Assembly: GCA_035286585.1 (NCBI GenBank)
Contig: DATEDC010000067.1
Span: forward strand, 1,272-65,271
Direction of reading: 5' to 3'
DNA from: Anaerolineales bacterium
GTDB lineage: Bacteria > Chloroflexota > Anaerolineae > Anaerolineales > UBA4823
DNA length: 64,000 nucleotides
A program made the translations under genes and the position numbers. The notes below the pieces were generated by a model that searched no databases, was not told the DNA's origin, and saw only the letters and a list, made by a program, of their open reading frames with translations. Positions within the stretch are counted from its first letter, which is position 1, and each line of letters opens with the position of its first letter. This document shows positions 1 to 64,000 of the stretch, piece by piece.

Positions 1-3000
1 CAGCGGGCGGAGACACTGCAGCGGATTGCCAGCCTGACGGCCTCGAATGCCAGCCTGGACGAAATTTTGAAATCTTCGCTGCGGGAGCTTTCCCGCCTGC
101 TGCAGAGCGAGCACGCAGCCATATTCCTTCTGGATGAGCGCCGCGGCGAGGTCCGCCTGCACCAACAATCTCTCCACGGCGTCTCCACAGATGTGGCTGC
201 GCGGCTGGGGCGCCTGCCCGTGGATGACCCGCAGTTCCGCAGCACGGTCACTGACAGCCAGCGAGTTTATATTAGCAACAACGTCATGGAAGACTCGCGG
301 GTATTGCCCGTTTATCGGCCCATCGTGCAGACCCTGCAAGTGCGCTCGGCAATCGTTGCCCCCCTGATTTCGCGCGACGCCAGCCTCGGAGAGCTGATGC
401 TTGGCAGCACAAAGAACGACTTTTTCAGCCGGGGCGATATGCAGACGGTCATCACAGCCGCCGGTCAGCTCGCTGGCGCGATCGAACGGGCTAACCTGTC
501 ATCCCAAACAGATGAAAAACTGCGCATTCGCGTGGATCAGCTCACCGCCGTGAATCGCATCGGCCGCGAGCTGAACAGCTCCTTAGAATTAAGGCTCATG
601 CTCCAGCGCGTTTACGACGAGGTGATGAAAACTACCCGCGCCGACTGCGGCACAATCGTGCTTTTCCAGGCCAACCAGAACGGAAGGCGTGCGGACCGCT
701 CCGACACACCCCAGATCGCCCTCCACCTGGGCGATCCGCCCGACCCCAACCTGCACCCGCTCGAACGTGCGGTCATCGAGCGCGCCGAAATCATCATTGT
801 GAGGGATTTCGAGCAAACCATCTCCCTGCGGGACCTAAATGATGCCAGATCCATACCGCCAGCCCGTCCCGCACATGCCGGCATCCGCTCGGCAATGGTG
901 GTCCCCATTGCCTACCAGGATAATATCGCCGGCGTAATCCACCTGCACGCCAAAACACCTAACCGGTTCGACGAAACTTCTCGGGAAGTGGCAGAAACGT
1001 TATCGATCCAGGCTGCCATTGCCTTGGGAAATGCCCACCGTTACCAGGAACAGGTTCGCAAATCCGAAATGTTGAACCGGCGTGTAGACACCATGGCGAA
1101 ACTCCTGGAAACGACTCAGGCTTTACAATCCGAGCAATCTCTCGAGCAAGCCCTGACCAACATCGCCAATGCCATCCAGGCATCCACGCCGTTCAACTCA
1201 GTGCTGGTCAGTATTTACGACCCGGAAAGCCAGAATCTGCTGCGAATAGCCGCGGCGGGGATTCAGGATGCGGATATGGAAATACTGCGCGCCCATCCCC
1301 AGGCATGGAACAGCGTGCAGTCGGTCTTTAAGCCCGAATTCCGGATCGGGCGCTCTTATTTCATTCCATATGAAAAAATGCCCGTCCTGCCCGCCGAGGT
1401 GCACACGCTCACCCTGCTGCCGTTTGATAGCATCAATGCGCCTGGAAATGGGCGGGGCAATTCAACCTGGCACCCCGAAGATATGCTTGCGGTCCCATTG
1501 CTGAATACAGATGGCGAGCCGCTTGGCCTGATCAGCGTTGATGCGCCGCGCGACAAGCTGAGACCGGATCTGCCCACCATCGAGTCGCTCGAGATCTTCA
1601 GCAGCCAGGCCAGCCTGATCATCGAAAGTCAGCGAAGGCTCGACCAGCTCCAGCAGGCGCACCAGCAGGTGAACCAGGAGCTCGAAATCACCCGCAATTC
1701 GAACCAGGATGCCCAGGAGCTCTTGAGGAGCCTGAAGCAAACTGACCAGGAAAAAGCCCGAGAGGTTCAGCGCCTGAGCTATCGCTCCCAACAGATGGCA
1801 GCTATATTGCAGGTTCAACAAGCTTTTTCCTCCCAAACCAACCGGACGGGCGTTCTGCTCAGCCTGGGCGAGGCGATCCTCGCCAACCTGGACATGGAAA
1901 CTGTGCTGCTGATCGAGCCTGGCAGCCACGGACCTAAACTGATCCACAGCCTGGGAAACAGACCAGAAGATGCCCGGTTGGAGGCTCTACTCGGTCAGCA
2001 TAACCCCCTCGCTTATTGCCTGCACAACGCAAAGCACCTGGTCGTGCCTGGATTGGAAGCCGACCCGGAATGGGGCAATGCTCCCCTGCTGCAGGCGCTG
2101 AAAGCGGGAGCGTTTTTTTGCCTGGCAGTTCAATGCGGGCAAACAACCCACCTGGCGCTGATGGCGTCTCGAACCACGCCCCTGCCGCTCCATGCAGTTG
2201 AAAACCTGGATATCTATGCGCTGCTGGCCGATCAGGCAGCGGCAAAACTCTCCAGCCTGATATCTGCCCAGGAAACTCAACTCCGCTTAGAGGAAGCCAG
2301 CCTGTTGCTAGATTTCAACCGGCAACTGAGCAGCCTGGAGCCAGCCAGAATCCTGCACACGCTGTTAGAAAACGCGATGCAGGTCGCACCCAACGCCGAA
2401 GCAGGAATGGTGCTGCTGTGGAACGCAAGCAAGAACCGGCTCGTGCCCATGGCTGCCTTGGGCTATGCCAACCCCCAACCTTTGCTGGAAACCGCCTTTC
2501 AGCTTGAGGAGGAACCTTTTGGTCGGGTATATCGTTCCGGCGAAGCGCTCAAACTGGAGGATGTGGATTTTGCCAGGCAGTACCAGCTTTCATCCGAAAA
2601 CCTGCTGCGCTACCGGAAAGCGACTGGGGGCAAGCTCCCCGTTGCAAGCCTGGCGACTCCGATTCAACTCGCCGCCCAGAACCAGCCGCTGGGCATCTTG
2701 ATCCTGGAAAACTTCCAAACCCCGGCTGCCTTCACGGATAAGGCGCAGTTAGCTGAAACCACATTGTGCCAGCAGACCGCCCTGCACCTGGAAAATACCC
2801 GCCTGTACCAGGCAGCCGAGGAGCGCGCCAGCCAGATGCATGCGCTCACCCGTGTCGCCGCAGCCATTAGCGCCCAATTACAACCCGACGAGCTGATCGA
2901 CGCCCTTCTCGATCAACTCAGCGCCATTGTGCCTTACGAAACCGGCACGTTATGGCTGCTGCGGGGCAGCAAGGTCGTCGTCCGGGCTGCCCGCGGTTTC

Positions 3001-5535
3001 GCGGATGATGAAGAACGAGTCGGCCTGACAGTCGGAATAGAAGATAGCCATTTGCTGAGCGAGATGATCTCGGAGTCCAGACCGGTTTGCGTCGGGGATA
3101 TCCGCATGGATCCGCGTTTCCCCTCCCTGCTCGAGCCGCGCTATCTGTCCTGGGTCGGAATTCCCCTCATCTCGGGCGGAGAAGTCATTGGCGTTATCGC
3201 CCTGGAAAAAACCGAGGCTGATTTTTACACCCCTGAGCACCTCCAGCTCGCAACAGCTTTCGCCGGACAGGCAGCGGTAGCGCTGGCAAACGCTAACCTG
3301 TTCCAGGAAAGCCTCAGCCGCACAGCGGGGCTTGACCAACGCACGCAGAGATTGGAAATGCTCAACCGCCTGTCTAAGGCGCTGAATGAAACCCTGGATG
3401 TAGACAGGATACTGGCGATTGCGCTTCACGAACTTGCCGGAGCCATCCCTTGTTCCCTCGTTTCAGCCGCGCTGATGAACCCCGCCGGGGGCGCCCAAAT
3501 CCTGGCCGAAATCCCGTCCACGGACTCGGAGACCCCACTGACATTGCCAGAAGCCCCGCTTTTCGAGCACATGGCTGAAACTCTGGGCGTCTTCATCAGC
3601 ACTGAAATTTCTCGCGAGCCAGCCCTCGTCCCCCTCCAAGGTTACCTCTCCAGCCGGGGGACGCGCTCCCTGCTGGCGCTCCCGCTGACCACCGGCAGCG
3701 ACCTGCATGGAGTCCTGCTGATCCAGGCTGACCAGCCGCAGCGCTTCTCTCCCGATGAAATTGGGCTGGCGCGTACGATCAGCAACCAGGCTGCCATCGC
3801 CATGCAAAACGCTCGCTTATATGCCGAGACCCGCGACCTGAGCGCCGATCTCGAGCAGCGCGTGAATGAACGCACCGCAGAACTGGCCCGAGAACACCGT
3901 AGAACCAATACCTTGCTGCGCATCCTCACCGAGCTTTCTTCCAGCCTGGATTTAGAGCAGGTGCTCAACCGCACCCTCGCCCTGGTGCAGGAGATCATCG
4001 CTGCCGGGCACATCTCCGTATTCATCATCAGGCTTGGTGAACAAAAACTGCACCGCCTGGCTTCCGTCGGCTATGCCCCCCCGGCTGCAGTCGGAGGCAG
4101 CCCCACACCCTTCGACATAGACGAAGGGCTGGCGGGTTGGGTGATCAGCCATCAAGAGGCTGTTTTAATTGAAGACTTACAAGCAGACTCACGATGGATC
4201 TTATCAGTCGATGCGCCCGAACCACACCACCGCAGCGCCATTGCCGCGCCGCTCATTTTGGGCCACGAATCGCTCGGCGCACTGATGCTCTACCACGATC
4301 AAGCGGGATATTTTTCGCAATACCATCTCGACCTGGTGCAGGCAGCCGCAAACCAGATCGCGGTGGCAATCAACAATGCTGAGCTGTACCGTTTGATCCG
4401 CGAACAGGCCACAGATTTGGGGGCGTTGGTGCGCAACCAACAAATCGAAGCCAGTCGCTCGCGCGCCATCCTGGAAGCCGTTGCGGATGGGGTGGTGGTG
4501 ACCGACGCCAGCCGGGTAATCACTTTGTTCAACGCCTCCGCTGAGAGAATCCTGGACCTCAAGAGCAGCGAGCTGATCGGTCAATCCCTGGAACATTTTT
4601 CGGGGCTGTTCGGCGGCGCGGCGCACTCCTGGATGGAAACCATCCGCCAGTGGTCGCAAACCCCCGCGGCAGTCGAAAGCGGGGCTATCTACGCAGAACA
4701 AATCGCGCTGGAAGATGGACGGGTGGTTTCGGTACACCTGGCCCCAGTTACCTCAGGCGAATCCTTCCTGGGGACGGTCTCCGTCTTCCGCGATATCACC
4801 CACCAGGTAGAAATCGATCGCCTGAAAGCGGAGTTCGTGGCTACGGTGAGCCACGAGCTGCGCACGCCCATGACCTCGATCAAAGGCTATGTAGACCTGC
4901 TATTAATGGGTGCGGCTGGCTCGCTGAGCGACCAGCAAACCCATTTTCTGAAGATCGTCAAGCAAAACACCGATCGTCTCACCGTCTTGGTGAACGATCT
5001 GCTGAATATTTCCCGCATCGAAGCCGGGCGGATTACGCTCAGTATGCAGCCCTTGAACCTGTTCGAGATCGCCAGGTCAGCGGTCGATGATCTCCGACGC
5101 CGTTCCGGCGCGGAGCATAAACCGATGAGCATCGAGATCGAGCCTGCTCCGGACCTGCCCATGGCCCTCGGCGATACGGAGCGCGTCCGCCAGATCATCG
5201 AAAACCTGCTGGAGAACGCCTACAATTACACTCCCGCTCACGGTCGCATTGCTGTGCGCCTCCACCCGGTAGGCGAGAAAATCCAGGTGGATATCCAGGA
5301 TAACGGCATCGGCGTCCACCCTGATATGCAGCAGAAGGTTTTTGAGCGCTTCTACCGGGGGGAGAATCCCTTCGTGCTGGAAACCTCAGGAACGGGCTTG
5401 GGCCTGTCGATTGTCCAGCATCTGGTTGAAATGCACCAAGGGCGCATCTGGTTGGAATCGAGCGGCGTACCCGGCGAGGGAAGCACCTTTTCCTTCACTT
5501 TACTTGTGTACCATTCAAATCATGCAGCAAAATGA
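1..5535 (+). CDS. Sensor histidine kinase with about eight tandem GAF domains, PAS, HisKA and HATPase_c (5' end cut by window edge)
   Basis: Frame 1 is open from nt 1 (QRAETLQRIASLTASNASLDEIL...), so the TTG at 67 is not the true start. Eight recurrences of the GAF C-terminal helix motif (e.g. LSIQAAIALGNAHRY, FAGQAAVALANANLF, ISNQAAIAMQNARLY, AANQIAVAINNAELY). PAS-like ILEAVADGVVVTDASRVITLFN. H-box VSHELRTPMTSIKGY. G-box GTGLGLSIVQHLVEMHQGRIW. Confidence 0.9.
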   Translation, partial: QRAETLQRIASLTASNASLDEILKSSLRELSRLLQSEHAAIFLLDERRGEVRLHQQSLHGVSTDVAARLGRLPVDDPQFRSTVTDSQRVYISNNVMEDSRVLPVYRPIVQTLQVRSAIVAPLISRDASLGELMLGSTKNDFFSRGDMQTVITAAGQLAGAIERANLSSQTDEKLRIRVDQLTAVNRIGRELNSSLELRLMLQRVYDEVMKTTRADCGTIVLFQANQNGRRADRSDTPQIALHLGDPPDPNLHPLERAVIERAEIIIVRDFEQTISLRDLNDARSIPPARPAHAGIRSAMVVPIAYQDNIAGVIHLHAKTPNRFDETSREVAETLSIQAAIALGNAHRYQEQVRKSEMLNRRVDTMAKLLETTQALQSEQSLEQALTNIANAIQASTPFNSVLVSIYDPESQNLLRIAAAGIQDADMEILRAHPQAWNSVQSVFKPEFRIGRSYFIPYEKMPVLPAEVHTLTLLPFDSINAPGNGRGNSTWHPEDMLAVPLLNTDGEPLGLISVDAPRDKLRPDLPTIESLEIFSSQASLIIESQRRLDQLQQAHQQVNQELEITRNSNQDAQELLRSLKQTDQEKAREVQRLSYRSQQMAAILQVQQAFSSQTNRTGVLLSLGEAILANLDMETVLLIEPGSHGPKLIHSLGNRPEDARLEALLGQHNPLAYCLHNAKHLVVPGLEADPEWGNAPLLQALKAGAFFCLAVQCGQTTHLALMASRTTPLPLHAVENLDIYALLADQAAAKLSSLISAQETQLRLEEASLLLDFNRQLSSLEPARILHTLLENAMQVAPNAEAGMVLLWNASKNRLVPMAALGYANPQPLLETAFQLEEEPFGRVYRSGEALKLEDVDFARQYQLSSENLLRYRKATGGKLPVASLATPIQLAAQNQPLGILILENFQTPAAFTDKAQLAETTLCQQTALHLENTRLYQAAEERASQMHALTRVAAAISAQLQPDELIDALLDQLSAIVPYETGTLWLLRGSKVVVRAARGFADDEERVGLTVGIEDSHLLSEMISESRPVCVGDIRMDPRFPSLLEPRYLSWVGIPLISGGEVIGVIALEKTEADFYTPEHLQLATAFAGQAAVALANANLFQESLSRTAGLDQRTQRLEMLNRLSKALNETLDVDRILAIALHELAGAIPCSLVSAALMNPAGGAQILAEIPSTDSETPLTLPEAPLFEHMAETLGVFISTEISREPALVPLQGYLSSRGTRSLLALPLTTGSDLHGVLLIQADQPQRFSPDEIGLARTISNQAAIAMQNARLYAETRDLSADLEQRVNERTAELAREHRRTNTLLRILTELSSSLDLEQVLNRTLALVQEIIAAGHISVFIIRLGEQKLHRLASVGYAPPAAVGGSPTPFDIDEGLAGWVISHQEAVLIEDLQADSRWILSVDAPEPHHRSAIAAPLILGHESLGALMLYHDQAGYFSQYHLDLVQAAANQIAVAINNAELYRLIREQATDLGALVRNQQIEASRSRAILEAVADGVVVTDASRVITLFNASAERILDLKSSELIGQSLEHFSGLFGGAAHSWMETIRQWSQTPAAVESGAIYAEQIALEDGRVVSVHLAPVTSGESFLGTVSVFRDITHQVEIDRLKAEFVATVSHELRTPMTSIKGYVDLLLMGAAGSLSDQQTHFLKIVKQNTDRLTVLVNDLLNISRIEAGRITLSMQPLNLFEIARSAVDDLRRRSGAEHKPMSIEIEPAPDLPMALGDTERVRQIIENLLENAYNYTPAHGRIAVRLHPVGEKIQVDIQDNGIGVHPDMQQKVFERFYRGENPFVLETSGTGLGLSIVQHLVEMHQGRIWLESSGVPGEGSTFSFTLLVYHSNHAAK

Positions 5536-5541
5536 GGTATT

Positions 5542-5919
5542 ATGGCAAAAATATTAATCGCTGAAGATGAACGAGATATACGCGACCTGATTACTTTCAC
5601 ACTCCGCTTCGCAGGTCACGAGGTAGTCGCCACGTCTAATGGGGAGGAAGCCTACGGGGCGGCTCAAAAACTCCTGCCCGATTTGATCTTGCTCGATGTG
5701 CGCATGCCGCGCATGACGGGTTATGAAACCTGCGAGAAGCTCAAATCGAGCGAGCCGACTCAGAACATCCCGGTGGTGTTTCTGTCCGCTAAAGGGCAGG
5801 AGAGCGAAGTGCAAACCGGCATTCGCGCCGGCGCCCTGGAATACATCATCAAACCCTTCGCCCCTGATCAGTTGACCGAGCGTGTACAGGCCATCCTGGG
5901 CGCTTTGGGGATCAAATAA
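5542..5919 (+). CDS. Stand-alone response regulator receiver domain (CheY-like, no output domain)
   Basis: 125 aa; MAKILIAEDERDIRDLI, LILLDVRMPRMTGYE and FLSAKG are typical REC motifs; starts 7 nt after the kinase stop. Confidence 0.9.
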   Translation: MAKILIAEDERDIRDLITFTLRFAGHEVVATSNGEEAYGAAQKLLPDLILLDVRMPRMTGYETCEKLKSSEPTQNIPVVFLSAKGQESEVQTGIRAGALEYIIKPFAPDQLTERVQAILGALGIK

Positions 5920-5970
5920 CGCCCGGGTGCAGGTCTTTTGCTTTTAGATGGAAAAGGGGAATCAGCCCAG

Positions 5971-6759
5971 ATGAGCGCGATCATCTTGCGGAACGAGACT
6001 GTCCATTACGAAGTCTTAGGTCGCGGCAAACCATTGATCTTCATCCACGGCTGGGTGGGTTCGTGGCGCTACTGGATCCAGGCGATGCAGGCTGCATCCG
6101 TCTCCTACCGCGCCTATGCCCTTGACCTTTGGGGGTTTGGCGATTCGGCGAAAAGGCGCGAACATTATTCTCTCGAGCAGCAACTAAACCTGCTTGACAA
6201 GTTTATCGATGAGCTCGGCATCGGCAAGATTGCCCTGGTAGGTCACGGCCTGGGCGCAGTCATCGCTTGGCTATACGTCGCCCGCAACCCAGCGGGGGTG
6301 GACAGAGCGGTGGGGATCAGCGTGCCCCAAAACCCGGAGGCGATCAGCCCGCGCCTGCGCTCGGCTTCCCCTGCGGAATTGGCCGATTGGCTGTTGGGTC
6401 GCTCGGCAGCCACCGAGCCGGTGCGCGTTGAAGCGCCAAAAACCGACCCACTCGCCATCCAGACCAGCCTCACAGATCTTCAGGATTTCGACTTGAACGG
6501 CCTGACCCTCAACCTCCCGATTCCCTACCTGTGGGTGCACGGGCAAAACGATCCTGCCGTGCAACCGCCTGACCCGGGGCGGATCGCGGCAATACCCGAA
6601 CAAGCCCATTTCATCCCTTTCGAGCAGTCCGGACACTACCCCATGCTGGACGAAGCGAGCAAGTTCAACCGCCTGCTCGATGACATGCTCAGCCTGGATT
6701 CTGGCGCCAGCCCGCGCCAGTTGCAGTTAAAAGAAGAATGGAAACGCCGCGTGCGCTGA
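5971..6759 (+). CDS. Alpha/beta-fold hydrolase
   Basis: HGWVGSWRYW oxyanion-type motif and nucleophile elbow GHGLGA; C-terminal FEQSGHYPMLDE. ATG at 5971 preferred over the TTG at 5938 (purine-rich AAAGGGGAA upstream). Confidence 0.75.
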   Translation: MSAIILRNETVHYEVLGRGKPLIFIHGWVGSWRYWIQAMQAASVSYRAYALDLWGFGDSAKRREHYSLEQQLNLLDKFIDELGIGKIALVGHGLGAVIAWLYVARNPAGVDRAVGISVPQNPEAISPRLRSASPAELADWLLGRSAATEPVRVEAPKTDPLAIQTSLTDLQDFDLNGLTLNLPIPYLWVHGQNDPAVQPPDPGRIAAIPEQAHFIPFEQSGHYPMLDEASKFNRLLDDMLSLDSGASPRQLQLKEEWKRRVR

Positions 6760-6762
6760 CAA

Positions 6763-6846
6763 CGGTACGCTAGCAGCGGTACGCTAGCAGCGATTCGCTA
6801 GCAGCGGTACGCTAGCAGCGATTCGCTGACAGCGATTCGCTGACTG
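6763..6846. repeat. Six head-to-tail copies of a 14-bp unit (CGGTACGCTAGCAG / CGATTCGCTAGCAG variants)
   Basis: Read directly: copies at 6763, 6777, 6791, 6805, 6819 and 6833. Starts 4 nt after the hydrolase stop and ends 22 nt before the -35 of the thiamine operon promoter. Confidence 0.95.
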
Positions 6847-6868
6847 GGTATTTCGGTTAGCGAGTTGC

Positions 6869-6897
6869 TTGACAACCCGTAGCCCTTCCCTTATACT
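6869..6897 (+). promoter_or_regulatory. Sigma70-type promoter, TTGACA-17 nt-TATACT
   Basis: TTGACA at 6869-6874, 17-nt spacer, TATACT at 6892-6897, about 25 nt upstream of the riboswitch aptamer. Confidence 0.6.
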
Positions 6898-6917
6898 AAC
6901 ACCAAGATAAATCAATT

Positions 6918-7012
6918 CATGCACGGGGAGCCCGTAATTCTGGGCTGAGAGGAGAGCAAAAGCTCTCGACCCGCCAACCTGATCCGGATAATACCGGCGG
7001 AGGGATAGCATC
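6918..7012 (+). promoter_or_regulatory. TPP (THI-box) riboswitch aptamer
   Basis: CACGGGGAGCCCG...GGGCUGAGAGGAGAG...ACCCGCCAACCUGAUCCGGAUAAUACCGGCGGAGGGA matches the conserved TPP riboswitch core (GGGG..CUGAGA..ACCC..AACCUGAUCYGGAUAAURCCRGCG.AGGGA). Downstream genes are thiamine related. Confidence 0.9.
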
Positions 7013-7029
7013 ACCAAAGTATGCCACTA

Positions 7030-7060
7030 CCTCCCCCGGTGCCGGGGGAGGAGCTTTTTT
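7030..7060 (+). terminator. Intrinsic terminator / expression platform of the TPP riboswitch
   Basis: CCUCCCCCG-GUGC-CGGGGGAGG stem (7030-7051) followed by AGC UUUUUU (7055-7060). The 3' arm contains the GGAGG Shine-Dalgarno of the ATG at 7062. Confidence 0.75.
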
Positions 7061-7061
7061 A

Positions 7062-7724
7062 ATGAGGCGCGCAGTAATTTTTGCCAACGGCAGGCTTCAG
7101 AACGCCGCACAGGCCCGGGATGCCGTTCGTTCAGGAGATTTGCTGATCGCCGCAGACGGCGGCGCACAGCACTGCCTGGCTTTGGGACTCACCCCGGCGA
7201 TCGTGATCGGCGATTTCGACTCTCTGAGCGGGCCGGAGCTAGAGGAGCTTATAACCCGAGGCGCTCAGCTAATCCAACATCCCGCTCACAAAGATTTCAC
7301 CGATCTGGAGCTGGCCTTGTATCATGCTAAAGGGCTTGGAATCGAGGAGGTCTTGATCCTGGGCGCGCTGGGGAGTCGCTGGGACCAGACCGTAGCCAAC
7401 CTGCTCCTGCCGGTCTCCGCAGACCTGGCTTCCATCCATATTTCCATACTGGATGGACCCCAGCAGGTTTTTATCCTGCACCCCGGTCGCCAGTTCCAAT
7501 TCCACGGCAAGAAGGGCGATACCCTCTCGCTGATCCCTCTGTGCGGCGACGCCCAGGGCGTCGTCACTTCGGACCTGGAGTACCCCCTGCGCGACGAAAC
7601 GCTGTTCTTTGGGGCGACGCGCGGCGTCAGCAATGTTTTGACCGCCGATACAGCTCGCGTCAGCCTGTCGAGCGGCACGCTGCTGTGTGTTCTCATTCAC
7701 CAGGATACGGACCAACCAGATTGA
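7062..7724 (+). CDS. thiN: Thiamine pyrophosphokinase
   Basis: 220 aa; AVIFANG..., LIAADGGA, VIGDFDS, HPAHKDFTDLELAL, WDQTVANL are TPK catalytic plus thiamine-binding domain motifs. Sits directly under the TPP riboswitch. Confidence 0.85.
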   Translation: MRRAVIFANGRLQNAAQARDAVRSGDLLIAADGGAQHCLALGLTPAIVIGDFDSLSGPELEELITRGAQLIQHPAHKDFTDLELALYHAKGLGIEEVLILGALGSRWDQTVANLLLPVSADLASIHISILDGPQQVFILHPGRQFQFHGKKGDTLSLIPLCGDAQGVVTSDLEYPLRDETLFFGATRGVSNVLTADTARVSLSSGTLLCVLIHQDTDQPD

Positions 7725-7802
7725 TCATCGCATGTTGTTGACCTTTAGTCGTTTATTTTTATTGCAGTAAGGGCAGCTATACCCTGAATCAGGAGGCTGC
7801 CA

Positions 7803-8840
7803 ATGGAGGTAAACATGAAGAAAGGAACGCTTTTCCTGATACTGACCCTGGGGCTGGCGCTCTCAGCCTGCGCCCCGCGCGCCCTGACTGTCATGACACA
7901 CGATTCTTTTGCCGTCTCTGAAGAGGTGATCCAGGCATTCGAGCAGGAAACCGGTATCGAGGTGACCTTCCTGGAAAGCGGCGACACCGGCACGGCCCTG
8001 AACAAGGCTATCCTCTCCAAGGATAACCCCCTGGCGGACGTTTTCTACGGGGTGGACAACACCTTCCTCAGCCGGGCGCTTGACGAAGACATCTTCCTGC
8101 GCTATGACTCGCCGCTGCTCGCGAATATACCCGCCGAGTTCAAACTCGACACGCAAAACCGGGCGCTCCCAGTCGATTATGGGGATGTGTGCATCAACTA
8201 TGACGTAGGCTACTTCACAGAAAACAACCTGCTGCCGCCCCAATCGCTGGAAGATCTGCTCAAGCCGGAGTATAAAGGCTTGCTGGTGGTGCAGAACCCC
8301 GCCACCTCCTCGCCGGGGTTAGCTTTCCTGCTCGCCACAATCGGCTATTTTGGCCCGGATGGCTACCTGGATTTCTGGGAAAGTTTGAACGCCAACGATC
8401 TCCTGGTGGTCAACGACTGGGAAAACGCCTATTACAGCGAGTTCAGCGTCCACGGCGGGACACGCCCCATGGTGGTTTCTTACGGCTCCAGCCCACCTGC
8501 GGAGGTGATCTTCGCCGAGACGCCCATCAGCGAGCCCCCTACCGCGGCGCTCACTGCCAAGCGGGGTTGTTTCCGCCAGATAGAGTTTGTCGGTATACTC
8601 AAAGGGACTCGGAACCGGGCCCAGGCTGAGAGATGGATCGACTTTATGCTCTCGGCCCGCTTCCAGGAGGATATGCCTTTGCAGATGTTCGTTTACCCGG
8701 TTACCCGGGATGCCGCGCTGCCTGCGGAATTCGAAAAATACAGCTCCATCCCTGACGAGACCTCCGTAGTCAGCCCGGAGGAGATTGCCGCCAATCGCGA
8801 GGTCTGGATCAAGGCCTGGACCGAAGCCGTTTTGCGTTGA
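7803..8840 (+). CDS. thiB: Thiamine ABC transporter substrate-binding lipoprotein
   Basis: Lipobox LALSAC. Family-1 SBP similar to TbpA/ThiB (VMTHDSF..., FLESGDTG, ADVFYGVDN, SSPGLAFLLATI). Both ATG 7803 and ATG 7815 have a GGAGG 5-6 nt upstream. Confidence 0.8.
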   Translation: MEVNMKKGTLFLILTLGLALSACAPRALTVMTHDSFAVSEEVIQAFEQETGIEVTFLESGDTGTALNKAILSKDNPLADVFYGVDNTFLSRALDEDIFLRYDSPLLANIPAEFKLDTQNRALPVDYGDVCINYDVGYFTENNLLPPQSLEDLLKPEYKGLLVVQNPATSSPGLAFLLATIGYFGPDGYLDFWESLNANDLLVVNDWENAYYSEFSVHGGTRPMVVSYGSSPPAEVIFAETPISEPPTAALTAKRGCFRQIEFVGILKGTRNRAQAERWIDFMLSARFQEDMPLQMFVYPVTRDAALPAEFEKYSSIPDETSVVSPEEIAANREVWIKAWTEAVLR

Positions 8841-8896
8841 GCATAGTGATGGCAGCCACAGATGCACACTGATCGGCACGGATTTTAGATAAGCGG

Positions 8897-10627
8897 ATGA
8901 ACACCAGGCGAAGCTCCGCTCGAGGCCTGTTCTTATGGCTGCCGCCTCTGGCATTTCTGGCGCTGTTCTACTTTTACCCCTTGGGCAGCATCTTCGCAGC
9001 CAGTTTCCAGCGCGCTGAAGGGGGAATGATCGCGCCTTTCTGGGAGGCGCTCACCTCGCCATCTATCCGGCGGGTGCTGACCTTCACTATCGGGCAGGCT
9101 TTTTTGTCCACTTTGCTGACCCTCTTGATCGGCCTGCCAGGGGCCTACCTTCTGGCGCGCTATCGTTTTCGGGGCAAATCTCTGCTCCAGGCTTTGATGG
9201 GCATTCCCTTCGTCCTGCCCACGCTTGTGGTGGCAGCCGCCTTCAACGCCCTGCTGGGGCCGCGCGGCTGGGTGAACTTGCTGCTGATGAGCTGGTTCAA
9301 TCTCTCCCAGCCGCCGGTCCAGTTCGTCAACAGCATCTGGGCTATCCTGGTGGCGCACGTGTTTTACAACACCACGATCGTGCTGCGCATGGTCGGCGAT
9401 TTTTGGGCTCATCTCGACCCGCGCATCAACCAGGCCGCTCAGACGTTAGGTGCAAGCCGCTGGGGTACATTAACCCGCATTACCCTGCCGCTGCTGATGC
9501 CGGCCATCAGCGCGGCCGCCCTGCTGGTGTTCATCTTTGATTTCACCTCCTTCGGTGTGGTCCTGATCCTGGGAGGGCCGCGTTATGCAACCCTGGAGGT
9601 GGAGATTTACTATCAGACCATCAGCCTGTTCAACCTGCCGCTCGCGGCCGTTCTTTCCATCCTGCAGTTGCTCTGCACTTTAGGATTGACGGTTATCTAC
9701 ACCCGCCTCTCGCTGCGTGTATCCCGACCACTCTCCATGCGGCCCCAGGCATACACGCAGAAACCTCTGTCCGGTTGGCGCAGCCGCCTGCTGGCCGGCG
9801 CGCTGATCTTCTTACTGGCTGGCTTGCTCATCACGCCCTTGATTGGGCTGGCGGCTCGCTCGTTCACCCACCTCAACCTGCCAGCAGTGTCCTCCAGGTC
9901 TGCTCCCAGCGGACTGACGCTGAGATATTACCAGGAGCTCTCTATCAACCGCCGCGAGGCCTTGTTCTACGCACCGCCAATCGCGTCGATCGGCATATCT
10001 CTGGGATATGCCCTTGCCACCGTCGCCCTGGCGCTGGCTTTGGGCTTGCCAGCCTCGTGGGCGCTTTCCAGGTCCTCCAAAAGCGGCGAGAGCACATCCG
10101 AGGCGTTGAACCGCTGGCTCGACCCGCTCATGATGCTGCCCCTGGGCACCTCCGCGGTCACCCTGGGGCTGGGCTTCATCCTTGCCCTGGGTCGTCCTCC
10201 GCTCAACCTGCGCGCCTCTCCGCTGCTCATCCCGTTGGCGCATACCATGGTCGCCCTGCCCTTCGTTGTCCGCAGCCTGACACCCGCCCTGCGCAGCATT
10301 CGCCCACGCCTGCGAGAGGCTGCGGAGGTGTTAGGAGCCGCGCCGCACCAGGTGCTCCGCCACGTGGACCTGCCATTGGTGGGCAGGGCTGTGCTGGTCG
10401 CGGCTACGTTCGCGTTCACCATTTCAATGGGCGAATTCGGCGCAACCGCCCTGATCTCTCGCCCAGAATACCCCACCATCCCTATGGCAATCTACCGATT
10501 CATCTCGCAGCCCGGGGCGCTCAATTATGGCCAGGCGCTGGCGCTCAGCACGATCCTGATGGTCGTCACGGCTTCGGGCATGCTGCTGATCGAGCGCTTC
10601 CGCATGGCTGAGGTGGGCGAATTTTAG
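8897..10627 (+). CDS. thiP: Thiamine/iron-type ABC transporter permease (duplicated 6+6 TM)
   Basis: 576 aa with two MetI-like halves, each with an EAA-type loop (AAQTLGASRWGTLTRITLPLL; EAAEVLGAAPHQVLRHVDLPL). Operon context with the thiamine SBP. Confidence 0.8.
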   Translation: MNTRRSSARGLFLWLPPLAFLALFYFYPLGSIFAASFQRAEGGMIAPFWEALTSPSIRRVLTFTIGQAFLSTLLTLLIGLPGAYLLARYRFRGKSLLQALMGIPFVLPTLVVAAAFNALLGPRGWVNLLLMSWFNLSQPPVQFVNSIWAILVAHVFYNTTIVLRMVGDFWAHLDPRINQAAQTLGASRWGTLTRITLPLLMPAISAAALLVFIFDFTSFGVVLILGGPRYATLEVEIYYQTISLFNLPLAAVLSILQLLCTLGLTVIYTRLSLRVSRPLSMRPQAYTQKPLSGWRSRLLAGALIFLLAGLLITPLIGLAARSFTHLNLPAVSSRSAPSGLTLRYYQELSINRREALFYAPPIASIGISLGYALATVALALALGLPASWALSRSSKSGESTSEALNRWLDPLMMLPLGTSAVTLGLGFILALGRPPLNLRASPLLIPLAHTMVALPFVVRSLTPALRSIRPRLREAAEVLGAAPHQVLRHVDLPLVGRAVLVAATFAFTISMGEFGATALISRPEYPTIPMAIYRFISQPGALNYGQALALSTILMVVTASGMLLIERFRMAEVGEF

Positions 10628-10635
10628 GTGCCAAA

Positions 10636-11694
10636 ATGAGTGTACTTCGCCTGGTGGGAATCGAGAAATCGTTTGGCGCCACCCGCGCGGTGCGCGGCGT
10701 CTCCTTCGAGGTGGCGGAGGGGGAAATCCTGGCCTTGCTCGGCCCGAGCGGCTGCGGGAAATCCACCGTGCTGGCGATGATCGCCGGGCTGGAAAAACCC
10801 GATCGCGGCGAGATCTATTGGGATGCCGAGCCGCTGCATGGCATACCCCCTCACCAGCGCGGCTTCGGATTGATGTTCCAGGATTACGCCCTCTTCCCGC
10901 ACATGAACGTCTATGCCAATGTCGCCTTTGGGCTGCGCATGACGAAGCTGCCAGAAGCCGCAATCCGCCAGCGAGTCGCCGAGGTGCTCGAGCTGGTGGG
11001 ATTGGCGAGCTTCGACCAGCGGGATGTCAACACGCTGTCTGGCGGCGAGCAGCAAAGGGTCGCCCTGGCGCGGTCGCTGGCTCCAAACCCACCCCTGCTG
11101 ATGCTCGATGAGCCGCTGGGCTCGCTCGATCGCGCTTTGCGGGAGCGGCTGGTCGAGGAGCTGGGTGCGATTCTGAAGAACAGCCAGCAGACCGCCATCT
11201 ACGTCACCCACGACCAGGAAGAGGCTTTTGCGCTCGCCGGCCGGGTGGTCGTGATGAACCAAGGTGGGGTCGAGCAAATCGGGACGCCCCACCTTATCTA
11301 CTCGCAGCCCGCCTCGACCTTTGTAGCTCGATTCATAGGGCTGAACAACCTGTTTGAGGGCGAGATACAAAGGATCGCGGGGCGGAAAGTGGTCGCCACC
11401 CCCCTCGGCCCGATACCCTGCAACACACAGGCGAGCGGCAGGGTGATGGTGCTGCTGCACCCAGACGCCGTGCGCATAAATGAGCAGCTGGAAGGGCAGC
11501 AAGTCAGGCTGGAAGGGCGGGTCGTTGAGCGCTCCTTCCGGGGCAGCCTGTGCCGCATCGTCCTGGCTATCAACGCGCTGCGTCTGACTTTCGACTTCAT
11601 GTCCAGCACGCCTTTGCCATCGGAAGGCGAAAGCGCGACCCTGGTCTTCGATCCCGAGCAGGCAATCCGGCTGCTCCCGCTTGACGATTATTAA
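10636..11694 (+). CDS. ABC transporter ATP-binding protein with C-terminal TOBE-like domain
   Basis: Walker [10 protein letters not shown], signature [13 protein letters not shown], Walker B LLMLDEP, H-loop VTHDQ. Confidence 0.9.
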
Positions 11695-11743
11695 ATATTT
11701 TTATATAATAAATATTAAAATAATATATCTTAAAGGAGGTAAC

Positions 11744-12601
11744 ATGTCTGAGCATGAATACGCCCACCCCGAGTTCCTGGTTGAGACCGATTGGGTTGCC
11801 CAGCACCTGGATGACCCGGCAATCCGGCTGGTTGAATCGGATGAAGATTACCTGCTCTATGATACCGGGCATATCCCGGGAGCCGTGAAAGTTGATTGGT
11901 TCACCACCCTGCAGCACCCCATCCGCCGAGATTTCCTGAGCACAGACGAATTCGAAGCGCTGTGCTCGCAGCTAGGCATAGCCAACGACACCACCGTGGT
12001 TTTCTATGGCGATAAAAGCAACTGGTTCGCAACCTACGCCCTGTGGCTTTTCCGCTATTATGGTCATGCAAAGCTCAAAATCATGAACGGCGGTCGAGCC
12101 AAGTGGGGCCAAGAAATCCGCCCGCTGACCAAAGTAGTTCCCTACTATCCACGTACGACTTACCAGGCAAAGGGACCAAACCCAAGCATCCGCGCCTTCC
12201 GCGACCAGGTGTTCCAGCATCTGGACGCCAAACTTCCGCTTGTGGACGTTCGCTCACCGAAGGAATACACCGGCGAGCTGATCCACATGCCCAATTACCC
12301 CCAGGAAGGCGCCACTCGCGGCGGGCATATCCCCGGCGCAATGAACATCCCCTGGTCTCAGGCGACGAATGATTCTGACGGCACCTTCAAAACCGCGCAG
12401 GAGCTGCGCCAGTTGTATGGCTCGGCCGGCATCACGCCGGACAAAGAGATCATCGCCTACTGCCGCATAGGCGAGCGCAGCTCGCACACCTGGTTCGTGC
12501 TCACCTACTTACTGGGCTACCCAAAGGTCAAGAATTACGATGGCTCGTGGACTGAGTGGGGCAACCTGGTCAACGCCCCGATCGAAAAAATCTCCGTTTG
12601 A
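11744..12601 (+). CDS. Two-domain rhodanese (thiosulfate/3-mercaptopyruvate sulfurtransferase)
   Basis: Active-site loop [23 protein letters not shown] 6 nt before the ATG at 11744; the upstream part of the track ORF lies in a nearly pure AT spacer. Confidence 0.85.
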
Positions 12602-13095
12602 TGTGTACGCTGACAGTGATCAAGCGTAACATCCACAGTCAGGAGACCTGGCGCTATTGCGGCGAGCCCCTCCACCGGGAGCCCAACCGGATTGTTTTAA
12701 TAGCGCACTTCGACCGGGAGGATGTGGATTTCCACGGCATACCGCTGTGCCATGGCGACCGTTTCATCGAGACCTATTACACGGATCGCTGGTACAACGT
12801 ATTCGAAATCCACTCCCACGAAGACGACCACCTGCGTGGCTGGTACTGCAATATCACCCGCCCGGCGATCATCACGGAGAGGGAAATCTGCTATGACGAT
12901 CTGGCTCTCGATTTGCTGGTCTTCCCAGACGGGCGCCAGATCGTCCTGGATATAGAGGAATTCTCCCTCCTGGATATCCCAGAGGTGCAGCGAGCCAGCG
13001 CCTGGGACGCGCTCAAATACCTGCAAGCGCATTTCAGGGAGCGGCAAGAAGAGGCTGCAGTTATAAAGTCAGCAGATGAAGCGCCTGGAGCGTAA
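12601..13095 (+). CDS. DUF402-family protein (FomD-like nucleotide phosphatase fold)
   Basis: RWYNVFEI...LRGWYCNITRPA...YDDLALDLLVFPDG pattern is typical of DUF402. The ATG shares one nt with the rhodanese TGA (TGATG), which implies translational coupling. Confidence 0.7.
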   Translation: MCTLTVIKRNIHSQETWRYCGEPLHREPNRIVLIAHFDREDVDFHGIPLCHGDRFIETYYTDRWYNVFEIHSHEDDHLRGWYCNITRPAIITEREICYDDLALDLLVFPDGRQIVLDIEEFSLLDIPEVQRASAWDALKYLQAHFRERQEEAAVIKSADEAPGA

Positions 13096-13261
13096 GCCTA
13101 AAAATCTCGTCGCCATACGTCCAAAGGTACCAGCCGATAGCCGCGATCGCAACGCAGCAGCAAAGCAAGACCAGCACCACAACTGCGATGATGATGGCGG
13201 TGGTATTGCTCCTCTTAGGCTCTTGCAGGGGGGGAATGGATTCTCCGAAGTCCTCTGCCAT
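13061..13261 (-). CDS. Small single-pass membrane protein (66 aa)
   Basis: GAGGAG RBS 5 nt upstream of the ATG. One clear TM helix (AIIIAVVVLVLLCCCVAIAAIGWYLW). Last gene of the DUF2085-DUF4126 operon. Its 3' end overlaps the convergent DUF402 gene by 35 nt. Confidence 0.45.
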   Translation of the reverse strand: MAEDFGESIPPLQEPKRSNTTAIIIAVVVLVLLCCCVAIAAIGWYLWTYGDEIFRLTLQALHLLTL

Positions 13262-13300
13262 TTTTTCTCCTCGCTTGATTTAATGTAGGTACCTGGAATT

Positions 13301-13870
13301 CTAACCCATCCTGGAATATTTCACCCGCCGTCCCATTCGCAAAACCAGCCACGCGGTAATTAGTATGACGATCATGGCGACCAGGACAGGGATCACCACG
13401 GACAGGATCGATAGCACCGTCGAGATGAGATCCTCCAGGATGCTCACCGGCACATTGCCCGCGCCGCCAGTTGTCGCGGTAACTGCCGGACGCACCGCCA
13501 GGGACTTTATGGCGTGCACCCCGCCAGCTACGAACAAGCCACACGCCAGGGAGAGGGCTGGATGAATATCGGTAATCACCTTTGCGCTAGAGGCAAAAAC
13601 TATCGCCCCAGCCGCAGGTCTGATCGCGGTCTGGATCACATCATTCACATGATTGACCGCCGGAACTTTATCAGCGAAAAATTCCACCACCAAGAGGAGG
13701 AGCAACAAGCCGATCAGCCACCAACTCTCCAGTGCGCTCCACGGCGAGCCGAGCTGGATCAGGTCTGTAAAACGGGCCAGCAAGGCGATCACAAGCAAAG
13801 GAATATAGGCATTCAGGCCGGCGCTGGCGGAAAGCCCAAAAGCGGAAAATATACCCATCACCAAATCCAT
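13301..13870 (-). CDS. DUF4126-family integral membrane protein
   Basis: 189 aa, multi-TM; FGLSASAGLNAYIPLL and EFFADKVPAVNHVNDV motifs are characteristic of DUF4126. Confidence 0.7.
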   Translation of the reverse strand: MDLVMGIFSAFGLSASAGLNAYIPLLVIALLARFTDLIQLGSPWSALESWWLIGLLLLLLVVEFFADKVPAVNHVNDVIQTAIRPAAGAIVFASSAKVITDIHPALSLACGLFVAGGVHAIKSLAVRPAVTATTGGAGNVPVSILEDLISTVLSILSVVIPVLVAMIVILITAWLVLRMGRRVKYSRMG

Positions 13871-13885
13871 AAGGCCTGCCTTCTT

Positions 13886-14710
13886 TCACCCGAGGCGGAA
13901 GCCATCCCAGGTGCCTGTCAGCCAGAAGCGAGCCACGTCCAGCAGCGCGACCTGCATCAGCGCCAGCCCAAACCCTGCCGTCAGCGGGAGGAACAGTTCT
14001 GGGATTTTCAGGTAGCTGTTTTCGCTACGCGTGACCATCAGCCAGAGCATGCAGTATACCATGCTCAGTAAAACCAGCACACCCGCGGCGCTGATGAGCG
14101 CCAGTGGATATAACAACAACGGATTTTCGCTCAGCACCAGGAGTATCAGTACGAGGGAAATGGTCAGCAAGCCAGCAAACGTTCTCAGACTGGAGAGCGC
14201 CGGCCGCGGCTCCCAGTTCTTCCATACGGTTTGGTTGAACGCCGGGAAGAGGGCAACAGAGATCAGCAGGCCCATGCCGGTCCCGGTCGCCAGCCGCAGC
14301 CAGTTCTGCGGCTGGTAAAGCCAGGCGTCTGGGGAGTAAAAACTGGTAAAGGAATTCACCCCATCGACGACAAACGCCAATCCCAATGCAGCGGCAGCTG
14401 CCAGAACCCGCTTTGGCGGTGTGCCCCCCCTGCGGCTGCCCAACGCCGCCTGATACGCCAACCCGAGCATCGCCCCCAGGTACATTCCATTACATCGGGC
14501 GCACAAGGGCAGTTGGCGATCTCCCAGGTAGAATGAGCGCAGGTCGATCCGGTGGCAGACTGCATAGCCGATCGCATCCGCCTTGCCCAGTAGCCCCGCT
14601 GGAGTGTTCACCAGCCAGCCCAGCAGTAACAATGAGACCGCCAGCAGCACGATCCTGTTCCAGGGATAGCGCCACAGGGTCAGCGCCTTGAGCGGAGGCT
14701 CCATAGCCAT
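13886..14710 (-). CDS. DUF2085-family membrane protein
   Basis: CHRIDLRSF...PLCARCNGMYLG Cys motif of DUF2085 followed by several TM helices. Confidence 0.7.
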   Translation of the reverse strand: MAMEPPLKALTLWRYPWNRIVLLAVSLLLLGWLVNTPAGLLGKADAIGYAVCHRIDLRSFYLGDRQLPLCARCNGMYLGAMLGLAYQAALGSRRGGTPPKRVLAAAAALGLAFVVDGVNSFTSFYSPDAWLYQPQNWLRLATGTGMGLLISVALFPAFNQTVWKNWEPRPALSSLRTFAGLLTISLVLILLVLSENPLLLYPLALISAAGVLVLLSMVYCMLWLMVTRSENSYLKIPELFLPLTAGFGLALMQVALLDVARFWLTGTWDGFRLG

Positions 14711-14859
14711 GAATTATAGGGTATTTTGCTGAAAACGCAAGTTCGACTGGGGAGGTTCTTTGAGGATCGTCGTGGGGGAATAAAACCCACATCCCGCCAT
14801 TTTGCGGTATGATAGCCATTTGGGCTTCAAACCCGAAATCAACGCGGAGCACACAGTCT

Positions 14860-16083
14860 ATGCGATTAAGATCGAGTCTTCTCATCATTTTGATGTTTTT
14901 TCTGAGCGCCTGCGGCAGGGCCGCCCCGGTGTTGGAGTCCACACCCACCCCGGAAAGCGTCATCCAGTCCACTCCAACGACAGCGCCCACCTCAACGTCC
15001 ACCCCAACGGCGACAAACACGCCAGAACCCAGCCAAACGCCAAGCCCTACGGCAACTCTCCCGCCTGTTGATTACGGGCCGCGGGATTTCCCGGCGAACG
15101 TCAACCCGCTGACCGGCCTGCCCGTCTCCGACCCAACCCGTTTAGATCGGCGTCCCGTGGCTGTTAAAATCCAAATTTTCCCTCGTGGACAGCGCCCGAC
15201 CTTCGGTGTCTCGTTGGCGGATATCGTTTACGATTTTTACCAGAACTTCGGGCTGACGCGCCTGCACGCTATTTTCTACGGGGACGATGTCGCGCAGGTA
15301 GGCCCTATCCGTTCAGCGCGCATCCTGGATGGCAAGCTGGTGCGCATCTATAAATCTATCCTCGCCTTCGGAGGCGCTGACCAGCGCATCCTGAACCTGA
15401 TCCGCAATACCGATTACGGGGACCGGCTGCTGAGCGAAGGTTCAAGCTCCTGCCCGGCGATGTGCCGGATAGACCCCAATGGTCTCAACTACCTGGTTGC
15501 CAACACCCAGGAACTCCAGGCGTATGCCACTCGCGTGGGCGTTGAGAACGGCCGACAAAACCTGGACGGCATGCGCTTCGCCCACCAGCCTCCCGATGGC
15601 GGCAACCCTGGAACCCAGTTGTACGTGCGCTACTCGATCAGCGCTTACGTACGCTGGGATTACGACCCGCAGCAAAACCGCTATTTGCGCTTCCAGGACG
15701 CCCAGGAAGCCAGCACAATCCAGGAAGAGGTTTACCAGCCTTTCATGGATAAAACCAACGCCGTAGAGACACAGGTCTCGGCTGATAATGTCGTCGTAGT
15801 GTACATGACCCACCAGAACGGCCTGGGCATCCCTTACGGACCCAATGAAATTATCGATGTCCAGTTGGACGGCGCTGGGGATGCCTTCATTTACCGGGAT
15901 GGGAAAGTTTACCAGGTGCGCTGGGTCGTGGCGGAGCGCGAAGCCCGCCTGACCCTGGTTGGGCTGGATGGGAACCTTTTCCCGTTCAAGCCGGGCAACA
16001 CCTGGTTCCAGGTGGTCGGAGTATCCGCAACGCGCAGCCAAGCCTCCCCCGGGGTCTGGCGCTACGAAAACCGCCTGCCATAA
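14860..16083 (+). CDS. DUF3048 (YerB-like) lipoprotein with Thr/Pro-rich linker
   Basis: Lipobox FFLSAC after MRLRSS. NPLTGLPVSDP..RRPVAVKI..RPTFGVSLADIVYDFY..TRLHAIFYG..VGPIRSAR matches DUF3048 N- and C-domains. Confidence 0.75.
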   Translation: MRLRSSLLIILMFFLSACGRAAPVLESTPTPESVIQSTPTTAPTSTSTPTATNTPEPSQTPSPTATLPPVDYGPRDFPANVNPLTGLPVSDPTRLDRRPVAVKIQIFPRGQRPTFGVSLADIVYDFYQNFGLTRLHAIFYGDDVAQVGPIRSARILDGKLVRIYKSILAFGGADQRILNLIRNTDYGDRLLSEGSSSCPAMCRIDPNGLNYLVANTQELQAYATRVGVENGRQNLDGMRFAHQPPDGGNPGTQLYVRYSISAYVRWDYDPQQNRYLRFQDAQEASTIQEEVYQPFMDKTNAVETQVSADNVVVVYMTHQNGLGIPYGPNEIIDVQLDGAGDAFIYRDGKVYQVRWVVAEREARLTLVGLDGNLFPFKPGNTWFQVVGVSATRSQASPGVWRYENRLP

Positions 16084-16112
16084 ACCAACGCAATCGAGAA
16101 GGGACCCACGCC

Positions 16113-16158
16113 GCGCTCCACAGCTTGAAAATCAAGGCGTTGTGGAGCGTTTTTTTTT
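16113..16158 (+). terminator. Intrinsic terminator after the first DUF3048 gene
   Basis: CGCUCCACA (16113-16121) pairs with UGUGGAGCG (16141-16149), followed by a 9-U run. Confidence 0.8.
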
Positions 16159-16267
16159 ATTTCAGGGGCGAAGAGCCGTCACCTTACAATTTTATTTAGC
16201 GATATTTACATTATTTCAACGAAAAATGCGATATCATCAAAGATAACCTGGCGCGGGGTTGATCCAG

Positions 16268-17554
16268 ATGATAAAACGCCTATTCATGGTCTTCTTGGGG
16301 GTGCTCCTGGGCGGATGCACCGGGCTGGCGGCAAATCTCCAGCTCGTCTCCCTGTTCTTAATGCCGCCACTCCCCGCCCTCGCCACGCTTCCCCCGGCGC
16401 CCTCACCCACCAGCACGCCTGCCGTCCTGCACGCCCGCCTTCCGGATACGCCGTCCACACCTGAAGTTGAAATTCTGCCGCCAACAGCGACCAGCGCCCC
16501 ATCGCCCACTGCCTCGGCTACGCCCTACCCCTCCCCAACGCCTTACCTATACATTCAGGGACCTTTTTATTTCCCCGCGGATGTCAACCCGTTGACCGGT
16601 TTGCCGGCGGAAGACCCGGGTTTGCTCAGCCGCCGCCCGATCGCGATCAAAGTTACTAATTTTCCGAGGAGCGTGCGACCCCAATGGGGGCTATCCCTGG
16701 CTGACCACGTATATGAATACTACATCGGCGATGATATGTCTCGCTTCATCGGCATATTCTACTCTCAGGATGCCATCCGGGTCGGTCCTATCCGCTCAGC
16801 GCGCCTTTTCGACGGGCATATTGTGCGCCTCTATGAGGCAAATTTCGCCTTCGGTTGGGCGGACGATCCCATATTGGAGACGCTGCTCTTGCCCGATTTG
16901 CTGCCGCGACTGATCGTTGAGCACGCCGATAACTGCCCTCCACTGTGCCGCATTGGTCCAAAATATGCTTACAACAACCTGTACATCGACACCGGCCAGG
17001 TCGCGGCCTACCAGCAAGCGCGAGGGGCGAATAACGACCGCCAGGCGTTAGACGGCTTGCGCTTTGAAGCTGCGACGCCGAAAAGCGGCAACCCGGGTAA
17101 AAGCCTGTCGCTGGCTTATTCACTGGTTTCTTATCATCGTTGGGAGTACGATCCATATGCCGGGCGCTACCTGCGCTTTCAGGAAACCGGGGCGCGCCTG
17201 GGGGGCGAAGCCAGCTACGCTCCGCTCAGCGATGCGCTCACGGGCGCGCAGCTCGCTGCCGATAATATCATCATCCTGAAGATCCCCCACGAATATTTCT
17301 ACAAGTCCAGTTCCACGGAGATTATCGACCAGCCGATTGTAGGAGAGGGAAGCGGCTATGCCTTCCGGGACGGGCAGCTTTACCCTATCCAGTGGGCTCG
17401 CTCAGACGCTCAGGCGATGCTGAAATTCACCCTTCCCAACCAGCGCCCTTATCCTCTCAAGCCGGGGAATGTCTGGTTTGAGATCCTCGGCGAAAGCTCA
17501 ACCCTCAACCTGCTCCCGGATGGCTCCTGGGATTTCGAGTTCAGCATACCATGA
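16268..17554 (+). CDS. DUF3048 (YerB-like) lipoprotein, tandem paralogue
   Basis: Lipobox LLGGC. Same motif series as the upstream gene (NPLTGLPAEDP..RRPIAIKV..RPQWGLSLADHVYEYY..IGIFYS..VGPIRSAR). Confidence 0.75.
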   Translation: MIKRLFMVFLGVLLGGCTGLAANLQLVSLFLMPPLPALATLPPAPSPTSTPAVLHARLPDTPSTPEVEILPPTATSAPSPTASATPYPSPTPYLYIQGPFYFPADVNPLTGLPAEDPGLLSRRPIAIKVTNFPRSVRPQWGLSLADHVYEYYIGDDMSRFIGIFYSQDAIRVGPIRSARLFDGHIVRLYEANFAFGWADDPILETLLLPDLLPRLIVEHADNCPPLCRIGPKYAYNNLYIDTGQVAAYQQARGANNDRQALDGLRFEAATPKSGNPGKSLSLAYSLVSYHRWEYDPYAGRYLRFQETGARLGGEASYAPLSDALTGAQLAADNIIILKIPHEYFYKSSSTEIIDQPIVGEGSGYAFRDGQLYPIQWARSDAQAMLKFTLPNQRPYPLKPGNVWFEILGESSTLNLLPDGSWDFEFSIP

Positions 17555-17587
17555 CACCATCAATCAGCGCCGCAACTACTCCCGCGG

Positions 17588-18622
17588 TTACAAGCTGCGG
17601 AGGATCTCTCTCACCAGGCCGGGACCCCGGTAGACCAGCCCGGTGTACACCTGCACCAGGGTCGCCCCGGCATCCAGTTTTTCGCGGGCATCCTGCGCTC
17701 CCAACACCCCGCCCACCCCGATAATCGGCAGCCTATCCCCGGTGCGGGCATAAATCTTAGCCACCATATCGGTGCTCAACTGGCGCAAAGGCAGCCCGCT
17801 CATGCCCCCAGCGCTTGCCGCCCAGGCGCAGCTTTCGAAAGCCTTCGGCTCCACGTTCTCCCGGCTGACCGTCGTATTAGTGGCGATCACCCCATCCATG
17901 CCCGTCGTCAGCACTGCCTGCAGGGCGTCATCCAGCTCGGCGTCGCTGAGGTCGGGAGCCAGCTTCACCAACAGGGGCGGGCAGCCCTTTGACCGCTCTG
18001 CCAGGTCTCTCCCCCGCTGCGCAAGCTGGGCGAGCAGCTCTTCCAGGGCGTGGCGGGCTTGCAAGCGGCGCAGCCCAATCGTATTCGGGGAGCTGACGTT
18101 CACCACCAGGTAATCCGCCAGGGGCGCACACTGCTCCAGCAGCTCCAGGTAGTCCTGGGCAGCCGCCTCGAGCGGCGTATCTGTATTCTTTCCCAGGTTG
18201 ATCCCCAGGCGGATGCCGGCTGGCCGTTTACCCTGCACCTGCCGCTGTAAATAATCAGCCCCCTGGCTGGGAAAGCCCATTCGGTTGACCAAAGCCATTT
18301 CTTGCGGCAGGCGCGCCAGGCGCGGGTGTGGGATGCCTGCTTGCGGTCTGGGCGTGACCGTCCCGACCTCGATGTGGCTGAACCCCAGGCAGGCCAGCCC
18401 ACGCCAGGCGCGCCCATCTTTGTCATAGCCGGCTGCCAGGCCAACCGGATTCTTAAACTTCAACCCAAAGGCGCAAACTGGCTTATCTTCAGCGGCAAAC
18501 CAGAGGCGCACGGCAGCCGCCAGGGGCGGCAGCCTGCCAACCAGGCGCAAGAGGCTCAGCGTGAGCGCGTGCGCACGTTCGGGCTCCAGGCGAAATAGCA
18601 GCCCTCTGAGGACAGGGTACAT
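17588..18622 (-). CDS. pyrD: Dihydroorotate dehydrogenase (quinone), class 2
   Basis: 344 aa; FKNPVGLAAGYDKDG, IEVGTVTP, NVSSPNT, GVIATNTT, IGVGGV motifs. Confidence 0.9.
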   Translation of the reverse strand: MYPVLRGLLFRLEPERAHALTLSLLRLVGRLPPLAAAVRLWFAAEDKPVCAFGLKFKNPVGLAAGYDKDGRAWRGLACLGFSHIEVGTVTPRPQAGIPHPRLARLPQEMALVNRMGFPSQGADYLQRQVQGKRPAGIRLGINLGKNTDTPLEAAAQDYLELLEQCAPLADYLVVNVSSPNTIGLRRLQARHALEELLAQLAQRGRDLAERSKGCPPLLVKLAPDLSDAELDDALQAVLTTGMDGVIATNTTVSRENVEPKAFESCAWAASAGGMSGLPLRQLSTDMVAKIYARTGDRLPIIGVGGVLGAQDAREKLDAGATLVQVYTGLVYRGPGLVREILRSL

Positions 18623-18671
18623 TTGGTCTCAATCCCAGGCAGGCATGTTTTGAACGCCGATCATTCAAGCG

Positions 18672-20153
18672 CTACGGTTCATCGTTGGTGCTTTGTCCCA
18701 AAAAGGCGCGCACGGCGGAAATCTGCGCGGCGGGCACGCTGCCTTTCGCTTCCCAATAATCCAGCAAGTGAGTCAAACTAAACACTGCCAGCAGGCGCAA
18801 ACCTGCCTGCGCCAGCGCCTGCGCAGCTCCCGACTGCCGGTCGATCAAGACCACCACTTCCGAAATCTGCAATCCGGCGCGGCTCAATCTCTCGATCGCT
18901 TCGAATTTACTGCCGCCGGTTGTGGTTAAGTCATCGATCACCACGGCGCGCTCGCCAGGGACAAATGCGCCTTCGATCTCAGCTTTCGTGCCGTAGGTTT
19001 TGACCTCCTTGCGCGGGTAGATCAGCGGCCAACCACCCAGCAGGCTGATCGCAGTGCCAATTGGCAGGGCGGCATACGGCAGCGCCGCCAGGCGATCAAA
19101 CCGCAACCCCTCCAGGATGGGTAGATATGCCCGGGCAACCCGCAGCAGCAAGTCAGGGTGGGCAACGAGCTGGCGCAGGTCGAGGTATACAGGCGATTGC
19201 AGGCCGGATTTCAAGATGAAAGGCCGGTCGGGGCTGGCAAACTTGACGCAGCCAAGGGCGAGCAGCTCGTCGGCTATAGCCGCCAGGAAGGGATCGTCTT
19301 CGATCCTCGCCTGGTAAGCCCACTGGTGAGCGGTCTTGGGCTCCGGCAGGCTCAAGTAGGTCTGCCGCTCACGCTCGATCTCCGCCCGCAAATTTTCCGC
19401 CGCCTGGCGAGGATTGGCGGATCGCGCAATCCCGCGCGAGACGGAGAGCAGCAGCCCCAGCCCATCCTGGCGCAGCCCGGCCTGGAGGGCGAGTTTCAAA
19501 TCGCCGCCCTGGGCGCCCACACCCGGCGCCAGAATCCACAGTCCGGGAGCCAGCTCCCGGATGCGCCGGAGCGCCTCCAGGTGCGTGGCGCCCACCACCA
19601 GGCCCAGGTTACCCTTCTGATTCCACGCCTGGGCCAGTAGCGCGACCTGCTCGTAAACTAAACGCGGACCCTTCTCTCCCCAGGTGCGCAGGTCCTGCAG
19701 GTCTGCCGAACCAGGGTTGGAAGTTTTACACAGTACGAAAACCCCACGCGCGGGGTCTTCCAGGAGAGGCGCCAGGGCGTCGTAACCCAGATATGGGTTA
19801 GCCGTGATGGCATCCGCTCCCAGCACCTCAAAGGCCGCTCTGGCATAAGCCTCTCCCGTGGAGGCGATATCGCCTCGCTTGGCGTCCAGGATGACTGGCG
19901 CGCCCTGCGGTGCGGCAGCAATAACCTCTTTCAGGGCGAGCATCCCCTCGGGACCCAGCGCCTCGAAAAAAGCGACATTAGGTTTGAAGGCGGCAGCCAG
20001 ATCAGCCGTCGCCTCCATCAGCCGCAGGCAGAAATCACGCGCTGCCCCGGGGGTCGGAGTTACCAGGTCATCCGGGTGGGGGTCAAGCCCCACGCAGAGC
20101 AGCGAGCTAATTTGCCTGGCCCGATTCTCCAGATGAGTAAAGAATGAATCCAT
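18672..20153 (-). CDS. pyrF/pyrE: Bifunctional OMP decarboxylase (N-terminal, type 2) / orotate phosphoribosyltransferase (C-terminal)
   Basis: N half: LCVGLDPH, FKPNVAFFE, ILDAKRGDI, ILAPGVGAQGG. C half: FILKSGLQSPVYLDLR, PRPP loop VVIDDLTTTGGS. One uninterrupted 493-aa frame. Confidence 0.9.
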   Translation of the reverse strand: MDSFFTHLENRARQISSLLCVGLDPHPDDLVTPTPGAARDFCLRLMEATADLAAAFKPNVAFFEALGPEGMLALKEVIAAAPQGAPVILDAKRGDIASTGEAYARAAFEVLGADAITANPYLGYDALAPLLEDPARGVFVLCKTSNPGSADLQDLRTWGEKGPRLVYEQVALLAQAWNQKGNLGLVVGATHLEALRRIRELAPGLWILAPGVGAQGGDLKLALQAGLRQDGLGLLLSVSRGIARSANPRQAAENLRAEIERERQTYLSLPEPKTAHQWAYQARIEDDPFLAAIADELLALGCVKFASPDRPFILKSGLQSPVYLDLRQLVAHPDLLLRVARAYLPILEGLRFDRLAALPYAALPIGTAISLLGGWPLIYPRKEVKTYGTKAEIEGAFVPGERAVVIDDLTTTGGSKFEAIERLSRAGLQISEVVVLIDRQSGAAQALAQAGLRLLAVFSLTHLLDYWEAKGSVPAAQISAVRAFLGQSTNDEP

Positions 20154-20169
20154 TTGACCGTTACACGCC

Positions 20170-21162
20170 TCACGCCTTGCCTAAAACCATCGCCAGCAGA
20201 GCCATGCGGACGTACAGGCCGTATTCCATCTGGCGGAAGTAGGCGGCGCGCGGGTCTTCATCCACTTCCATGCTGATCTCGCCGACTCGCGGTAAGGGGT
20301 GCATGACGATCATCTGCTCCTTAGCCCGCCTCAGAGTATCCGGCATGATCACGTAAGCCCCCTTCACGCTCTCGTACTCAGCCTGATCGCCAAAACGCTC
20401 TTTCTGCACACGGGTGACGTAGAGCACGTCCGATTCTGGCAGCATGCCATCCAGCCCAGCGGACTCTGTTTGGGAAATACCGTTTTCATTCAGCTCGGCG
20501 ATAATTTCCGCCGGCATGCGCAGCACATCCGGTGAGACGTAATTCAAGCGGATATTGTAAAGAGAAAGCAGGCGCGCCAGAGAGTGGACCGTGCGCCCGT
20601 ATTTCAAATCTCCCAGCATGGTGACCACCAGCCCATCCACCTCCCCGAGCTCTTCGACGATGGTGAACAGGTCAAGCAGCGCCTGCGTGGGGTGTTCTCC
20701 AACGCCATCGCCGGCGTTGATGATCGGCTTGCGAGCGTAGCGAGCCGCCAGTGCAGAGGCGCCCACCTCGGGATGGCGCAGCACGATCACATCCGCGTAG
20801 CACTCCAGGGTGCGCACGGTATCCGGCAGGGATTCGCCCTTGGATACGGACGAATAGCGCACTTCATTAATAGGGATGACGCTGCCGCCCAGGCGCTCCA
20901 TCGCCGAGGTAAACGAGGAGGAGGTGCGGGTGGAGGGCTCGTAGAACAGGTTCGCCAGGATCTTGCCTTTCAGCAGGTCGAAAGTGCCCACGCGCTGCAC
21001 CATCTCGCGCATTTCATGGGCCACGCCGAAGATATACTCCAGATCATTGCGGGAGAACTGTTTTACGGAAATGATATCGCGCCCATAAAACGGAGAACTG
21101 CGCTGGTCGCCAAAGGGCAGGTAGGGGTTTTCAACTCGGGTTGGGGGTATATAGGTCGCCAT
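20170..21162 (-). CDS. pyrB: Aspartate carbamoyltransferase catalytic subunit
   Basis: [36 protein letters not shown] motifs. Confidence 0.95.
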
Positions 21163-21201
21163 AATCTCTCCTAATATTTATTATCAAGTAAGCAGTTACG
21201 A

Positions 21202-22314
21202 TTACTTTGCCCGCAGGTCCCTTCCATAACCGGGTGGGGCCAGCACCTGGCCATCCCGGTAAGCCTCCTGGCCGCGGAGCACCACGCGCAGCACCCTGCC
21301 GCGCGCCTGCCAGCCCTCAAACGGAGTCCAGGCGCAGCGTGAGATCATCCGTTCGCCGCGAATCTCCCAGCAGGCGCCGGCATCGACTTCAATCCAGGTT
21401 TCGGGCTGCTCCGGCAGGTGAAAGATGCGCTGCGGGTTAACGTGCATCCGGGCGACCAGATCATCCAGGGTGAGGCGTCCGGCATGCACGGCGCTCAAAA
21501 GCAGCGCTAAGGCGGTCTCCAGCCCCGGAAAGCCGGGGGGCGGGTTGGGCCCATCTTTCTCGGCCAGCGTATGGGGGGCGTGATCCGTAGCGAAGCAATC
21601 GATCACCTCCAGGTTATCCCACAGGGCTTGCCGGTCGGCGGCGGAGGCCAGAGGTGGGCGCACCTGGCTGCGCCCTTCGCCCAGGGAGGGGATGTCTGCC
21701 TCGCTCAACAGCAGGTGATGAGGCGTCACCTCACAGGTGACCTTGAGACCTTTCTCCTTGGCAGCTCGAATCAGCAAAATCTCCTCACGCCGGGCAACGT
21801 GAGCCAGGTGTACTGGCCGGTCATAGAGGGCAGCCAATAAGATCACGGCTGCCAGGGTGCGGCCTTCGGCGTGGGCGACAATTGGCAGGTGAGGCGGCCA
21901 AGCGACGAAATGCGCCATCCACAGCGCCATATCATCCAGGCGCAGTTGCCCGTAGGTCTGATCCAGGTACATTTTCAACCCGGCTGCTCGGGGAGCCAGC
22001 CCGGCGAGCACGGCCGCGTTGTCAGGTCCAGCGCCCAGGTACTGAGCGTAATCGCAGCGGGCTTTGCGCCGCGCAGCGCCCTCAGCCAGCGCAAACGCCT
22101 CGGCATCGATAATGGGCGGCTGAGTGTTAGGCATTGCCAGCACAGCCGCAAAGCCGCCCGCCAGGGCAGCCGCAGTGCCGCTATCCCAGTCCTCTTTGTG
22201 CATGGCGCCAGGTTCGCGCAGGTGGACGTGCGGATCGATCAAACCGGGAAGTCTCACTACTGACCGCCAGTTCCCTGTGCCGCGCCGGTCAAGCACGCCA
22301 CCAGCAGCGGGCAA
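21202..22314 (-). CDS. pyrC: Dihydroorotase (short N-terminus; start codon uncertain)
   Basis: [13 protein letters not shown] metal motif, HAE, ATDHAPH. The track TTG start at 22314 lies inside the U-run of an upstream hairpin, so an in-frame GTG at 22296 or 22257 is more plausible. Confidence 0.85.
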
Positions 22315-22385
22315 AAAAATAGAGCCGCTGGGGCTCTATTTGGGGGGCTAAAAAGCGCCCACTGGACCGAGTGTCCCGGGGCGCC
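22313..22385 (-). promoter_or_regulatory. pyr operon leader with two tandem terminator-like hairpins (candidate attenuator)
   Basis: On the minus strand: GGCGCCC-18 nt-GGGCGCU + UUUUU (22385-22350), then AGAGCC-CCAGC-GGCUCU + A UUUUUUU (22337-22313). A 23-codon ORF (22419-22348, MRYLYFAPPKSRRPGTLGPVGAF*) runs through hairpin 1. Confidence 0.45.
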
Positions 22386-22427
22386 GGCTTTTTGGGGGTG
22401 CAAAATATAAGTACCTCATCTCGCCCG

Positions 22428-22455
22428 ATTTTACGAGTCTTTCCGATTCTGTCAA
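22428..22455 (-). promoter_or_regulatory. Sigma70-type promoter of the pyr operon, TTGACA-16 nt-TAAAAT
   Basis: Minus strand TTGACA 22455-22450 and TAAAAT 22433-22428. Confidence 0.5.
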
Positions 22456-22509
22456 GACCACAGGGAATATTTTAAGAGTTTTCTTAGCTTACCGGCGGGG
22501 AAAACCCGC

Positions 22510-23277
22510 TCAGGACCACTCCCAAAGGCGCATGCTCTCCAAAGCGCTGTGGGCGGTCAGATCGAGTTGGACCGGCGTGACGGAGACATATTTTTCCGCC
22601 AGCGCGCCGAAGTCGGTGCCCTCTTCCGGTACGCCGGTGGGGGCGTCGCCGCCGATCCAGTAATACGGGCGGCCGCGCGGGTCCTGCCGGCTGACCAGCA
22701 AATCTCGGTAAACACGCAGCCCCTGGCGAGTGACCTTTATCCCCTGGATCCCCTCATCGTGCACGTAGGGGACGTTGACATTCAGCAAGATGCCCTTTGG
22801 CAGCCCTTTCTCCAATACCCTGGCGGAGATTTTGCGCGCCACCCGGGCTGCGGTGCTGTAATCCAATAACCCCAGGTGATTCTCAGGCGAATCGAGTGAG
22901 ACGGCGATACCCGCCAGCCCCCAGATCGCCGCTTCCATGGCGGCAGTGACCGTGCCTGAATAGGTCATATCGTGCCCCAGGTTGGCATTGGGGTTGATCC
23001 CGGATACAACCAGGTCAACATTACTCTCCAGCAGACCCAGCACTGCCAGGGCGACGCAGTCCGAAGGGGCGCCGTCCGTAGCCAGCGCCGGGGTGCCATC
23101 AGCCAGCTCAACATTCTTCACCCGCAGCGGGCGGTGGAGGGTCTTCACATGCCCCGAGGCCGACCAGTTCCGGTCGGGCGCCAGGATAGTCACCCGTCCC
23201 AGCGAGCGCATTTCCTGCGCCAGGGCAAGCAATCCAGGGGCGGTAACTCCATCATCGTTGGTTATTAAAATATGCAT
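22510..23277 (-). CDS. surE: 5'/3'-nucleotidase SurE
   Basis: MHILITNDDGVTAPGL N-terminus, SGINPNANLG, YSGTVTAAMEA. Confidence 0.95.
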   Translation of the reverse strand: MHILITNDDGVTAPGLLALAQEMRSLGRVTILAPDRNWSASGHVKTLHRPLRVKNVELADGTPALATDGAPSDCVALAVLGLLESNVDLVVSGINPNANLGHDMTYSGTVTAAMEAAIWGLAGIAVSLDSPENHLGLLDYSTAARVARKISARVLEKGLPKGILLNVNVPYVHDEGIQGIKVTRQGLRVYRDLLVSRQDPRGRPYYWIGGDAPTGVPEEGTDFGALAEKYVSVTPVQLDLTAHSALESMRLWEWS

Positions 23278-23383
23278 AGGCTATTTGATCTTCAGGGGTT
23301 AAAATTCTTCGCACTATCCGGTGTTAAACACCGGCCTGGTATTATAACTGGAATGCATCTCGATCTGCACAGGAGAACTTGCG

Positions 23384-24190
23384 ATGAAATTGCAAATGAA
23401 GCGCCCATTTGGAATGCTGCTCGTTCTGGTTGGCACACTCAGCCTGGTCTTAAGCCTCTTTTGTGCGTCCCAGGTCTGGCGCCTGCGGCTGCCCTTCCAG
23501 GAAGGCCTGCTGAACGGCTTGGAGCTGATCGATAGCACCCTGGAAGCCACCACCGGGGCGCTCGCGCTGGCTCACGATTCTCTAAACGCCGCCAGCAGCA
23601 GCGCGGACACGCTGGCAGCCTCAGTAGAGACCTTGGGGAAATCGCTGCAAGACACCACACCCCTGCTGAAAACCCTGGCGACCCTGGTGGGCGAAGATTT
23701 TCCCCAAACGATCGGCACAGCCAAAACCTCCCTACAATCAGCCCAGACCAGCGCCCGCCTGATCGACAGCGTGCTCCGGGCGTTGACCTTTTTCAACCGC
23801 GATCTGTACAACCCACCTGTACCGCTGCATACCGCTTTGAGCCAGGTGTCCTCCAGCCTGGACGGCCTGCCGGGATCCTTTGCCACGATGGAGGCCAGTC
23901 TGGTTGCCACCAACCGCAACCTGACCCTGGTTGAAGAGGACGTGACCCGCATCGCGGCCGATATCGAGCTGATCAACACCAATTTGAAGGCGGCAGAGGA
24001 AGTGATCGCGCAATACCAGCAGGTCCTGGCGAAAATCACCCCTGAAATTGGCAAGCTCGAGAGCATGATCCCCCGCTGGGTAACCTGGCTGGCCTACTCC
24101 GGCGTATTCATCTTCTTCTGGCTGGGGCTTGCCCAGATCAGCCTGATATTGCGGGGCTGGGAACTGGCGTTTGGCATGCGCAAAGAGTAA
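23384..24190 (+). CDS. Hypothetical membrane-anchored helical protein
   Basis: 268 aa; N-terminal TM (FGMLLVLVGTLSLVLSLF) and C-terminal TM (WLAYSGVFIFFWLGLAQISLIL) flank a long Ala/Leu/Ser/Thr-rich helical region. No recognisable catalytic motif. Confidence 0.6.
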   Translation: MKLQMKRPFGMLLVLVGTLSLVLSLFCASQVWRLRLPFQEGLLNGLELIDSTLEATTGALALAHDSLNAASSSADTLAASVETLGKSLQDTTPLLKTLATLVGEDFPQTIGTAKTSLQSAQTSARLIDSVLRALTFFNRDLYNPPVPLHTALSQVSSSLDGLPGSFATMEASLVATNRNLTLVEEDVTRIAADIELINTNLKAAEEVIAQYQQVLAKITPEIGKLESMIPRWVTWLAYSGVFIFFWLGLAQISLILRGWELAFGMRKE

Positions 24191-24251
24191 TTAAATAAAC
24201 AGGCCCCACTTTTCTGCCGGAATCGAGCGGGGCAGCCCAGGCGAAAAAACC

Positions 24252-25100
24252 TTACCGGGTTGGTCTTCTGGTCTGCACCAGAACAGCTACTGCAACCAAC
24301 AGGGCAAACAAAAGCACCGCGATAATGACTCCGCCCCAGCCAGATAGCCAGGAGAGGGCGCTAGAAGTGGTTCCGGGCTGGACCGGCTGTGTCACCGTGC
24401 TGGCGACAGGCAGCGTCAGGATATACGACACCAGGTCAGCGATGTCCTCCTCGCTGAGCGGCCCACCATTAGCCAAGCCCCAGGCTGGCATGGGAGAGCC
24501 CTCGATCCCATTAGTGATCACGCTCTCCAGCCTCAAATCCACCCGAATGGCAGACCAGACGCGCCCCAACGTGGCGCCCACGCGGCCCTCGCCGTTAGGT
24601 CCATGGCAGACGGCGCAGTTTTGCTCGTAGAGCAGCGCCCCCCGGTTGGGATCGCCAGCCACATTCGGGAGGGGCGTAATTACCGGGCGAGGTCCAATCG
24701 TTGGGGTGGGCGGGATAAAGCGTGGGCCGCCGGTCTCCCAGCTCAGGATATAAGCCACCAGGGCATCGATCTCTTCTGAGGACAGCGGGCCGCCATTCGC
24801 CTGGCTCCAGGCTGGCATGGGAGAGCCGGCTATGCCGTTCTCTATCGTCGCCTTCACGCGCAGGTCAGGCCGGATCGAAGGCCAGTTTTTCGCCAGAGTG
24901 GTACCCACCCGCCCCTGGCCGTCCTCGCCGTGACAAACCGCGCAGTTTTCGGCGTACAGTCGCGCGCCCAGCTCGAGCTGCTCCTGGTTGGGTTCCTGAG
25001 CGCGCGCCATCTGGATGCCGGTCACCAGGATCAACAAACCAACGACCGCCAGCCACCCAAGGGATCGAATTCGAACCGGGGATCGCATTATTTTCCTCAC
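24252..25100 (-). CDS. Dihaem c-type cytochrome, membrane anchored (internally duplicated)
   Basis: Two CxxCH sites (CAVCHGEDG, CAVCHGPNG) in two near-identical about 100-aa halves (each ...GSPMPAW..ANGGPLS.EEI..LV.YIL). N-terminal signal/TM and C-terminal TM. Confidence 0.85.
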   Translation of the reverse strand: MRKIMRSPVRIRSLGWLAVVGLLILVTGIQMARAQEPNQEQLELGARLYAENCAVCHGEDGQGRVGTTLAKNWPSIRPDLRVKATIENGIAGSPMPAWSQANGGPLSSEEIDALVAYILSWETGGPRFIPPTPTIGPRPVITPLPNVAGDPNRGALLYEQNCAVCHGPNGEGRVGATLGRVWSAIRVDLRLESVITNGIEGSPMPAWGLANGGPLSEEDIADLVSYILTLPVASTVTQPVQPGTTSSALSWLSGWGGVIIAVLLFALLVAVAVLVQTRRPTR

Positions 25101-25942
25101 TTGAAGGTCAGCATATAGGCGATGATATCGGCTGCATCCTGGGCGGTTAAGGTGCTTCCAAAAGTGGTCGGCATCAGCGTATCCAGGTATCCCTCAACCA
25201 CGTAGGCTTTGGGTGAAACGATCGATTCCAACAGGTATTGCCCGGCATCTGTGGCTGATCCAGTGTAATCAGCCTGCGCGATCCGCAGCGCGGCGCGTTC
25301 AGCCATCCCAGGCGTAGATCCGCTGGGCGCCCAAGCAGGTCCAGTGGCTGTACTGACGTGGCAGCCCACGCAGCCCTTGGCAGTCGCCAGTGGCTCTCCG
25401 TTGGCGGGATCTCCCACCGGCAACGAGATGGTGATATCAGTCCCCACCGGCGGCCCCGCCAGCACACCTTCCTCCCTGCGGTCTGGGGCGGTTGATTCCC
25501 AGTTCATGATGAAGGCAGCAATGTTGCGAATCTGGTCGGCGCGCAGCGGCCCGGCGTAGTCCTCAGACCAGGCCGGCATGGCCGGGACGCCCTGTCCGGC
25601 GTACTGCTCCGGACGGGTGGAGGTCATCCGTCCGCTTGAGACCGTGGCGACGATATAATCTTCCAGGCTTCCGCTCCAACCCACCTCCTTCATCCGCTCG
25701 GCGAAGAAGTATTTGTCATTCAGCGGCGGGCACAATCCGAGCACTCCCTCTCCTTGGGGTCCGTGGCATTCATCACAGTTAATATCGTAAAGCTCTGCCC
25801 CAACTTCGATTGCTCTGGCTTGCTGCTCTCGCTCCAGGAGCGCCATGCGCTCTTCTTCTCCCAGACCATATACGACGAGCAAGGCGCCGGTCACCAGCAC
25901 CAGGAGCGTACCTAGAAATATTTCAATCTGCACACGAGACAT
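25097..25942 (-). CDS. Dihaem c-type cytochrome with N-terminal membrane anchor
   Basis: CDECHGPQG and CVGCHVS haem-binding motifs; 4-nt overlap with the next cytochrome c gene. Confidence 0.8.
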   Translation of the reverse strand: MSRVQIEIFLGTLLVLVTGALLVVYGLGEEERMALLEREQQARAIEVGAELYDINCDECHGPQGEGVLGLCPPLNDKYFFAERMKEVGWSGSLEDYIVATVSSGRMTSTRPEQYAGQGVPAMPAWSEDYAGPLRADQIRNIAAFIMNWESTAPDRREEGVLAGPPVGTDITISLPVGDPANGEPLATAKGCVGCHVSTATGPAWAPSGSTPGMAERAALRIAQADYTGSATDAGQYLLESIVSPKAYVVEGYLDTLMPTTFGSTLTAQDAADIIAYMLTFK

Positions 25943-25975
25943 AGTATTGGCTATCCTCCTGTAATGGAGCTGGCT

Positions 25976-27598
25976 CTATTCGCCACCGTGATCGCGGTGA
26001 ATGTACACATGGCGCGAATACTCTTTCCGGGCTCCGGTATCGACATCATCCCAAAGGATACGCATGGTGACTTTACGCAAGTCACGCTGCCAGTCTTCAA
26101 TCAGCATAACCGCCTCGACGTTGGGCAAACGCTCATGTTTGGGGAGATTCGTAATCGTCGTAGCCCGTATAATGCGATCATTGTATTCTTTAAATATCTT
26201 GGTTAACTCCGGGCAGCCGCGCGGTTGGTCAGGGCCTAGAATTAGGTCCGGGCACAAATTTTTCGGCGTGTTTTCACCCACTTCGTATACACCGGGCTGG
26301 AGCTGGTCAAACGGCACAGCCCGCAGGGGTCCAAGGCCTTCCTCTGGGACCATGTCCTGGATGATGCGGGTTGCAGCCGCGTGCGGGATGCCATACTCAG
26401 GCAATCCCATGTAACTCAACACCACGATCACAAGGGTAGCCAGCAAACCCGCGCCGACCGCCCAGGGGCGCTTGAACATACTGCGGTGGGGGTTGCGGTC
26501 GATATAGGGGATGCCCAACAATATCGCCGTCATGATGCCGGGCAGGATAACGCCCATCAAAGTCTTATCGCCCAATTTCAGCATGCCTTGCAGCCACCAG
26601 AAATACCAGGGCGCCTTGGTATCCAGGGGCGTCTGCTGCGGGTTGGCAATATGCTCGAGAGGCGCAGGACCGTATATATTGAAGGCAATGGCTGCCACCA
26701 GGATAAACATCCCCAGGGCGGTCAGAAAGACCTCGTGGGTCAACAGGTCGGGGATATAGTCGATACGCTGCTTGGCGTTTTTCAATTCCTCCGGCGAGGC
26801 TTTTCCTTCGTCAATGCGGGCAGGTTGAGAAATGCCGTGCTCACGCGCGACTTTGTAATAGTGGATGCTGAGCACCAGGATGGCAGCCAGCGGCAGCAGC
26901 ACCACGTGGAGCAGGTAGAAACGCAAAAGACCGCCGGCGCCGATATCCGGCGCGCCGCGAAACAGCAGGTTGACCTGGTCGCCAATCAGCGGGAACGCCT
27001 CCGCCATACTGGTGCCGATGGTCACCGCCCAGTAAGCCAGTTGGTCCCATGGCAGCAGGTAGCCGCTGAAGCTGAGGAAAAGGGTGATCCCCAGCAGGAT
27101 CACTCCGGTCAGCCAGGTGAAGGAGCGATCTTTTTTATACGAGCCGGTCAGGAAAGTGCGCAGCATGTGCAGGGCGGTGAAGATCACCATCGCCTCGGCG
27201 CCCAGGCGGTGAAGATCGCGCATCATCGAACCAAAGGGCACGTTGCTCATCAGGTACAGGATCGAGTCATAAGCTTCAGACGGCGAGGGGGTGTAAAAGA
27301 TCATCAAGATCAGGCCGGTGATCGTCTCCACAACGAAGGCAAAGGTGGTGAAGAAGCCCAACCGAAAGGTATGGGCGAAGATCGTGCTTCCCCTCTCGTA
27401 ATAGCGCGGCCGGATGTGAAACAGGAAGCTGATGGTGTGGACTTTGTAGCGCGGATTAGGGCGTTCGGTCGGCGGATCGCCGCGCAGAGCTGCCCGCAAT
27501 TCGTTAATGCCCAGACCCGCGGTGATAATCCTCACCCGCTGGTCAAGCGCCTGTACAGCTCTCTTACGCAGGTCTTGCAGTTTCAAGGAATTCAGCAT
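25976..27598 (-). CDS. Cytochrome b (fused b6 + subunit IV type) with about 135-aa C-terminal extension
   Basis: Haem-ligand helices (MRDLHRLGAEAMVIFTALHMLRTF; RFYLLHVVLLPL), PEWY-like region (KAPWYFWWLQ). Soluble tail after the last TM has no haem motif. Confidence 0.9.
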   Translation of the reverse strand: MLNSLKLQDLRKRAVQALDQRVRIITAGLGINELRAALRGDPPTERPNPRYKVHTISFLFHIRPRYYERGSTIFAHTFRLGFFTTFAFVVETITGLILMIFYTPSPSEAYDSILYLMSNVPFGSMMRDLHRLGAEAMVIFTALHMLRTFLTGSYKKDRSFTWLTGVILLGITLFLSFSGYLLPWDQLAYWAVTIGTSMAEAFPLIGDQVNLLFRGAPDIGAGGLLRFYLLHVVLLPLAAILVLSIHYYKVAREHGISQPARIDEGKASPEELKNAKQRIDYIPDLLTHEVFLTALGMFILVAAIAFNIYGPAPLEHIANPQQTPLDTKAPWYFWWLQGMLKLGDKTLMGVILPGIMTAILLGIPYIDRNPHRSMFKRPWAVGAGLLATLVIVVLSYMGLPEYGIPHAAATRIIQDMVPEEGLGPLRAVPFDQLQPGVYEVGENTPKNLCPDLILGPDQPRGCPELTKIFKEYNDRIIRATTITNLPKHERLPNVEAVMLIEDWQRDLRKVTMRILWDDVDTGARKEYSRHVYIHRDHGGE

Positions 27599-27646
27599 TT
27601 GACCTCCCCGAGTTGGAAGCTTGAAAACAGAGGCTATTTTATTCGA

Positions 27647-28204
27647 TCAGGCGTGGCGTTCGCCGAAGATACGCTTGCCGGTGTCAACCCGGATGACCGC
27701 GTTTGGATTATCAGGCAGCGAGAGGGGCTGGCCCTCAGGCGCTTCAGCCAGGACTTCTCCCGACTCCGGATCGGCGATCTGAACCACAAAGCGATCCAGC
27801 GAGCGAGGCGCAGGCCCGGCGATCCAGGTCCCATCCGGTTCGAACTGCGAGCCATGACAGGGGCAAAGAAAAATATTCTCCTGCTCGTTCCAATTATACA
27901 GGCAGCCCAGGTGGGTGCACACTTTATACAGCCCGACTAACCCCTGTTCTGTGTTCGAGAGCCATAGTTTTACCTTGGGGTAATTGACCGGCGACGAGCC
28001 TGCGGGGGGCAGGTCAGAGACCCTGCCAACCGTAAATGTGCCGCCAAACTCGCCCTCCTTGAACCGTGGCATCGAAAACAGATAGGTAACTCCGCCCAGA
28101 TTCACGGTCAGGAAACCCAAGGAGGCCAGCCAGGCGAGATTCAGAAATTCGCGCCGGTTGACAGGCTTCTGTTCAATTTCCACCTCAGTCGGTTTTGCGG
28201 TCAT
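27647..28204 (-). CDS. Rieske [2Fe-2S] subunit with Tat-like signal
   Basis: CTHLGC...CPCHGS cluster boxes. [16 protein letters not shown] twin-arginine-like N-terminus. GAGGAG RBS before the ATG at 28204; the longer track ORF start was rejected. Confidence 0.9.
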
Positions 28205-28513
28205 AACCTCGTACTCCTCAACTAAGCAGATAATCTTTATAGGAAATGTAAGCTTGAGAATTATATCACCAACGCGCCCCAAAGCCATGGTCGGTGGATT
28301 TCAATCCCCAGCGAAGAGGACAAATCGGGGCATCATTGAATAGATACCCGGTGGGTGTGAGTTTACCAAAAAATAATCCGCCTGTCATACGCTCGCGGCG
28401 CCCTGTTGGTGTGATTTTGCCAGGCACAAACGGGTGATCAACGCATCACCCCGACAGATGTGGTATCATGGCCAAGCTACATCCACGCCTGGATCGATAA
28501 CGAGGAGGTCCGC

Positions 28514-28882
28514 ATGTCGCTCGCCCCAATTCACGCCGGCCTGGCAACTACCGTGCTGTATTATTTCCTCATCCTGGCCCTATGGGGGCTGTGGCGCTTC
28601 GTCCGCAAACAGGGCATCGACAGCAGTTTCTGGGGCATGCTGGTCATCGCCGAGGTGCTGGTCCTCGTGCAGGGCGGTCTGGGGGTTGCCCTCTGGCTGA
28701 GCGGGGGCCCACCTGGCCGCGGCTGGATACACGTGCTGTACGGCGTGGTCAGCGTGCTGACGCTGCCGGCAATTTTCGCCTATACCCAGGGGAACCAAGA
28801 TCGCCGAGCAATGCTGATTTACGGGGTGGCTTTGCTGTTTCTGGTCGGGATCACCCTGCGAGCCATGGGGACGGGTGTTTGA
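28514..28882 (+). CDS. Small 4-TM membrane protein, unknown function
   Basis: GAGGAGG RBS 5 nt before the ATG at 28514; four hydrophobic helices; divergent from the bc operon. Confidence 0.55.
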   Translation: MSLAPIHAGLATTVLYYFLILALWGLWRFVRKQGIDSSFWGMLVIAEVLVLVQGGLGVALWLSGGPPGRGWIHVLYGVVSVLTLPAIFAYTQGNQDRRAMLIYGVALLFLVGITLRAMGTGV

Positions 28883-28886
28883 GCGT

Positions 28887-29915
28887 TTAAGCCATTCTCA
28901 ACACCTTCGCTCCGCGAATCTCCCTGTTCTTGAGTTCAACCAGCGCCTGATTGGCCTCTGATAAGGCATATTCCTGAATTTCGGGCCTGATATCCATTTC
29001 AGCCGCCAGCGCCAGGAACTCGCTCACGTCTCGGCGCGTGACATTGGCGACGCTCTTAATTTCCTTCTCCAGCCACAGATGAGCGGGATAGTCTAAGCGC
29101 AGCAGGTTGGCCTTATCCCCCTCTTCTTTGCGAATCGCGTTGATGACCAGTCTGCCGCCAGGCTCCAGGTTCTTCAAAGCTTCAACCACCGGTTTCCACA
29201 CCGGCGTGGTGTCGATGATCGCCCTCAGCTTTTCCGGCGATTCTTCCGCTGTATCCCCGGCCCAGACTGCGCCGAGCTGCTCAGCAAACGCCCTCTCCCG
29301 CGCGCTCCTGGCGAAGACAAAAACTTTTGCCTGCGGGTAGCGATATCTCACCGTCTTCAGAACCAGGTGACCCGAGGCGCCAAATCCGGTCAGGCCCAGA
29401 TTCTGCCCATCCTCGAGGCCGGTCAATCTCAAGGCTCGATATCCAACCGCGCCGGCGCACAACAGAGGCGCCGCCTCGGCATCGGTATAGACCTCCGGAA
29501 TGCGATACGCGAAGCCCTGGGGGACGGTCATATATTCGGCATAGCCGCCAGGGACGTCCCTGCCCGTGGCTTGAAAGTCCTGGCAGAGGTTCTCCTCACC
29601 CGCCAGGCAGAACTTGCAGACGCCGCAAGCTGAGTAAATCCAGGCGATGCCAACCCGCTCTCCGATTTGGAAACTGCTGGTTTCACCCCAGGCGGCTTCG
29701 ATCCGCCCCACGACCTGATGACCCGGCACGATGGGCAAATGCGGCGGGGGTGTGCGCCCCTCGATCTCATCCAGCTCGGTGTGGCAAACCCCGCAGGCTG
29801 TGACCCTCACCAGAATCTCCCCCTCCGCCGGGACAGGATCGGGTAGCTGTACCAGCTCCAGCGGGCGTGGATTATCTTCCAGGCTGCCGAGCTCCTTCAA
29901 TACCATGGCTTTCAT
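28887..29915 (-). CDS. Zinc-dependent alcohol dehydrogenase (MDR family)
   Basis: CGVCHTELDE catalytic Zn motif, structural Zn Cys cluster (CGVCKFCLAGEENLC), GFGASGH nucleotide-binding fold. Confidence 0.9.
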   Translation of the reverse strand: MKAMVLKELGSLEDNPRPLELVQLPDPVPAEGEILVRVTACGVCHTELDEIEGRTPPPHLPIVPGHQVVGRIEAAWGETSSFQIGERVGIAWIYSACGVCKFCLAGEENLCQDFQATGRDVPGGYAEYMTVPQGFAYRIPEVYTDAEAAPLLCAGAVGYRALRLTGLEDGQNLGLTGFGASGHLVLKTVRYRYPQAKVFVFARSARERAFAEQLGAVWAGDTAEESPEKLRAIIDTTPVWKPVVEALKNLEPGGRLVINAIRKEEGDKANLLRLDYPAHLWLEKEIKSVANVTRRDVSEFLALAAEMDIRPEIQEYALSEANQALVELKNREIRGAKVLRMA

Positions 29916-29948
29916 ATGCGCTAATCCTTACCTTCCGCCCTCGCGATG

Positions 29949-29964
29949 GGGGACAATTGTCCCC
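29949..29964. promoter_or_regulatory. Perfect 16-bp palindrome GGGGACAATTGTCCCC upstream of adh
   Basis: Read directly; 34 nt upstream of the adh ATG, just 5' of its GGAAGG RBS. Operator function is inferred only. Confidence 0.35.
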
Positions 29965-30391
29965 GCCAGCAAAGGCACAAACGTTCGAGCTGGCGAAACT
30001 TCTCTTCTCGCCTGTTTCAACAAACACTTTGATGGTTTTCATAACAAAACTCGGGGATTAATTTTACTGCACAACTTACCTGTAGCATCTCTGCGATTGA
30101 TATACCTCTGTGTGGTTGTAGGGACTCTCCAATTCGGGCCAGCTCAGCGGCGCCTCTGCCAGCGCGCCATGCGGTATCGCGGGTCTAGCAGTTCCATTCC
30201 AGCAAGAAACGTATTCATAATTACACCTTAACCAGGAGTGCATAGACAGCGGATATCGAATTTGCTAAACTCATACTTACCCGCGTCGCTGAATGCAAAG
30301 CTACCTTTACGCTCCATCATCTGCACTCTCAAACCTGAAGGAGGAGCCTGTTTTTTGCTCATTTTGGTCGGGTCGGAGAAAGGAGCTCTTA

Positions 30392-30616
30392 ATGAATAAA
30401 CCGATTGAATTTTGTCCGAACTGCAATGGCGGGCGAGAGTTTGATCTTTCTCTCGGTCTGATTACATTTAACAATCCCGAGGAAAACGAGGATATCCTCC
30501 TTTATCATTATCATTGCGCCTCGTGCAACACGTACCTGCGAACCACGACCGTCGATTACGAAGAGTATATCAAACCCAACGAGTTTGCAGTGGTTTCCGT
30601 CCCTGAATATATCTAG
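30392..30616 (+). CDS. 74-aa zinc-ribbon protein, unknown function
   Basis: GAGAAAGGAG RBS. CPNC...CASC pair of CxxC knuckles. Lies in the AT-richer islet. Confidence 0.55.
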   Translation: MNKPIEFCPNCNGGREFDLSLGLITFNNPEENEDILLYHYHCASCNTYLRTTTVDYEEYIKPNEFAVVSVPEYI

Positions 30617-31190
30617 TTTCGCCTGTAATGGGATGGAAATTATCGTGGCGCATCCAGATCGCAGCCTTCGCCAGGCACGAGTGAGATTTAACGCTTCAAC
30701 AACCTCCCCCCTAGCAGGTACACCAGGGCATGGTGAACGAGGGAAACCAGCGCCAGAGCCCAGGCGAGAGCAGGTGCCCGGTAGTGTACTTCGAAAACAT
30801 AGAGCAGCTCTATTATACGGTCGTTACGTTGTTCTGGTGCCTTCAATTGGGAAGGCTTCCAGTTCTGCCCACTCACGAAAGCGGAACGGTAGCGTCTGGG
30901 TGGTATTTCCCTGGGGAATTTCGGCCACACCGTAGCCGGGTAAGTTATATCGCCTGACGGTCCACCTGGTTCTGGCCAGACTAACCTCACAATCCGATCA
31001 ACCCTTCTTAGCAGAAACCCTAAAGATGTCCGGCTAATTCTTTTCCCAGCGATAGCCGATAATTGCATAATCCACGCCGAACTTTCGATAAATCACTTAT
31101 CGCTATACAATTATTGGATAAATTGTATCAGGATTTCCACCAATCCGAACGGGGGCCGACTGATTAAAGCGAAGTGCGCTGAAGCCAGGA

Positions 31191-31466
31191 TTATCTCGTG
31201 CTGTCGTCTTCGGACTCGATTGCTCGCCAAAAATCCTCGTGTTTGATGCCCTTGCCTTCTCGGATTTGCCTTTCGGCAAGCTCAACGATGCTTCTATACT
31301 TGGGTGAATGAGCGATTAAGAGCCGCTCGATTTCGTCCTCGTCGGTGATCGCTAAAAGCGCCGCCACCGGTTTACCATTTTTGGTGACGACAACTGGACC
31401 CTGTTCGCTGGCCTTTAAATAGCCGCTAAACTTCGCTTTGATCTCTGCAACAGATGCAATTCTCAT
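31191..31466 (-). CDS. Type II antitoxin, Phd/YefM family
   Basis: MRIASVAEIKAKFSGYLKASEQGPVVVTKNGKPVAALLAITDEDEIERL is the canonical Phd/YefM N-terminal fold sequence. Confidence 0.85.
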   Translation of the reverse strand: MRIASVAEIKAKFSGYLKASEQGPVVVTKNGKPVAALLAITDEDEIERLLIAHSPKYRSIVELAERQIREGKGIKHEDFWRAIESEDDSTR

Positions 31467-31588
31467 ATTTATACCTCCTCTCCACCGATATAGAGACGAT
31501 TGCCGATCTTTTCACCGCTCCCCAATAAGATAACCTATTGGTGGTCATAATCTATCCTGTAGAAAAACCGAAGGGGGCTTAAAAACAG

Positions 31589-31675
31589 CGGAGAGGGCGG
31601 GATTTGAACCCGCGGAGCCTTGCGGCTCACGCGCTCTCCAGGCGCGCGCGTTAGGCCAGACTACGCAACCTCTCC
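31589..31675 (-). tRNA. tRNA-Ser (anticodon GGA)
   Basis: The reverse complement folds as a cloverleaf: acceptor GGAGAGG/CCUCUCC, D arm GCGU/ACGC, anticodon stem CGCGC/GCGCG with loop CUGGAGA, 16-nt variable arm, T arm GCGGG-UUCAAAU-CCCGC, discriminator G. CCA is not encoded. Confidence 0.95.
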
Positions 31676-31737
31676 AATGATTCCAGGCAGATTTCACCCC
31701 GCCGGCGACGGGATTATACCATACGCAAACCGGGGGA

Positions 31738-31875
31738 TCACAGGCGGCGCTTCTCGAAAATATACAGCGCCTCGTCCCAATCGCGCTGGTAGCCAGCGGC
31801 TTGCAGCGTCGTTTGGATCAGGGCGTGCAGCGGCGCAAACCAGGCGGTAGAGTGTCTCGGGTTGGAGGGGGTCAT
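31738..31875 (-). CDS. Possible 45-aa ORF or gene fragment (MTPSNPRHSTAWFAPLHALIQTTLQAAGYQRDWDEALYIFEKRRL)
   Basis: Below the track length cut-off. GC-rich third codon positions like the host genes, unlike the overlapping 63-aa track ORF. No RBS seen and no recognised family. Confidence 0.25.
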   Translation of the reverse strand: MTPSNPRHSTAWFAPLHALIQTTLQAAGYQRDWDEALYIFEKRRL

Positions 31876-31904
31876 CCATAGACATAGGTACACCAATTGG
31901 GATG

Positions 31905-31989
31905 AGACCTGACGGGTTTTCTTCTCGCTTCCTGACCGAATAATTGATGATAATCCCGCTTACCGTCGGAATCTAAACCCGTCAGGTCT
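31905..31989. repeat. Perfect 15-bp inverted repeat (AGACCTGACGGGTTT / AAACCCGTCAGGTCT) with a 55-nt spacer
   Basis: Arms at 31905-31919 and 31975-31989, read directly. Right arm ends 11 nt before the GH1 stop codon position. Confidence 0.9.
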
Positions 31990-32000
31990 GCGTGTGTTTC

Positions 32001-33332
32001 TTAAGCATTCGGGAACATGTCTGGGAAGAGCTCGGGGGCGAAGCGGGCGACCATCTCCGAGGAGATGCCGTTGGTCTGGCAGATCTCGGCGTACAGGTCG
32101 GCGCTGGGCCTTTTGCGGCGGGCTTGCGTGTCCACATCCAGCTCCCACAGGCCGAAGCGCTGGGTCCAGCCTCGCTCCCATTCGAAGTTATCCACCAGGG
32201 TCCAGTGGTAGTAGCCTTTGACCGGAAAATTAAAATTGACCGCCCTCCACAACTGGTGCAGGTGCTGGATGATATAGCGCCGCCGCAGGCTGTCGCCGGC
32301 ATCTTCCACGCCGTTCTCGGTGATCATGATCGGGATGCTGAACTGCAAGCCCCATTTGACCGCCTCGAACAGGCCGCGCGGCTCGTTGGCGATAAAGCCC
32401 GTGCTGCTCAGCTCGGCGTCAGCGCGATAGAAACGCCTGCCGAACAGATCGCCGGGTTTAAACGGGCTGAAGGCGACGAACTCGCGGGTGTAATAATTGA
32501 TCCCCAGGAAATCCTGGGTACCCCTGGCCTCCGGCAGGTTCACCCGCAGGTTTAATAATCGCAGCTTGCCGGAGTGCAGCGCCCGGGGAAAGAATTCGTT
32601 GAACGCGCCAGACTGGAGATAAGTCACCAGCCGGTCGAGCGGGGACCAGTCTCTGGCAGAGCGCATCGGACGATGATTGTGCGCCAACCCCACGCGGGCG
32701 GTGGGCTGCAGGCTGTGAATCAGCTTATAGGCGGCTGCGTGGGCGCGCACCTGGTTCACCATGACACGCATGGCAGTCCTGATGTCCTTCTTCCCAGGGG
32801 CAAATTCACCCAGCACGTAACTGGCGGTGGCATACACATTGGGCTCGTTGATCGTCACCCACAGGTTGACGTATTCTTTCAACGCCTCCACCACCTTGCG
32901 CACATAGGCGGCGAAGTAATCCACCACGGCTGCGTTCTCCCAGCCGCCTTTCTCCATCAGCCAGAGCGGGTCGCTGAAATGGTGCAGGGTCACCATGGGC
33001 AGCAAATTGCGCTCGTGCAGACCGCGGATCATCTGCCGGTAGTAGTCGAGGGCAGCCTCATCCCAACGGTCAGGGGTAGGCTGGAGGCGCGACCATTCAA
33101 TGGAAAGACGGTGAGTGTTCTGCCCGGCATCCGCCGCCCGATCGAAGTCCTCGCGCCAGCGCCCGCCCCACCAGTCGCAGGCCAGTCCCGATTTGTGACC
33201 CTGCTTGATGCGGCCCGGCTCCTGCTCCCAGGCCCACCAGTTGTTGTTGGTGTTGTTCCCCTCAACCTGGTGGGAGGAAGTGGCGGTGCCCCATAAAAAA
33301 CCGCGCGGGAAGTGAAAGGTTGCTTGAGCCAT
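32001..33332 (-). CDS. GH1 family beta-glucosidase
   Basis: FLWGTATSSHQVEG, acid/base TINEPN, nucleophile ITENG, WSL-type C-terminus (HWTLVDNFEW). Confidence 0.95.
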   Translation of the reverse strand: MAQATFHFPRGFLWGTATSSHQVEGNNTNNNWWAWEQEPGRIKQGHKSGLACDWWGGRWREDFDRAADAGQNTHRLSIEWSRLQPTPDRWDEAALDYYRQMIRGLHERNLLPMVTLHHFSDPLWLMEKGGWENAAVVDYFAAYVRKVVEALKEYVNLWVTINEPNVYATASYVLGEFAPGKKDIRTAMRVMVNQVRAHAAAYKLIHSLQPTARVGLAHNHRPMRSARDWSPLDRLVTYLQSGAFNEFFPRALHSGKLRLLNLRVNLPEARGTQDFLGINYYTREFVAFSPFKPGDLFGRRFYRADAELSSTGFIANEPRGLFEAVKWGLQFSIPIMITENGVEDAGDSLRRRYIIQHLHQLWRAVNFNFPVKGYYHWTLVDNFEWERGWTQRFGLWELDVDTQARRKRPSADLYAEICQTNGISSEMVARFAPELFPDMFPNA

Positions 33333-33353
33333 GATTTCTCCCTTGAATTTGTA

Positions 33354-33432
33354 GGAAGGTTGAAACCTGTGCTACGCTTTTGACAGGTTGAAACCTGTGC
33401 TACGCTGTGACAGGTTGAAACCTGTGCTACGG
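33354..33432. repeat. Three tandem copies (period 27-28 bp) of AGGTTGAAACCTGTGCTACG with palindromic core ACAGGTT-GA-AACCTGT
   Basis: Copies start at 33357, 33385 and 33412. Copies 2 and 3 contain a perfect 16-bp palindrome (33383-33398, 33410-33425); copy 1 keeps AGGTTGAAACCT. Confidence 0.9.
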
Positions 33433-33446
33433 GTGTGGCAAGGTCA

Positions 33447-33475
33447 ATTTTAGCTGGCGAAGGGTTTTTTGGCAA
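33447..33475 (-). promoter_or_regulatory. Sigma70-type promoter for the GH1 gene, TTGCCA-17 nt-TAAAAT
   Basis: Minus strand TTGCCA 33475-33470 and TAAAAT 33452-33447. The repeat array lies between this promoter and the AGGGAG RBS. Confidence 0.6.
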
Positions 33476-33758
33476 ATGGAGCAGAGAAAATAGCCTATAG
33501 ATTAACGCAGTGGTTCAGGATGGGTTCAGTACAGGCCGAGGACAGGCGATATGGTGAAATACATAGATGCGGGAAGATAGTTGTCAACCTGTAATGGCGC
33601 ACTTCGTTGTATACTTGTGTTGGGGCGGGCCTGATCTGGCGGGAAGCGCTGGTTGAGGATCGCCGTGGTTGACCTGAAAAGAATATAACGAGAGGCGAGC
33701 ATCATCATTCGCCTGACAGTGGTAAAAAACCGTCAGGCATAACGGAAAGGATAACAAT

Positions 33759-34895
33759 ATGACCTCCGAAGCATTCATCATCTCGGCGGTGAGAACCGCG
33801 GTTGGGGTGGGTAAAGCGAACGGCAGCCTGGCCGGCATCACCCCGCTCAACTTGAGCGCCATGGTGCTGCAGGCGGCGGTAGAACGGGCCGGGATCGAGC
33901 CAGCCCTGGTGGAAGACGTGGTGTGGGGCTGCGTCACCCCGATCGGCGAACAGGGGGCGAACCTGGGCCGGTTGGCCGCGCTCAAGGCCGGTTTTCCGGT
34001 GCATGTGCCGGCCGTCACGCTGAACCGCATGTGCGGCTCCAGCCAGCAAGCGGTGCACTTTGCCGCCCAGGCGATCCTGGCGGGGGATATGGATATCGTC
34101 ATCGCCGGGGGGACCGAGATGCTCTCCCGGCAGCCGATTGGCAGCGACTGGCCCAATCGATGGCCAGATGATTTTCCTTATCCGTTGGTGCACCAGGGGC
34201 TCAGCGCCGAGCTGATGGCGGAAAAATGGTCACTCCAGCGGGAGCAACTGGACGATTACGCCTATCAAAGCCACCTGCGCGCCATGCGGGCTATCCAGGC
34301 CGGGCGCTTCGACAGCCAGATCACGCCGGTAGAGCTGCCCGATGGCCGGGTCTTCTGCCAGGACGAAGGCGTGCGCATACCGCCCAACCGGGAGAAAATG
34401 GCCCTCCTGAAACCCGTTTTTAAGGAAGACGGCGTGATTACAGCGGGGAACTCGAGCCAGATCAGCGATGGCTCGGCTGCGCTGGTGCTGGCTTCTGCCC
34501 GGGCTGTCGGCCGCCACAACCTGACCCCCATCGCCCGACTGGTTATACGCCAGGTGGTCGGCTCCGACCCGGTACTGATGCTGGATGGGCCGATATCCGC
34601 CACGAAACAGGCTCTCGAAAAGGCCGGCATGCAATTGGAGGACATCGATATCGTTGAAATCAACGAGGCTTTCGCCTCGGTGGTGCTCGCATGGGCAGCG
34701 GAGCTCGAAGCCGACCTGGCGCGGGTCAACCCGAGCGGCGGCGCGATCGCCCACGGCCATCCCCTGGGAGCCACCGGGGCGATATTGATGACCAAGCTGG
34801 TTCACGAAATGGAGCGCCTCAGGGCCAGCTACGGTCTGCAAACCATGTGCATCGGTCACGGCATGGCGACCGCAACGGTGCTCGAAAGGGTATAG
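33759..34895 (+). CDS. Acetyl-CoA C-acetyltransferase (thiolase)
   Basis: Active-site NRMCGSSQQA, NEAFA, C-terminal CIGHGMATA. Confidence 0.9.
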   Translation: MTSEAFIISAVRTAVGVGKANGSLAGITPLNLSAMVLQAAVERAGIEPALVEDVVWGCVTPIGEQGANLGRLAALKAGFPVHVPAVTLNRMCGSSQQAVHFAAQAILAGDMDIVIAGGTEMLSRQPIGSDWPNRWPDDFPYPLVHQGLSAELMAEKWSLQREQLDDYAYQSHLRAMRAIQAGRFDSQITPVELPDGRVFCQDEGVRIPPNREKMALLKPVFKEDGVITAGNSSQISDGSAALVLASARAVGRHNLTPIARLVIRQVVGSDPVLMLDGPISATKQALEKAGMQLEDIDIVEINEAFASVVLAWAAELEADLARVNPSGGAIAHGHPLGATGAILMTKLVHEMERLRASYGLQTMCIGHGMATATVLERV

Positions 34896-34919
34896 CTGTT
34901 CTGCAGCGTACAATTGCCG

Positions 34920-35417
34920 ATGAGTCACACCGTATTTATCGCCCTGGGCTCCAATCTGGGTGACCGCCACGCAAATCTGCATGCCGCCATCGAAGCCCTT
35001 CCGCCGGCCGTGGAGGTGCAGCGCATATCGCCCATTTACGAAACGGAACCCTGGGGTTACCGGGAACAGCCGAAATTCCTGAACATGGTCCTGCAGGGCG
35101 AAACCGAGTTATCCCCCAGAGAACTGATTGCAGCCCTGAAGAACCTGGAGGCGCTCCTGGGGCGGCAGGCTACATTTAAAAATGGTCCACGGGTGATCGA
35201 CCTGGACCTGATTTTCTACGACAATCTGGTGCTGGAAGAGGCAGGGCTGACCATCCCGCATCCCGGGCTGGCTGAACGGGCTTTCGTGCTCGTCCCGCTT
35301 GCCGACCTGGCGGCGGACAAAGTACACCCGGAGCGCAAGCAAACGGTGAAAGAGCTGCTGCAAGGGGTGGATACCCAGGGCGTGCGGGCGTTCGTGAAAC
35401 ACGAGCAGCAGGGTTGA
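34920..35417 (+). CDS. folK: 2-amino-4-hydroxy-6-hydroxymethyldihydropteridine diphosphokinase
   Basis: VFIALGSNLGDR, SPIYETEPWGY, GPRVIDLDLI, IPHP motifs. Confidence 0.9.
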   Translation: MSHTVFIALGSNLGDRHANLHAAIEALPPAVEVQRISPIYETEPWGYREQPKFLNMVLQGETELSPRELIAALKNLEALLGRQATFKNGPRVIDLDLIFYDNLVLEEAGLTIPHPGLAERAFVLVPLADLAADKVHPERKQTVKELLQGVDTQGVRAFVKHEQQG

Positions 35418-35438
35418 CCAGCTATTAAAAGCGGTCAT

Positions 35439-36431
35439 ATGGTAGCTTCTCGCATGGATAGCCCAAAAAGCGCCAGCCAAACCACGATCAACCGCTTGCT
35501 GAATTCCAGCGAGCCTTCAATCCGCTATAAAACGCTGGTCCACCTGTCAGGCCGGCAGGCAGACGCCGCCAGGTTGAACGCCATGCAGGAGGCCATCCGG
35601 GATTCTCAGCGGGTACAAACGCTGCTCGCCGAGAGGGACGCGCGGGGAGAAATCCCGCGCCACCCGTACGCCAAGTGGCGCGGGGCGCACTGGGTGCTGA
35701 ACTGCCTGGCAGAGATCGGCTACCCGCCGGGAGACCGCACGCTGATGCCGCTCCTGGAACAGGTTTATCGCTGGCTGCTGGGCTCCCAGCACCTGCGCGG
35801 CATCAAGACGATCGCCGGTCGAACCCGCCGCTGCGCCTCGCAAGAGGGCAACGCCGTGTATTACGCTCTCACCCTGGGCTTGGAAGACGAGAGGACAGAG
35901 ATACTGGTAAAGCGCCTGATACAATGGCAGTGGCCGGATGGTGGCTGGAACTGCGACAAAAACCCGGCGGCGGTAAACTCATCGTTCCACGAAAGCCTGA
36001 TCCCGATGCGCGCCCTGGCCCTGTTCGGGCGCAGGCTGGGCGACAGCCAGGCTCTCCAGGCTGCGGAGCGGGCGGCGGAAATCTTTTTAAAGCGGGAACT
36101 GTTCAAGCGGCAGAAAGATGGAGCGGTGATTCACCCGGATTTCGTCCTGCTGCACTACCCGTATTATTGGCGGTATAACATCCTGTCCGCTTTGATCGCC
36201 ATGGGCGAGATGGATATGCTGTCGGACCCGCGCTGCGCCTCTGGCATAGAGCTGCTGCAAGCCAAGCGACTGCCGGAGGGAGGCTTCCCGGCGGAGAAGA
36301 AATATTACCGGGTCTCGACCAGCGCCCAAAGCGGGGCTTCAGCAGTGGATTGGGGGCCCACATCGCCCCATAAGATGAATGAGTTCGTAACTGTGGACGC
36401 GCTGCGTGCGCTGGAGGCGGCGGGGCGCTGA
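35439..36431 (+). CDS. Hypothetical protein, possibly alpha/alpha-toroid (prenyltransferase/terpene-cyclase-like repeats)
   Basis: 330 aa. QWQWPDGGWNC and LPEGGFPA resemble QW-type repeats. No firm family assignment is possible by eye. Confidence 0.55.
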   Translation: MVASRMDSPKSASQTTINRLLNSSEPSIRYKTLVHLSGRQADAARLNAMQEAIRDSQRVQTLLAERDARGEIPRHPYAKWRGAHWVLNCLAEIGYPPGDRTLMPLLEQVYRWLLGSQHLRGIKTIAGRTRRCASQEGNAVYYALTLGLEDERTEILVKRLIQWQWPDGGWNCDKNPAAVNSSFHESLIPMRALALFGRRLGDSQALQAAERAAEIFLKRELFKRQKDGAVIHPDFVLLHYPYYWRYNILSALIAMGEMDMLSDPRCASGIELLQAKRLPEGGFPAEKKYYRVSTSAQSGASAVDWGPTSPHKMNEFVTVDALRALEAAGR

Positions 36432-36499
36432 GATGCGTTGTGAACTTAGAAGGTTTGATGGCGCCGTGCTTATTAAAGCTGATAAAATCCTTATCTATA

Positions 36500-36524
36500 G
36501 TAACTTCAACCAACACCTGACGTT
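36500..36524 (+). promoter_or_regulatory. ECF-type promoter-like motif GTAAC-N16-CGTT
   Basis: GTAAC 36500-36504 and CGTT 36521-36524, 15 nt before the GTG start of the sigma gene. The same motif and geometry occur upstream of the paralogous sigma gene at 52202-52226. Confidence 0.5.
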
Positions 36525-36539
36525 CTTCAGGGTGGTAGT

Positions 36540-37094
36540 GTGATTGATCCGTCAGAATTTGACACTACACAATTGCTCAATAAAGCTCGGAACGGCGATA
36601 CAGAGGCGTATGGCGAGTTATACGAAAGATATGCGCCCAGAGTATTTCGATACCTATATGCTCATCTGAATAATCGCCAAGACGCAGAAGATCTGACGGA
36701 GGAAGTGTTTATACGAGTCTGGCGGTCGATCGCCAGCTACAAGGAACAGGGTGTGCCCTACCTGGCTTACCTGTTCAGAGTCGCTCGCAATGCACTGATC
36801 GACCACTACCGCAAAAACGCCAGCACGAAGCAGGAGGTCTCCATTGCGGATATCTCTCTGCAGGATCGAACACAGGGGCCGGGGGATGCAGTGGCCGCGA
36901 TGCTGGAACATGAACAACTGCGCCAAAAGATGGGGAAATTGCGCGAGGATTACCGTACAGTACTGATTCTTCGCTTTTTAAGTGAGCTGTCACCTGAGGA
37001 GACAGCGCAAGTGATGGGGCGCTCAGCCGGAGCAGTGCGAGTTTTGCAGCACCGGGCTTTAGCCGCACTGCGAGAATTGATGGGCGAGACATAG
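36540..37094 (+). CDS. ECF-family RNA polymerase sigma-70 factor
   Basis: Region 2 (YERYAPRVFRYLYAHL, DAEDLTEEVFIRVW) and region 4 HTH (LSPEETAQVMGRSAGAVRVLQHRAL). Confidence 0.9.
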   Translation: MIDPSEFDTTQLLNKARNGDTEAYGELYERYAPRVFRYLYAHLNNRQDAEDLTEEVFIRVWRSIASYKEQGVPYLAYLFRVARNALIDHYRKNASTKQEVSIADISLQDRTQGPGDAVAAMLEHEQLRQKMGKLREDYRTVLILRFLSELSPEETAQVMGRSAGAVRVLQHRALAALRELMGET

Positions 37095-37108
37095 AGGCAG
37101 AGTATTTC

Positions 37109-38413
37109 ATGGCAGCAACCCAGGAAGAATTCGCACGAATATTGGAGGTTTGCTTGGATCGTCTGCAGAGCGGGGAGGCAACGTTGGAGACAATTCTGGT
37201 TGAGCATCCGGACCTGGCGCCTGAGCTGCGCCCCTTGCTGGAGGTGGCTGCGTGGCTCCGGGCAAAGCAGACTGCGCTCGCGCCGCGCCCTGAATTTATC
37301 TCATCCTCCTGGGGTAACCTGGTCGCCCGGATGCGCCAGGAGCAAAGCGCCATGGATGGCGCACCCTCCCATATAACCTCTCGGGGCTCGTTTGAGCGCT
37401 TGCGGCGGTGGTTATTAGCTGTCAACCAACCTTTGAACAGAAGGCTGGCGCTCCAGTTTGTTATGGTCCTCGTTTTGCTGTTGGGGTTGATTGCTGGAGG
37501 TGCAGGCACTGCGGTTGCGTCTCAGCAGGCGTTGCCCGGAGAAGTGCTTTACCCTGTGAAAATCTCGCTCGAGCAGGTGGAGTTATTCCTCTCGGCGGAT
37601 GAGTCGAACGATATCCATTTACACTTACAATTTGCCCAACTGCGCAGCGCAGAAATGCAAAAGCTGGTGGATTTAAATCGCTATCTCTACCTGCGAGATA
37701 CGCTATCCAATTACCAATATCACGTCCATCAAGCTATCCGGCTGGTGGGTGTCCTTGCCAGCAAGGACCCTGAAAAAGCCATAGCGCTTGCCCCCGAAGT
37801 GCACCGTATTGTGGTCAGCCAGCCGGCAATTTTGAAAAATCTGGCTGAGTCCGTCCCGGAGCGCGTGTTTCCTGGTCTCACCGCAGCCGTGCAGGTTGCC
37901 GCCGGCTGGGTACAGACCATGGATAGCTTGCTGCAGGACCTGGGGATCGAGATAACCCCCACCCCAAAGGCGGAAGGCGCTGTCACCTCTACCCCAACCG
38001 GCACCACCACACCAACCTCTTTGCCCAGCGATAGCCCTACGCCGGGGTTTTCGCCCACTCTCACGGGCACTTCCACCCCGACGGGCACAGCGACTCAAAC
38101 GGGCACGGCAACCCCTGCCCTGACGCTCGCCAGGACGAATACAAGCACCCCGAGGTCGAGAGGTCCTCGTGTGACTCCAGGGGTCACACCGACCCCAACC
38201 GCTACGCTGGTTACGCCGACCAGCAAGCCCAGCAGAACCCCGACGCCCTCAGTCACCAGCCCTATTCCAACCGTAACGAGCACCCCGACCCCAACACCCA
38301 CGAGGACCTGGACTCCGACAGCCACACCGCTGCCCACCAGCACAGCCACGCCACCACCTACGAACACCCCTGCGCCGACCCCCACCCCTACCCTGCCGCC
38401 TTATCCCTATTAA
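37109..38413 (+). CDS. Membrane anti-sigma-like protein with extracytoplasmic DUF5667-type domain and Thr/Pro-rich tail
   Basis: Follows the sigma gene by 14 nt. N-terminal helical domain, one TM (LALQFVMVLVLLLGLIAGGAGTAVA), ALPGEVLYPVKISLEQVELF region, about 150-aa T/P-rich C-terminus. Confidence 0.7.
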   Translation: MAATQEEFARILEVCLDRLQSGEATLETILVEHPDLAPELRPLLEVAAWLRAKQTALAPRPEFISSSWGNLVARMRQEQSAMDGAPSHITSRGSFERLRRWLLAVNQPLNRRLALQFVMVLVLLLGLIAGGAGTAVASQQALPGEVLYPVKISLEQVELFLSADESNDIHLHLQFAQLRSAEMQKLVDLNRYLYLRDTLSNYQYHVHQAIRLVGVLASKDPEKAIALAPEVHRIVVSQPAILKNLAESVPERVFPGLTAAVQVAAGWVQTMDSLLQDLGIEITPTPKAEGAVTSTPTGTTTPTSLPSDSPTPGFSPTLTGTSTPTGTATQTGTATPALTLARTNTSTPRSRGPRVTPGVTPTPTATLVTPTSKPSRTPTPSVTSPIPTVTSTPTPTPTRTWTPTATPLPTSTATPPPTNTPAPTPTPTLPPYPY

Positions 38414-38597
38414 AAACCAAATGTCCGGGCAGGCATGCCGGCGGCACCCAGAGTGACCCGCTTACTGCTGCTTCCTCTCGGACCTGGCAGGATTCGCAGG
38501 TTTCTGCCGCGCCGGACCCACCCGGACGGTGGCGAGGATACCTCAGGGTAATATACTTGTCAATCCATTACCGCCAGCGGGCGGGCAAACCGCTTGT

Positions 38598-41303
<2,706 letters not shown>

Positions 41304-41362
41304 AACCTATCCTCATCATCCTTTAGTTCGAATAACAATAAACAGAGAAACTCAGTTTTAAT

Positions 41363-41391
41363 ATTATAGCCGCCTCGCGTGCTGTGATCAA
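41363..41391 (-). promoter_or_regulatory. Sigma70-type promoter for acnA, TTGATC-17 nt-TATAAT
   Basis: Minus strand TTGATC 41391-41386 and TATAAT 41368-41363, in an AT-rich spacer upstream of a GAGGAT RBS. Confidence 0.65.
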
Positions 41392-41405
41392 TACATGACA
41401 ATCTC

Positions 41406-42350
41406 TCACGAAGGTTGGCGCCGGACGATGGCGTCGCTCATCTTCACCACCCGGCTCATGAAAGGCAGGTCGTGGACGCGGACGATGTCTGCGCCCCGGG
41501 CGATCGCGATCGCCACCGCAGCCGCAGTGCCTTCCAGGCGTTGGTCGGGGGGGAGATCCAGCGTATAACCGATAAATGACTTGCGCGAGGGTCCCGCCAG
41601 CAGCGGGTAGCCCAGCGCCCGTATCTCCCCCAGGCGGTCGAGCAGCTCCAGGTTTTGCTCCACCGTTTTTCCGAAGCCAATCCCCGGGTCCAGGATGATC
41701 CTTTCATCGGGAATGCCGGCCTGCTGAGCGATAGAGACGCTTTCTAACAGTTCTCTCTGAATATCTGCGATCAGGTCCTCGTATGGCACGCCCACGTAGC
41801 GGCCCCCCAGCCGCTCCTTGATCTCAGCCGTCGCCCACGCGCTGCGGTTGTGCATCAGGATCACGGGCGCCTGGTATTCGGTTGCCACTCGGGCGATCTG
41901 CGGGTCAACCTTGAAGCCCCAGACGTCGTTCACCAGGTGCGCGCCGGCGCGCAGGGCGGCTTCGGCTACCGCAGCCTTGTACGTGTCGATCGAGATCAGG
42001 ATATCCAGCTCGGCAGCCAGCGTGCGGATTACCGGAAGAACCCGGGCCAGCTCCTCTGCCAGGTTTACCGGCAGCGCGCCCGGGCGCGTGCTCTCGCCGC
42101 CGATATCCAGGATATCCGCCCCTGCCTCGACGAAGCGATGCGCCTGTTCGATAGCGGAGATCAGCACCGGGTCCCGACTCTCGTCTCTACCCTTGGTTAA
42201 TTCGCCTTTGGGGTATTTGGCAGGGTCCAGCAGCCCGTCACCGGAGAAGCTGTCCGGGGTCAGGTTGAGAATGCCCATGATATAGGTGCGCCTGCCCCAT
42301 TCCAGAGCCCGCTTGCCAACCGACATAGCGGGAGATTTCAAGATGTGCAT
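41406..42350 (-). CDS. folP: Dihydropteroate synthase
   Basis: GILNLTPDSFSGDG, DIGGESTRPG, SIDTYK, NDVWG, GIGFGK motifs. Confidence 0.95.
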   Translation of the reverse strand: MHILKSPAMSVGKRALEWGRRTYIMGILNLTPDSFSGDGLLDPAKYPKGELTKGRDESRDPVLISAIEQAHRFVEAGADILDIGGESTRPGALPVNLAEELARVLPVIRTLAAELDILISIDTYKAAVAEAALRAGAHLVNDVWGFKVDPQIARVATEYQAPVILMHNRSAWATAEIKERLGGRYVGVPYEDLIADIQRELLESVSIAQQAGIPDERIILDPGIGFGKTVEQNLELLDRLGEIRALGYPLLAGPSRKSFIGYTLDLPPDQRLEGTAAAVAIAIARGADIVRVHDLPFMSRVVKMSDAIVRRQPS

Positions 42351-42382
42351 ATTGTGCTGAGCGGGTGGGACTGCCAGTTGAT

Positions 42383-42808
42383 CTACACCAATTGGGTCAG
42401 CGGCCTGTTCAGCCAGGCTTCGGCCTCTTCCGGGTCGCTGAACACCGCCATCTCCACCCCGCCAGGTCTGGTCAGCGCCGCGATCTTTACCAACGCTTTA
42501 CGGATGTTATCGCTGGTTGCCACTACAGCCATGCGAATATTTCGCACCGACGGGTCGTTGTTGACCTCCACCGCGTACTGGATGGCTTTCTCCGGAAGCT
42601 CGTCAAGCTGGCGCAGGTCGTACAGGTTGCGGGTCAGCCGGTCGGAGTCCAGCAAGTGATCCAGCGCGAACGCTCGCCAGTGCTCCAGCGTGGCTTCCGA
42701 GGCGTCTGTAAAGGTGAGGTTCATGCCGCCATCGAGGCGCCGCGTGACCGTATAACCGATGTCCGGATCGGGGGTCCATCTCAGGGGTTTCAACTCGGCT
42801 TCAGACAT
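42383..42808 (-). CDS. Hypothetical protein (141 aa)
   Basis: GGAAGGAG RBS before the ATG at 42808 (the track GTG at 42844 has none). No recognisable motifs. Confidence 0.5.
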   Translation of the reverse strand: MSEAELKPLRWTPDPDIGYTVTRRLDGGMNLTFTDASEATLEHWRAFALDHLLDSDRLTRNLYDLRQLDELPEKAIQYAVEVNNDPSVRNIRMAVVATSDNIRKALVKIAALTRPGGVEMAVFSDPEEAEAWLNRPLTQLV

Positions 42809-43020
42809 GGCCTTACGCTCTCCTTCCGTAATGGATCGCCCCACGTGACGATCCGTTTCAATCTATAGTATTTCGTCTGGGGGATATTTTATCCCAATTC
42901 CAGCAAAATTCTAACCGTCCGGCTGAATCCTGGCCCCTCCTACAGCAGATCTCAGCGCAGTTGAAGGAGTCCGCGCTTTCATGTTTTTCGCCTCATTTCG
43001 CGCCTTCGGATACGCAAGGA

Positions 43021-43053
43021 CTTTAAATAAGCAGAGCAGCCCTGAGGCTGCTC
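43021..43053 (-). terminator. Hairpin terminator after the Tad-like module
   Basis: Minus strand GAGCAGCC-UCAG-GGCUGCUC (43053-43034) followed by UGCUUAUUUAAAG, 47 nt after the TadG-like stop. Confidence 0.5.
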
Positions 43054-43099
43054 CACTTATCTTGCAAGAGACGGGGGAGTTCGCCCGGGTCACCAAGTG

Positions 43100-44464
43100 C
43101 TACTTGTATAATTCCAGGCTTGCCGGTGGTCGATAATTAATGGTGTTTTGGTAATTCACCACCACCTCGGTATTGCCATGAAGGAAAACCGTATCGCCGA
43201 TCAATTGGGCGTTGATCGTCTCCAAAGAGCCTCCGCCGGCTTCGATGGTACCCGAGGGAGCGTACACCGTTCCAATATAGTTGGAGCCAGAAGCGCCCAA
43301 GAGCACCACATCGTTCGTGTTGCCTTCGGCCAGGTAGATCAGCACGCCCGGGATGGCTGGCGGGCAGGTGTTGTTCTGGCAGGGGGCGATCTCCGGCAAC
43401 GGCGGCGCGACCAGATAAACTTCCACCGAGCCGCCCACGTAAAAATCTCCTTCGGTCAGGTAAATCGTCACGCCGCCCTCATCCTCCACCCGCACGGAAC
43501 CGCCGTTGATGGTGAAATCACGCGAGAGGCAATACAGCCCCGAGCGCAGCACCAGGTTGGTATTGGCGCTGTTGACCCGTATATAACCGTATCTCCCAGG
43601 GCTAATTGTGCCGCCGCCGCTGTGATCACCACGGTCGGACAGTGTTGAGCAACCCGAATCCGGCCCAGGGATGCGGTACGAAGCGGTGGGCAGCGGAGTG
43701 GTGCCCACCACCGGCGTCGGCGGGTCTACGCTGGGAGAACCGTTGGTGGTATAGCACCCTTCGCCAACACACCCAAGAGCCCCGCCATTTATGTCCACAT
43801 TGACCGAGCCACCCACCACGGCGCAGGCGTTGGACAGGATGCCACCTCCGTTGACCTGGATCGTGCTGTTGCCATCTATGTGAACGCCGCCCGTATTGCT
43901 GTTCGGGCAATCGGTGCGCAAAGCCACCACGGCGTTGCCAAAAGCGAGCGGCGAGCGCGGCCGCACGCGGGCAACAGCCGTCACCGTGTTACGCAGTGGT
44001 CCCTTATATACAAAATGGGCAAAGGTGGTGTTTGTATCAGTGGTGATGGTCGTGGTGATATCCAGATATTTATCGATCCACAGGCCGGTATTCTGTTGCC
44101 CGCATCTGAAAGTCGCACCATTCTGATCGCTGAGATCGTCATCGATGGCATAATCATTGCTCCCGGCGCGGCTGATGGCAGCATTCAAACCCGCCTGGCC
44201 TGCATTGACGATCTGGGTGTAGATCGGGTCGCCTGAGTTGGTGCAGGCCCAGTTCTCATAATCCACGTAATGGTTTTCCAGGTATAAAGCCGCCGTGGCT
44301 GCGCCCCCCAGCGAGGAGGCATCAGACGCATTTTGAGCGTGGCGGCGGTTTGAATAAACCATGCCGCCATCGACAGCCAGGGCGGTGAAACCCAATAAAA
44401 CGACAAACCCAAGCACCAATAACACCAGTGCCTGGCCCTTCTCTTGTGATAGTTGCTTATTCAT
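43100..44464 (-). CDS. TadG-like pseudopilin/pilus-assembly protein with beta-helix-like C-terminal region
   Basis: AAAGGAG RBS before the ATG at 44464. N-terminus EKGQALVLLVLGFVVLLGFTALAVDGGMVY..R..QNASDASSLGGA matches the Tad N-terminal (TadG) signature. C-terminus is rich in G-x-V/I repeats (GTVYAPSGTIEAGGGS). Confidence 0.7.
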   Translation of the reverse strand: MNKQLSQEKGQALVLLVLGFVVLLGFTALAVDGGMVYSNRRHAQNASDASSLGGAATAALYLENHYVDYENWACTNSGDPIYTQIVNAGQAGLNAAISRAGSNDYAIDDDLSDQNGATFRCGQQNTGLWIDKYLDITTTITTDTNTTFAHFVYKGPLRNTVTAVARVRPRSPLAFGNAVVALRTDCPNSNTGGVHIDGNSTIQVNGGGILSNACAVVGGSVNVDINGGALGCVGEGCYTTNGSPSVDPPTPVVGTTPLPTASYRIPGPDSGCSTLSDRGDHSGGGTISPGRYGYIRVNSANTNLVLRSGLYCLSRDFTINGGSVRVEDEGGVTIYLTEGDFYVGGSVEVYLVAPPLPEIAPCQNNTCPPAIPGVLIYLAEGNTNDVVLLGASGSNYIGTVYAPSGTIEAGGGSLETINAQLIGDTVFLHGNTEVVVNYQNTINYRPPASLELYK

Positions 44465-44492
44465 CCCCACATCTCCTTTTGTATCAACGATT

Positions 44493-44939
44493 CTATGTAC
44501 AGGCCGGAGCCAATACCGTATCCGTAACTGTGGCAGTGATATCCACCGCCTGCCTGCCCAGGATCGCTCCCAGATATGGCATGGTGATCGGAAAATTTTG
44601 ATAAGTAACCCGAACTGTAATGGCTTCACCGGTGCACGGTGAGCCGTCATGGGTTACATTGATGACAATCCTGCCGGAGCTCACCAGATCATTGAGAATA
44701 TTCGAGTTGTTACTAATGCGAGTCTGGATGCCAGCCGCATCCGTGGGATTATACGAGCCGTACAAAGCCCCTTCCTGAGCAGAATCGCGCAGCGACATGT
44801 AGGTAAACAACGCCCTGCCCACGTCCGCCAACCCGGCCAGCAAGACCAGGAGGACCACCAGGCTGATACTGAATTCCAGCAGGCTTTGACCCTGTTCCGA
44901 GTTATTTCTATTTTTTTCAGCCAAATTATTCATATGCAC
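44493..44939 (-). CDS. TadE/TadF-like pseudopilin
   Basis: 148 aa; SEQGQSLLEFSISLVVLLVLLAGLADVG is a prepilin-like TadE motif with Glu at +5 after the Gly. Confidence 0.75.
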   Translation of the reverse strand: MHMNNLAEKNRNNSEQGQSLLEFSISLVVLLVLLAGLADVGRALFTYMSLRDSAQEGALYGSYNPTDAAGIQTRISNNSNILNDLVSSGRIVINVTHDGSPCTGEAITVRVTYQNFPITMPYLGAILGRQAVDITATVTDTVLAPACT

Positions 44940-44961
44940 ACCTGTACTTCAAGCATGTTGA

Positions 44962-47364
44962 TCAGCGCCACCCAAAAGCCACGTAAATATCCCAAACACC
45001 CTCATAGGGAGCGTTTCCCTGACCGGAGAAGCTGGTTTGGACCAGCGGGTTGGCTGAGGCGCCGGTAGCAAAGATCATGGGCGGGGTCAGCAGGCTGCCG
45101 TCTCCGCCAAGCGCCGCATAATACAAGAAGTCATTCCACTCTACATCCAGCCAGGTCAGGATTGCGTAGCCCCCTTCCGCATAGGTCACTGAGACGTAAT
45201 CCGGCTTGCGCGTTCCCGCCAGGGGCAGGTCGGATGGAGCGCGCAAGAGAGCGCTGCCGTCGGGATCCAGCACAGCATAAGCAATCCTTTCCGTTGCCGG
45301 ATTAGTCCAAGCCAAAACAAGATTGCCATTGGCGACCCGCACTCCATCGCTACGCCAGCCGCTGCTGCCAGGGATGGTCGCAGGGGATGCGGTCACGTTT
45401 CCTGAGCTGTTAACCATGGCGTAGGCGATCGAGTAAGTCTCAGAGATCTGGCTGTACACTGTGTAAGCAAACAAGGCGCCGGCGTTAGCATTCACCAGGT
45501 CCGGGTCAAGCAAAAGGGTGCTGCCAGCGACGCTCTGGGTGAGCATTTGCGGTCCGGCGGTGACCTGGGCGCCGGTTGTGGTATAGCTGGCGTAATAAAT
45601 CGTATTCACCTCGTTATCGCCTGCCTGGAGGCGGTTATCCAGCCAGCCTAAAAGGAAACGGTTGTCATCCGTAGCGATAAGGCGCGGCGAGGAGTACAAC
45701 GGGATGTCGTAATCGCCTGTGCCGCGCCACTGGCTGTTGTTGGTCAGGTTCACCGGCCCATAAATTTGATCCCCCTGGGCGTTCAAAACAGCAAACCAAA
45801 CATTCGAATTCCGGCGAATGTCGGGCAGTGTGGATAAATCAAGCTGATACTGCACCCAGAGCAAAGCGAGCTTACCATCCCCAGCAACTGAAACCGCCGG
45901 GTAGCGCGCGTTCACCAAAAGGGTCGGCGTGGCCAGATTCTGATTTTGAGTGAGCGCAGTAGTTGGCCGGAGGACAAATCCGAATTTGTTTAAGACCTGG
46001 TACTCGATATTGGAGTAATTCACGCCGGAGCTGAAACCATTTTTCTCCCAGGCGTATAGATAGCTGCCACCCAGCCTGCCATCCAGCGAGAGCGTGTTGC
46101 CGGTGAAATAGGTAGCGACATGCTTATTACGAGAGTTCAGCGCCCAGACCTGTCTCAGGTGCATGCCCGACTGGCTGTCAGCGTATGCCTGGGCAAAGGG
46201 CGCCGGAATCGCGACCTGTGCGGTGGTGTTCGCCGATTTCGTGTCGTCCAACGAAGAAGTCACGAACAGGGTGATCACGGTGTAATCGGTCACCTGAGCT
46301 GCCTCTGGCGCGACAACCCTGAAGGCGATCTCCAGCGTGGCGCCCTGGGCGAGCAAACCGCTATCGACCATGCCATCCAGGTTCGTATCCACGAGCGCAG
46401 CGCTGTTATCCGCTCGATAGAAAGAGACTGTCCAACCCGAGGCGCTCGAAACTGCGGTCAGATTGAGGGTGTCGGGACCCAACTCGCCAATATTGCTCAC
46501 CGAAGCCTGGAATTGGGTGTAGATGTTGTAGCTGAGAGCGCTTTGATAGAGCGGAGCTACTTTGGCGTTCGCCGCAGGGGTGGGACGGAAAAAGTGAAGA
46601 GCCAGGCCTGAGGTCAATCCCGGGGCGTTATACAGATAGAGCAAGCCATTCACACCATCCTGGTCCTCTATCCCCACCGTAGCATTGACCAGGTCCCCGT
46701 TGAGATCTTGGTACTGGAAAAGAATATCGCCATTCTCGAAAAGAACGACCTCGAAAGTAAGCAGGTCAGCGCTACCGAACTTCACCACCTGATGCCATTC
46801 GATTACAAAGCGCCGGGGAGAGGCGCTGTCGAACCAGTAATAAACCTGTCCAGCGCCTAGCTGCAGATCGTCCCAAAATGGGGCAACCAGATTGTTCGGA
46901 ACCGAATCCAGCGGGAGAAACTGGTTGGAGAAGGCGCTGCTGCCGGTTTCGAAGGTAAGCATGCCATTGGTGCTGATAAAAAGCTGGTTATAGGTGTTTT
47001 CGTAGAATTTAAAGTCGAAACCGATATCAATCGGGGCAGTGAAATCGTCGTCGGGATCAGAAAACAGCGCCTGAGTGCCTTTGGAGGTAAGATCTTCCCA
47101 GGCAAAGGCCACACCGTCATCCAGGGTATAGCCAAAAGGGTCAGAGCTGGAAGCCGCGGCGCTCGAAACACCACCCTGAGCCAGCTGCTTGTGCCAGTCA
47201 TCGTAGGCTTGCTCCGATCCGGCCTCAGGTTTTTTCTCCGGAGGAGGCGGCTCCTCCCCGCCCAATGCCGAAGAATATGCCTGAGCTGGAACGCCTGTGC
47301 TGCCGTCCAGGACGAGCAAGATCAGAAATATGACCAGGCAGATTCGATAAAATCCTGACCTCAC
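44962..47364 (-). CDS. Secreted 800-aa protein: signal peptide, NIDO-like region, beta-sandwich, beta-propeller-like C-terminal half
   Basis: GTG start with a GGAG RBS. Signal peptide ...LVLDGSTGVPAQA. ISTNGMLTF...VAPFWDDL...FVIEWHQV...TFEVVLFENGDILFQY block. Six to seven repeats of a hydrophobic-x-W blade-like pattern in the C-terminal 400 aa. Confidence 0.7.
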   Translation of the reverse strand: MRSGFYRICLVIFLILLVLDGSTGVPAQAYSSALGGEEPPPPEKKPEAGSEQAYDDWHKQLAQGGVSSAAASSSDPFGYTLDDGVAFAWEDLTSKGTQALFSDPDDDFTAPIDIGFDFKFYENTYNQLFISTNGMLTFETGSSAFSNQFLPLDSVPNNLVAPFWDDLQLGAGQVYYWFDSASPRRFVIEWHQVVKFGSADLLTFEVVLFENGDILFQYQDLNGDLVNATVGIEDQDGVNGLLYLYNAPGLTSGLALHFFRPTPAANAKVAPLYQSALSYNIYTQFQASVSNIGELGPDTLNLTAVSSASGWTVSFYRADNSAALVDTNLDGMVDSGLLAQGATLEIAFRVVAPEAAQVTDYTVITLFVTSSLDDTKSANTTAQVAIPAPFAQAYADSQSGMHLRQVWALNSRNKHVATYFTGNTLSLDGRLGGSYLYAWEKNGFSSGVNYSNIEYQVLNKFGFVLRPTTALTQNQNLATPTLLVNARYPAVSVAGDGKLALLWVQYQLDLSTLPDIRRNSNVWFAVLNAQGDQIYGPVNLTNNSQWRGTGDYDIPLYSSPRLIATDDNRFLLGWLDNRLQAGDNEVNTIYYASYTTTGAQVTAGPQMLTQSVAGSTLLLDPDLVNANAGALFAYTVYSQISETYSIAYAMVNSSGNVTASPATIPGSSGWRSDGVRVANGNLVLAWTNPATERIAYAVLDPDGSALLRAPSDLPLAGTRKPDYVSVTYAEGGYAILTWLDVEWNDFLYYAALGGDGSLLTPPMIFATGASANPLVQTSFSGQGNAPYEGVWDIYVAFGWR

Positions 47365-47406
47365 AACAAACTCCGATAAACTTGCGGGGAGATCGATCTC
47401 CCCGGG

Positions 47407-50043
47407 TTAATTCCCAATCCGCTTGCTGAACGGCAGGCAGTTGGCAAAACGGGCGCTCACCACAATCTCCTGCCCGGCGGACATATTCGGCTGCCGATCG
47501 AACAGGAATGTCATCTGGCGGGCGCTGAACACACCGCTCCACAATGGGCTGGGGTTGACTACATCCAGGTAGCCCAGGCTGGCAGGGTAATAAAAGCTGT
47601 TGCCGATCGGGTTATTGCCGAACACGATGCTTTCCAGGGCTGCATTGTTAGTAGTCGGCCAAAACACCGTCACTTCAAGCAAGTTGGTCGTGTTGGGATC
47701 CGTATTCTGCAGCTCCCAGATCAACTTTTTGTTGTCGTTGCCAGTGCCAAAATATGGATCGGAGGCTGCTGTCGGACATATCCAGGCGGTAATGGTTGCG
47801 ATGTGGCGATCGTAGGTAGAGCTGCGGGTAGCGTTCACCGGCGTGCCCATGAAAACATCTACGGTCTCATTCCCCTCACCCAGCTCTTCATCGTGAATGA
47901 CCTGGATAGTGATCGTAGCCTCGGTGCTGCCGGCGGGAATAAACACCGTGTCGCTTGGCGAGATAGTGTAATCAGCGCCTGGCGTGGCTGAACCGCCCAC
48001 CGAGAACGGCACGGTAACATCCCGACCGGACACGGGGCTCAGCCGGACGGTGATGAGCATCTGCCCAACGTCCTCCATCCCGGATTGGGAGGGGGAGGTG
48101 AAATACACCAGCGGAGGCGCTTCGTCATCCAAAATTGTAATCGTGTGCACGCTGGGAGAACCGAGGGTGACGTTGCTGGGCGGGCCCATGGTGAGAATAA
48201 CGGTTTCATCGTCCTCGTCCAGGGCATCGTTGACTACAATGACAGATATACTGCCCGTGGCGCTGCCCGCCGGGATCGAAATTTGCCCAGAGGTGACAGT
48301 ATAGTCCGCCCCATTTGCAGCCGTGCCGCTCAGGCTGAAAGGCACGACCACATTTTGGTAGTAAGCCGAGCTGAGCTGTGCGACCACGCTCAGTGTGCCA
48401 ATGCCTTCAGACTCAGCCTGACTGACCCGGGCGAACGAAACCGTTGGCGGCACAGGCGAGGCAGTGACCGTAAGGGTATGCTCACCCGGCGCTCCCAGGG
48501 TGGCGTTCAGCGGGGCGCCCATCGTTAAGATAATGGTTTCTTCCGTTTCATAATTGTCACCATTGTTTATGATGGTCACCGCTATGCTGGCGGTAGTCTG
48601 TCCCGCCGGAATCACCACTAAACCTGGCGGGAGGCTGTAATCCACTCCCCCCTCTGCGGTGCCCCCAAGCGTGTAAGGAACCTCTACCTGCTTGCCAGAA
48701 GGGGCGCTCAGGCTCACCTCTATATACACCGTACCGGCATTTTCGGGCGCCTCAGAGGCCTCCCAGGTGAAATAAACTAACGGCGGGGCGTCGTTATCGA
48801 TGATCGTGGCTGTATGTACATTGGCAGCCCCCTTAAAGGCGTTCACCGGCTCGCCCATCACAAGCATAAAATTTTCATCCTCTTCGTCGATCGCATCAAA
48901 GCTCGTGGTAAATAAAATCAGCTTGCTGGTTTCACCCGGCGCAAAAGTTACCGGGCTGGAGGTGTTGAGCACATAATCCCCACCCAGGGTCGCGGTGCTG
49001 CTAATCACGTCCGCGCTGAATGGAACCGTTACCGTTCTGCCTGAGGGGTTGCTGAGATCCACCCTGACAAAGGCGCTGACCCCATCCACGCCATCGTCCT
49101 CTTGCAAATTCTGGGTCTCCGGAATGAAATCTGCGGTGGGAGGGTCGTCATCATCGGCGATAGTGATCAAATGGGTATCCGGTGAACCGATGTTGCCGTT
49201 ATCGACATTGACAATTCGCAGCAGCACGGTTTCATCGTCTTCATCGGTCAGGTCCGGGACGATGGTGACAGACACGGCGGCGCTCACATCTCCAGCCAGG
49301 ATTACAACCGGGCTGGCGGTATCCAGGCTGAAATCGCCGCCGGCTGCTGCGGAGCTGGCGCCGGCATCCAGGTTAAAATGGACGGTCACATTGCTGGCCG
49401 TCGGTCCGCTCAGGCGGAGCTGAACGTTCACCACGCGCGGCGTGCCCGGGTCACCTGGGTCGCCTTCATCGACGGTTTGCTCTGCGGGGGAAAAAGATAC
49501 GCTCACGCTGCCTGAGGGGGCAGGCGGCGTGCCCTGAATAGAAATATCTTTCAGTATCGTGCGCGCCGAGGTGGACATAATTGGGAAGGAGGGGATGCGC
49601 AGTAACGGGAGCAAGGGTCGATACAGCGCTAAAACAGACACCACCACCCGGTGACCAAGCTCCACATTGGCAGGACCGTAGCCGTTCGCCGGGCAGTTCC
49701 CAAAGGCATGAGCGGGATCGCCATCATCGTAATTGATGCTGATGTCCCCATTTTCGATCCCTACCAGCGTGCCCATCCTGCGGGCGGCAGCGCGCATCCC
49801 ATCACAGTCGCGATAATGCGGGATGTAATTGCCCACATTGCCGGCAGCGGACCCGTAGCGGGCAGCTTCACGGCTGGAGGTGAAAACCATGCTGTAGATG
49901 AAGAGCAGGCGACCGAACTCGATCAGGGCAAACATCACTAAGAGCAGCAATGGAAGCACCAGGGCAAACTCAACCAGACCCTGGGCTCGCTCGTGTTTAT
50001 CCAACCTTCTCATGAGAGCACCTGTTTTAGCCAATATATTCAT
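47407..50043 (-). CDS. TadE-like N-terminal domain fused to five Calx-beta repeats and a unique about 125-aa C-terminal domain
   Basis: HERAQGLVEFALVLPLLLLVMFALIEFG TadE motif (an alternative ATG at 50013 gives a 12-aa leader). Five segments of about 110 aa each carry the Calx-beta pattern (V.F....V.E..G...V.V.LS......V.VP....G.TA..G.DY......V.I.AG........V...D...E..E...L.M). Confidence 0.8.
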   Translation of the reverse strand: MNILAKTGALMRRLDKHERAQGLVEFALVLPLLLLVMFALIEFGRLLFIYSMVFTSSREAARYGSAAGNVGNYIPHYRDCDGMRAAARRMGTLVGIENGDISINYDDGDPAHAFGNCPANGYGPANVELGHRVVVSVLALYRPLLPLLRIPSFPIMSTSARTILKDISIQGTPPAPSGSVSVSFSPAEQTVDEGDPGDPGTPRVVNVQLRLSGPTASNVTVHFNLDAGASSAAAGGDFSLDTASPVVILAGDVSAAVSVTIVPDLTDEDDETVLLRIVNVDNGNIGSPDTHLITIADDDDPPTADFIPETQNLQEDDGVDGVSAFVRVDLSNPSGRTVTVPFSADVISSTATLGGDYVLNTSSPVTFAPGETSKLILFTTSFDAIDEEDENFMLVMGEPVNAFKGAANVHTATIIDNDAPPLVYFTWEASEAPENAGTVYIEVSLSAPSGKQVEVPYTLGGTAEGGVDYSLPPGLVVIPAGQTTASIAVTIINNGDNYETEETIILTMGAPLNATLGAPGEHTLTVTASPVPPTVSFARVSQAESEGIGTLSVVAQLSSAYYQNVVVPFSLSGTAANGADYTVTSGQISIPAGSATGSISVIVVNDALDEDDETVILTMGPPSNVTLGSPSVHTITILDDEAPPLVYFTSPSQSGMEDVGQMLITVRLSPVSGRDVTVPFSVGGSATPGADYTISPSDTVFIPAGSTEATITIQVIHDEELGEGNETVDVFMGTPVNATRSSTYDRHIATITAWICPTAASDPYFGTGNDNKKLIWELQNTDPNTTNLLEVTVFWPTTNNAALESIVFGNNPIGNSFYYPASLGYLDVVNPSPLWSGVFSARQMTFLFDRQPNMSAGQEIVVSARFANCLPFSKRIGN

Positions 50044-50463
50044 TTATATATGCCTGAATGACTAATTTTTCACATTTTTATGCCACTGAAAAGCAAAAAC
50101 CGCCTCCGACCTGTATCGATTATAACGACGCTCATGCAACACTGCTACACAAAAATTGTAAGCCTATCAAAATTGTATTGTGAGTGATTTTAGCCAAAAC
50201 TATTGTAATCTCTGGCTGCTTTTCAGCCCTCCCCGATCGGGAGCGCCGGTAACATTCCCTCTCAGCCGCTCACAGTTCTTCAGGAATCGTCGCCGCGTTC
50301 ACGGCAATTGCGACAGGCCCCACTCAGAACATCAAAATGCAAACAAAGATGCAAATATTCACGCGCATCCGTGTTTAATTGATTATAGAGCAAATTTTTC
50401 GTTTGGGTGTTTAAGGGTTGATTAACCGGCTACCCATTTTTCCTAGTATGTCCGGGGGCCCTA

Positions 50464-51621
50464 CTAGGGACGGCGAGTCGGGCTGGGGAGAGGCCGCCGC
50501 GTCTTGGTGGGCTTGGGCTCTTCCTCGGTAGGCTGCTCCGTGGGCTGCTCCGTGGGCTGCGGCGTGCTGACTGCCTGCCGGGTAGCTGAGGGAACGGGGG
50601 TAGAAGATGGCAGCCAGGTGGGACTTGGCGTCAGTGTATAGGTTCCAGTGGGCGTCAAGGTGGGCGTCAAAGTAGGCGTACCGGTAAGCGTGCTCGTGGA
50701 GGTGGCGGTTGAGGTTTCCGTTGGTGTGGGAGTAGCAATAGCTTCTACCTGAGATGGCTCCTGCGTAGGCGAGCCAGTGGGAACCCCAATCGAATCCAGA
50801 ACCCCCTGCACCGAGGAGCTCCCACCTTGGGCGACCGTCACCGCCCTGGTAATCTCGCTCTTTAGCTGGGTTGGGATCAGCTCGGCCAGAACCTGGAGGC
50901 TGGCGACATGGCTGGCAAGAGCGCTCTGAAATACTACTGCCAGCTCACTGGCCTGGGCTGCATTGCGTCTCGATAGTTGATCGAGCAGTGTCACTGCCCG
51001 AACAATGTGGTTTTCAAAGCGATTCACTGTTGCGCCGATAAATTCATAGCGCCCCTCCAGGAACAGGCCTTGAATCTCAACTATACGCCGGGCGGAGAAC
51101 TCGATGTGCAGGCGAATATCACCCGCCATGCCCGGACTGAAAAACAGCTCCACCCCCTCGAGCGTTGTTTTTAGCGGGTACAACTGGTCGCCGGGTAAAG
51201 CATCCTGGGCGGCAAAAGCAACCCCTGTTCCACCAGTAAACATGGTGAGGAGAAGAACAAACACCAGCGCGATCTGCAGGGCAAAGCGCCGGCGCGCCGG
51301 GGCGCCTGACGGCACGATCTGGCTCCAGATATGCTTTAGCCAGCCTATCACCTGCTGGCTGACTGGCAGCGCTGAGGCTGCCTGCTCCTGCTGCAAACGA
51401 TACACCAGGCGCTGGCGAGAAGCGCTCACAAACCCGGGACGCGACTCCAGATCGCTGCGCCTGGCAGCCAACCACAGCGCGGCCTCCAGGCGAGGGCGCA
51501 GCTCGTCAGCCGCTTCCGGATAGCGAGCCAGAGCTTCTTCAATGGAAACATCCCCGCTCTGGACCAGTTCCAGGCAGGATTGCAAGACAAGCTCCAGCTC
51601 ATTCAGGCGATCAGACATCAA
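50464..51621 (-). CDS. Membrane anti-sigma-like protein with DUF5667-type domain and Thr/Pro-rich tail (paralogue of 37109-38413)
   Basis: Same architecture and collinear similarity (LESCLELVQSG..., ALPGDQLYPLKTTLEGVELFF). Overlaps the sigma gene by 4 nt. Confidence 0.7.
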   Translation of the reverse strand: MMSDRLNELELVLQSCLELVQSGDVSIEEALARYPEAADELRPRLEAALWLAARRSDLESRPGFVSASRQRLVYRLQQEQAASALPVSQQVIGWLKHIWSQIVPSGAPARRRFALQIALVFVLLLTMFTGGTGVAFAAQDALPGDQLYPLKTTLEGVELFFSPGMAGDIRLHIEFSARRIVEIQGLFLEGRYEFIGATVNRFENHIVRAVTLLDQLSRRNAAQASELAVVFQSALASHVASLQVLAELIPTQLKSEITRAVTVAQGGSSSVQGVLDSIGVPTGSPTQEPSQVEAIATPTPTETSTATSTSTLTGTPTLTPTLTPTGTYTLTPSPTWLPSSTPVPSATRQAVSTPQPTEQPTEQPTEEEPKPTKTRRPLPSPTRRP

Positions 51622-52184
51622 TCAAACCCTACCGCGCCCTCCATCAAGCTTCGCAGAGCAATCAGAGCCCTGTGCTGCAGAACGCGTACAGCTCCCGAGC
51701 TACGGCCCATCGCTTGCGCCGTCTCCTCTGGAGATAATTCACCAAGATATCGTAACACCAAAACCGTGCGATAGTCCTCACGCAACTTCTCCAATGTCTG
51801 GCGCAGTTTCTGGTGTTCCAGGTCAATCATCACGGCTTCCACCGGTCCTGGACTGTGATCCTTGAGAGGCAGGTCCTCCAAGGCCACATCCCTTTTTAAA
51901 CCACCTGACCGGCGATAATGATCGATCAGGGCGTTTCGCGCAACGCGAAACAGAAACGCAAGAAACGGAACGCCCTGTTCGCGATAACCAGATAAGGATT
52001 TCCACACCCGCAAGAAGACATCTTCGGTTAGATCCTCGGCATCCAGGCGATCATCCAGGTGAGCATATAAAAAGCGAAATACTCTCCCTGCATAGCGCTC
52101 GTATAATTCGCCGAACGCCTCAGCGTCGCCGCTTTGCGCGGCTATCAGCAGTTGAATGTCATCAACTCGTTGCCAGTCTGACAT
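51618..52184 (-). CDS. ECF-family RNA polymerase sigma-70 factor (paralogue of 36540-37094)
   Basis: YERYAGRVFRFLYAHL, DAEDLTEDVFLRVW, LSPEETAQAMGRSSGAVRVLQHRAL. Roughly two-thirds identical to the other ECF sigma by eye. Confidence 0.9.
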   Translation of the reverse strand: MSDWQRVDDIQLLIAAQSGDAEAFGELYERYAGRVFRFLYAHLDDRLDAEDLTEDVFLRVWKSLSGYREQGVPFLAFLFRVARNALIDHYRRSGGLKRDVALEDLPLKDHSPGPVEAVMIDLEHQKLRQTLEKLREDYRTVLVLRYLGELSPEETAQAMGRSSGAVRVLQHRALIALRSLMEGAVGFD

Positions 52185-52201
52185 CAAATGCTATCCCATA
52201 A

Positions 52202-52226
52202 AACGTTTCCACAGGTTTAATGTTAC
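52202..52226 (-). promoter_or_regulatory. ECF-type promoter-like motif GTAAC-N16-CGTT
   Basis: Minus strand GTAAC 52226-52222 and CGTT 52205-52202, 17 nt before the ATG at 52184. Confidence 0.5.
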
Positions 52227-52542
52227 ATTGGTCGATTGATTGTCAGGATTTTATACACTTCCAGCAATTATGCTTAAGAGATGCTTAAGCCTCAGATATC
52301 CCTGGCGCCTTTCCAGGGTTCCAAACGTATTATATAGCATTAAACTACCCAGACGGATTCCCCTAACACGGTTGATAATCCTATTGACCTGCAGATAACC
52401 TGGTTATCAACGTTCCGCAGGTTTATGCTCAATCAGGCTTGTTTTAGGGAACCCGCGGGACGTTTTGCACTGAAGAGCTTAAGCCATCTCGATGAATATC
52501 CATAGCGTCTGATAGAATTACCCCCAGTGGTCAATAATCCTG

Positions 52543-53943
52543 ATGACAAGCTTAAGACCACAGCAAAATAACGCCCCCATGACCCCGGATCAAAACCACC
52601 TTCCAGCCCGGCGATCCGCCCCCGCAGCCAAAACGTACTCTCTGCCCGGTCATTTGAGGTCGCTGATCGGCGCTCTATCGAGCACGGGGGCTCGGGAGGG
52701 CTACCTGGCAGCCGCAGACCAGGCGGTGATCAGCGCCTCCAACTTCATGGCGACGATCATTCTCGCCCGCGGAGTAACTCCCACTGAACTGGGAATGTAC
52801 GGAGTCGGTTTCACCGCCCTGCGCCTGGTGCGCTCGGTGCAGGAGGGCCTGGTCATCCAGCCGTTGAACGTGTTTGGGGCTTCCTTGGACGAGAACGGAT
52901 TCAGACCTTACGCCGCCAGCACAAGCCTGATCCAGCTCGGGCTGGCACTGACAACGTCTGCGCTGGCGGCGTTCGGCGGATGGCTGCTCAGCGAGTTGGG
53001 CAACGACACAGCAGGCCCGGCGCTGTTCGCCCTTTGGTTTTCGTTTCTCTGGTGGCAGTTGCAGGAACATATCCGCCGCCTGCTGTATACACGCGGCGCA
53101 GTGTTCCACGCCCTGGTCAACACGGTCATTGCCAACGCGGTAAGACTGCTGCTGCTGATCTGGTGGGCCTGGCAAGCTGAGCTGAGCGGCACCGGCGGTC
53201 TGCACGCTATCGGCTGGGGTTCGCTGGCTGCTCTGGCGCCCGGATTGTGGCTCACGCGCAAAGCCTGGGCGGGCAAACCGCACAACCTGATTGAAACATG
53301 GAAGCGCAACTGGGGATTCGGGCGCTGGATCATGGGCAGCTCCCTGGCAAACTGGCTGGCTGTTGAGTTCTATCCCGTCTTGACCGCGGGCATGATCAGT
53401 TTTGCCGCGGCTGGCGCCTACCGGGCTTTGCAAAATATCGTCGCGCCGGTTCATCTGCTCTTGCGCGCCATCGACACCTTCTTAACCCCGCGGGCCTCCC
53501 GGCTGTACGAGCAGATCGGTCTTCCCGCCCTGGGGCGAACTTTGAAGCTGATCTACATCGCAAGCGGGGCGCCCATTCTAGGGCTGCTCAGCCTGGCGGT
53601 GCTTTTTCCAGGTCAACTACTCAAGGCGCTTTATGGGGAGACCTACCTGGCTTACCAGGATGGGATTGCACTGATGGCTTTGTTTTACGCCCTCCTGTTC
53701 GCCTACTCTCCGCTACAAACCGCATTCAAAGCAGCGCGCTTCTCACGGCCGATTTTCATCGCCAACCTGGCGGCGATAGCGGTCATGTTCAGCGTGGGGA
53801 TTTGGGCAATCCTGCGCTGGGGCGTTTACGGGACCATCGCCGGTCAGGGGTTGAACGCCCTGGTGGTAAGCCTCATCCTGTGGACATCCTGGCTCAGGGG
53901 AAAATCCCGCGGCTTGCAGACTCGCCAGCGCCCCCCTGATTAA
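52543..53943 (+). CDS. Polysaccharide/oligosaccharide flippase (MOP/Wzx-like), start uncertain
   Basis: 466 aa with about 12-14 TM helices and loop pattern typical of Wzx-type flippases. Neighbours are glycopolymer genes. No clear RBS at either candidate ATG. Confidence 0.65.
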   Translation: MTSLRPQQNNAPMTPDQNHLPARRSAPAAKTYSLPGHLRSLIGALSSTGAREGYLAAADQAVISASNFMATIILARGVTPTELGMYGVGFTALRLVRSVQEGLVIQPLNVFGASLDENGFRPYAASTSLIQLGLALTTSALAAFGGWLLSELGNDTAGPALFALWFSFLWWQLQEHIRRLLYTRGAVFHALVNTVIANAVRLLLLIWWAWQAELSGTGGLHAIGWGSLAALAPGLWLTRKAWAGKPHNLIETWKRNWGFGRWIMGSSLANWLAVEFYPVLTAGMISFAAAGAYRALQNIVAPVHLLLRAIDTFLTPRASRLYEQIGLPALGRTLKLIYIASGAPILGLLSLAVLFPGQLLKALYGETYLAYQDGIALMALFYALLFAYSPLQTAFKAARFSRPIFIANLAAIAVMFSVGIWAILRWGVYGTIAGQGLNALVVSLILWTSWLRGKSRGLQTRQRPPD

Positions 53944-55077
53944 TTACCTTGGGCGGCTGGCGCGCCCAAACCTGACCAGACCCCTGGGCAGCCGGCCGTT
54001 CCATCCTTTTTGCCAGCGATACCAGAAAGCCAGCAGAAAAGCGAGCAATATTAACTTAAGGTCAAACGCCAGGCTGGCGTGCTGAATGTAAAGGCGGTCG
54101 AAGCGCAGCTTCTGCCGCGGGGTGAGATAATAATCTCCGACCACCTGGGCCAGCCCGGCCAAACCCGGCAATACCCGGTGCCGCTCGGCATATTCAGGCA
54201 TCTTTTCCAGGTAGCCGCGCACCAGGACCGTCCGCTGCGGGCGAGGGCCGACAAAACTCATCTCGCCAGACAAGATGTTGATCAGTTGCGGCAGCTCGTC
54301 CAGAGCGGTTTTGCGCAATATACGCCCCACGACCAGCACGCGCCCATCCGCTTCGCCGGACATGACCGGCCCGGTGAAACGCTCGGCGGCCCGCTCCATC
54401 GTGCGGAACTTGAACTGGTGAAAGCTGAGCCCGCCTTTGCCGACCGAATTCTTAATAAATAGCAGGGGGCCGGGGTCCTCGAACCAGATCAGAAAGCTGC
54501 ACGCCAGCCAGAGCGGCGAAAATAACACCAACCCAAGCGCAGCCGTAAAGATATCGAAAAAGCGCTTCCAAAGCGGCGCTGGTCTCGGCAGGCCAATGAC
54601 CTCAAGATGAGCCTGGTGGACATCCTGGCGGATACGCTCCGAGGGAGGCGAATTGTTCTCCCACAAGGTTTCGTTCAAGGCGGTTGTCAACAGCCCGCCG
54701 AAAAACGACCCCAATACAGCAGGGGCCAACCAGATCATTTCGAGCGCTGGGGTGCGAGAGATGCGCAGAATCAGCCATTGGACAGCGATCACCCCCGCCG
54801 AAATCAGGAAGGCAAGCCGGTAGCGCCAGGCCAGGCGCAAGGGTAAGCCCGCTATAACGCGCTCGAATGACCTGGTCAGCAGAGCCGGTAATACCAGCAG
54901 CCCCATCAGATCCAGCCAGCCGCCATCCCGGCTTACCCGCTGCAGGTACAGCCAGAGCACTCCCACGAACCCCACGGACAACAGCGCATAAACAGCAGTT
55001 TCCAGAACATCATGCCTGGGGAAAGCGCCTGTCCGTTCTTCAGTTGCCGGCGGGTTGTGCTTGGACATCGCGGGCAA
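53944..55077 (-). CDS. Undecaprenyl-phosphate sugar phosphotransferase (bacterial sugar transferase family)
   Basis: C-terminal FKFRTM...DELPQLINILSGEMSFVGPRP...PGLAGLAQV motif set after N-terminal TM helices. Confidence 0.9.
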   Translation of the reverse strand: MPAMSKHNPPATEERTGAFPRHDVLETAVYALLSVGFVGVLWLYLQRVSRDGGWLDLMGLLVLPALLTRSFERVIAGLPLRLAWRYRLAFLISAGVIAVQWLILRISRTPALEMIWLAPAVLGSFFGGLLTTALNETLWENNSPPSERIRQDVHQAHLEVIGLPRPAPLWKRFFDIFTAALGLVLFSPLWLACSFLIWFEDPGPLLFIKNSVGKGGLSFHQFKFRTMERAAERFTGPVMSGEADGRVLVVGRILRKTALDELPQLINILSGEMSFVGPRPQRTVLVRGYLEKMPEYAERHRVLPGLAGLAQVVGDYYLTPRQKLRFDRLYIQHASLAFDLKLILLAFLLAFWYRWQKGWNGRLPRGLVRFGRASRPR

Positions 55078-55213
55078 TTATACCGTACCGCAGTAGGGGC
55101 ACGGCGTGCCCAAACAAAGCCATAGAAACCTGCACAGTCCGCCGTGGCCCCTACCTATCGCATCCTGCCCTCAGGCAGTGATATAATCCCCCTCGGGCGG
55201 CTGGAGAAAACTC

Positions 55214-56374
55214 ATGCAGAAATCCAGGTTAAAACTGATCGGCCTGATCTCAGGCGCAGTGGGTATCCTCCTGACGATCGCCGGGATGGTGTTCTACCCT
55301 CAACTCCAGCAGCGTTGGAGCGCGCCTTTGGGGCCCGGTTTAGAGCTGCCTACCTACACAGCGACGCTGGCGGGGCAAAGCAGGCTTCAAGCGACAGCCA
55401 GCCCAACCCCTGCAGAGCAGGTTGAGAGCGCCAGCGCAGATCACCCCACGCCCACCTCCGCCCCCCAGCCGCTTGACGCCCTTACGCCCACGCCCAGACC
55501 GCTTTGCGGAGGCCCAGCGCTGATGACTATCCTCGCCATTGGAGCTGATAGCGGCAGCGATTACAAATACGGTCTGGCGGATGTCATCCGCATCGCCCGG
55601 GTGGATTTCGTCACCCCCAAGATCAGCGTGCTCTCCATGCCGCGCGACCTGTGGGTGGAGATACCCGGCATCACCGAGCCATATGGGATAACCCACGGCA
55701 AGCTCAACCAGGCGTATTTTTACGGCGGCCCTGGCATGGGTTATTACAAGGGCCCAGGAGCAGGACCGGGCTTGCTGGCGCGCACGCTGGACCTGAATTT
55801 CGGCCTGCGCGTGGACCACTACGGGGCGGTCAATATGCAGACCTTCGTGAAGATCGTCGACGCGGTTGGGGGTATCGATATCTACCTGCCGAATGACGTC
55901 GACGGGCGCCCTATCGACGACAAAACCGAAGATATGGGCTATTTTTCCGCCGGGCAGCAGCAATTCAACGGCGACCAGGCGCTGCGCTTCGCCCGTATTC
56001 GGAAAAAATACAACGATTTCACCCGCATGGACCACCAAAACATGGTCATTTGCGCTTTGAAAGAGAAAATTACCCGCCCCGCGGTGCTGCCAAAAATCCC
56101 CCAGATCATCGCCGCCTTCCAGGGAGCGGTGCTCACCGACCTGAGCCTGGAGCAAATCAGCCAGCTCGCCTGCCTTGCGCCACGCCTGAAGCGGGAAAAC
56201 ATCCTCTTCACCAGCCTGCCAGAGGAAATCCTCACGCCGGGGCGCGTTTACAGCCCACAGCAAAAAAACGAGACCTTCGTCATGCAGGCCGATTATGAGG
56301 TTATCCGGGATTACACCACGCGCTTCATGGCCGGCACATGGCCCAGCGAGCCAGATGAGCCCACCTGTCCGTAG
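55214..56374 (+). CDS. LytR-CpsA-Psr (LCP) family protein
   Basis: N-terminal TM, then LADVIRIARVD, SMPRDLWVEIPG, KLNQAYFYGG, FNGDQALRFARIRK LCP motifs. Confidence 0.9.
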   Translation: MQKSRLKLIGLISGAVGILLTIAGMVFYPQLQQRWSAPLGPGLELPTYTATLAGQSRLQATASPTPAEQVESASADHPTPTSAPQPLDALTPTPRPLCGGPALMTILAIGADSGSDYKYGLADVIRIARVDFVTPKISVLSMPRDLWVEIPGITEPYGITHGKLNQAYFYGGPGMGYYKGPGAGPGLLARTLDLNFGLRVDHYGAVNMQTFVKIVDAVGGIDIYLPNDVDGRPIDDKTEDMGYFSAGQQQFNGDQALRFARIRKKYNDFTRMDHQNMVICALKEKITRPAVLPKIPQIIAAFQGAVLTDLSLEQISQLACLAPRLKRENILFTSLPEEILTPGRVYSPQQKNETFVMQADYEVIRDYTTRFMAGTWPSEPDEPTCP

Positions 56375-56411
56375 AGATCGCGGTGCAAAGCCATCGCTCC
56401 CGGCCCATCCA

Positions 56412-57260
56412 ATGGAAAATATATCCCCCCTGAATGTCCCCGCGCTGCTCCGCCAGTTCAATTTACGTCCCGATAAACGCCTGGGGCAGAACTTCCTGAT
56501 GGATGATCACGCCCTGCGGAAAATCACGGATATAGCCGAGATCGCTCCCGACGAGGTGGTCTTAGAAATCGGCCCCGGCCTGGGCAGCCTGACACGCCAC
56601 CTGGCGCGCAAAGCCCATCAGGTTGTCGCAGTGGAGCTGGACGAGCGGCTTATACCGGCGCTGCGCCACGTGCTCGACCCATACCCAAACGTGCGCATCG
56701 TGCAGGGGGATATCCTGCGCCAGGATATCCAGCAGCTCGTCCAGTCCCCGGCTTACCTGGTGGTGGCCAATATCCCTTACTACATCACATCGCTGCTCAT
56801 CCGCCGCCTGTTGGAAGCGCCGCTGCTCCCCAAGCGCCTGGTGCTCACCGTGCAGATGGAGGTCGCCGAGCGCATCTGCGCCGAGCCGGGCAAGCTGAGC
56901 CTGCTGGCGCTCAGCGTTCAAGTTTACGGGCAGCCCAGGGTGCGCGCTCGCCTCCCGGCGGAGGCGTTCCACCCTACCCCCAAGGTGGCTTCAGCCGTCG
57001 TCAGGGTGGACCTGCACACGGCGCCGCGCATCCCCCCAGGCCAGCTAGAGGCCTTTTTCCACCTGGCGAAGGCCGGATTCAGCCAAAAGCGGAAAACGAT
57101 AAAAAACGCCCTGGCAGCCGGCATGCGCTGGACGCCCGCCGAGGGCGAAGCGATTTTAAAGACCGCAGGCATCGACCCGCAGCGCAGGGCAGAAAGCCTC
57201 AGCCTGGATGAATGGGCTCAGTTGGTCGACGCCGTCGAGAAGGGTGCGCCGGAGAGCTGA
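56412..57260 (+). CDS. rsmA: 16S rRNA (adenine1518/1519-N6)-dimethyltransferase
   Basis: LGQNFLMD, VLEIGPGLGSLT, VANIPYYITS. ATG at 56412 chosen; the longer track ORF overlaps the LCP gene. Confidence 0.9.
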   Translation: MENISPLNVPALLRQFNLRPDKRLGQNFLMDDHALRKITDIAEIAPDEVVLEIGPGLGSLTRHLARKAHQVVAVELDERLIPALRHVLDPYPNVRIVQGDILRQDIQQLVQSPAYLVVANIPYYITSLLIRRLLEAPLLPKRLVLTVQMEVAERICAEPGKLSLLALSVQVYGQPRVRARLPAEAFHPTPKVASAVVRVDLHTAPRIPPGQLEAFFHLAKAGFSQKRKTIKNALAAGMRWTPAEGEAILKTAGIDPQRRAESLSLDEWAQLVDAVEKGAPES

Positions 57261-57306
57261 AAGGGATAAGCGGTCAACACAAAGCGAGCAGACCAGACGG
57301 GTCTGT

Positions 57307-58590
57307 CTAGCCAAAAACCGCCAGCAAGAGGCCGGCGAAAAAGCGCATGCCAGCGTTCAGCAACAGCGAATCGCGCAGTCCCACCCAATTGGCGACCAAC
57401 GGACCCAAAAGCGAACCGCCCAGAATACCAATATTCAGCGCCAGGTTATGCAGGGCCATGTGCGCGGGGCGGTCGCCTTCCGGTACGCGTTCCATCAGGC
57501 GGTTGACCAGGCCTCCAATGGTCAAAGCGGTAACTCCGCCGCCGCAGAGCGAAGCGAACCAGAACAAAGTCGCATCCCTTGCGAAAAAGTTCAGCAGCGG
57601 ATAGGAGCCGTACAGCAACGCCCCCAGGATCATCACCTTGCGGTGCCCCAAGCGGGCGCTCACCCGGTTCAAACCCAGCGAGGCCATGAACATGGCGCCA
57701 TAGAACAGCGCGCTGCCCAGGCTGATCTGACCGTCGGTTAGCTTCAGATCGTTCACGAAGAACAGAGGGTAAAGCGGGATCGAGGCGTATTGAGCGGCAT
57801 AGAATAACAAAAAAGCCAGCAAAAATGGGCCAAACGAGCCTTTGAGCAGCTCCAAGCGCAGGAGAGATCTCCCACCAGACCTGGTTAAAAAACGCAAGCC
57901 CAAGGGACCTCGAAAGGCGTCTAAAAAGCGCGGCATGCCTGGGCGGGCGGGGTCCATCAGCAGCCTCCAGACCCGCACGGGCGCTTCACCTATGCTGCGG
58001 ATGCGCGCCAGGTGGTAGCTGCTGAGGATCGCTCCCAGCGCGCCGGCAGCAAATACCACCTGGTAATTGCCGGGGAAATCGAGCCGATCCAGCACCTGGC
58101 CGCTCAACAGCGAGGTCACCGTCATACTGATCGATAAAAGCGCGTTCCGCTTGCCAACGACCTGGGCGCGCCAGTCTGGGGCTACTACCTCGGCGAACAT
58201 GGCGTTGAAGGCGATCGCCAGCAGCGTGCCAGGCACCGACATGACTAAAACAATGAAACCGATCCCCCAAACCTGCGCCGGGGCTGGCAGTAGCCAGGGC
58301 AGGGGGATCAGCAAAAGATAGCCCAGCCGGTGCCACACCGATGACCAGAAGGCCACGCCGATCAGCGGGCGTTTTTCCAGCCAGCGACCCGCCGGCATGG
58401 AAAACAATAAATTCACCAGCCCCGGACCTGCCGATAGCAAGCTGACCTGAAAGCTGGTCGCGCCCTGGCGAGCTGCAAACACCCCCAGGAAAGCCATCGC
58501 GCTGCCGGCTAATACGCCAAACCAAAAAATGTCGGCGTACAGATTGTGAAAATTTGTCCGCATTTCGGAGCTGAGAAGCGAGGCGCTCAT
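57307..58590 (-). CDS. MFS transporter
   Basis: 427 aa, 12 predicted TM helices, MFS-like loop (MPAGRWLEKRP). ATGA overlap with the upstream GT2 gene. Confidence 0.85.
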   Translation of the reverse strand: MSASLLSSEMRTNFHNLYADIFWFGVLAGSAMAFLGVFAARQGATSFQVSLLSAGPGLVNLLFSMPAGRWLEKRPLIGVAFWSSVWHRLGYLLLIPLPWLLPAPAQVWGIGFIVLVMSVPGTLLAIAFNAMFAEVVAPDWRAQVVGKRNALLSISMTVTSLLSGQVLDRLDFPGNYQVVFAAGALGAILSSYHLARIRSIGEAPVRVWRLLMDPARPGMPRFLDAFRGPLGLRFLTRSGGRSLLRLELLKGSFGPFLLAFLLFYAAQYASIPLYPLFFVNDLKLTDGQISLGSALFYGAMFMASLGLNRVSARLGHRKVMILGALLYGSYPLLNFFARDATLFWFASLCGGGVTALTIGGLVNRLMERVPEGDRPAHMALHNLALNIGILGGSLLGPLVANWVGLRDSLLLNAGMRFFAGLLLAVFG

Positions 58591-59303
58591 AAATTGCGGT
58601 ATTCAAGCAGGAGCTGCCAGACGCGTATTGCGGCCTCTTTTTGAATCCTAAAGGACATTTTGGATTGGCCTACACAGCGGTCGGCAAAATAAAACGGCAC
58701 TTCGCGAATCGAATACCCCAGGCGATACGCCAGGTAGGCCATCTCTATCTGGAACGCATAACCATTGGAACGCACCCTGCCCAGAGGCATGCTCAGGAGG
58801 GCTTCTCGCCTCCACATGCGATAGCCGCCGGTCGCATCCTGGACAGGAAACCTGAGGATGGTGCGGGCATAAATGTTGCCAAAGGCGGACAAGGCTTTGC
58901 GCCAGACAGGCCAGTTTTGATCCACAGACCCGCCGGGGATGTAGCGCGAACCCATTGCCACGTCGCACGCCTGCAAGACCTGGTAGAGATTCACGAGCAG
59001 ATCAGGTGGGTGGGAAAAATCCGCGTCCATCTGGGCGACCGCTTCAGCGCCCTGGCTGATCGCCTGCTGAAATCCCAGGATATACGCTGTGCCCAGACCC
59101 AGCTTCCCGCTCCGATGGATAACCTGCATCCGTCCCGGATATGTCTGGCTGAGCTGTTCGGCGATCTCCCCGGTGCCATCCGGGCTGTTATCATCCACGA
59201 CCAGCACCTTGAGCCCGCCAATCGGCAGCGCAAACAGAGCGGAGACCAGCCCGAGGATGTTCTCCGCTTCATTGTAAGTGGGTGTGACAACAGTTAGCTG
59301 CAC
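58587..59303 (-). CDS. GT2 polyprenol-phosphate mannosyl/glycosyl transferase (Dpm1/Ppm1-like)
   Basis: VVTPTYNEAEN, VVDDNSPDGT, MDADFSHPP, GGYRMWRRE motifs. Confidence 0.85.
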   Translation of the reverse strand: MQLTVVTPTYNEAENILGLVSALFALPIGGLKVLVVDDNSPDGTGEIAEQLSQTYPGRMQVIHRSGKLGLGTAYILGFQQAISQGAEAVAQMDADFSHPPDLLVNLYQVLQACDVAMGSRYIPGGSVDQNWPVWRKALSAFGNIYARTILRFPVQDATGGYRMWRREALLSMPLGRVRSNGYAFQIEMAYLAYRLGYSIREVPFYFADRCVGQSKMSFRIQKEAAIRVWQLLLEYRNL

Positions 59304-59321
59304 AGGAACTTCATCTATCCC

Positions 59322-59957
59322 CTAGAGCAGCGGTGTTTTCAGGATCACAAAATCGCAAACGTTGTCCCCCTTGGCGATGCACTTATCCTCGTCCACTCGG
59401 AACTCATTGCCGCCAGACAGCCACTTCAAGCCTTCTTTGAGCAGCCCAGCAGCCATGAAACAGACCGGCCTATCCACTCCGCTCCGTCCCCAGCAAACCG
59501 GGCAGCGATGAATGGTGTAGAGATAGTCGTGCTCGCGTTCCTGGACGGTGGAATACTGGTCGCTGATCTGGCTGAAGATCTTGGCCATGGCGGGGATGCC
59601 GATGCGCATCTTGACGCCCATGGGCAGCACCTTGAAAGCCAGGTCGCCCACGCCCGCCAGGGCGCCGAAGTTGCGCAGGGAATCGGCAAAGGCGGTCCTG
59701 CCCGCCCGCAAGGCAAGACCGCGCCCGCCGCGCGGCCCGAAAAACTCCTCCAGCGCCAGGTTGATGGCGGAAAAATCGGCGAAATTGAACTGGCGTTCCA
59801 GGTTATCCGGAGGATAGTTATCGATCAGGTGAGGGAGGCGAGCCAGGTTGAGGATGGCGTTCAGGCCATTCTTGCCCATCACCTCTTCCAACGCCTTCAG
59901 GGTGATCAGCGCGATCTTATTGGCGTAATGGTATTCGCTCTTGGGGATCGGTTCCAT
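59322..59957 (-). CDS. V4R (4-vinyl reductase) domain protein
   Basis: C-terminal CPVCWGR...CFMAAGLLKEGLKWLSGG...CIAKGDNVCDF cysteine pattern is typical of V4R small-molecule-binding domains. Confidence 0.65.
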   Translation of the reverse strand: MEPIPKSEYHYANKIALITLKALEEVMGKNGLNAILNLARLPHLIDNYPPDNLERQFNFADFSAINLALEEFFGPRGGRGLALRAGRTAFADSLRNFGALAGVGDLAFKVLPMGVKMRIGIPAMAKIFSQISDQYSTVQEREHDYLYTIHRCPVCWGRSGVDRPVCFMAAGLLKEGLKWLSGGNEFRVDEDKCIAKGDNVCDFVILKTPLL

Positions 59958-60001
59958 GATAAGGAATCTTCAATAGAGAATCTTCAAAAAAGGCTTCTTG
60001 C

Positions 60002-60373
60002 TCAAATGAGTTTCACCAGGTCTTCGGTGGCACGGCGCATATCCAGGAAAATCAACCCCAACTTGGCCTGCTCGCGGGCCAGCGCGGTAAGCACAGCCTC
60101 CTCGCCGACCGACATCAAGACCACGTAACCGGAGGCGCCTTTGATGTACACCTGGTCGAGCGCGCCGCGTCCCAACTCGGAAGCAATCCGCTCGCCCAAT
60201 GAGAGCATCGCGGCCGACATCGCCGAAACCCGATCTTCCTCAACGCCCTGGGGGAGCGCTGAAGCAATACTGAGCCCATCCACGCTGACAATTGCAGAAG
60301 CCTCAATGTCAGGCGAGGAAGCCTGCATATCCCGCAGGCGTTCAACCATCATCTGGGAGCGAGATTTCGTCAA
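60002..60373 (-). CDS. Roadblock/LC7 (MglB-like) domain protein
   Basis: IEASAIVSVDGLSIAS....AAMLSLGERIASELGRG.LDQVYIKGASGYVVL matches the Roadblock/LC7 fold signature. Confidence 0.8.
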   Translation of the reverse strand: MTKSRSQMMVERLRDMQASSPDIEASAIVSVDGLSIASALPQGVEEDRVSAMSAAMLSLGERIASELGRGALDQVYIKGASGYVVLMSVGEEAVLTALAREQAKLGLIFLDMRRATEDLVKLI

Positions 60374-60685
60374 AGTGCATCACTCCTTACTATAAAATAA
60401 TTACAAGAGGCTGGCGAACCCTGGAGAAACCGGGTTTTCCCCTGTTCAGGCGGAATCCTTTTAATCAGTCAAAGGCCCGATTTCAATTTCAGGTTCTCCC
60501 CATGCCCTGGGGTAATCGTCCCAGGGTATGGTAAATGTAGCATAGGGACTGCACAGTGTCAAGCTAACCTTGCGATTGTGTGAAGCAATTCCCGGATACG
60601 GAGGAGATTGCTTCACTCGCAGAGAACGCTTGTTCGCAATGACGGATTCCTTGAGGAGGAAGGTGAGAACAGCAGGATGACTACA

Positions 60686-60694
60686 TGCTATAAT
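60686..60694 (+). promoter_or_regulatory. Extended -10 element TGCTATAAT upstream of ubiD-family gene
   Basis: TG at 60686-60687 and TATAAT at 60689-60694, 29 nt before the ATG at 60724. No good -35. Confidence 0.4.
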
Positions 60695-60723
60695 TAGCCG
60701 GTTTTCTTTCAGGAGTGTGCAGC

Positions 60724-62187
60724 ATGAGCTTACAGAATGTGCGCGAGTTCGTTGAAGTGCTGGAAAAGCGCGGCCAGCTCTCCCGCGTCAAGCTGCCGGT
60801 ATCGCCCCATCTGGAGATCAGCGAAATCACCGACCGGGTGAGCAAAGGTCACCCCGAGGCGAACAAAGCCCTGTTGTTCGAGAACCCCAGCGGCTACGAT
60901 ATCCCGGTCCTGATGAACGCCTTCGGCAGCGCCGAACGGATGGCTCTGGCGCTCGGCGTGGAGAACCTGGAGGTATTGAACCACAGGCTGGCCGAGCTGA
61001 TCGATTTACGCCTGCCTCAGGGCTTCAGCGAGATACTGAAGCGCGGGCGTGACGTGTGGGCTGCCTTGAAGTCCGTCGGCCTGGGGCCGAAAAAGGTGCG
61101 CCGCGCCCCGGTCCAGGAAGTGGTCAGCAAAGAAAACCCCACCCTGGATTCTTTGCCGATCCTGCAATGCTGGCCGAAAGACGGCGGCAAATTCATCACC
61201 CTGCCGCAGGTGATCACCCGCGACCCCAACACAAGAAGTCGGAACGTGGGCCTATACCGGCTGCAAGTCATCGACGAGCAAACGCTGCTGGTGCACTGGC
61301 AGCGGCATAAAGGCGGCGCCGAGCACGAGCGGGTGGCGCGGGAAGCGCAGAAAGAAAACATACCCGCGGCGATTATATTGGGCGGCGACCCGGCCAGCAT
61401 GTGGTGCGCCTCAGCGCCCCTGCCCCCCAACATCGATGAATACATGCTGGCAGGCTACCTGCGCGGCGCTCCGGTCGAATTCGTGGACTGCGTTTCCCAG
61501 CCCCTCGAAGTCCCCGCCCAGGCGGAAATCGTCATCGAAGGGTACGTGAATCCCAACGAACACCGCCCCGAAGGTCCCTTTGGCGACCACACCGGCTACT
61601 ACACGCCCATCGAGCCGTTCCCCGTATTTCACGTCACGGCGATAACCCGGCGGAAGAACCCCATTTACCCATCGACCGTGGTAGGCATCCCGCCCATGGA
61701 GGACGTGTGGATGGGTAAAGCTACCGAGCGCCTGTTTCTACCGCTGATGCGCATGTTCCTGCCGGAGATCCGCGACGTCAATATGCCCGCCGAGGGCATA
61801 TTCCACAACCTGGTGCTGGTGTCGATCAAAAAGCGCTACCCCGGCCACGCCCGCAAAGTGATCTTCGGCCTGTGGGGACTGGCGCTGATGTCATTGGCCA
61901 AAGCGATCGTCGTGGTAGACGATTGGGTGGACGTGCAGGACCTGTCGCAAACCGCCTGGCAGGCGCTGGGAAATGTGGACTGGTCGCGGGACGTGGTCAT
62001 CGCCAACGGGCCGGTAGATCACCTCGACCACGCTTCGTACCAGCACTCATTTGGAGGTAAAATCGGGATTGACGCGACTGCCAAGCTCCCGGAAGAGGGC
62101 TACAACCGCACATGGCCAGAAGTGATCGGCATGGACCCGCAGGTGAAGAGGCGGGTGGACGAGATGTGGAAGAAATTAAGAATATAA
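60724..62187 (+). CDS. UbiD-family (prenylated-FMN-dependent) decarboxylase
   Basis: CWPKDGGKFITLP, VGLYRLQV, WQRHKGGA and GPFGDHTGYY are UbiD family motifs. AGGAG RBS 8 nt upstream. Confidence 0.9.
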   Translation: MSLQNVREFVEVLEKRGQLSRVKLPVSPHLEISEITDRVSKGHPEANKALLFENPSGYDIPVLMNAFGSAERMALALGVENLEVLNHRLAELIDLRLPQGFSEILKRGRDVWAALKSVGLGPKKVRRAPVQEVVSKENPTLDSLPILQCWPKDGGKFITLPQVITRDPNTRSRNVGLYRLQVIDEQTLLVHWQRHKGGAEHERVAREAQKENIPAAIILGGDPASMWCASAPLPPNIDEYMLAGYLRGAPVEFVDCVSQPLEVPAQAEIVIEGYVNPNEHRPEGPFGDHTGYYTPIEPFPVFHVTAITRRKNPIYPSTVVGIPPMEDVWMGKATERLFLPLMRMFLPEIRDVNMPAEGIFHNLVLVSIKKRYPGHARKVIFGLWGLALMSLAKAIVVVDDWVDVQDLSQTAWQALGNVDWSRDVVIANGPVDHLDHASYQHSFGGKIGIDATAKLPEEGYNRTWPEVIGMDPQVKRRVDEMWKKLRI

Positions 62188-62212
62188 AAGCCAAAGGAGA
62201 ACCTACCCAGTT

Positions 62213-63181
62213 ATGCAAGCAAAAAACCTCATCCGCAAGACAATCTGGTTCTTGAGCGCGCTTGCCTTGCTCCTGGGAGCCTGCGCCAAGGCGCCCCAAA
62301 CCGAGGCTGCACCGGTCACCCTGAAAATCGCCGTGCTGCCCATCATGGACAACCTGCCCATGTACGTCGCCGACCAGGAAGGCCTGTTTGCCGAGCACAA
62401 CCTGAAGGTGGAATTCATCCCGGTCAGCTCGGCAGCCGAGCGCGACCAGGTGATCGCCTCCGGCCAGGCGGACGGCATGATCAACGAGGTGGTCTCTACC
62501 CACCTGTACAACAAGGAGCAGATCCAGATCCAAATCGTGCGCTTTGCGCGCACCGCCACCTCAACCTCGCCGCAGTATTACATCCTGGCTTCGGGGAAGA
62601 GCGGCATCACCACGCCCGAGGGCTTGAAGGGCGTAGAAATCGGCATCTCCCAGGGGACGGTGATCGAGTACATCACCGACCGCCTGCTCCAGGCAGAGGG
62701 CTTATCCTCCAGCGATATCAAGACGGTCGCCGTGCCCAGCATTGCCGACCGCATGGCGCTGTTGAGCGCCGGCGAGCTGAGCGCCGCCACGCTGCCCGAT
62801 CCGCTGTCCTTCCTGGCCATCCAGCAAGGCGCGGTGGTCGTCCTGGATGACTCGGTACATCCAGAATACGGATACAGCACGCTCTCTTTTCGCAAAGCGT
62901 TCATCGACCAGAACCCTGAAGCGATCCGAGCTTTCCTGGCAGCCGTCGAAGAAGCCACCGGGCTGATCAACAGCAACCCTACCCAGTGGGACAGCCTGCT
63001 GGTGGAGCGCCAGCTCGTCCCCCAGCCATTGATGGGCACATACCAGGTGCCTCCCTATCCAACTGCCAGCGTGCCCAACCAGGCTCAGTGGGATGACGTG
63101 GCGGCGTGGATGAAAGACAAGGGATTGCTGGACGCGGATGTCTCTTACACAGATTCGGTGAACGCCAGCTTTTTACCCTGA
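62213..63181 (+). CDS. ABC transporter substrate-binding lipoprotein (NMT1/SsuA-like, nitrate/sulfonate/bicarbonate family)
   Basis: Lipobox LLLGAC. LKIAVLPIMDNLPMYVA and GQADGMI pattern is typical of the SsuA/NMT1 family. Confidence 0.75.
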   Translation: MQAKNLIRKTIWFLSALALLLGACAKAPQTEAAPVTLKIAVLPIMDNLPMYVADQEGLFAEHNLKVEFIPVSSAAERDQVIASGQADGMINEVVSTHLYNKEQIQIQIVRFARTATSTSPQYYILASGKSGITTPEGLKGVEIGISQGTVIEYITDRLLQAEGLSSSDIKTVAVPSIADRMALLSAGELSAATLPDPLSFLAIQQGAVVVLDDSVHPEYGYSTLSFRKAFIDQNPEAIRAFLAAVEEATGLINSNPTQWDSLLVERQLVPQPLMGTYQVPPYPTASVPNQAQWDDVAAWMKDKGLLDADVSYTDSVNASFLP

Positions 63182-63254
63182 GGACGATTGAGTGGTCGTA
63201 TTGGGCAGCCCGCCTTCGCAGGGCTGCCCAATACCTTCGCAGCGGCTTGCAGCC

Positions 63255-64000
63255 ATGATCGAAACAATTTCCCTGACCTATGCCTATAACGCGGGCATTT
63301 TTATCTTCAAAGACTTCAACTGGAAGGCGCAGCGCGGGGAAACCTGGGCTGTCTTAGGTCCATCTGGCTGCGGCAAAACCACCCTGCTCTACCTGCTGGC
63401 AGGGCTGCGCCTGCCCACCTCCGGGGTGGTGCTGATCAACAACCAGGCGCTGACCCGGCCGCGACCTCGCACCGGCCTGATCTTGCAAGATTACGGGCTG
63501 CTCCCCTGGGCAACCGTGCAGCAGAACGCCGCCCTCGGCCTGCGGGTGCGCAATTTCTACGGACCGGATGGCACGCACGCGCCCGAGAACTACCTCCCCC
63601 ACCTGCACGTGAGGCCCTGGCTGGAACGCCTGGGGCTGGCTTCGCTGGCAGACAAGTATCCCGGGCAGCTTTCCGGCGGGCAGCGCCAGCGCACCGCCAT
63701 CGCCCGCACCCTGGCCTTGCAACCCGACCTGCTGCTGATGGACGAGCCTTTCTCCTCCCTGGACGCCCCCACGCGGGAGAGCCTGCAAAACCTGACCCTG
63801 GAACTGCAGAAAGAGAACGACCTGACCCTGGTGATCGTGACCCACTCCATCGAGGAAGCGGCGGTGATGGGCAGCAAGATTTTACTGCTCGCCCCGCCCC
63901 CCAACACCCAGGCGGAGGTGATCGAAAACCCAGTCGCCAGCCAGCCGGGCTACCGCAGCTCGTTCGAATACACGCGCATAACCCAGGAGCTGCGCCTCCG
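63255..64000 (+). CDS. ABC transporter ATP-binding protein (SsuB/TauB-like), 3' end beyond window
   Basis: Absent from the ORF track because no stop is reached. Hand translation from the ATG at 63255 gives Walker A GPSGCGKTT, LSGGQRQRTAIAR, LLLMDEP and VTHSIEEA with no stop through nt 64000. Confidence 0.85.
   Translation, partial: MIETISLTYAYNAGIFIFKDFNWKAQRGETWAVLGPSGCGKTTLLYLLAGLRLPTSGVVLINNQALTRPRPRTGLILQDYGLLPWATVQQNAALGLRVRNFYGPDGTHAPENYLPHLHVRPWLERLGLASLADKYPGQLSGGQRQRTAIARTLALQPDLLLMDEPFSSLDAPTRESLQNLTLELQKENDLTLVIVTHSIEEAAVMGSKILLLAPPPNTQAEVIENPVASQPGYRSSFEYTRITQELRL

Follow-up and report, generated by a model that had tools for sequence, protein, structure and literature searches.

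Genes for Tad-type minor pilins lie at this locus behind an ECF sigma factor gene and without pilus machinery around them, which raises the question of whether they make up a device of their own or belong to a pilus encoded elsewhere. The locus was analysed within a 64,000-nt stretch of DNA from an Anaerolineales bacterium (the window), itself part of a metagenome contig. Six ORFs, all on the minus strand, encode in order an ECF (group IV) sigma factor of 189 aa (51618-52187), a single-pass membrane protein with a DUF5667 domain (50464-51621) and, beyond a non-coding, ORF-free spacer of 420 nt (50044-50463), a TadE protein with Calx-beta domains (TadE1, 878 aa, 47407-50043), a Sec-secreted protein of 800 aa (44962-47364), a second TadE protein (TadE2, 148 aa, 44493-44939) and a TadG-like protein (454 aa counted from an internal ATG, 43100-44464). 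Gaps of 42, 22 and 28 nt separate the four downstream genes, and a G+C-rich hairpin (43034-43053, same strand; 8 pairs, 6 of them G-C, with a T-rich tail behind) is the likely operon terminator. This layout and the terminal hairpin agree with a preliminary description of the locus, and its family assignments were recovered by Pfam (TadE twice, Tad PF13400, Calx-beta, DUF5667 and the sigma domains, above gathering thresholds where stated).

The same description had reported the 64 kb to be free of Tad machinery genes, and this was borne out. None of the 42 further ORFs in the remainder of the window matched T2SSE/CpaF, T2SSF/TadBC, Peptidase_A24, CpaB/RcpC or Flp in Pfam scans, and no Flp-type short prepilin was found in the window by regex, a search that a very short or divergent flp ORF could escape. 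The four genes are best read, as was originally suggested, as a self-contained minor-pilin block needing a pilus or prepilin peptidase encoded elsewhere. The further claim that such an arrangement lacks a characterised precedent did not hold. In Chloroflexota a 'tadEEG' cluster is, by published work, normally separate from rcpC-tadZABC and flp, as described for Chloroflexales (PMC7332563); the conserved pilus cluster of Anaerolineales, flp/pilA-cpaB-cpaE-cpaF-tadB-tadC, is transcribed and contains no tadE or tadG (PMC4877987); and in Myxococcus free-standing 'Tip' clusters of TadE/F/G-like genes have been shown genetically to serve a Tad pilus encoded elsewhere (PMC12075869). A phmmer survey yielded 18 cassette loci (L001 being the window's own contig and L003 a duplicate of L002), and eight loci were fetched later (L085, L086, L088, L089 and L091-L094). 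The tadE-tadE-tadG core recurs in 26 fetched loci from about 22 distinct genomes of Anaerolineae/Chloroflexota, with the gene order tadE1-(slot)-tadE2-tadG kept at 32-85% identity. In L002 a Peptidase_A24 gene is found 1.3 kb away from the cassette. Taken together, the recurrence of the core, the published Chloroflexota split and the Myxococcus precedent indicate that the block is most likely the ordinary tip or priming complex of its lineage rather than an exotic cassette.

The three pilin-like proteins differ in what they carry behind their leaders. TadE1 matches Pfam TadE (E 7e-11) and, in five stretches, Calx-beta (E 8.5e-47); it consists of a leader (A↓QGLVEF), a TadE pilin domain (aa 1-~175), five Calx-beta domains and a conserved C-terminal head of ~120 aa. 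Alignment places the Calx-beta array between conserved N- and C-terminal domains, where it replaces the Pro/Thr linker of 269-380-aa orthologues. The repeats, from their sequence a putative stalk, are thus a lineage-specific linker replacement in a conserved TadE1, and not the mark of a new system whose largest member is special, as had been proposed. TadE2 matches Pfam TadE at E 1.8e-9, and Tad and N_methyl weakly; it has the leader G↓QSLLEF with Glu at +5, a leader kept in 18 orthologues, and is, as judged from these features, a small bona fide TadE-type minor pilin. The TadG-like protein matches Tad PF13400 (E 1.2e-11) and DUF7305, and its leader, G↓QALVLL, has no Glu at +5. Its AlphaFold2 model (pLDDT 88.9) shows a long alpha1 helix, a small pilin beta-sheet, a beta-helix (DUF7305) and a terminal beta-strand (aa 449-452); Foldseek matched it to beta-helix ice-binding proteins and, weakly (E 2.4e-3), to the Thermus competence pilin ComZ as second match. 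Across 16-18 orthologues the leaders read [AG]↓Q[GSAT]MVEF for TadE1, G↓QSLVEF for TadE2 and G↓QALVLL for TadG, so that both TadE proteins keep Glu+5 and only TadG is without it. Both TadE leaders fit the published CpaA consensus G/A-X4-F/E (PMC12607857), and TadG/CpaL has been proposed as a PilK-like subunit (PMC13533445).

The 800-aa protein has NIDO as its only Pfam match. It is built from a signal peptide, a disordered linker, a NIDO-like beta-sandwich, an Ig-like domain, a beta-propeller (aa ~390-790) and a short C-terminal tail (...IYVAFGWR). With its AlphaFold2 model (pLDDT 89.9, pTM 0.85), Foldseek ranked beta-propellers of sialidases and lectins highest, at about 10% identity. Its gene had been listed among the four of the block; it proved to be an optional insert, missing from otherwise identical cassettes. 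The slot separating tadE1 from tadE2 is empty, holds the NIDO-Ig-beta-propeller protein or holds an unrelated choice-of-anchor-Q protein. The slot proteins have the short C-terminal tail in common, intact in most members, and paralogues of the 800-aa protein are also found alone, without pilin genes.

The sigma protein matches Sigma70_r2 (E 2e-20), Sigma70_r4_2 (E 1e-13) and Sigma70_ECF in Pfam; among NCBIfam models, the only cut-off that it passes is that of the general sigma70-ECF superfamily, and its best specific match is BldN-type (136 bits against a 206-bit cut-off). The start of the DUF5667 gene overlaps the end of the sigma gene by 4 nt (1 nt if the start is the ATG at 51618), and the two are translationally coupled. 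The DUF5667 protein has its DUF5667 domain (E 1e-10) on the extracytoplasmic side and a Pro/Thr-rich tail and, on position and topology only, is a putative anti-sigma factor; its cytoplasmic N-terminus gave no match to the anti-sigma domain models of Pfam and NCBIfam, and a literature search returned no mention of DUF5667. The pair stands directly upstream of the cassette, on the same strand, in 12 of the 14 first-scan loci with enough flank, and is present in the later-fetched L086, L088 and L091-L093. A histidine kinase and a LuxR-type regulator are found instead in L018 and L094, and L089 has no adjacent regulator; sigma control is therefore not obligatory.

An ECF-type promoter, TGTAACATT-N-ACGTT (52202-52226, minus strand), precedes the sigma gene as an exact match to GTAAC-N16-CGTT, with the end of CGTT at 52202, about 15 nt upstream of the start codon (52187/52184), and is putatively autoregulatory; exact matches in the window number two, against 0.15 expected. 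The putative promoter of the tadE1 operon (GTAGC-N16-CGTT, 50124-50148, minus strand, with CGTTATAAT as its -10 region) has one mismatch, and with seven one-mismatch matches window-wide against 5.5 expected it is not significant alone. L091 conserves this element, and both L091 and L092 have its -10 unchanged. Among 12 orthologous loci the exact motif occurs upstream of the sigma gene in 11, at the same position, and upstream of tadE1 in seven, with one mismatch in 3-4 more; it is found in 18 of 24 upstream sequences, against a shuffle maximum of 3-4. All three sigma-less cassettes examined (L018, L089, L094) are without it. The spacer carries an inverted repeat (GGATGC...GCATC, about 50348-50370) and, aligned with the two closest relatives, long invariant blocks; it has no Rfam family match. 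A second, paralogous sigma/DUF5667 pair lies on the plus strand at 36500-38413 (exact promoter motif 36500-36524, sigma 36540-37094, DUF5667 protein 37109-38413), its sigma matching that of the cassette at a phmmer E of 6e-79, and in the closest relatives (L091, L092, L088) this pair directly follows tadG. Conserved synteny and the shared motif support, at the level of sequence, the coupling of block and adjacent pair that the preliminary description had proposed; the paralogous sigma (36540) has the same motif, and tadE1 may be driven by either sigma factor.

These data make it probable that the block is the Anaerolineae Tad (type IVc) minor-pilin operon tadE-tadE-tadG, located away from flp-cpaBEF-tadBC and governed by a local switch of ECF sigma and membrane anti-sigma factor. 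Its less usual features are that switch with its conserved promoter, the Calx-beta stalk and the swappable slot gene. On sequence evidence, the DUF5667 protein would sense an extracytoplasmic cue and release the sigma factor, which would act at the TGTAAC-N16-CGTT promoters of its own gene and of tadE1. The three class-III leaders, [A/G]↓Q-x-x-x-(E or hydrophobic), are predicted, likewise from sequence, to be cut by a prepilin peptidase encoded elsewhere, and the three prepilins may then assemble on the Tad platform into a heterotrimeric initiation or tip complex, with TadG, without Glu+5 like GspK/PilK-type caps, in the apical position, TadE2 as small core pilin and TadE1 as third subunit. 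Such a complex would prime Flp polymerisation and remain at the pilus tip, where it would present adhesive modules, namely the beta-helix of TadG and, carried on a five-domain Calx-beta stalk stiffened by Ca2+, the head of TadE1. The 800-aa protein, exported by Sec, could serve as an optional, exchangeable accessory co-expressed with the tip, perhaps tethered through its C-terminal tail by analogy with PilY1, PilC and MshQ. Cassettes without its gene and its free-standing paralogues count against such an association with the tip.

Dedicated signal-responsive regulators (the ECF sigma, or the two-component system of L018 and L094) argue for conditional expression, and would suit a block that is an accessory: the primary minor-pilin set would lie elsewhere in the genome, and the sigma-gated genes would conditionally swap the adhesive tip on the same Tad pilus, like Tip1-4 of Myxococcus, whose four KilLMN tip sets are interchangeable and in three cases lie apart from the machinery (PMC12075869). 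The duplicated TadG of L089 and the highly variable cassette content, in which stalk, slot gene and regulator differ among loci, point the same way. We nevertheless consider this unlikely, since the Anaerolineales machinery cluster has no tadE/G whatsoever (PMC4877987), Chloroflexales are reported to have just one 'tadEEG' cluster (PMC7332563), none of the fetched flanks showed another tadE/G set, and a chromosomal site conserved in several genomes, with polysaccharide-flippase/LytR/RrnaAD genes on one side and aconitase/DHPS on the other, looks core. The sigma pair might instead be a mere neighbour that regulates itself or divergent cell-envelope polysaccharide genes: such pairs are multi-copy (two in the window, up to three around the L088 cassette), the tadE1 promoter match in the window is imperfect, and in L002 about 2.6 kb and extra ORFs separate the pair from tadE1. 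This seems quite unlikely given the exact or one-mismatch motifs before tadE1 in other loci and their absence from the sigma-less cassettes, the survival of the motif before tadE1 in L085 despite a rearranged upstream region, and the strand and adjacency that the pair keeps over 32-85% protein identity.

The preliminary description had also offered a pilus-independent use of the TadE fold. In a device of this kind, T2SS-like or based on simple pilin-type membrane anchoring, the three pilin-like proteins would make up a short pseudopilus or a stalk anchored in the membrane, by which the exoprotein is exported or held with no Flp fibre. Consistent with it are the lack of any machinery gene within 10 kb in any of about 20 cassette loci (Walker-A screen for T2SSE-type ATPases; precomputed Pfam lists), the secreted-protein gene inside the operon and the tail common to slot proteins. 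Prepilin peptidase, ATPase and platform protein are required for a pseudopilus too, however, so that 'independent' can mean only 'no long fibre'. All three proteins have retained prepilin-peptidase-type leaders, and a Glu+5 that both TadE proteins conserve and only TadG lacks is the signature of subunits stacking under a filament cap; Anaerolineae transcribe Tad machinery with Flp (PMC4877987); slot-less cassettes are common; and the tail is also present on many exoproteins far from pilin genes. We regard such a device as very improbable.

The preferred reading, a Tad tip operon under a local sigma switch, can be set against several known systems. One is the combination of the Chloroflexota 'tadEEG' cluster (Gaisin et al. 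2020, PMC7332563) with the Anaerolineales flp-cpaBEF-tadBC cluster (Xia et al. 2016, PMC4877987), from the same phylum and with the same split of two TadE genes and one TadG gene from machinery and flp; there the genes are only listed, with no description of a linkage to sigma/DUF5667 and its promoter, of a modular TadE1 with stalk and head, or of a slot gene. The KilL/KilM/KilN Tips of Myxococcus xanthus (Herrou et al. 2025, PMC12075869) likewise comprise three TadE/F/G-like minor pilins that form a tip complex, are encoded in several clusters away from the machinery, bear a variable distal domain on the large pilin and embody the concept of an adaptable tip. Their orthologues are reported as restricted to Myxococcota, and the clusters are without an embedded non-pilin exoprotein, Calx-beta stalk or ECF sigma control, whereas the Anaerolineales block has variable modules on a TadE-type pilin and in a separate slot gene, besides TadG. 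Caulobacter CpaJ/CpaK/CpaL and Aggregatibacter TadE/TadF/TadG (PMC12607857, PMC13533445) also combine two small pseudopilins with one large TadG-type subunit, use a G/A-X4-E/F leader and have a large subunit proposed as a PilK/GspK-like cap, the extreme C-terminal strand of which completes its own pilin sheet; that subunit carries vWA where the window's TadG-like protein carries a beta-helix (DUF7305), and the genes lie inside or beside the tad/cpa operon.

By published accounts so far, Tad systems lack a PilY1 equivalent (PMC13533445). The type IVa PilVWX-PilY1 (PilIJK-PilC) and MSHA MshDOP-MshQ modules (PMC13533445) resemble the block in having, among minor-pilin genes, one for a large protein that is not a pilin, is exported by Sec and has a C-terminal beta-propeller and a short conserved extreme C-terminus; unlike PilY1/PilC, to which it has no sequence or Pfam relation, the 800-aa protein is encoded by a dispensable gene and has a tail common to many unrelated exoproteins. 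ComZ of Thermus thermophilus (PDB 6QVI), like the TadG model, combines a pilin fold with a grafted beta-solenoid domain in one large minor pilin. The match is weak (TM about 0.19), and ComZ is a component of type IVa competence rather than of a Tad system. Classical ECF sigma/anti-sigma pairs, such as those of SigX and SigW in Bacillus subtilis, use 'AAC-N16/17-CGT' promoters. The window's pair resembles them in its two-domain sigma, co-transcribed single-pass membrane partner and putative autoregulatory TGTAAC-N16-CGTT promoter, and departs from them in a partner whose ectodomain is DUF5667 and in which no anti-sigma domain model is recognisable, and in its putative target, a pilus-tip operon.

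A Pfam search of the six proteins upheld the domain calls of the preliminary description, whose open reading frames, overlaps and gaps were each recovered on the minus strand of the window contig, a metagenome assembly from an Anaerolineales-like bacterium. The ECF sigma factor (51618-52187) carries Sigma70_r2 and r4_2, the putative anti-sigma (50464-51621) DUF5667 (E 1e-10), the 878-aa protein (TadE1) a TadE N-terminus and five Calx-beta stretches, the 148-aa protein (TadE2) TadE, and the 454-aa TadG-like protein Tad (PF13400) and DUF7305; NIDO is the sole Pfam domain of the 800-aa protein, whose gene occupies the place, or slot, between tadE1 and tadE2. NCBIfam gave nothing specific for the six, the sigma factor passing the general ECF superfamily model only. 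The hairpin described at 43034-43053 is present. The 42 further ORFs covering the remainder of the window are housekeeping genes by Pfam (GAF histidine kinase, thiamine ABC transporter, pyrimidine synthesis, cytochrome bc, thiolase, HPPK, DHPS, aconitase, envelope polysaccharide genes and UbiD). Rfam matches in the window all lie outside the 420-nt spacer between the DUF5667 gene and tadE1: a TPP riboswitch (6914-7023, plus strand) preceding thiamine pyrophosphokinase and ABC-transporter genes, a bacterial small SRP RNA (38424-38523, minus strand) between a second DUF5667 gene and aconitase, and a tRNA gene (31589-31675, minus strand). The tRNA gene adjoins the short ORFs, the only ones present, of a stretch of low G+C content (30000-32000; 0.50-0.51 vs ~0.59), which also encodes a Phd/YefM-like antitoxin (31191-31466, minus strand) and may be the remnant of a small integrated element.

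Gene contexts of relatives were gathered by looking up contigs and by a single scan across the GTDB species genomes, and all fetched loci were surveyed by phmmer with the six window proteins as queries. The survey listed 18 cassette loci, including the window's own contig (L001) and one duplicate (L003, of L002); L014 and L016, also in its output, are without TadE or TadG and are not among the 18. The order tadE1–800-aa gene–tadE2–tadG was found in 16 of the 18, down to 32% identity, and a gene of the 800-aa family also lies between tadE1 and tadE2 in L091, L092 and L094. The neighbourhood comparison proposed in the preliminary description, once run, found the block conserved and widespread, with the sigma pair upstream in most loci with enough flank. 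About 100 full-length relatives of the 800-aa protein were found, nearly all in Anaerolineae/Chloroflexota; the TadG-like protein is commoner, with 536 matches, the best 120 of which all have at least 43% identity. In three relatives (L085, L086 and L088) the tadE genes are adjacent and the slot is empty, and in two others (L089 and L093) it holds an unrelated 413-422-aa CSLREA/choice-of-anchor-Q protein. The conserved core is tadE1–tadE2–tadG, and since the slot is empty or otherwise filled in relatives, the 800-aa gene is a variable-slot occupant, dispensable for the pilin set. In the phmmer survey the 800-aa protein also has some 20 longer paralogues that are encoded on their own, away from pilin genes.

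Some individual loci deserve mention. The tadG-like gene is present as a tandem duplicate at L089:10001-12722, in a cassette without the sigma pair. L014 (QMZE01000167.1) is a 4-kb contig binned as 'Archaeoglobales archaeon' with a full-length Chloroflexota-type homologue of the 800-aa protein (38% identity), and its archaeal assignment is probably a binning error. The Thermoplasmata contigs L041/L042 have only the NIDO-domain part of the 800-aa protein in common.

The sigma factor, which has regions 2 and 4 only and scores 109.6 bits with TIGR02937 (sigma70-ECF; cut-off 42.9 bits), is encoded by a gene overlapping that of the DUF5667 protein, for which a single transmembrane topology is predicted. 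From gene overlap and topology we infer that the latter is an anti-sigma; no anti-sigma domain model of Pfam or NCBIfam matched its N-terminal 110 aa, and DUF5667 is not mentioned in the literature searched. The sigma/DUF5667 pair lies immediately upstream of the cassette and is co-oriented with it in 12 of the 14 loci with enough flank, and was also found in L086, L088 and L091-L093. The sequences preceding the sigma gene and tadE1 were screened by enumeration of bipartite motifs. The highest-ranking one, GTAAC-N16-CGTT (extended form TGTAACAAA…CGTTC), fits the textbook AAC…CGT promoter of ECF sigma factors. It was found before the sigma gene at 11 of 12 loci and before tadE1 at 7 of 12, or in 18 of 24 sequences overall, whereas shuffled sequences gave at most 3-4 of 24. 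The window has an exact match before the sigma gene (52202-52226) and a site with one mismatch (GTAGC) before tadE1 (50124-50148); the closest relative conserves the latter site, and two relatives have its -10 element unchanged. Three cassettes have no sigma gene next to them, and all three lack the motif. In two of these a histidine kinase and a LuxR-type response regulator stand where the sigma pair would be (L018:6162-8425 and L094:2543-5759), the regulator having been swapped and the operon conserved, and the third (L089) has no adjacent regulator. By this synteny and shared promoter motif we take the link to the adjacent sigma factor, as drawn in the preliminary description, to be real at the level of the family. 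That the link is coincidental, a question separate from that of what the cassette does, would agree with the window-wide count of the one-mismatch motif, which taken alone is not significant (7 observed vs 5.5 expected); set against the conservation of pair and motif across loci, coincidence is improbable.

A second, paralogous sigma/DUF5667 pair lies on the plus strand at 36540-38413, with an exact copy of the motif (36500-38413 including the motif). In the closest relatives (L091, L092 and L088) this pair directly follows tadG; in the window the aconitase/DHPS block intervenes between pair and cassette and the two are on opposite strands, implying that the region was locally rearranged. The cassette was ancestrally flanked by two sigma/DUF5667 pairs, and cross-recognition between the paralogous sigmas is possible. 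A scan of the region for sigma-70-type promoters gave chance-level results (7 vs 5.9 expected). No structured RNA in the spacer (50044-50463) was matched by Rfam. The spacer does contain an inverted repeat, GGATGC-N12-GCATC (50348-50370), and several TACAAT-containing blocks, all of them invariant between the window and relatives with proteins only ~74% identical. To judge from the sequence, the repeat and blocks may be additional operator sites.

The TadE domains of the 878-aa and 148-aa proteins score 42.5 and 38.0 bits vs the Pfam gathering cut-off of 22.9 bits, and the N-terminal Tad (PF13400) module of the TadG-like protein 45.2 vs 22.3 bits. When the N-termini of 16-18 orthologues were aligned, the TadG leader consensus was G↓QALVLL, consistently without Glu at +5, as expected for an apical subunit of the GspK/PilX type. 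Class-III prepilin leaders are present in the window's TadE1 (A↓QGLVEF; consensus [A/G]↓Q[GSAT]MVEF) and TadE2 (G↓QSLLEF; consensus G↓QSLVEF). Both have Glu at +5 and match the consensus G/A-X4-F/E published for prepilin peptidase (PMC12607857). Judged by these N-termini, the three pilin-like proteins look like filament subunits.

The orthologue alignment shows TadE1 to be modular, with a conserved pilin domain (~1-175) and a conserved C-terminal head of ~120 aa separated by a Pro/Thr-rich linker in relatives and by Calx-beta repeats in the window and several other lineages (carriers include L006, L007, L012, L015, L034, L061, L085/L086, L088, L091 and L092). Since the repeats take the linker's place, the Calx-beta array is best read as a rigid, Ca2+-dependent stalk in lieu of a flexible one. 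As a system-defining feature the repeats were rejected, only some lineages carrying them and others having the Pro/Thr linker or other inserts. The AlphaFold2 model of the TadG-like protein (pLDDT 88.9) consists of a long alpha1 helix, a small pilin sheet, a beta-helix region (DUF7305) and a short last strand at aa 449-452; the sequence of this modelled strand, P-A-x-L-E-L-x-K, is conserved. Foldseek matched the model to ice-binding-type beta-solenoids and, weakly, to ComZ, a competence pilin of Thermus onto which a solenoid is grafted. A vWA domain with MIDAS motif was absent from the Pfam search, and the protein is therefore not a canonical TadG/CpaL.

The model of the 800-aa protein (pLDDT 89.9, pTM 0.85) comprises, in order, a signal peptide, a disordered linker, a NIDO-like sandwich, an Ig-like domain and a beta-propeller (~390-790). 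Foldseek matched it to sialidase and lectin propellers at ~10% identity, and this modelled likeness is at the level of the fold only. The protein was considered as a PilY1 homologue and rejected: sequence and Pfam gave no support, with NIDO alone and no PilY1/PilC domain at E <= 0.01, and the structural likeness is that of a generic propeller, the Foldseek top 50 consisting of generic propellers with no PilY1 among them.

A short C-terminal tail, with the consensus hydrophobic-hydrophobic-(L/M/I)-P-x-x-x-(R/K)-COOH (for example YLPLILR and FLPLVMRN), ends at least 72 of ~92 full-length members of the 800-aa family. The clade of the window protein has Ala or Ser in place of the Pro (...IYVAFGWR; 44962-44990 in the window). 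The choice-of-anchor-Q slot proteins of two relatives carry a like tail (...LLMPLLIR, L089:9440-9472, and ...VFLPVIYH, L093:9440-9472), and other sites were found in relatives at L027 (four genes), L089:17727-21329 and L004:5735-7033. A cassette-specific tail, replaced by an extra domain in the stand-alone paralogues, was considered and rejected, because the tail also terminates those paralogues and unrelated Anaerolineae exoproteins encoded at a distance from pilin genes, among them NHL and BNR propellers, an S-layer-like protein and a multihaem cytochrome. We conclude that it is a tag of Anaerolineae exoproteins in general, too short for a membrane anchor. No published description of it was found, and so the tail may be an undescribed exoprotein sorting or anchoring signal, which would concern a poorly studied, monoderm-like phylum. 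A more speculative and rather doubtful reading of the same sequences is that it serves as a docking peptide, which the TadE/TadG tip complex would take up as a beta-strand and which would hold tagged exoproteins there. If so, the Tad pili of Anaerolineae would act as display platforms, gated by sigma and able to load any member of a family of tagged exoproteins.

The preliminary description had set the block apart from canonical tad loci, which keep tadE/F/G within a flp-tadV-rcpCAB-tadZABCD operon, and the window cassette lies outside any such operon. As that description held, no Tad machinery gene was found in the 64 kb: no domain of the ATPase, platform, prepilin peptidase or Flp was found by Pfam among the 48 window ORFs, and a regex search for Flp-type prepilins gave no match. 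Nor was machinery found within 10 kb of the cassette in ~20 related loci, none of which has the block embedded in a complete tad operon. A Walker-A regex for T2SSE/VirB11-type ATPases over ~35 loci returned ABC-type proteins only, and the Pfam lists of 12 contexts contain a single Peptidase_A24 near the cassette, in L002. Such separation is described elsewhere. In Chloroflexales genomes rcpC-tadZABC, "tadEEG" and flp lie in separate clusters (PMC7332563), the conserved and transcribed Anaerolineales pilus cluster (flp/pilA-cpaB-cpaE-cpaF-tadB-tadC) is without tadE/G (PMC4877987), and Myxococcus has four TadE/F/G-like "Tip" clusters, three of them far from the machinery, that are interchangeable tips of one Tad pilus (PMC12075869). 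The published clusters therefore bear out the earlier proposal that the block plugs into a pilus encoded elsewhere; what falls is its exotic status, this arrangement being the normal state of the phylum and a published concept (PMC7332563, PMC4877987, PMC12075869).

Taken together, these data suggest that the cassette is probably the lineage's Tad tip/priming-complex operon, conditionally expressed via the ECF sigma/DUF5667 switch, with adhesive modules on TadE1 (the head on its Calx-beta stalk) and TadG (the beta-helix) and an optional co-expressed propeller exoprotein. That it is instead an accessory, alternative tip set would recall the Myxococcus clusters; tip1-4 are reported to be confined to Myxococcota (PMC12075869). 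The cassette is found at the same chromosomal place in several genomes, with polysaccharide-flippase/Bac_transf/LytR/RrnaAD genes on one flank and aconitase/DHPS on the other, and by this shared position it looks like a core locus; an accessory role is thus unlikely. A fibre-independent pseudopilus or display device would fit the lack of neighbouring machinery, and is very improbable in view of the prepilin leaders and the transcribed Anaerolineales cluster with flp (PMC4877987).

As the Tad tip/priming-complex operon, the cassette would belong to the Tad pilus, the chief surface appendage of Anaerolineae and a highly transcribed one; these bacteria are core formers of filaments and flocs in digesters, sludge and sediments (PMC4877987). 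It offers a testable circuit, consisting of an ECF sigma, a putative DUF5667 sensor and a TGTAAC-N16-CGTT promoter before a pilus-tip operon, and a natural series of tip variants in both stalk (Pro/Thr linker or Calx-beta array) and slot (empty, propeller protein or beta-helix protein). Set against the known systems, the pair of sigma-controlled promoters, the TadE1 built of stalk and head, the slot of variable content and the C-terminal tail common to several proteins are new. TadG/CpaL is now regarded as a PilK/GspK-like cap with its terminal beta-strand supplied in cis (PMC13533445, PMC12607857), completing its own pilin sheet; the terminal strand predicted for the window's TadG-like protein may do likewise. 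This protein carries a beta-helix distally where TadG/CpaL has a vWA domain with MIDAS. PilY1, PilC and MshQ supply the strand in trans (PMC13533445, PMC12607857), the C-terminal ~10 residues of PilY1/PilC inserting into a PilK-type pilin. The 800-aa protein shares with PilY1/PilC predicted Sec export, a non-pilin nature, a C-terminal beta-propeller and a gene placed among minor-pilin genes. If its tail docks, the system would be a Tad counterpart of PilY1/PilC/MshQ, of a kind not known from Tad systems so far, generalised to exchangeable cargo. In current models Tad tips consist of TadE/F/G only (PMC13533445), and a partner acting in trans, in a role like that of PilY1, would extend this strand-in-cis model.

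What the first reader, a model, noticed from the sequence alone, without database searches (positions are those of the whole stretch)
47407..50043. Giant pseudopilin: TadE-like domain fused to five Calx-beta repeats and an unassigned C-terminal domain
TadE/TadF pseudopilins are normally about 150-200 aa. Here residues 1 to about 170 form a complete TadE-like domain. About 550 aa follow (roughly nt 47840-49515), organised as five segments of about 110 aa with the Calx-beta signature, including acidic DxDE-type clusters (DLTDEDDETV, AIDEEDENF, DALDEDDETV, HDEELGEGNETV). A unique Cys-containing tail of about 125 aa ends the protein (WICPTAASDPYFGTG...ARFANCLPFSKRIGN). If it is incorporated like a minor pilin, it would place a long Ca-binding stalk plus an unknown head at a filament tip. 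The residue at the expected -1 cleavage position is Ala (ERA/QGLVEF) rather than the usual Gly, so processing is uncertain. The five repeats are diverged at nucleotide level, so this is not a recent expansion.
Basis: partly seen in the sequence, partly recalled or inferred. Interest (0 to 1): 0.75.

Follow-up and report, generated by a model that had tools for sequence, protein, structure and literature searches.

The report
Giant modular Tad pseudopilin of Anaerolineae
This is a real, conserved 878-residue protein of Anaerolineae (Chloroflexota) that joins a pilus-subunit anchor to a rod of five calcium-exchanger-type (Calx-beta) domains and an unnamed beta-sandwich head, most likely to hold that head out from a Tad pilus tip; it is a new variation on the known 'modular pilin' theme, not a new kind of machine.

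Summary
Pfam finds TadE (aa 21-62) and five Calx-beta domains. A 126-aa tail matches no Pfam family.

The fusion is not an artefact. 111 of the 120 best database relatives share the architecture, and 16 species-level Chloroflexota genomes carry it.

Ala at the predicted -1 cleavage position is the family norm (69 Ala, 31 Gly, 1 Val), so it does not argue against processing.

The gene sits in a conserved cassette: ECF sigma, anti-sigma, giant TadE, an optional 800-aa secreted protein, a small TadE, and a TadG-like protein. In one relative the cassette lies directly downstream of rcpC-tadZABC.

Across genomes the first TadE of the cassette ranges from about 166 to over 1100 aa. In 39 of the 80 loci it ends in the same Cys-bracketed head, and that head sits within about 20 residues of the C-terminus in all but two. 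The spacer varies: poly-Pro, a PT linker, or 2, 5 or 6 Calx-beta domains.

The head models confidently (pLDDT 94) as a beta-sandwich with no close solved relative. It defines a large unannotated family (1566 representative clusters).

Best reading: a modular Tad minor pseudopilin of a tip or priming complex. Function is untested. It is a new variant of a known kind.

The parts
51618..52187 (-). ECF sigma factor; the closest NCBIfam model is the BldN family, below its cut-off
   Evidence: Pfam Sigma70_r2/r4/ECF; NCBIfam. An ECF sigma lies upstream on the same strand in 9 of 15 Calx-type loci that have enough flank.
50464..51621 (-). Anti-sigma factor (DUF5667) with a transmembrane segment and a Pro/Thr-rich C-terminus; its start overlaps the sigma gene's stop
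   Evidence: Pfam PF18915; translation; synteny.
50044..50463 (-). 420-nt upstream non-coding region with blocks conserved in six orthologous loci. These include a palindrome GATGCA-N10-TGCATC (about 50348-50369), a block holding TATAAT (50118-50123), and an AGGTG Shine-Dalgarno-like motif before Met11.
   Evidence: Alignment A4; sequence; one weak sigma-70-like hit at 50184-50155.
49984..50043 (-). Leader peptide of the class III (prepilin-type) signal, aa 1-20. The likely true start is Met11 at 50013. The predicted cleavage is ERA/QGLVEF after Ala20.
   Evidence: Family -1 residue: 69 Ala, 31 Gly, 1 Val. Start-site argument.
49549..49983 (-). TadE-type pseudopilin module, aa 21 to about 165: alpha1 helix 20-65 with Glu at +5, helix 80-94, four beta-strands, and invariant Cys80/Cys117
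   Evidence: Pfam TadE; AF2 model pLDDT 88.5; Cys conservation 110/110.
49150..49506 (-). Calx-beta domain 1 (aa 180-298), acidic motif DLTDEDDETV
48787..49149 (-). Calx-beta domain 2 (aa 299-419), acidic motif AIDEEDENF. This motif aligns with the DDDIFEEDKNF segment of the sodium/calcium exchanger NCX1, which I recall as part of its Ca2+ site.
48451..48786 (-). Calx-beta domain 3 (aa 420-531), the weakest acidic motif (NNGDNYETEETI)
48118..48450 (-). Calx-beta domain 4 (aa 532-642), acidic motif DALDEDDETV
47788..48117 (-). Calx-beta domain 5 (aa 643-752), motif HDEELGEGNETV
47410..47787 (-). C-terminal head (aa 753-878): a nine-strand beta-sandwich bracketed by invariant Cys756 and Cys869. 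No Pfam family matches and there is no close solved structure.
   Evidence: AF2 pLDDT 94.4; Foldseek best TM 0.39-0.45; Pfam none; 1566 representative clusters.
44962..47364 (-). 800-aa protein with a Sec-type signal peptide and a short NIDO-like match; the rest is unassigned. It is an optional member of the cassette.
   Evidence: Present in 5 of 14 Calx-type loci and 14 of 53 loci overall.
44493..44939 (-). Small TadE-family pseudopilin (148 aa) with the canonical site EQG/QSLLEF. It is hidden under the over-extended start of the next ORF.
   Evidence: Translation. The orthologues carry PF07811.
43100..44464 (-). TadG-like pseudopilin (454 aa from MNKQLSQEKG/QALVLL; no Glu at +5), Pfam Tad PF13400 plus DUF7305
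43034..43053 (.). GC-rich hairpin flagged as terminator-like on both strands; probable operon end
   Evidence: a consensus match only.

Best explanation
The gene encodes a modular minor pseudopilin of the Tad (type IVc) pilus system of an Anaerolineales bacterium.

Proposed mechanism:
1. The adjacent ECF sigma/anti-sigma pair switches on a four-gene operon: giant TadE, an 800-aa secreted protein, a small TadE and a TadG-like protein (inferred from conserved synteny).
2. Each pseudopilin inserts into the membrane through its class III signal. A TadV-type prepilin peptidase encoded elsewhere removes the leader, cutting the giant protein after Ala20 (inferred; the site has the right layout, and its -1 residue is Ala or Gly in 100 of 101 relatives).
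3. The three pseudopilins bundle their alpha1 helices into a priming or tip complex on the TadB/C platform. This is by analogy with the KilL/M/N 'Tip' complexes of Myxococcus and with the GspIJK tip complex of the type II secretion system.
4. Polymerisation of the major pilin Flp pushes the complex outward.
5. The five Calx-beta domains, stiffened by Ca2+ bound at their conserved acidic motifs, form a rod of roughly 20 nm (my estimate from the size of Calx-beta domains).
6. The rod holds a disulfide-bracketed beta-sandwich head away from the tip, where the head binds an unknown ligand (adhesion, filament-filament contact or surface motility).

Shown here: the architecture, the family-wide conservation, the operon context, the pilin-like topology, and the 'conserved head, variable spacer' pattern. 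Inferred: cleavage, incorporation into a pilus, Ca2+ binding, and the ligand.
For: - Domain content: TadE plus five Calx-beta hits above the Pfam cut-offs.
- Fusion conserved: 111 of the 120 top relatives carry both domains at about 850 aa.
- Signal layout: a polar leader, then A/G, then Q-G-[MLI]-[VLI]-E-F and a hydrophobic helix. The -1 residue is 69 Ala, 31 Gly, 1 Val. Prepilin peptidases are described as cutting after Gly or Ala (PMC3244431).
- Fold: the AF2 model of aa 1-182 (pLDDT 88.5) has a 46-residue alpha1 helix plus a 4-stranded sheet. This is the universal pilin topology described in PMC4471445.
- Neighbours: a small TadE plus a TadG-like gene lie downstream in 13 of 14 Calx-type loci and 41 of 53 loci overall. 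This matches the 'tadEEG' arrangement reported for Chloroflexales (PMC7332563).
- Link to the machinery: L018 reads rcpC-tadZ-tadA-tadB-tadC, two unrelated genes, ECF sigma, anti-sigma, TadE(2 Calx + head), TadE, TadG.
- Spacer/head pattern: the first TadE of the cassette ranges from a plain 166 aa, through TadE-polyPro-head (298 aa), TadE-PT-linker-head and 2 Calx + head, to 5-6 Calx + head. Where the head is present it lies within about 20 residues of the C-terminus in all but two loci.
- Cysteines: all four are invariant in 110 of 110 members.
- Ca2+ motifs: the acidic motifs are conserved and align with the NCX1 DDDIFEEDKNF segment.
- Head on other pilins: the head domain also sits on proteins with classical type IV pilin N-termini, one of which JGI annotates as PilV.
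- Precedent: stand-alone clusters of TadE/F/G-like minor pilins that form pilus tips exposing variable domains are reported in PMC12075869.
Against: - No Tad ATPase, platform, Flp pilin or prepilin peptidase gene lies in the 64-kb window. A CpaF-like ATPase lies within 10 kb in only 3 of the 82 fetched loci, which represent 80 distinct places.
- I did not show that this genome has a Tad machinery at all.
- In the Myxococcus and proteobacterial tip models the distal variable domain is on the TadG/KilN-like subunit, not on a TadE.
- Foldseek and a sequence profile find no solved relative of the N-terminal module, so 'pilin fold' rests on predicted topology alone.
- In the systems studied, bacterial leaders are said to end invariably in Gly (PMC4471445).
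- No heterotrimer prediction could be run.
- There is no experimental evidence for cleavage, Ca2+ binding or localisation.
Confidence: 0.55

Rival explanations
1. An envelope-spanning display protein. The TadE-type N-terminus, cleaved or not, keeps the protein in the cytoplasmic membrane or in a very short pseudopilus. The spacer (PT linker, or 2, 5 or 6 Calx-beta domains) is matched to the thickness of the multilayered Chloroflexota envelope, so the head reaches the cell surface without a long pilus.
For: - Spacer length varies widely while the head stays constant.
- Chloroflexota are described as monoderm with thick multilayered envelopes.
- The cassette usually lies far from the Tad machinery genes.
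- The same head domain occurs on the extracellular parts of Ser/Thr kinases and on subtilases, which are not pilus proteins.
Against: - The conserved partnership with a second TadE and a TadG-like pseudopilin, and the adjacency to rcpC-tadZABC in L018, point to the Tad assembly pathway.
- The Ala/Gly-only pattern at -1 (100 of 101) and the invariant Glu at +5 are features selected for prepilin processing and assembly, not for a simple membrane anchor.
Confidence: 0.25
2. A Calx-beta adhesin that has merely borrowed a TadE-like hydrophobic N-terminus as a signal-anchor and acts independently of any type IV filament machinery, for example in Ca2+-dependent cell-cell cohesion within filaments.
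For: - The bulk of the protein is made of adhesin-type modules.
- NCBI names one relative simply 'Calx-beta domain-containing protein'.
- No Tad machinery lies in the window.
Against: - The N-terminal 165 residues are the most conserved part of the protein (column identity 0.6-0.8 against 0.4-0.6 elsewhere). That part includes a folded pilin-like globular domain with an invariant Cys pair.
- Synteny with TadE and TadG is conserved.
Confidence: 0.1
3. The giant TadE is itself the repeating (major) subunit of a thick 'bottle-brush' fibre rather than a tip subunit.
For: Some monoderm tad loci lack flp, and TadE-like proteins have been suggested as their structural subunits (PMC3244431). No flp gene was seen near the cassette.
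Against: - A 90-kDa subunit with a rod of roughly 20 nm on every protomer would be sterically very demanding.
- Chloroflexales genomes do encode flp.
- The cassette layout (two TadE plus a TadG-like gene) is that of minor pilins.
Confidence: 0.07
4. A sequencing or assembly artefact, or a mis-called fusion of a TadE gene with a Calx-beta gene.
For: None found.
Against: - The reading frame is uninterrupted.
- The same full-length architecture occurs in 111 of the 120 best relatives from independent assemblies (NCBI, ENA, JGI, Logan). These include closed chromosomes such as CP070639.1, CP070764.1 and CP070785.1.
Confidence: 0.01

Closest known systems
Modular type IV pilins (Streptococcus sanguinis PilB and PilC; ETEC CofB) - Raynaud et al. 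2021, PMC8179133
   Same: A small N-terminal pilin module is joined by a linker to bulky functional modules, which are proposed to be exposed at the pilus tip. CofB in particular has a pilin module, a beta-repeat domain and a terminal beta-sandwich.
   Different: Those proteins are type IVa/IVb pilins carrying the IPR012902 motif, and the published survey searched only for that motif, which this TadE-type protein is not expected to carry, so it would have been missed. Here the extension is a five-domain Calx-beta rod plus an unannotated head. No paper in the library holds both 'TadE' and 'Calx-beta'.
Myxococcus xanthus Kil (Tad) 'Tip' complexes KilL/KilM/KilN, and TadE/F/G tips of proteobacteria - Herrou et al. 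2025, PMC12075869
   Same: Stand-alone clusters of three TadE/TadF/TadG-like minor pilins lie away from the machinery genes. They are predicted to form a helix-bundle tip exposing a variable distal domain with many disulfides.
   Different: There the distal domain belongs to the TadG/KilN-like subunit and is compact. Here it is on a TadE-like subunit and sits on a long repeat rod. An ECF sigma/anti-sigma pair, and sometimes an 800-aa secreted protein, are part of the cassette. Formation of a heterotrimer was not tested here.
The tadE-tadE-tadG ('tadEEG') genes of Chloroflexales - Gaisin et al. 2020, PMC7332563
   Same: Same phylum and same gene order: two TadE genes followed by a TadG-like gene, in genomes whose only pilus system is Tad. 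In 11 of the 80 surveyed loci the first TadE is a plain protein of about 150-177 aa.
   Different: In this lineage the first TadE has gained the C-terminal head with spacers of very different lengths.
Calx-beta domains of the Na+/Ca2+ exchanger NCX1 (CBD1/CBD2; e.g. PDB 3us9)
   Same: These are the closest solved sequences to the repeat region (E 5e-13). The acidic motif aligns with DDDIFEEDKNF.
   Different: In NCX1 the domains are cytoplasmic Ca2+ sensors. Here five tandem copies sit in an extracellular structural context. Ca2+ binding is not shown.

Membership tests
TadE/TadF-type pseudopilins (Pfam PF07811; substrates of TadV) | The N-terminal TadE motif scores above the Pfam gathering threshold | tested here: met
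   42.5 bits against a cut-off of 22.9, aa 21-62.
TadE/TadF-type pseudopilins (Pfam PF07811; substrates of TadV) | Class III signal peptide: short polar leader, small residue at -1, Glu at +5, then about 20 hydrophobic residues (G/XXXXEF) | tested here: met
   MRRLDKHERA/QGLVEFALVLPLLLLVMFALI. The -1 residue is Ala here and 69 Ala, 31 Gly, 1 Val in the family. Glu25 and Phe26 are invariant. The deviation from the textbook Gly is noted.
TadE/TadF-type pseudopilins (Pfam PF07811; substrates of TadV) | Pilin 'lollipop' fold: long alpha1 helix packed on a 4-stranded antiparallel sheet | tested here: inconclusive
   The AF2 topology fits (H20-65, four strands, pLDDT 88.5). Foldseek against the PDB gives no match (best E 0.2) and a sequence profile against the PDB gives none. 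I could not check whether any TadE structure has been solved.
TadE/TadF-type pseudopilins (Pfam PF07811; substrates of TadV) | Genetic linkage to other Tad components | tested here: met
   A small TadE plus a TadG-like gene lie downstream in the window and in 41 of 53 loci. rcpC-tadZABC is adjacent in L018. No machinery genes lie in the window itself.
TadE/TadF-type pseudopilins (Pfam PF07811; substrates of TadV) | Leader removed by the TadV prepilin peptidase; required for pilus biogenesis | not testable with these tools
   Needs N-terminal proteomics and genetics.
Calx-beta domain (PF03160) | Domain profile match | tested here: met
   Five stretches, E 8.5e-47. NCX1 CBDs are the nearest solved sequences.
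Calx-beta domain (PF03160) | Acidic Ca2+-coordinating motifs present | tested here: met
   D264/E268/E271, D383/E387/E390, D606/E610/E613 and D718/E723/E726 are at least 90% conserved, and the motif aligns with the NCX1 segment. Repeat 3 is degenerate. Actual Ca2+ binding was not tested.
Modular pilins (sensu Raynaud et al. 2021) | An N-terminal pilin module fused through a linker to non-pilin modules | tested here: met
   The linker at 166-179 has low pLDDT.
Modular pilins (sensu Raynaud et al. 2021) | IPR012902-type N-terminal methylation motif (the criterion used in the published survey) | not tested
   No InterPro scan was available. By eye, the N-terminus follows the TadE pattern (A/QGLVEF), not the G/FTLxE pattern. 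This fits the concept but would fall outside the surveyed set.
Tad 'Tip' minor-pilin complexes (Herrou et al. 2025) | A cluster of three TadE/F/G-like minor pilins separate from the machinery genes | tested here: met
Tad 'Tip' minor-pilin complexes (Herrou et al. 2025) | Predicted heterotrimer with an alpha1N helix bundle | not testable with these tools
   The structure tool predicts single chains only.
Tad 'Tip' minor-pilin complexes (Herrou et al. 2025) | The distal variable domain is carried by the TadG/KilN-like backbone subunit | tested here: not met
   The large extension is on the TadE-like protein. The TadG-like protein (454 aa) has only DUF7305.

The most novel reading that the evidence does not exclude
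Anaerolineae may use a 'pilin anchor - exchangeable spacer - constant head' system. In it, the reach of one recognition head from the Tad tip or the membrane is tuned over evolution by swapping spacers: nothing, poly-Pro, a PT linker, or 2, 5 or 6 Ca2+-stiffened Calx-beta domains. The head belongs to a large, so far unnamed beta-sandwich family that is also used as a stalk repeat on other TadE proteins and on type IVa-like pilins. The whole cassette is deployed on demand by a dedicated ECF sigma/anti-sigma pair. This would be a regulated, length-tunable pilus tip, or an envelope-spanning pseudopilus, with no described counterpart.
Probability: 0.25. Interest if true: 0.7.

Novelty: new variant of a known kind. 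Interest (0 to 1): 0.55.

Why it matters
The minor pilins TadE, TadF and TadG are the least understood parts of a very widespread pilus system. The first functional model for them, interchangeable tips, dates from 2025 and comes from predatory proteobacteria.

This family extends the modular-pilin idea in three ways: to TadE-type subunits, to the little-studied and mostly uncultured Anaerolineae, and to an extreme geometry (a five-domain rod).

It also offers a natural series of spacer lengths behind one conserved head. That series is a ready-made test of whether reach matters for pilus-tip function.

Finally, it flags a large domain family (1566 representative clusters) that has no Pfam model and no close solved structure.

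Tried and rejected
- The plus-strand translation of the given coordinates is full of stops; the gene is on the minus strand.
- Foldseek of the N-terminal module against the PDB gave nothing usable (best E 0.2). The PDB sequence profile gave no hits.
- Foldseek of the head gave only generic Ig-like sandwiches at TM 0.39-0.45: the copper chaperone PCuAC, the archaellum proteins FlaF and FlaG, and archaeal pilins and archaellins. One head-type copy in P0122 gives a sub-threshold Arch_flagellin hit (28.3 against 29.5 bits). I regard a link to archaellin-type domains as an unproven lead.
- A profile-profile comparison of the head with the TadE module shows no relationship (probability 0.1%).
- BLASTP of the giant N-terminus against the small TadE matches only the first 65 residues.
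- A Pfam scan of all 38 head sequences at E up to 10 gave no shared family.
- NCBIfam has no specific model for any of the four cassette proteins.
- The 800-aa neighbour has no PDB relative and no Pfam match beyond a short NIDO hit.
- Rfam finds no RNA family in the conserved upstream region.
- The promoter and terminator scans were no better than shuffled sequence. I could not identify an ECF-type promoter with confidence.
- The cluster look-up gave no taxonomy for the other head-bearing proteins.
- Assembly artefact was rejected (see the rival explanations).
Full report
**1. Observation**

The coordinates hold a single 878-codon ORF, but it lies on the minus strand (47407-50043). Pfam finds TadE (PF07811, aa 21-62, 42.5 bits against a 22.9 cut-off). 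It also finds Calx-beta (PF03160) in five stretches (E 8.5e-47). Nothing significant covers aa 753-878.

The five repeats share 25-41% amino-acid identity and 52-57% nucleotide identity, and Tandem Repeats Finder reports nothing.

A conserved ACAGGTG motif lies immediately before Met11, in register with the annotated starts of four of the five orthologues. The real start is thus probably the ATG at 50013. This changes only the leader length, from 20 to 10 residues.

**2. Not an artefact: a conserved family**

A search of 5.8 billion proteins returned 723 hits. Of the best 120, 111 have both TadE and Calx-beta, are about 830-1000 aa long, and cover 85-100% of the query at 34-98% identity. They come from independent NCBI, ENA, JGI and Logan assemblies.

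The named members are Anaerolineales MAGs. A scan of one genome per GTDB species found 207 relatives. Among the best 80 loci nearly all are Chloroflexota: Anaerolineales, Anaerolinea, Leptolinea, Ornatilinea, Brevefilum and Thermoflexales. A few other labels are probably mis-binned contigs.

**3. The N-terminal module**

In 101 members with an intact N-terminus the motif is X/Q-[GST]-[MLI]-[VLI]-E-F. The residue X is Ala in 69, Gly in 31 and Val in 1. Ala is therefore the family norm and alternates almost only with Gly. That is the pattern expected for the -1 site of a prepilin peptidase. Such peptidases have been described as cutting after Gly or Ala (PMC3244431), although bacterial leaders are usually said to end in Gly (PMC4471445). 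The small TadE in the same operon has the canonical EQG/QSLLEF.

An AlphaFold2 model of aa 1-182, built with a 32-sequence alignment, has pLDDT 88.5. It shows a 46-residue alpha1 helix (20-65), a second helix (80-94) and four beta-strands ending at residue 162. A low-confidence linker follows. This is the 'lollipop' pilin topology described in PMC4471445.

No solved structure matches it by fold or by sequence. Cys80 and Cys117 are invariant.

**4. The rod**

The nearest solved sequences to aa 180-752 are the Ca2+-binding domains of the exchanger NCX1 (3us9, E 5e-13). FDAIDEEDENF aligns with the NCX1 segment DDDIFEEDKNF.

The D..E..E motifs of repeats 1, 2, 4 and 5 are at least 90% conserved in the family, as are the acidic residues that end repeats 2 and 4. 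Ca2+ binding is thus plausible but untested.

Most members have five repeats. In the species survey one locus has six (L014) and two have two (L018, L021). The roughly 980-1000-aa relatives probably also carry a sixth (inferred from length only).

**5. The head**

With a 38-sequence alignment, aa 745-878 model at pLDDT 94.4 and pTM 0.86 as a nine-strand all-beta domain. Cys756 and Cys869, which bracket the domain, are invariant in 110 of 110 members.

Foldseek against the PDB gives only generic Ig-like sandwiches at TM 0.39-0.45. No Pfam family is shared by the 38 heads, even at E up to 10.

A profile of the head searched against 1.84 billion representative proteins finds 1566 clusters at E up to 1e-3 and 519 at E up to 1e-10. 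The domain occurs:
- singly at the C-terminus of this family;
- in 2-5 tandem copies in other TadE-fronted proteins (P0121, P0122, P0123, P0162, P0170, P0184);
- on proteins with classical type IV pilin N-termini (P0246; and P0232, which JGI calls PilV);
- on subtilases, Ser/Thr kinases and DUF5666 proteins.

It is therefore a mobile, extracellular and so far unnamed module.

**6. Genomic context**

The window has no Tad ATPase, platform, Flp or peptidase gene. The gene does, however, sit in a conserved cassette, all on the minus strand:
- ECF sigma, 51618-52187;
- DUF5667 anti-sigma, 50464-51621;
- a 420-nt conserved non-coding region;
- the giant TadE;
- an 800-aa secreted protein with a NIDO-like match, 44962-47364;
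- a small TadE, 44493-44939, which the longest-ORF list hides;
- a TadG-like protein, 43100-44464.

Seven loci fetched through exact protein look-ups show the same order. In the species survey, 13 of 14 Calx-type loci with enough flank have the small TadE plus the TadG-like gene downstream, as do 41 of 53 loci overall. The 800-aa gene is optional (5 of 14). An ECF sigma lies upstream in 9 of 15.

A CpaF-type Walker motif lies within 10 kb in only three loci. One of them, L018, reads rcpC-tadZ-tadA-tadB-tadC, two unrelated genes, ECF sigma, anti-sigma, TadE(2 Calx + head), TadE, TadG. This ties the family to the Tad machinery. It also matches the 'rcpC-tadZABC, tadEEG, flp' inventory reported for Chloroflexales, whose only pilus system is Tad (PMC7332563).

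**7. The most informative result: one head, interchangeable spacers**

The ORF homologous to the first TadE was extracted from each of the 80 species loci. The forms are:
- plain proteins of about 150-177 aa: 11 loci, e.g. L028;
- TadE, poly-Pro, head: L027, 298 aa;
- TadE, a PT linker of about 90-100 residues, head: L019, L034;
- TadE, other modules, head: e.g. L039, L042, L043, L056, about 820-875 aa;
- TadE, 2 Calx-beta, head: L018, L021;
- TadE, 5 or 6 Calx-beta, head: 15 loci, plus L010, whose ORF stops before a head.

A head is detected in 39 of the 80 loci. It lies within about 20 residues of the C-terminus in all but two of them: L032, whose ORF runs off the contig, and L075.

A constant distal head behind a variable spacer is what one expects if the head is the working part and the Calx-beta array is a reach-setting rod.

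**8. Mechanism and comparison with what is known**

The closest concepts are two.
- Modular pilins (PMC8179133): a pilin module carries a grafted functional module at the pilus tip. The published survey used only the IPR012902 motif, which a TadE-type N-terminus is not expected to match, so it would have missed these proteins.
- The Tad 'Tip' complexes of Myxococcus and other proteobacteria (PMC12075869): stand-alone clusters of TadE/F/G-like minor pilins are predicted to form a helix-bundle tip exposing a variable, disulfide-rich distal domain.

The present cassette fits both, with four differences. The extension is on a TadE rather than on the TadG/KilN-like subunit. It is a long repeat rod plus a new head. 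A sigma/anti-sigma pair belongs to the cassette. A large secreted protein is sometimes inserted.

The TadG-like protein lacks Glu at +5. By analogy with GspK (my recollection, not tested here), that would place it at the very top of the complex, with the two TadE proteins beneath it.

My best explanation (confidence 0.55) is a Tad minor pseudopilin of a tip or priming complex that displays the head on a Ca2+-stiffened rod of roughly 20 nm. The main rival (0.25) is an envelope-spanning display protein or short pseudopilus whose spacer matches the thick Chloroflexota envelope.

No paper in the library mentions TadE together with Calx-beta. Database names are generic: 'Calx-beta domain-containing protein', 'pilus assembly protein', 'Flp pilus assembly protein TadG'.

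**9. Verdict**

The finding is real and correctly read, and the processing doubt is largely resolved. It is a new variant of a known kind. It would be moderately surprising to a type IV pilus specialist. Its useful by-products are a large unannotated head-domain family and a natural series of spacer lengths. Function remains entirely inferred. Interest 0.55.

Noticed in passing
window 44962-47364 (-): An 800-aa protein with a Sec-type signal peptide is encoded inside the pseudopilin operon. Only a short NIDO-like match is found (aa 126-183); the remaining 600 or so residues have no Pfam or PDB relative. It is present in some orthologous cassettes and absent from others. Its position recalls PilY1, a large non-pilin adhesin encoded among minor pilins, but no similarity to PilY1 was shown.
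   Followed up: partly
window 50044-50463 (-); alignment A4: The non-coding region upstream of the giant gene has long blocks that are almost invariant across six loci whose proteins are only 75-89% identical. The blocks include a palindrome GATGCA-N10-TGCATC (about 50348-50369), repeated ACAAT motifs and a TATAAT (50118-50123). They are likely operator or promoter elements, or a 5' leader. No Rfam family matches, and no clear ECF-type promoter was identified.
   Followed up: partly
window 44493-44939 (-) versus 43100-44650 (-): The longest-ORF call for the TadG-like gene (516 aa) runs 62 codons too far upstream and overlaps the real 148-aa small TadE gene. A naive ORF list therefore hides the small TadE.
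   Followed up: yes
window 36540-38413 (+) and 38424-42350 (-): A second ECF sigma/DUF5667 pair follows the TadG-like gene directly in close relatives (L083-L086, L001). Here it is separated from the TadG-like gene by folP, aconitase and the SRP RNA, and it lies on the opposite strand. This indicates a local inversion or rearrangement in this genome.
   Followed up: partly
proteins P0014, P0036, P0057, P0060, P0069, P0087, P0101, P0104, P0109, P0111: Ten database relatives are annotated as starting at MVEFAL, which is position +3 of the predicted mature protein. These look like gene-caller start errors that delete the leader and the cleavage site.
   Followed up: no
proteins P0121, P0122, P0123, P0162, P0170, P0184: Other large TadE-fronted proteins build their whole extension from 2-5 tandem copies of the same head-type domain instead of Calx-beta. 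One copy in P0122 gives a sub-threshold match to Pfam Arch_flagellin. The Foldseek hits for the head include FlaF, FlaG and archaeal pilins. This is a possible distant link to archaellin-type sandwiches, but it is unproven.
   Followed up: partly
window 6914-7023 (+): A TPP riboswitch (68.8 bits) lies upstream of a thiamine pyrophosphokinase gene and a binding-protein-dependent ABC transporter (7062-11694). This is an ordinary arrangement.
   Followed up: no
window 67-5535 (+): A 1822-aa histidine kinase with six GAF domains plus PAS, HisKA and HATPase domains; the ORF may start before the window.
   Followed up: no
window 38424-38523 (-) and 31589-31675 (-): A small SRP RNA and a tRNA gene.
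   Followed up: no
window 14809-16083 and 16259-17554 (+): Two adjacent paralogous DUF3048 proteins.
   Followed up: no
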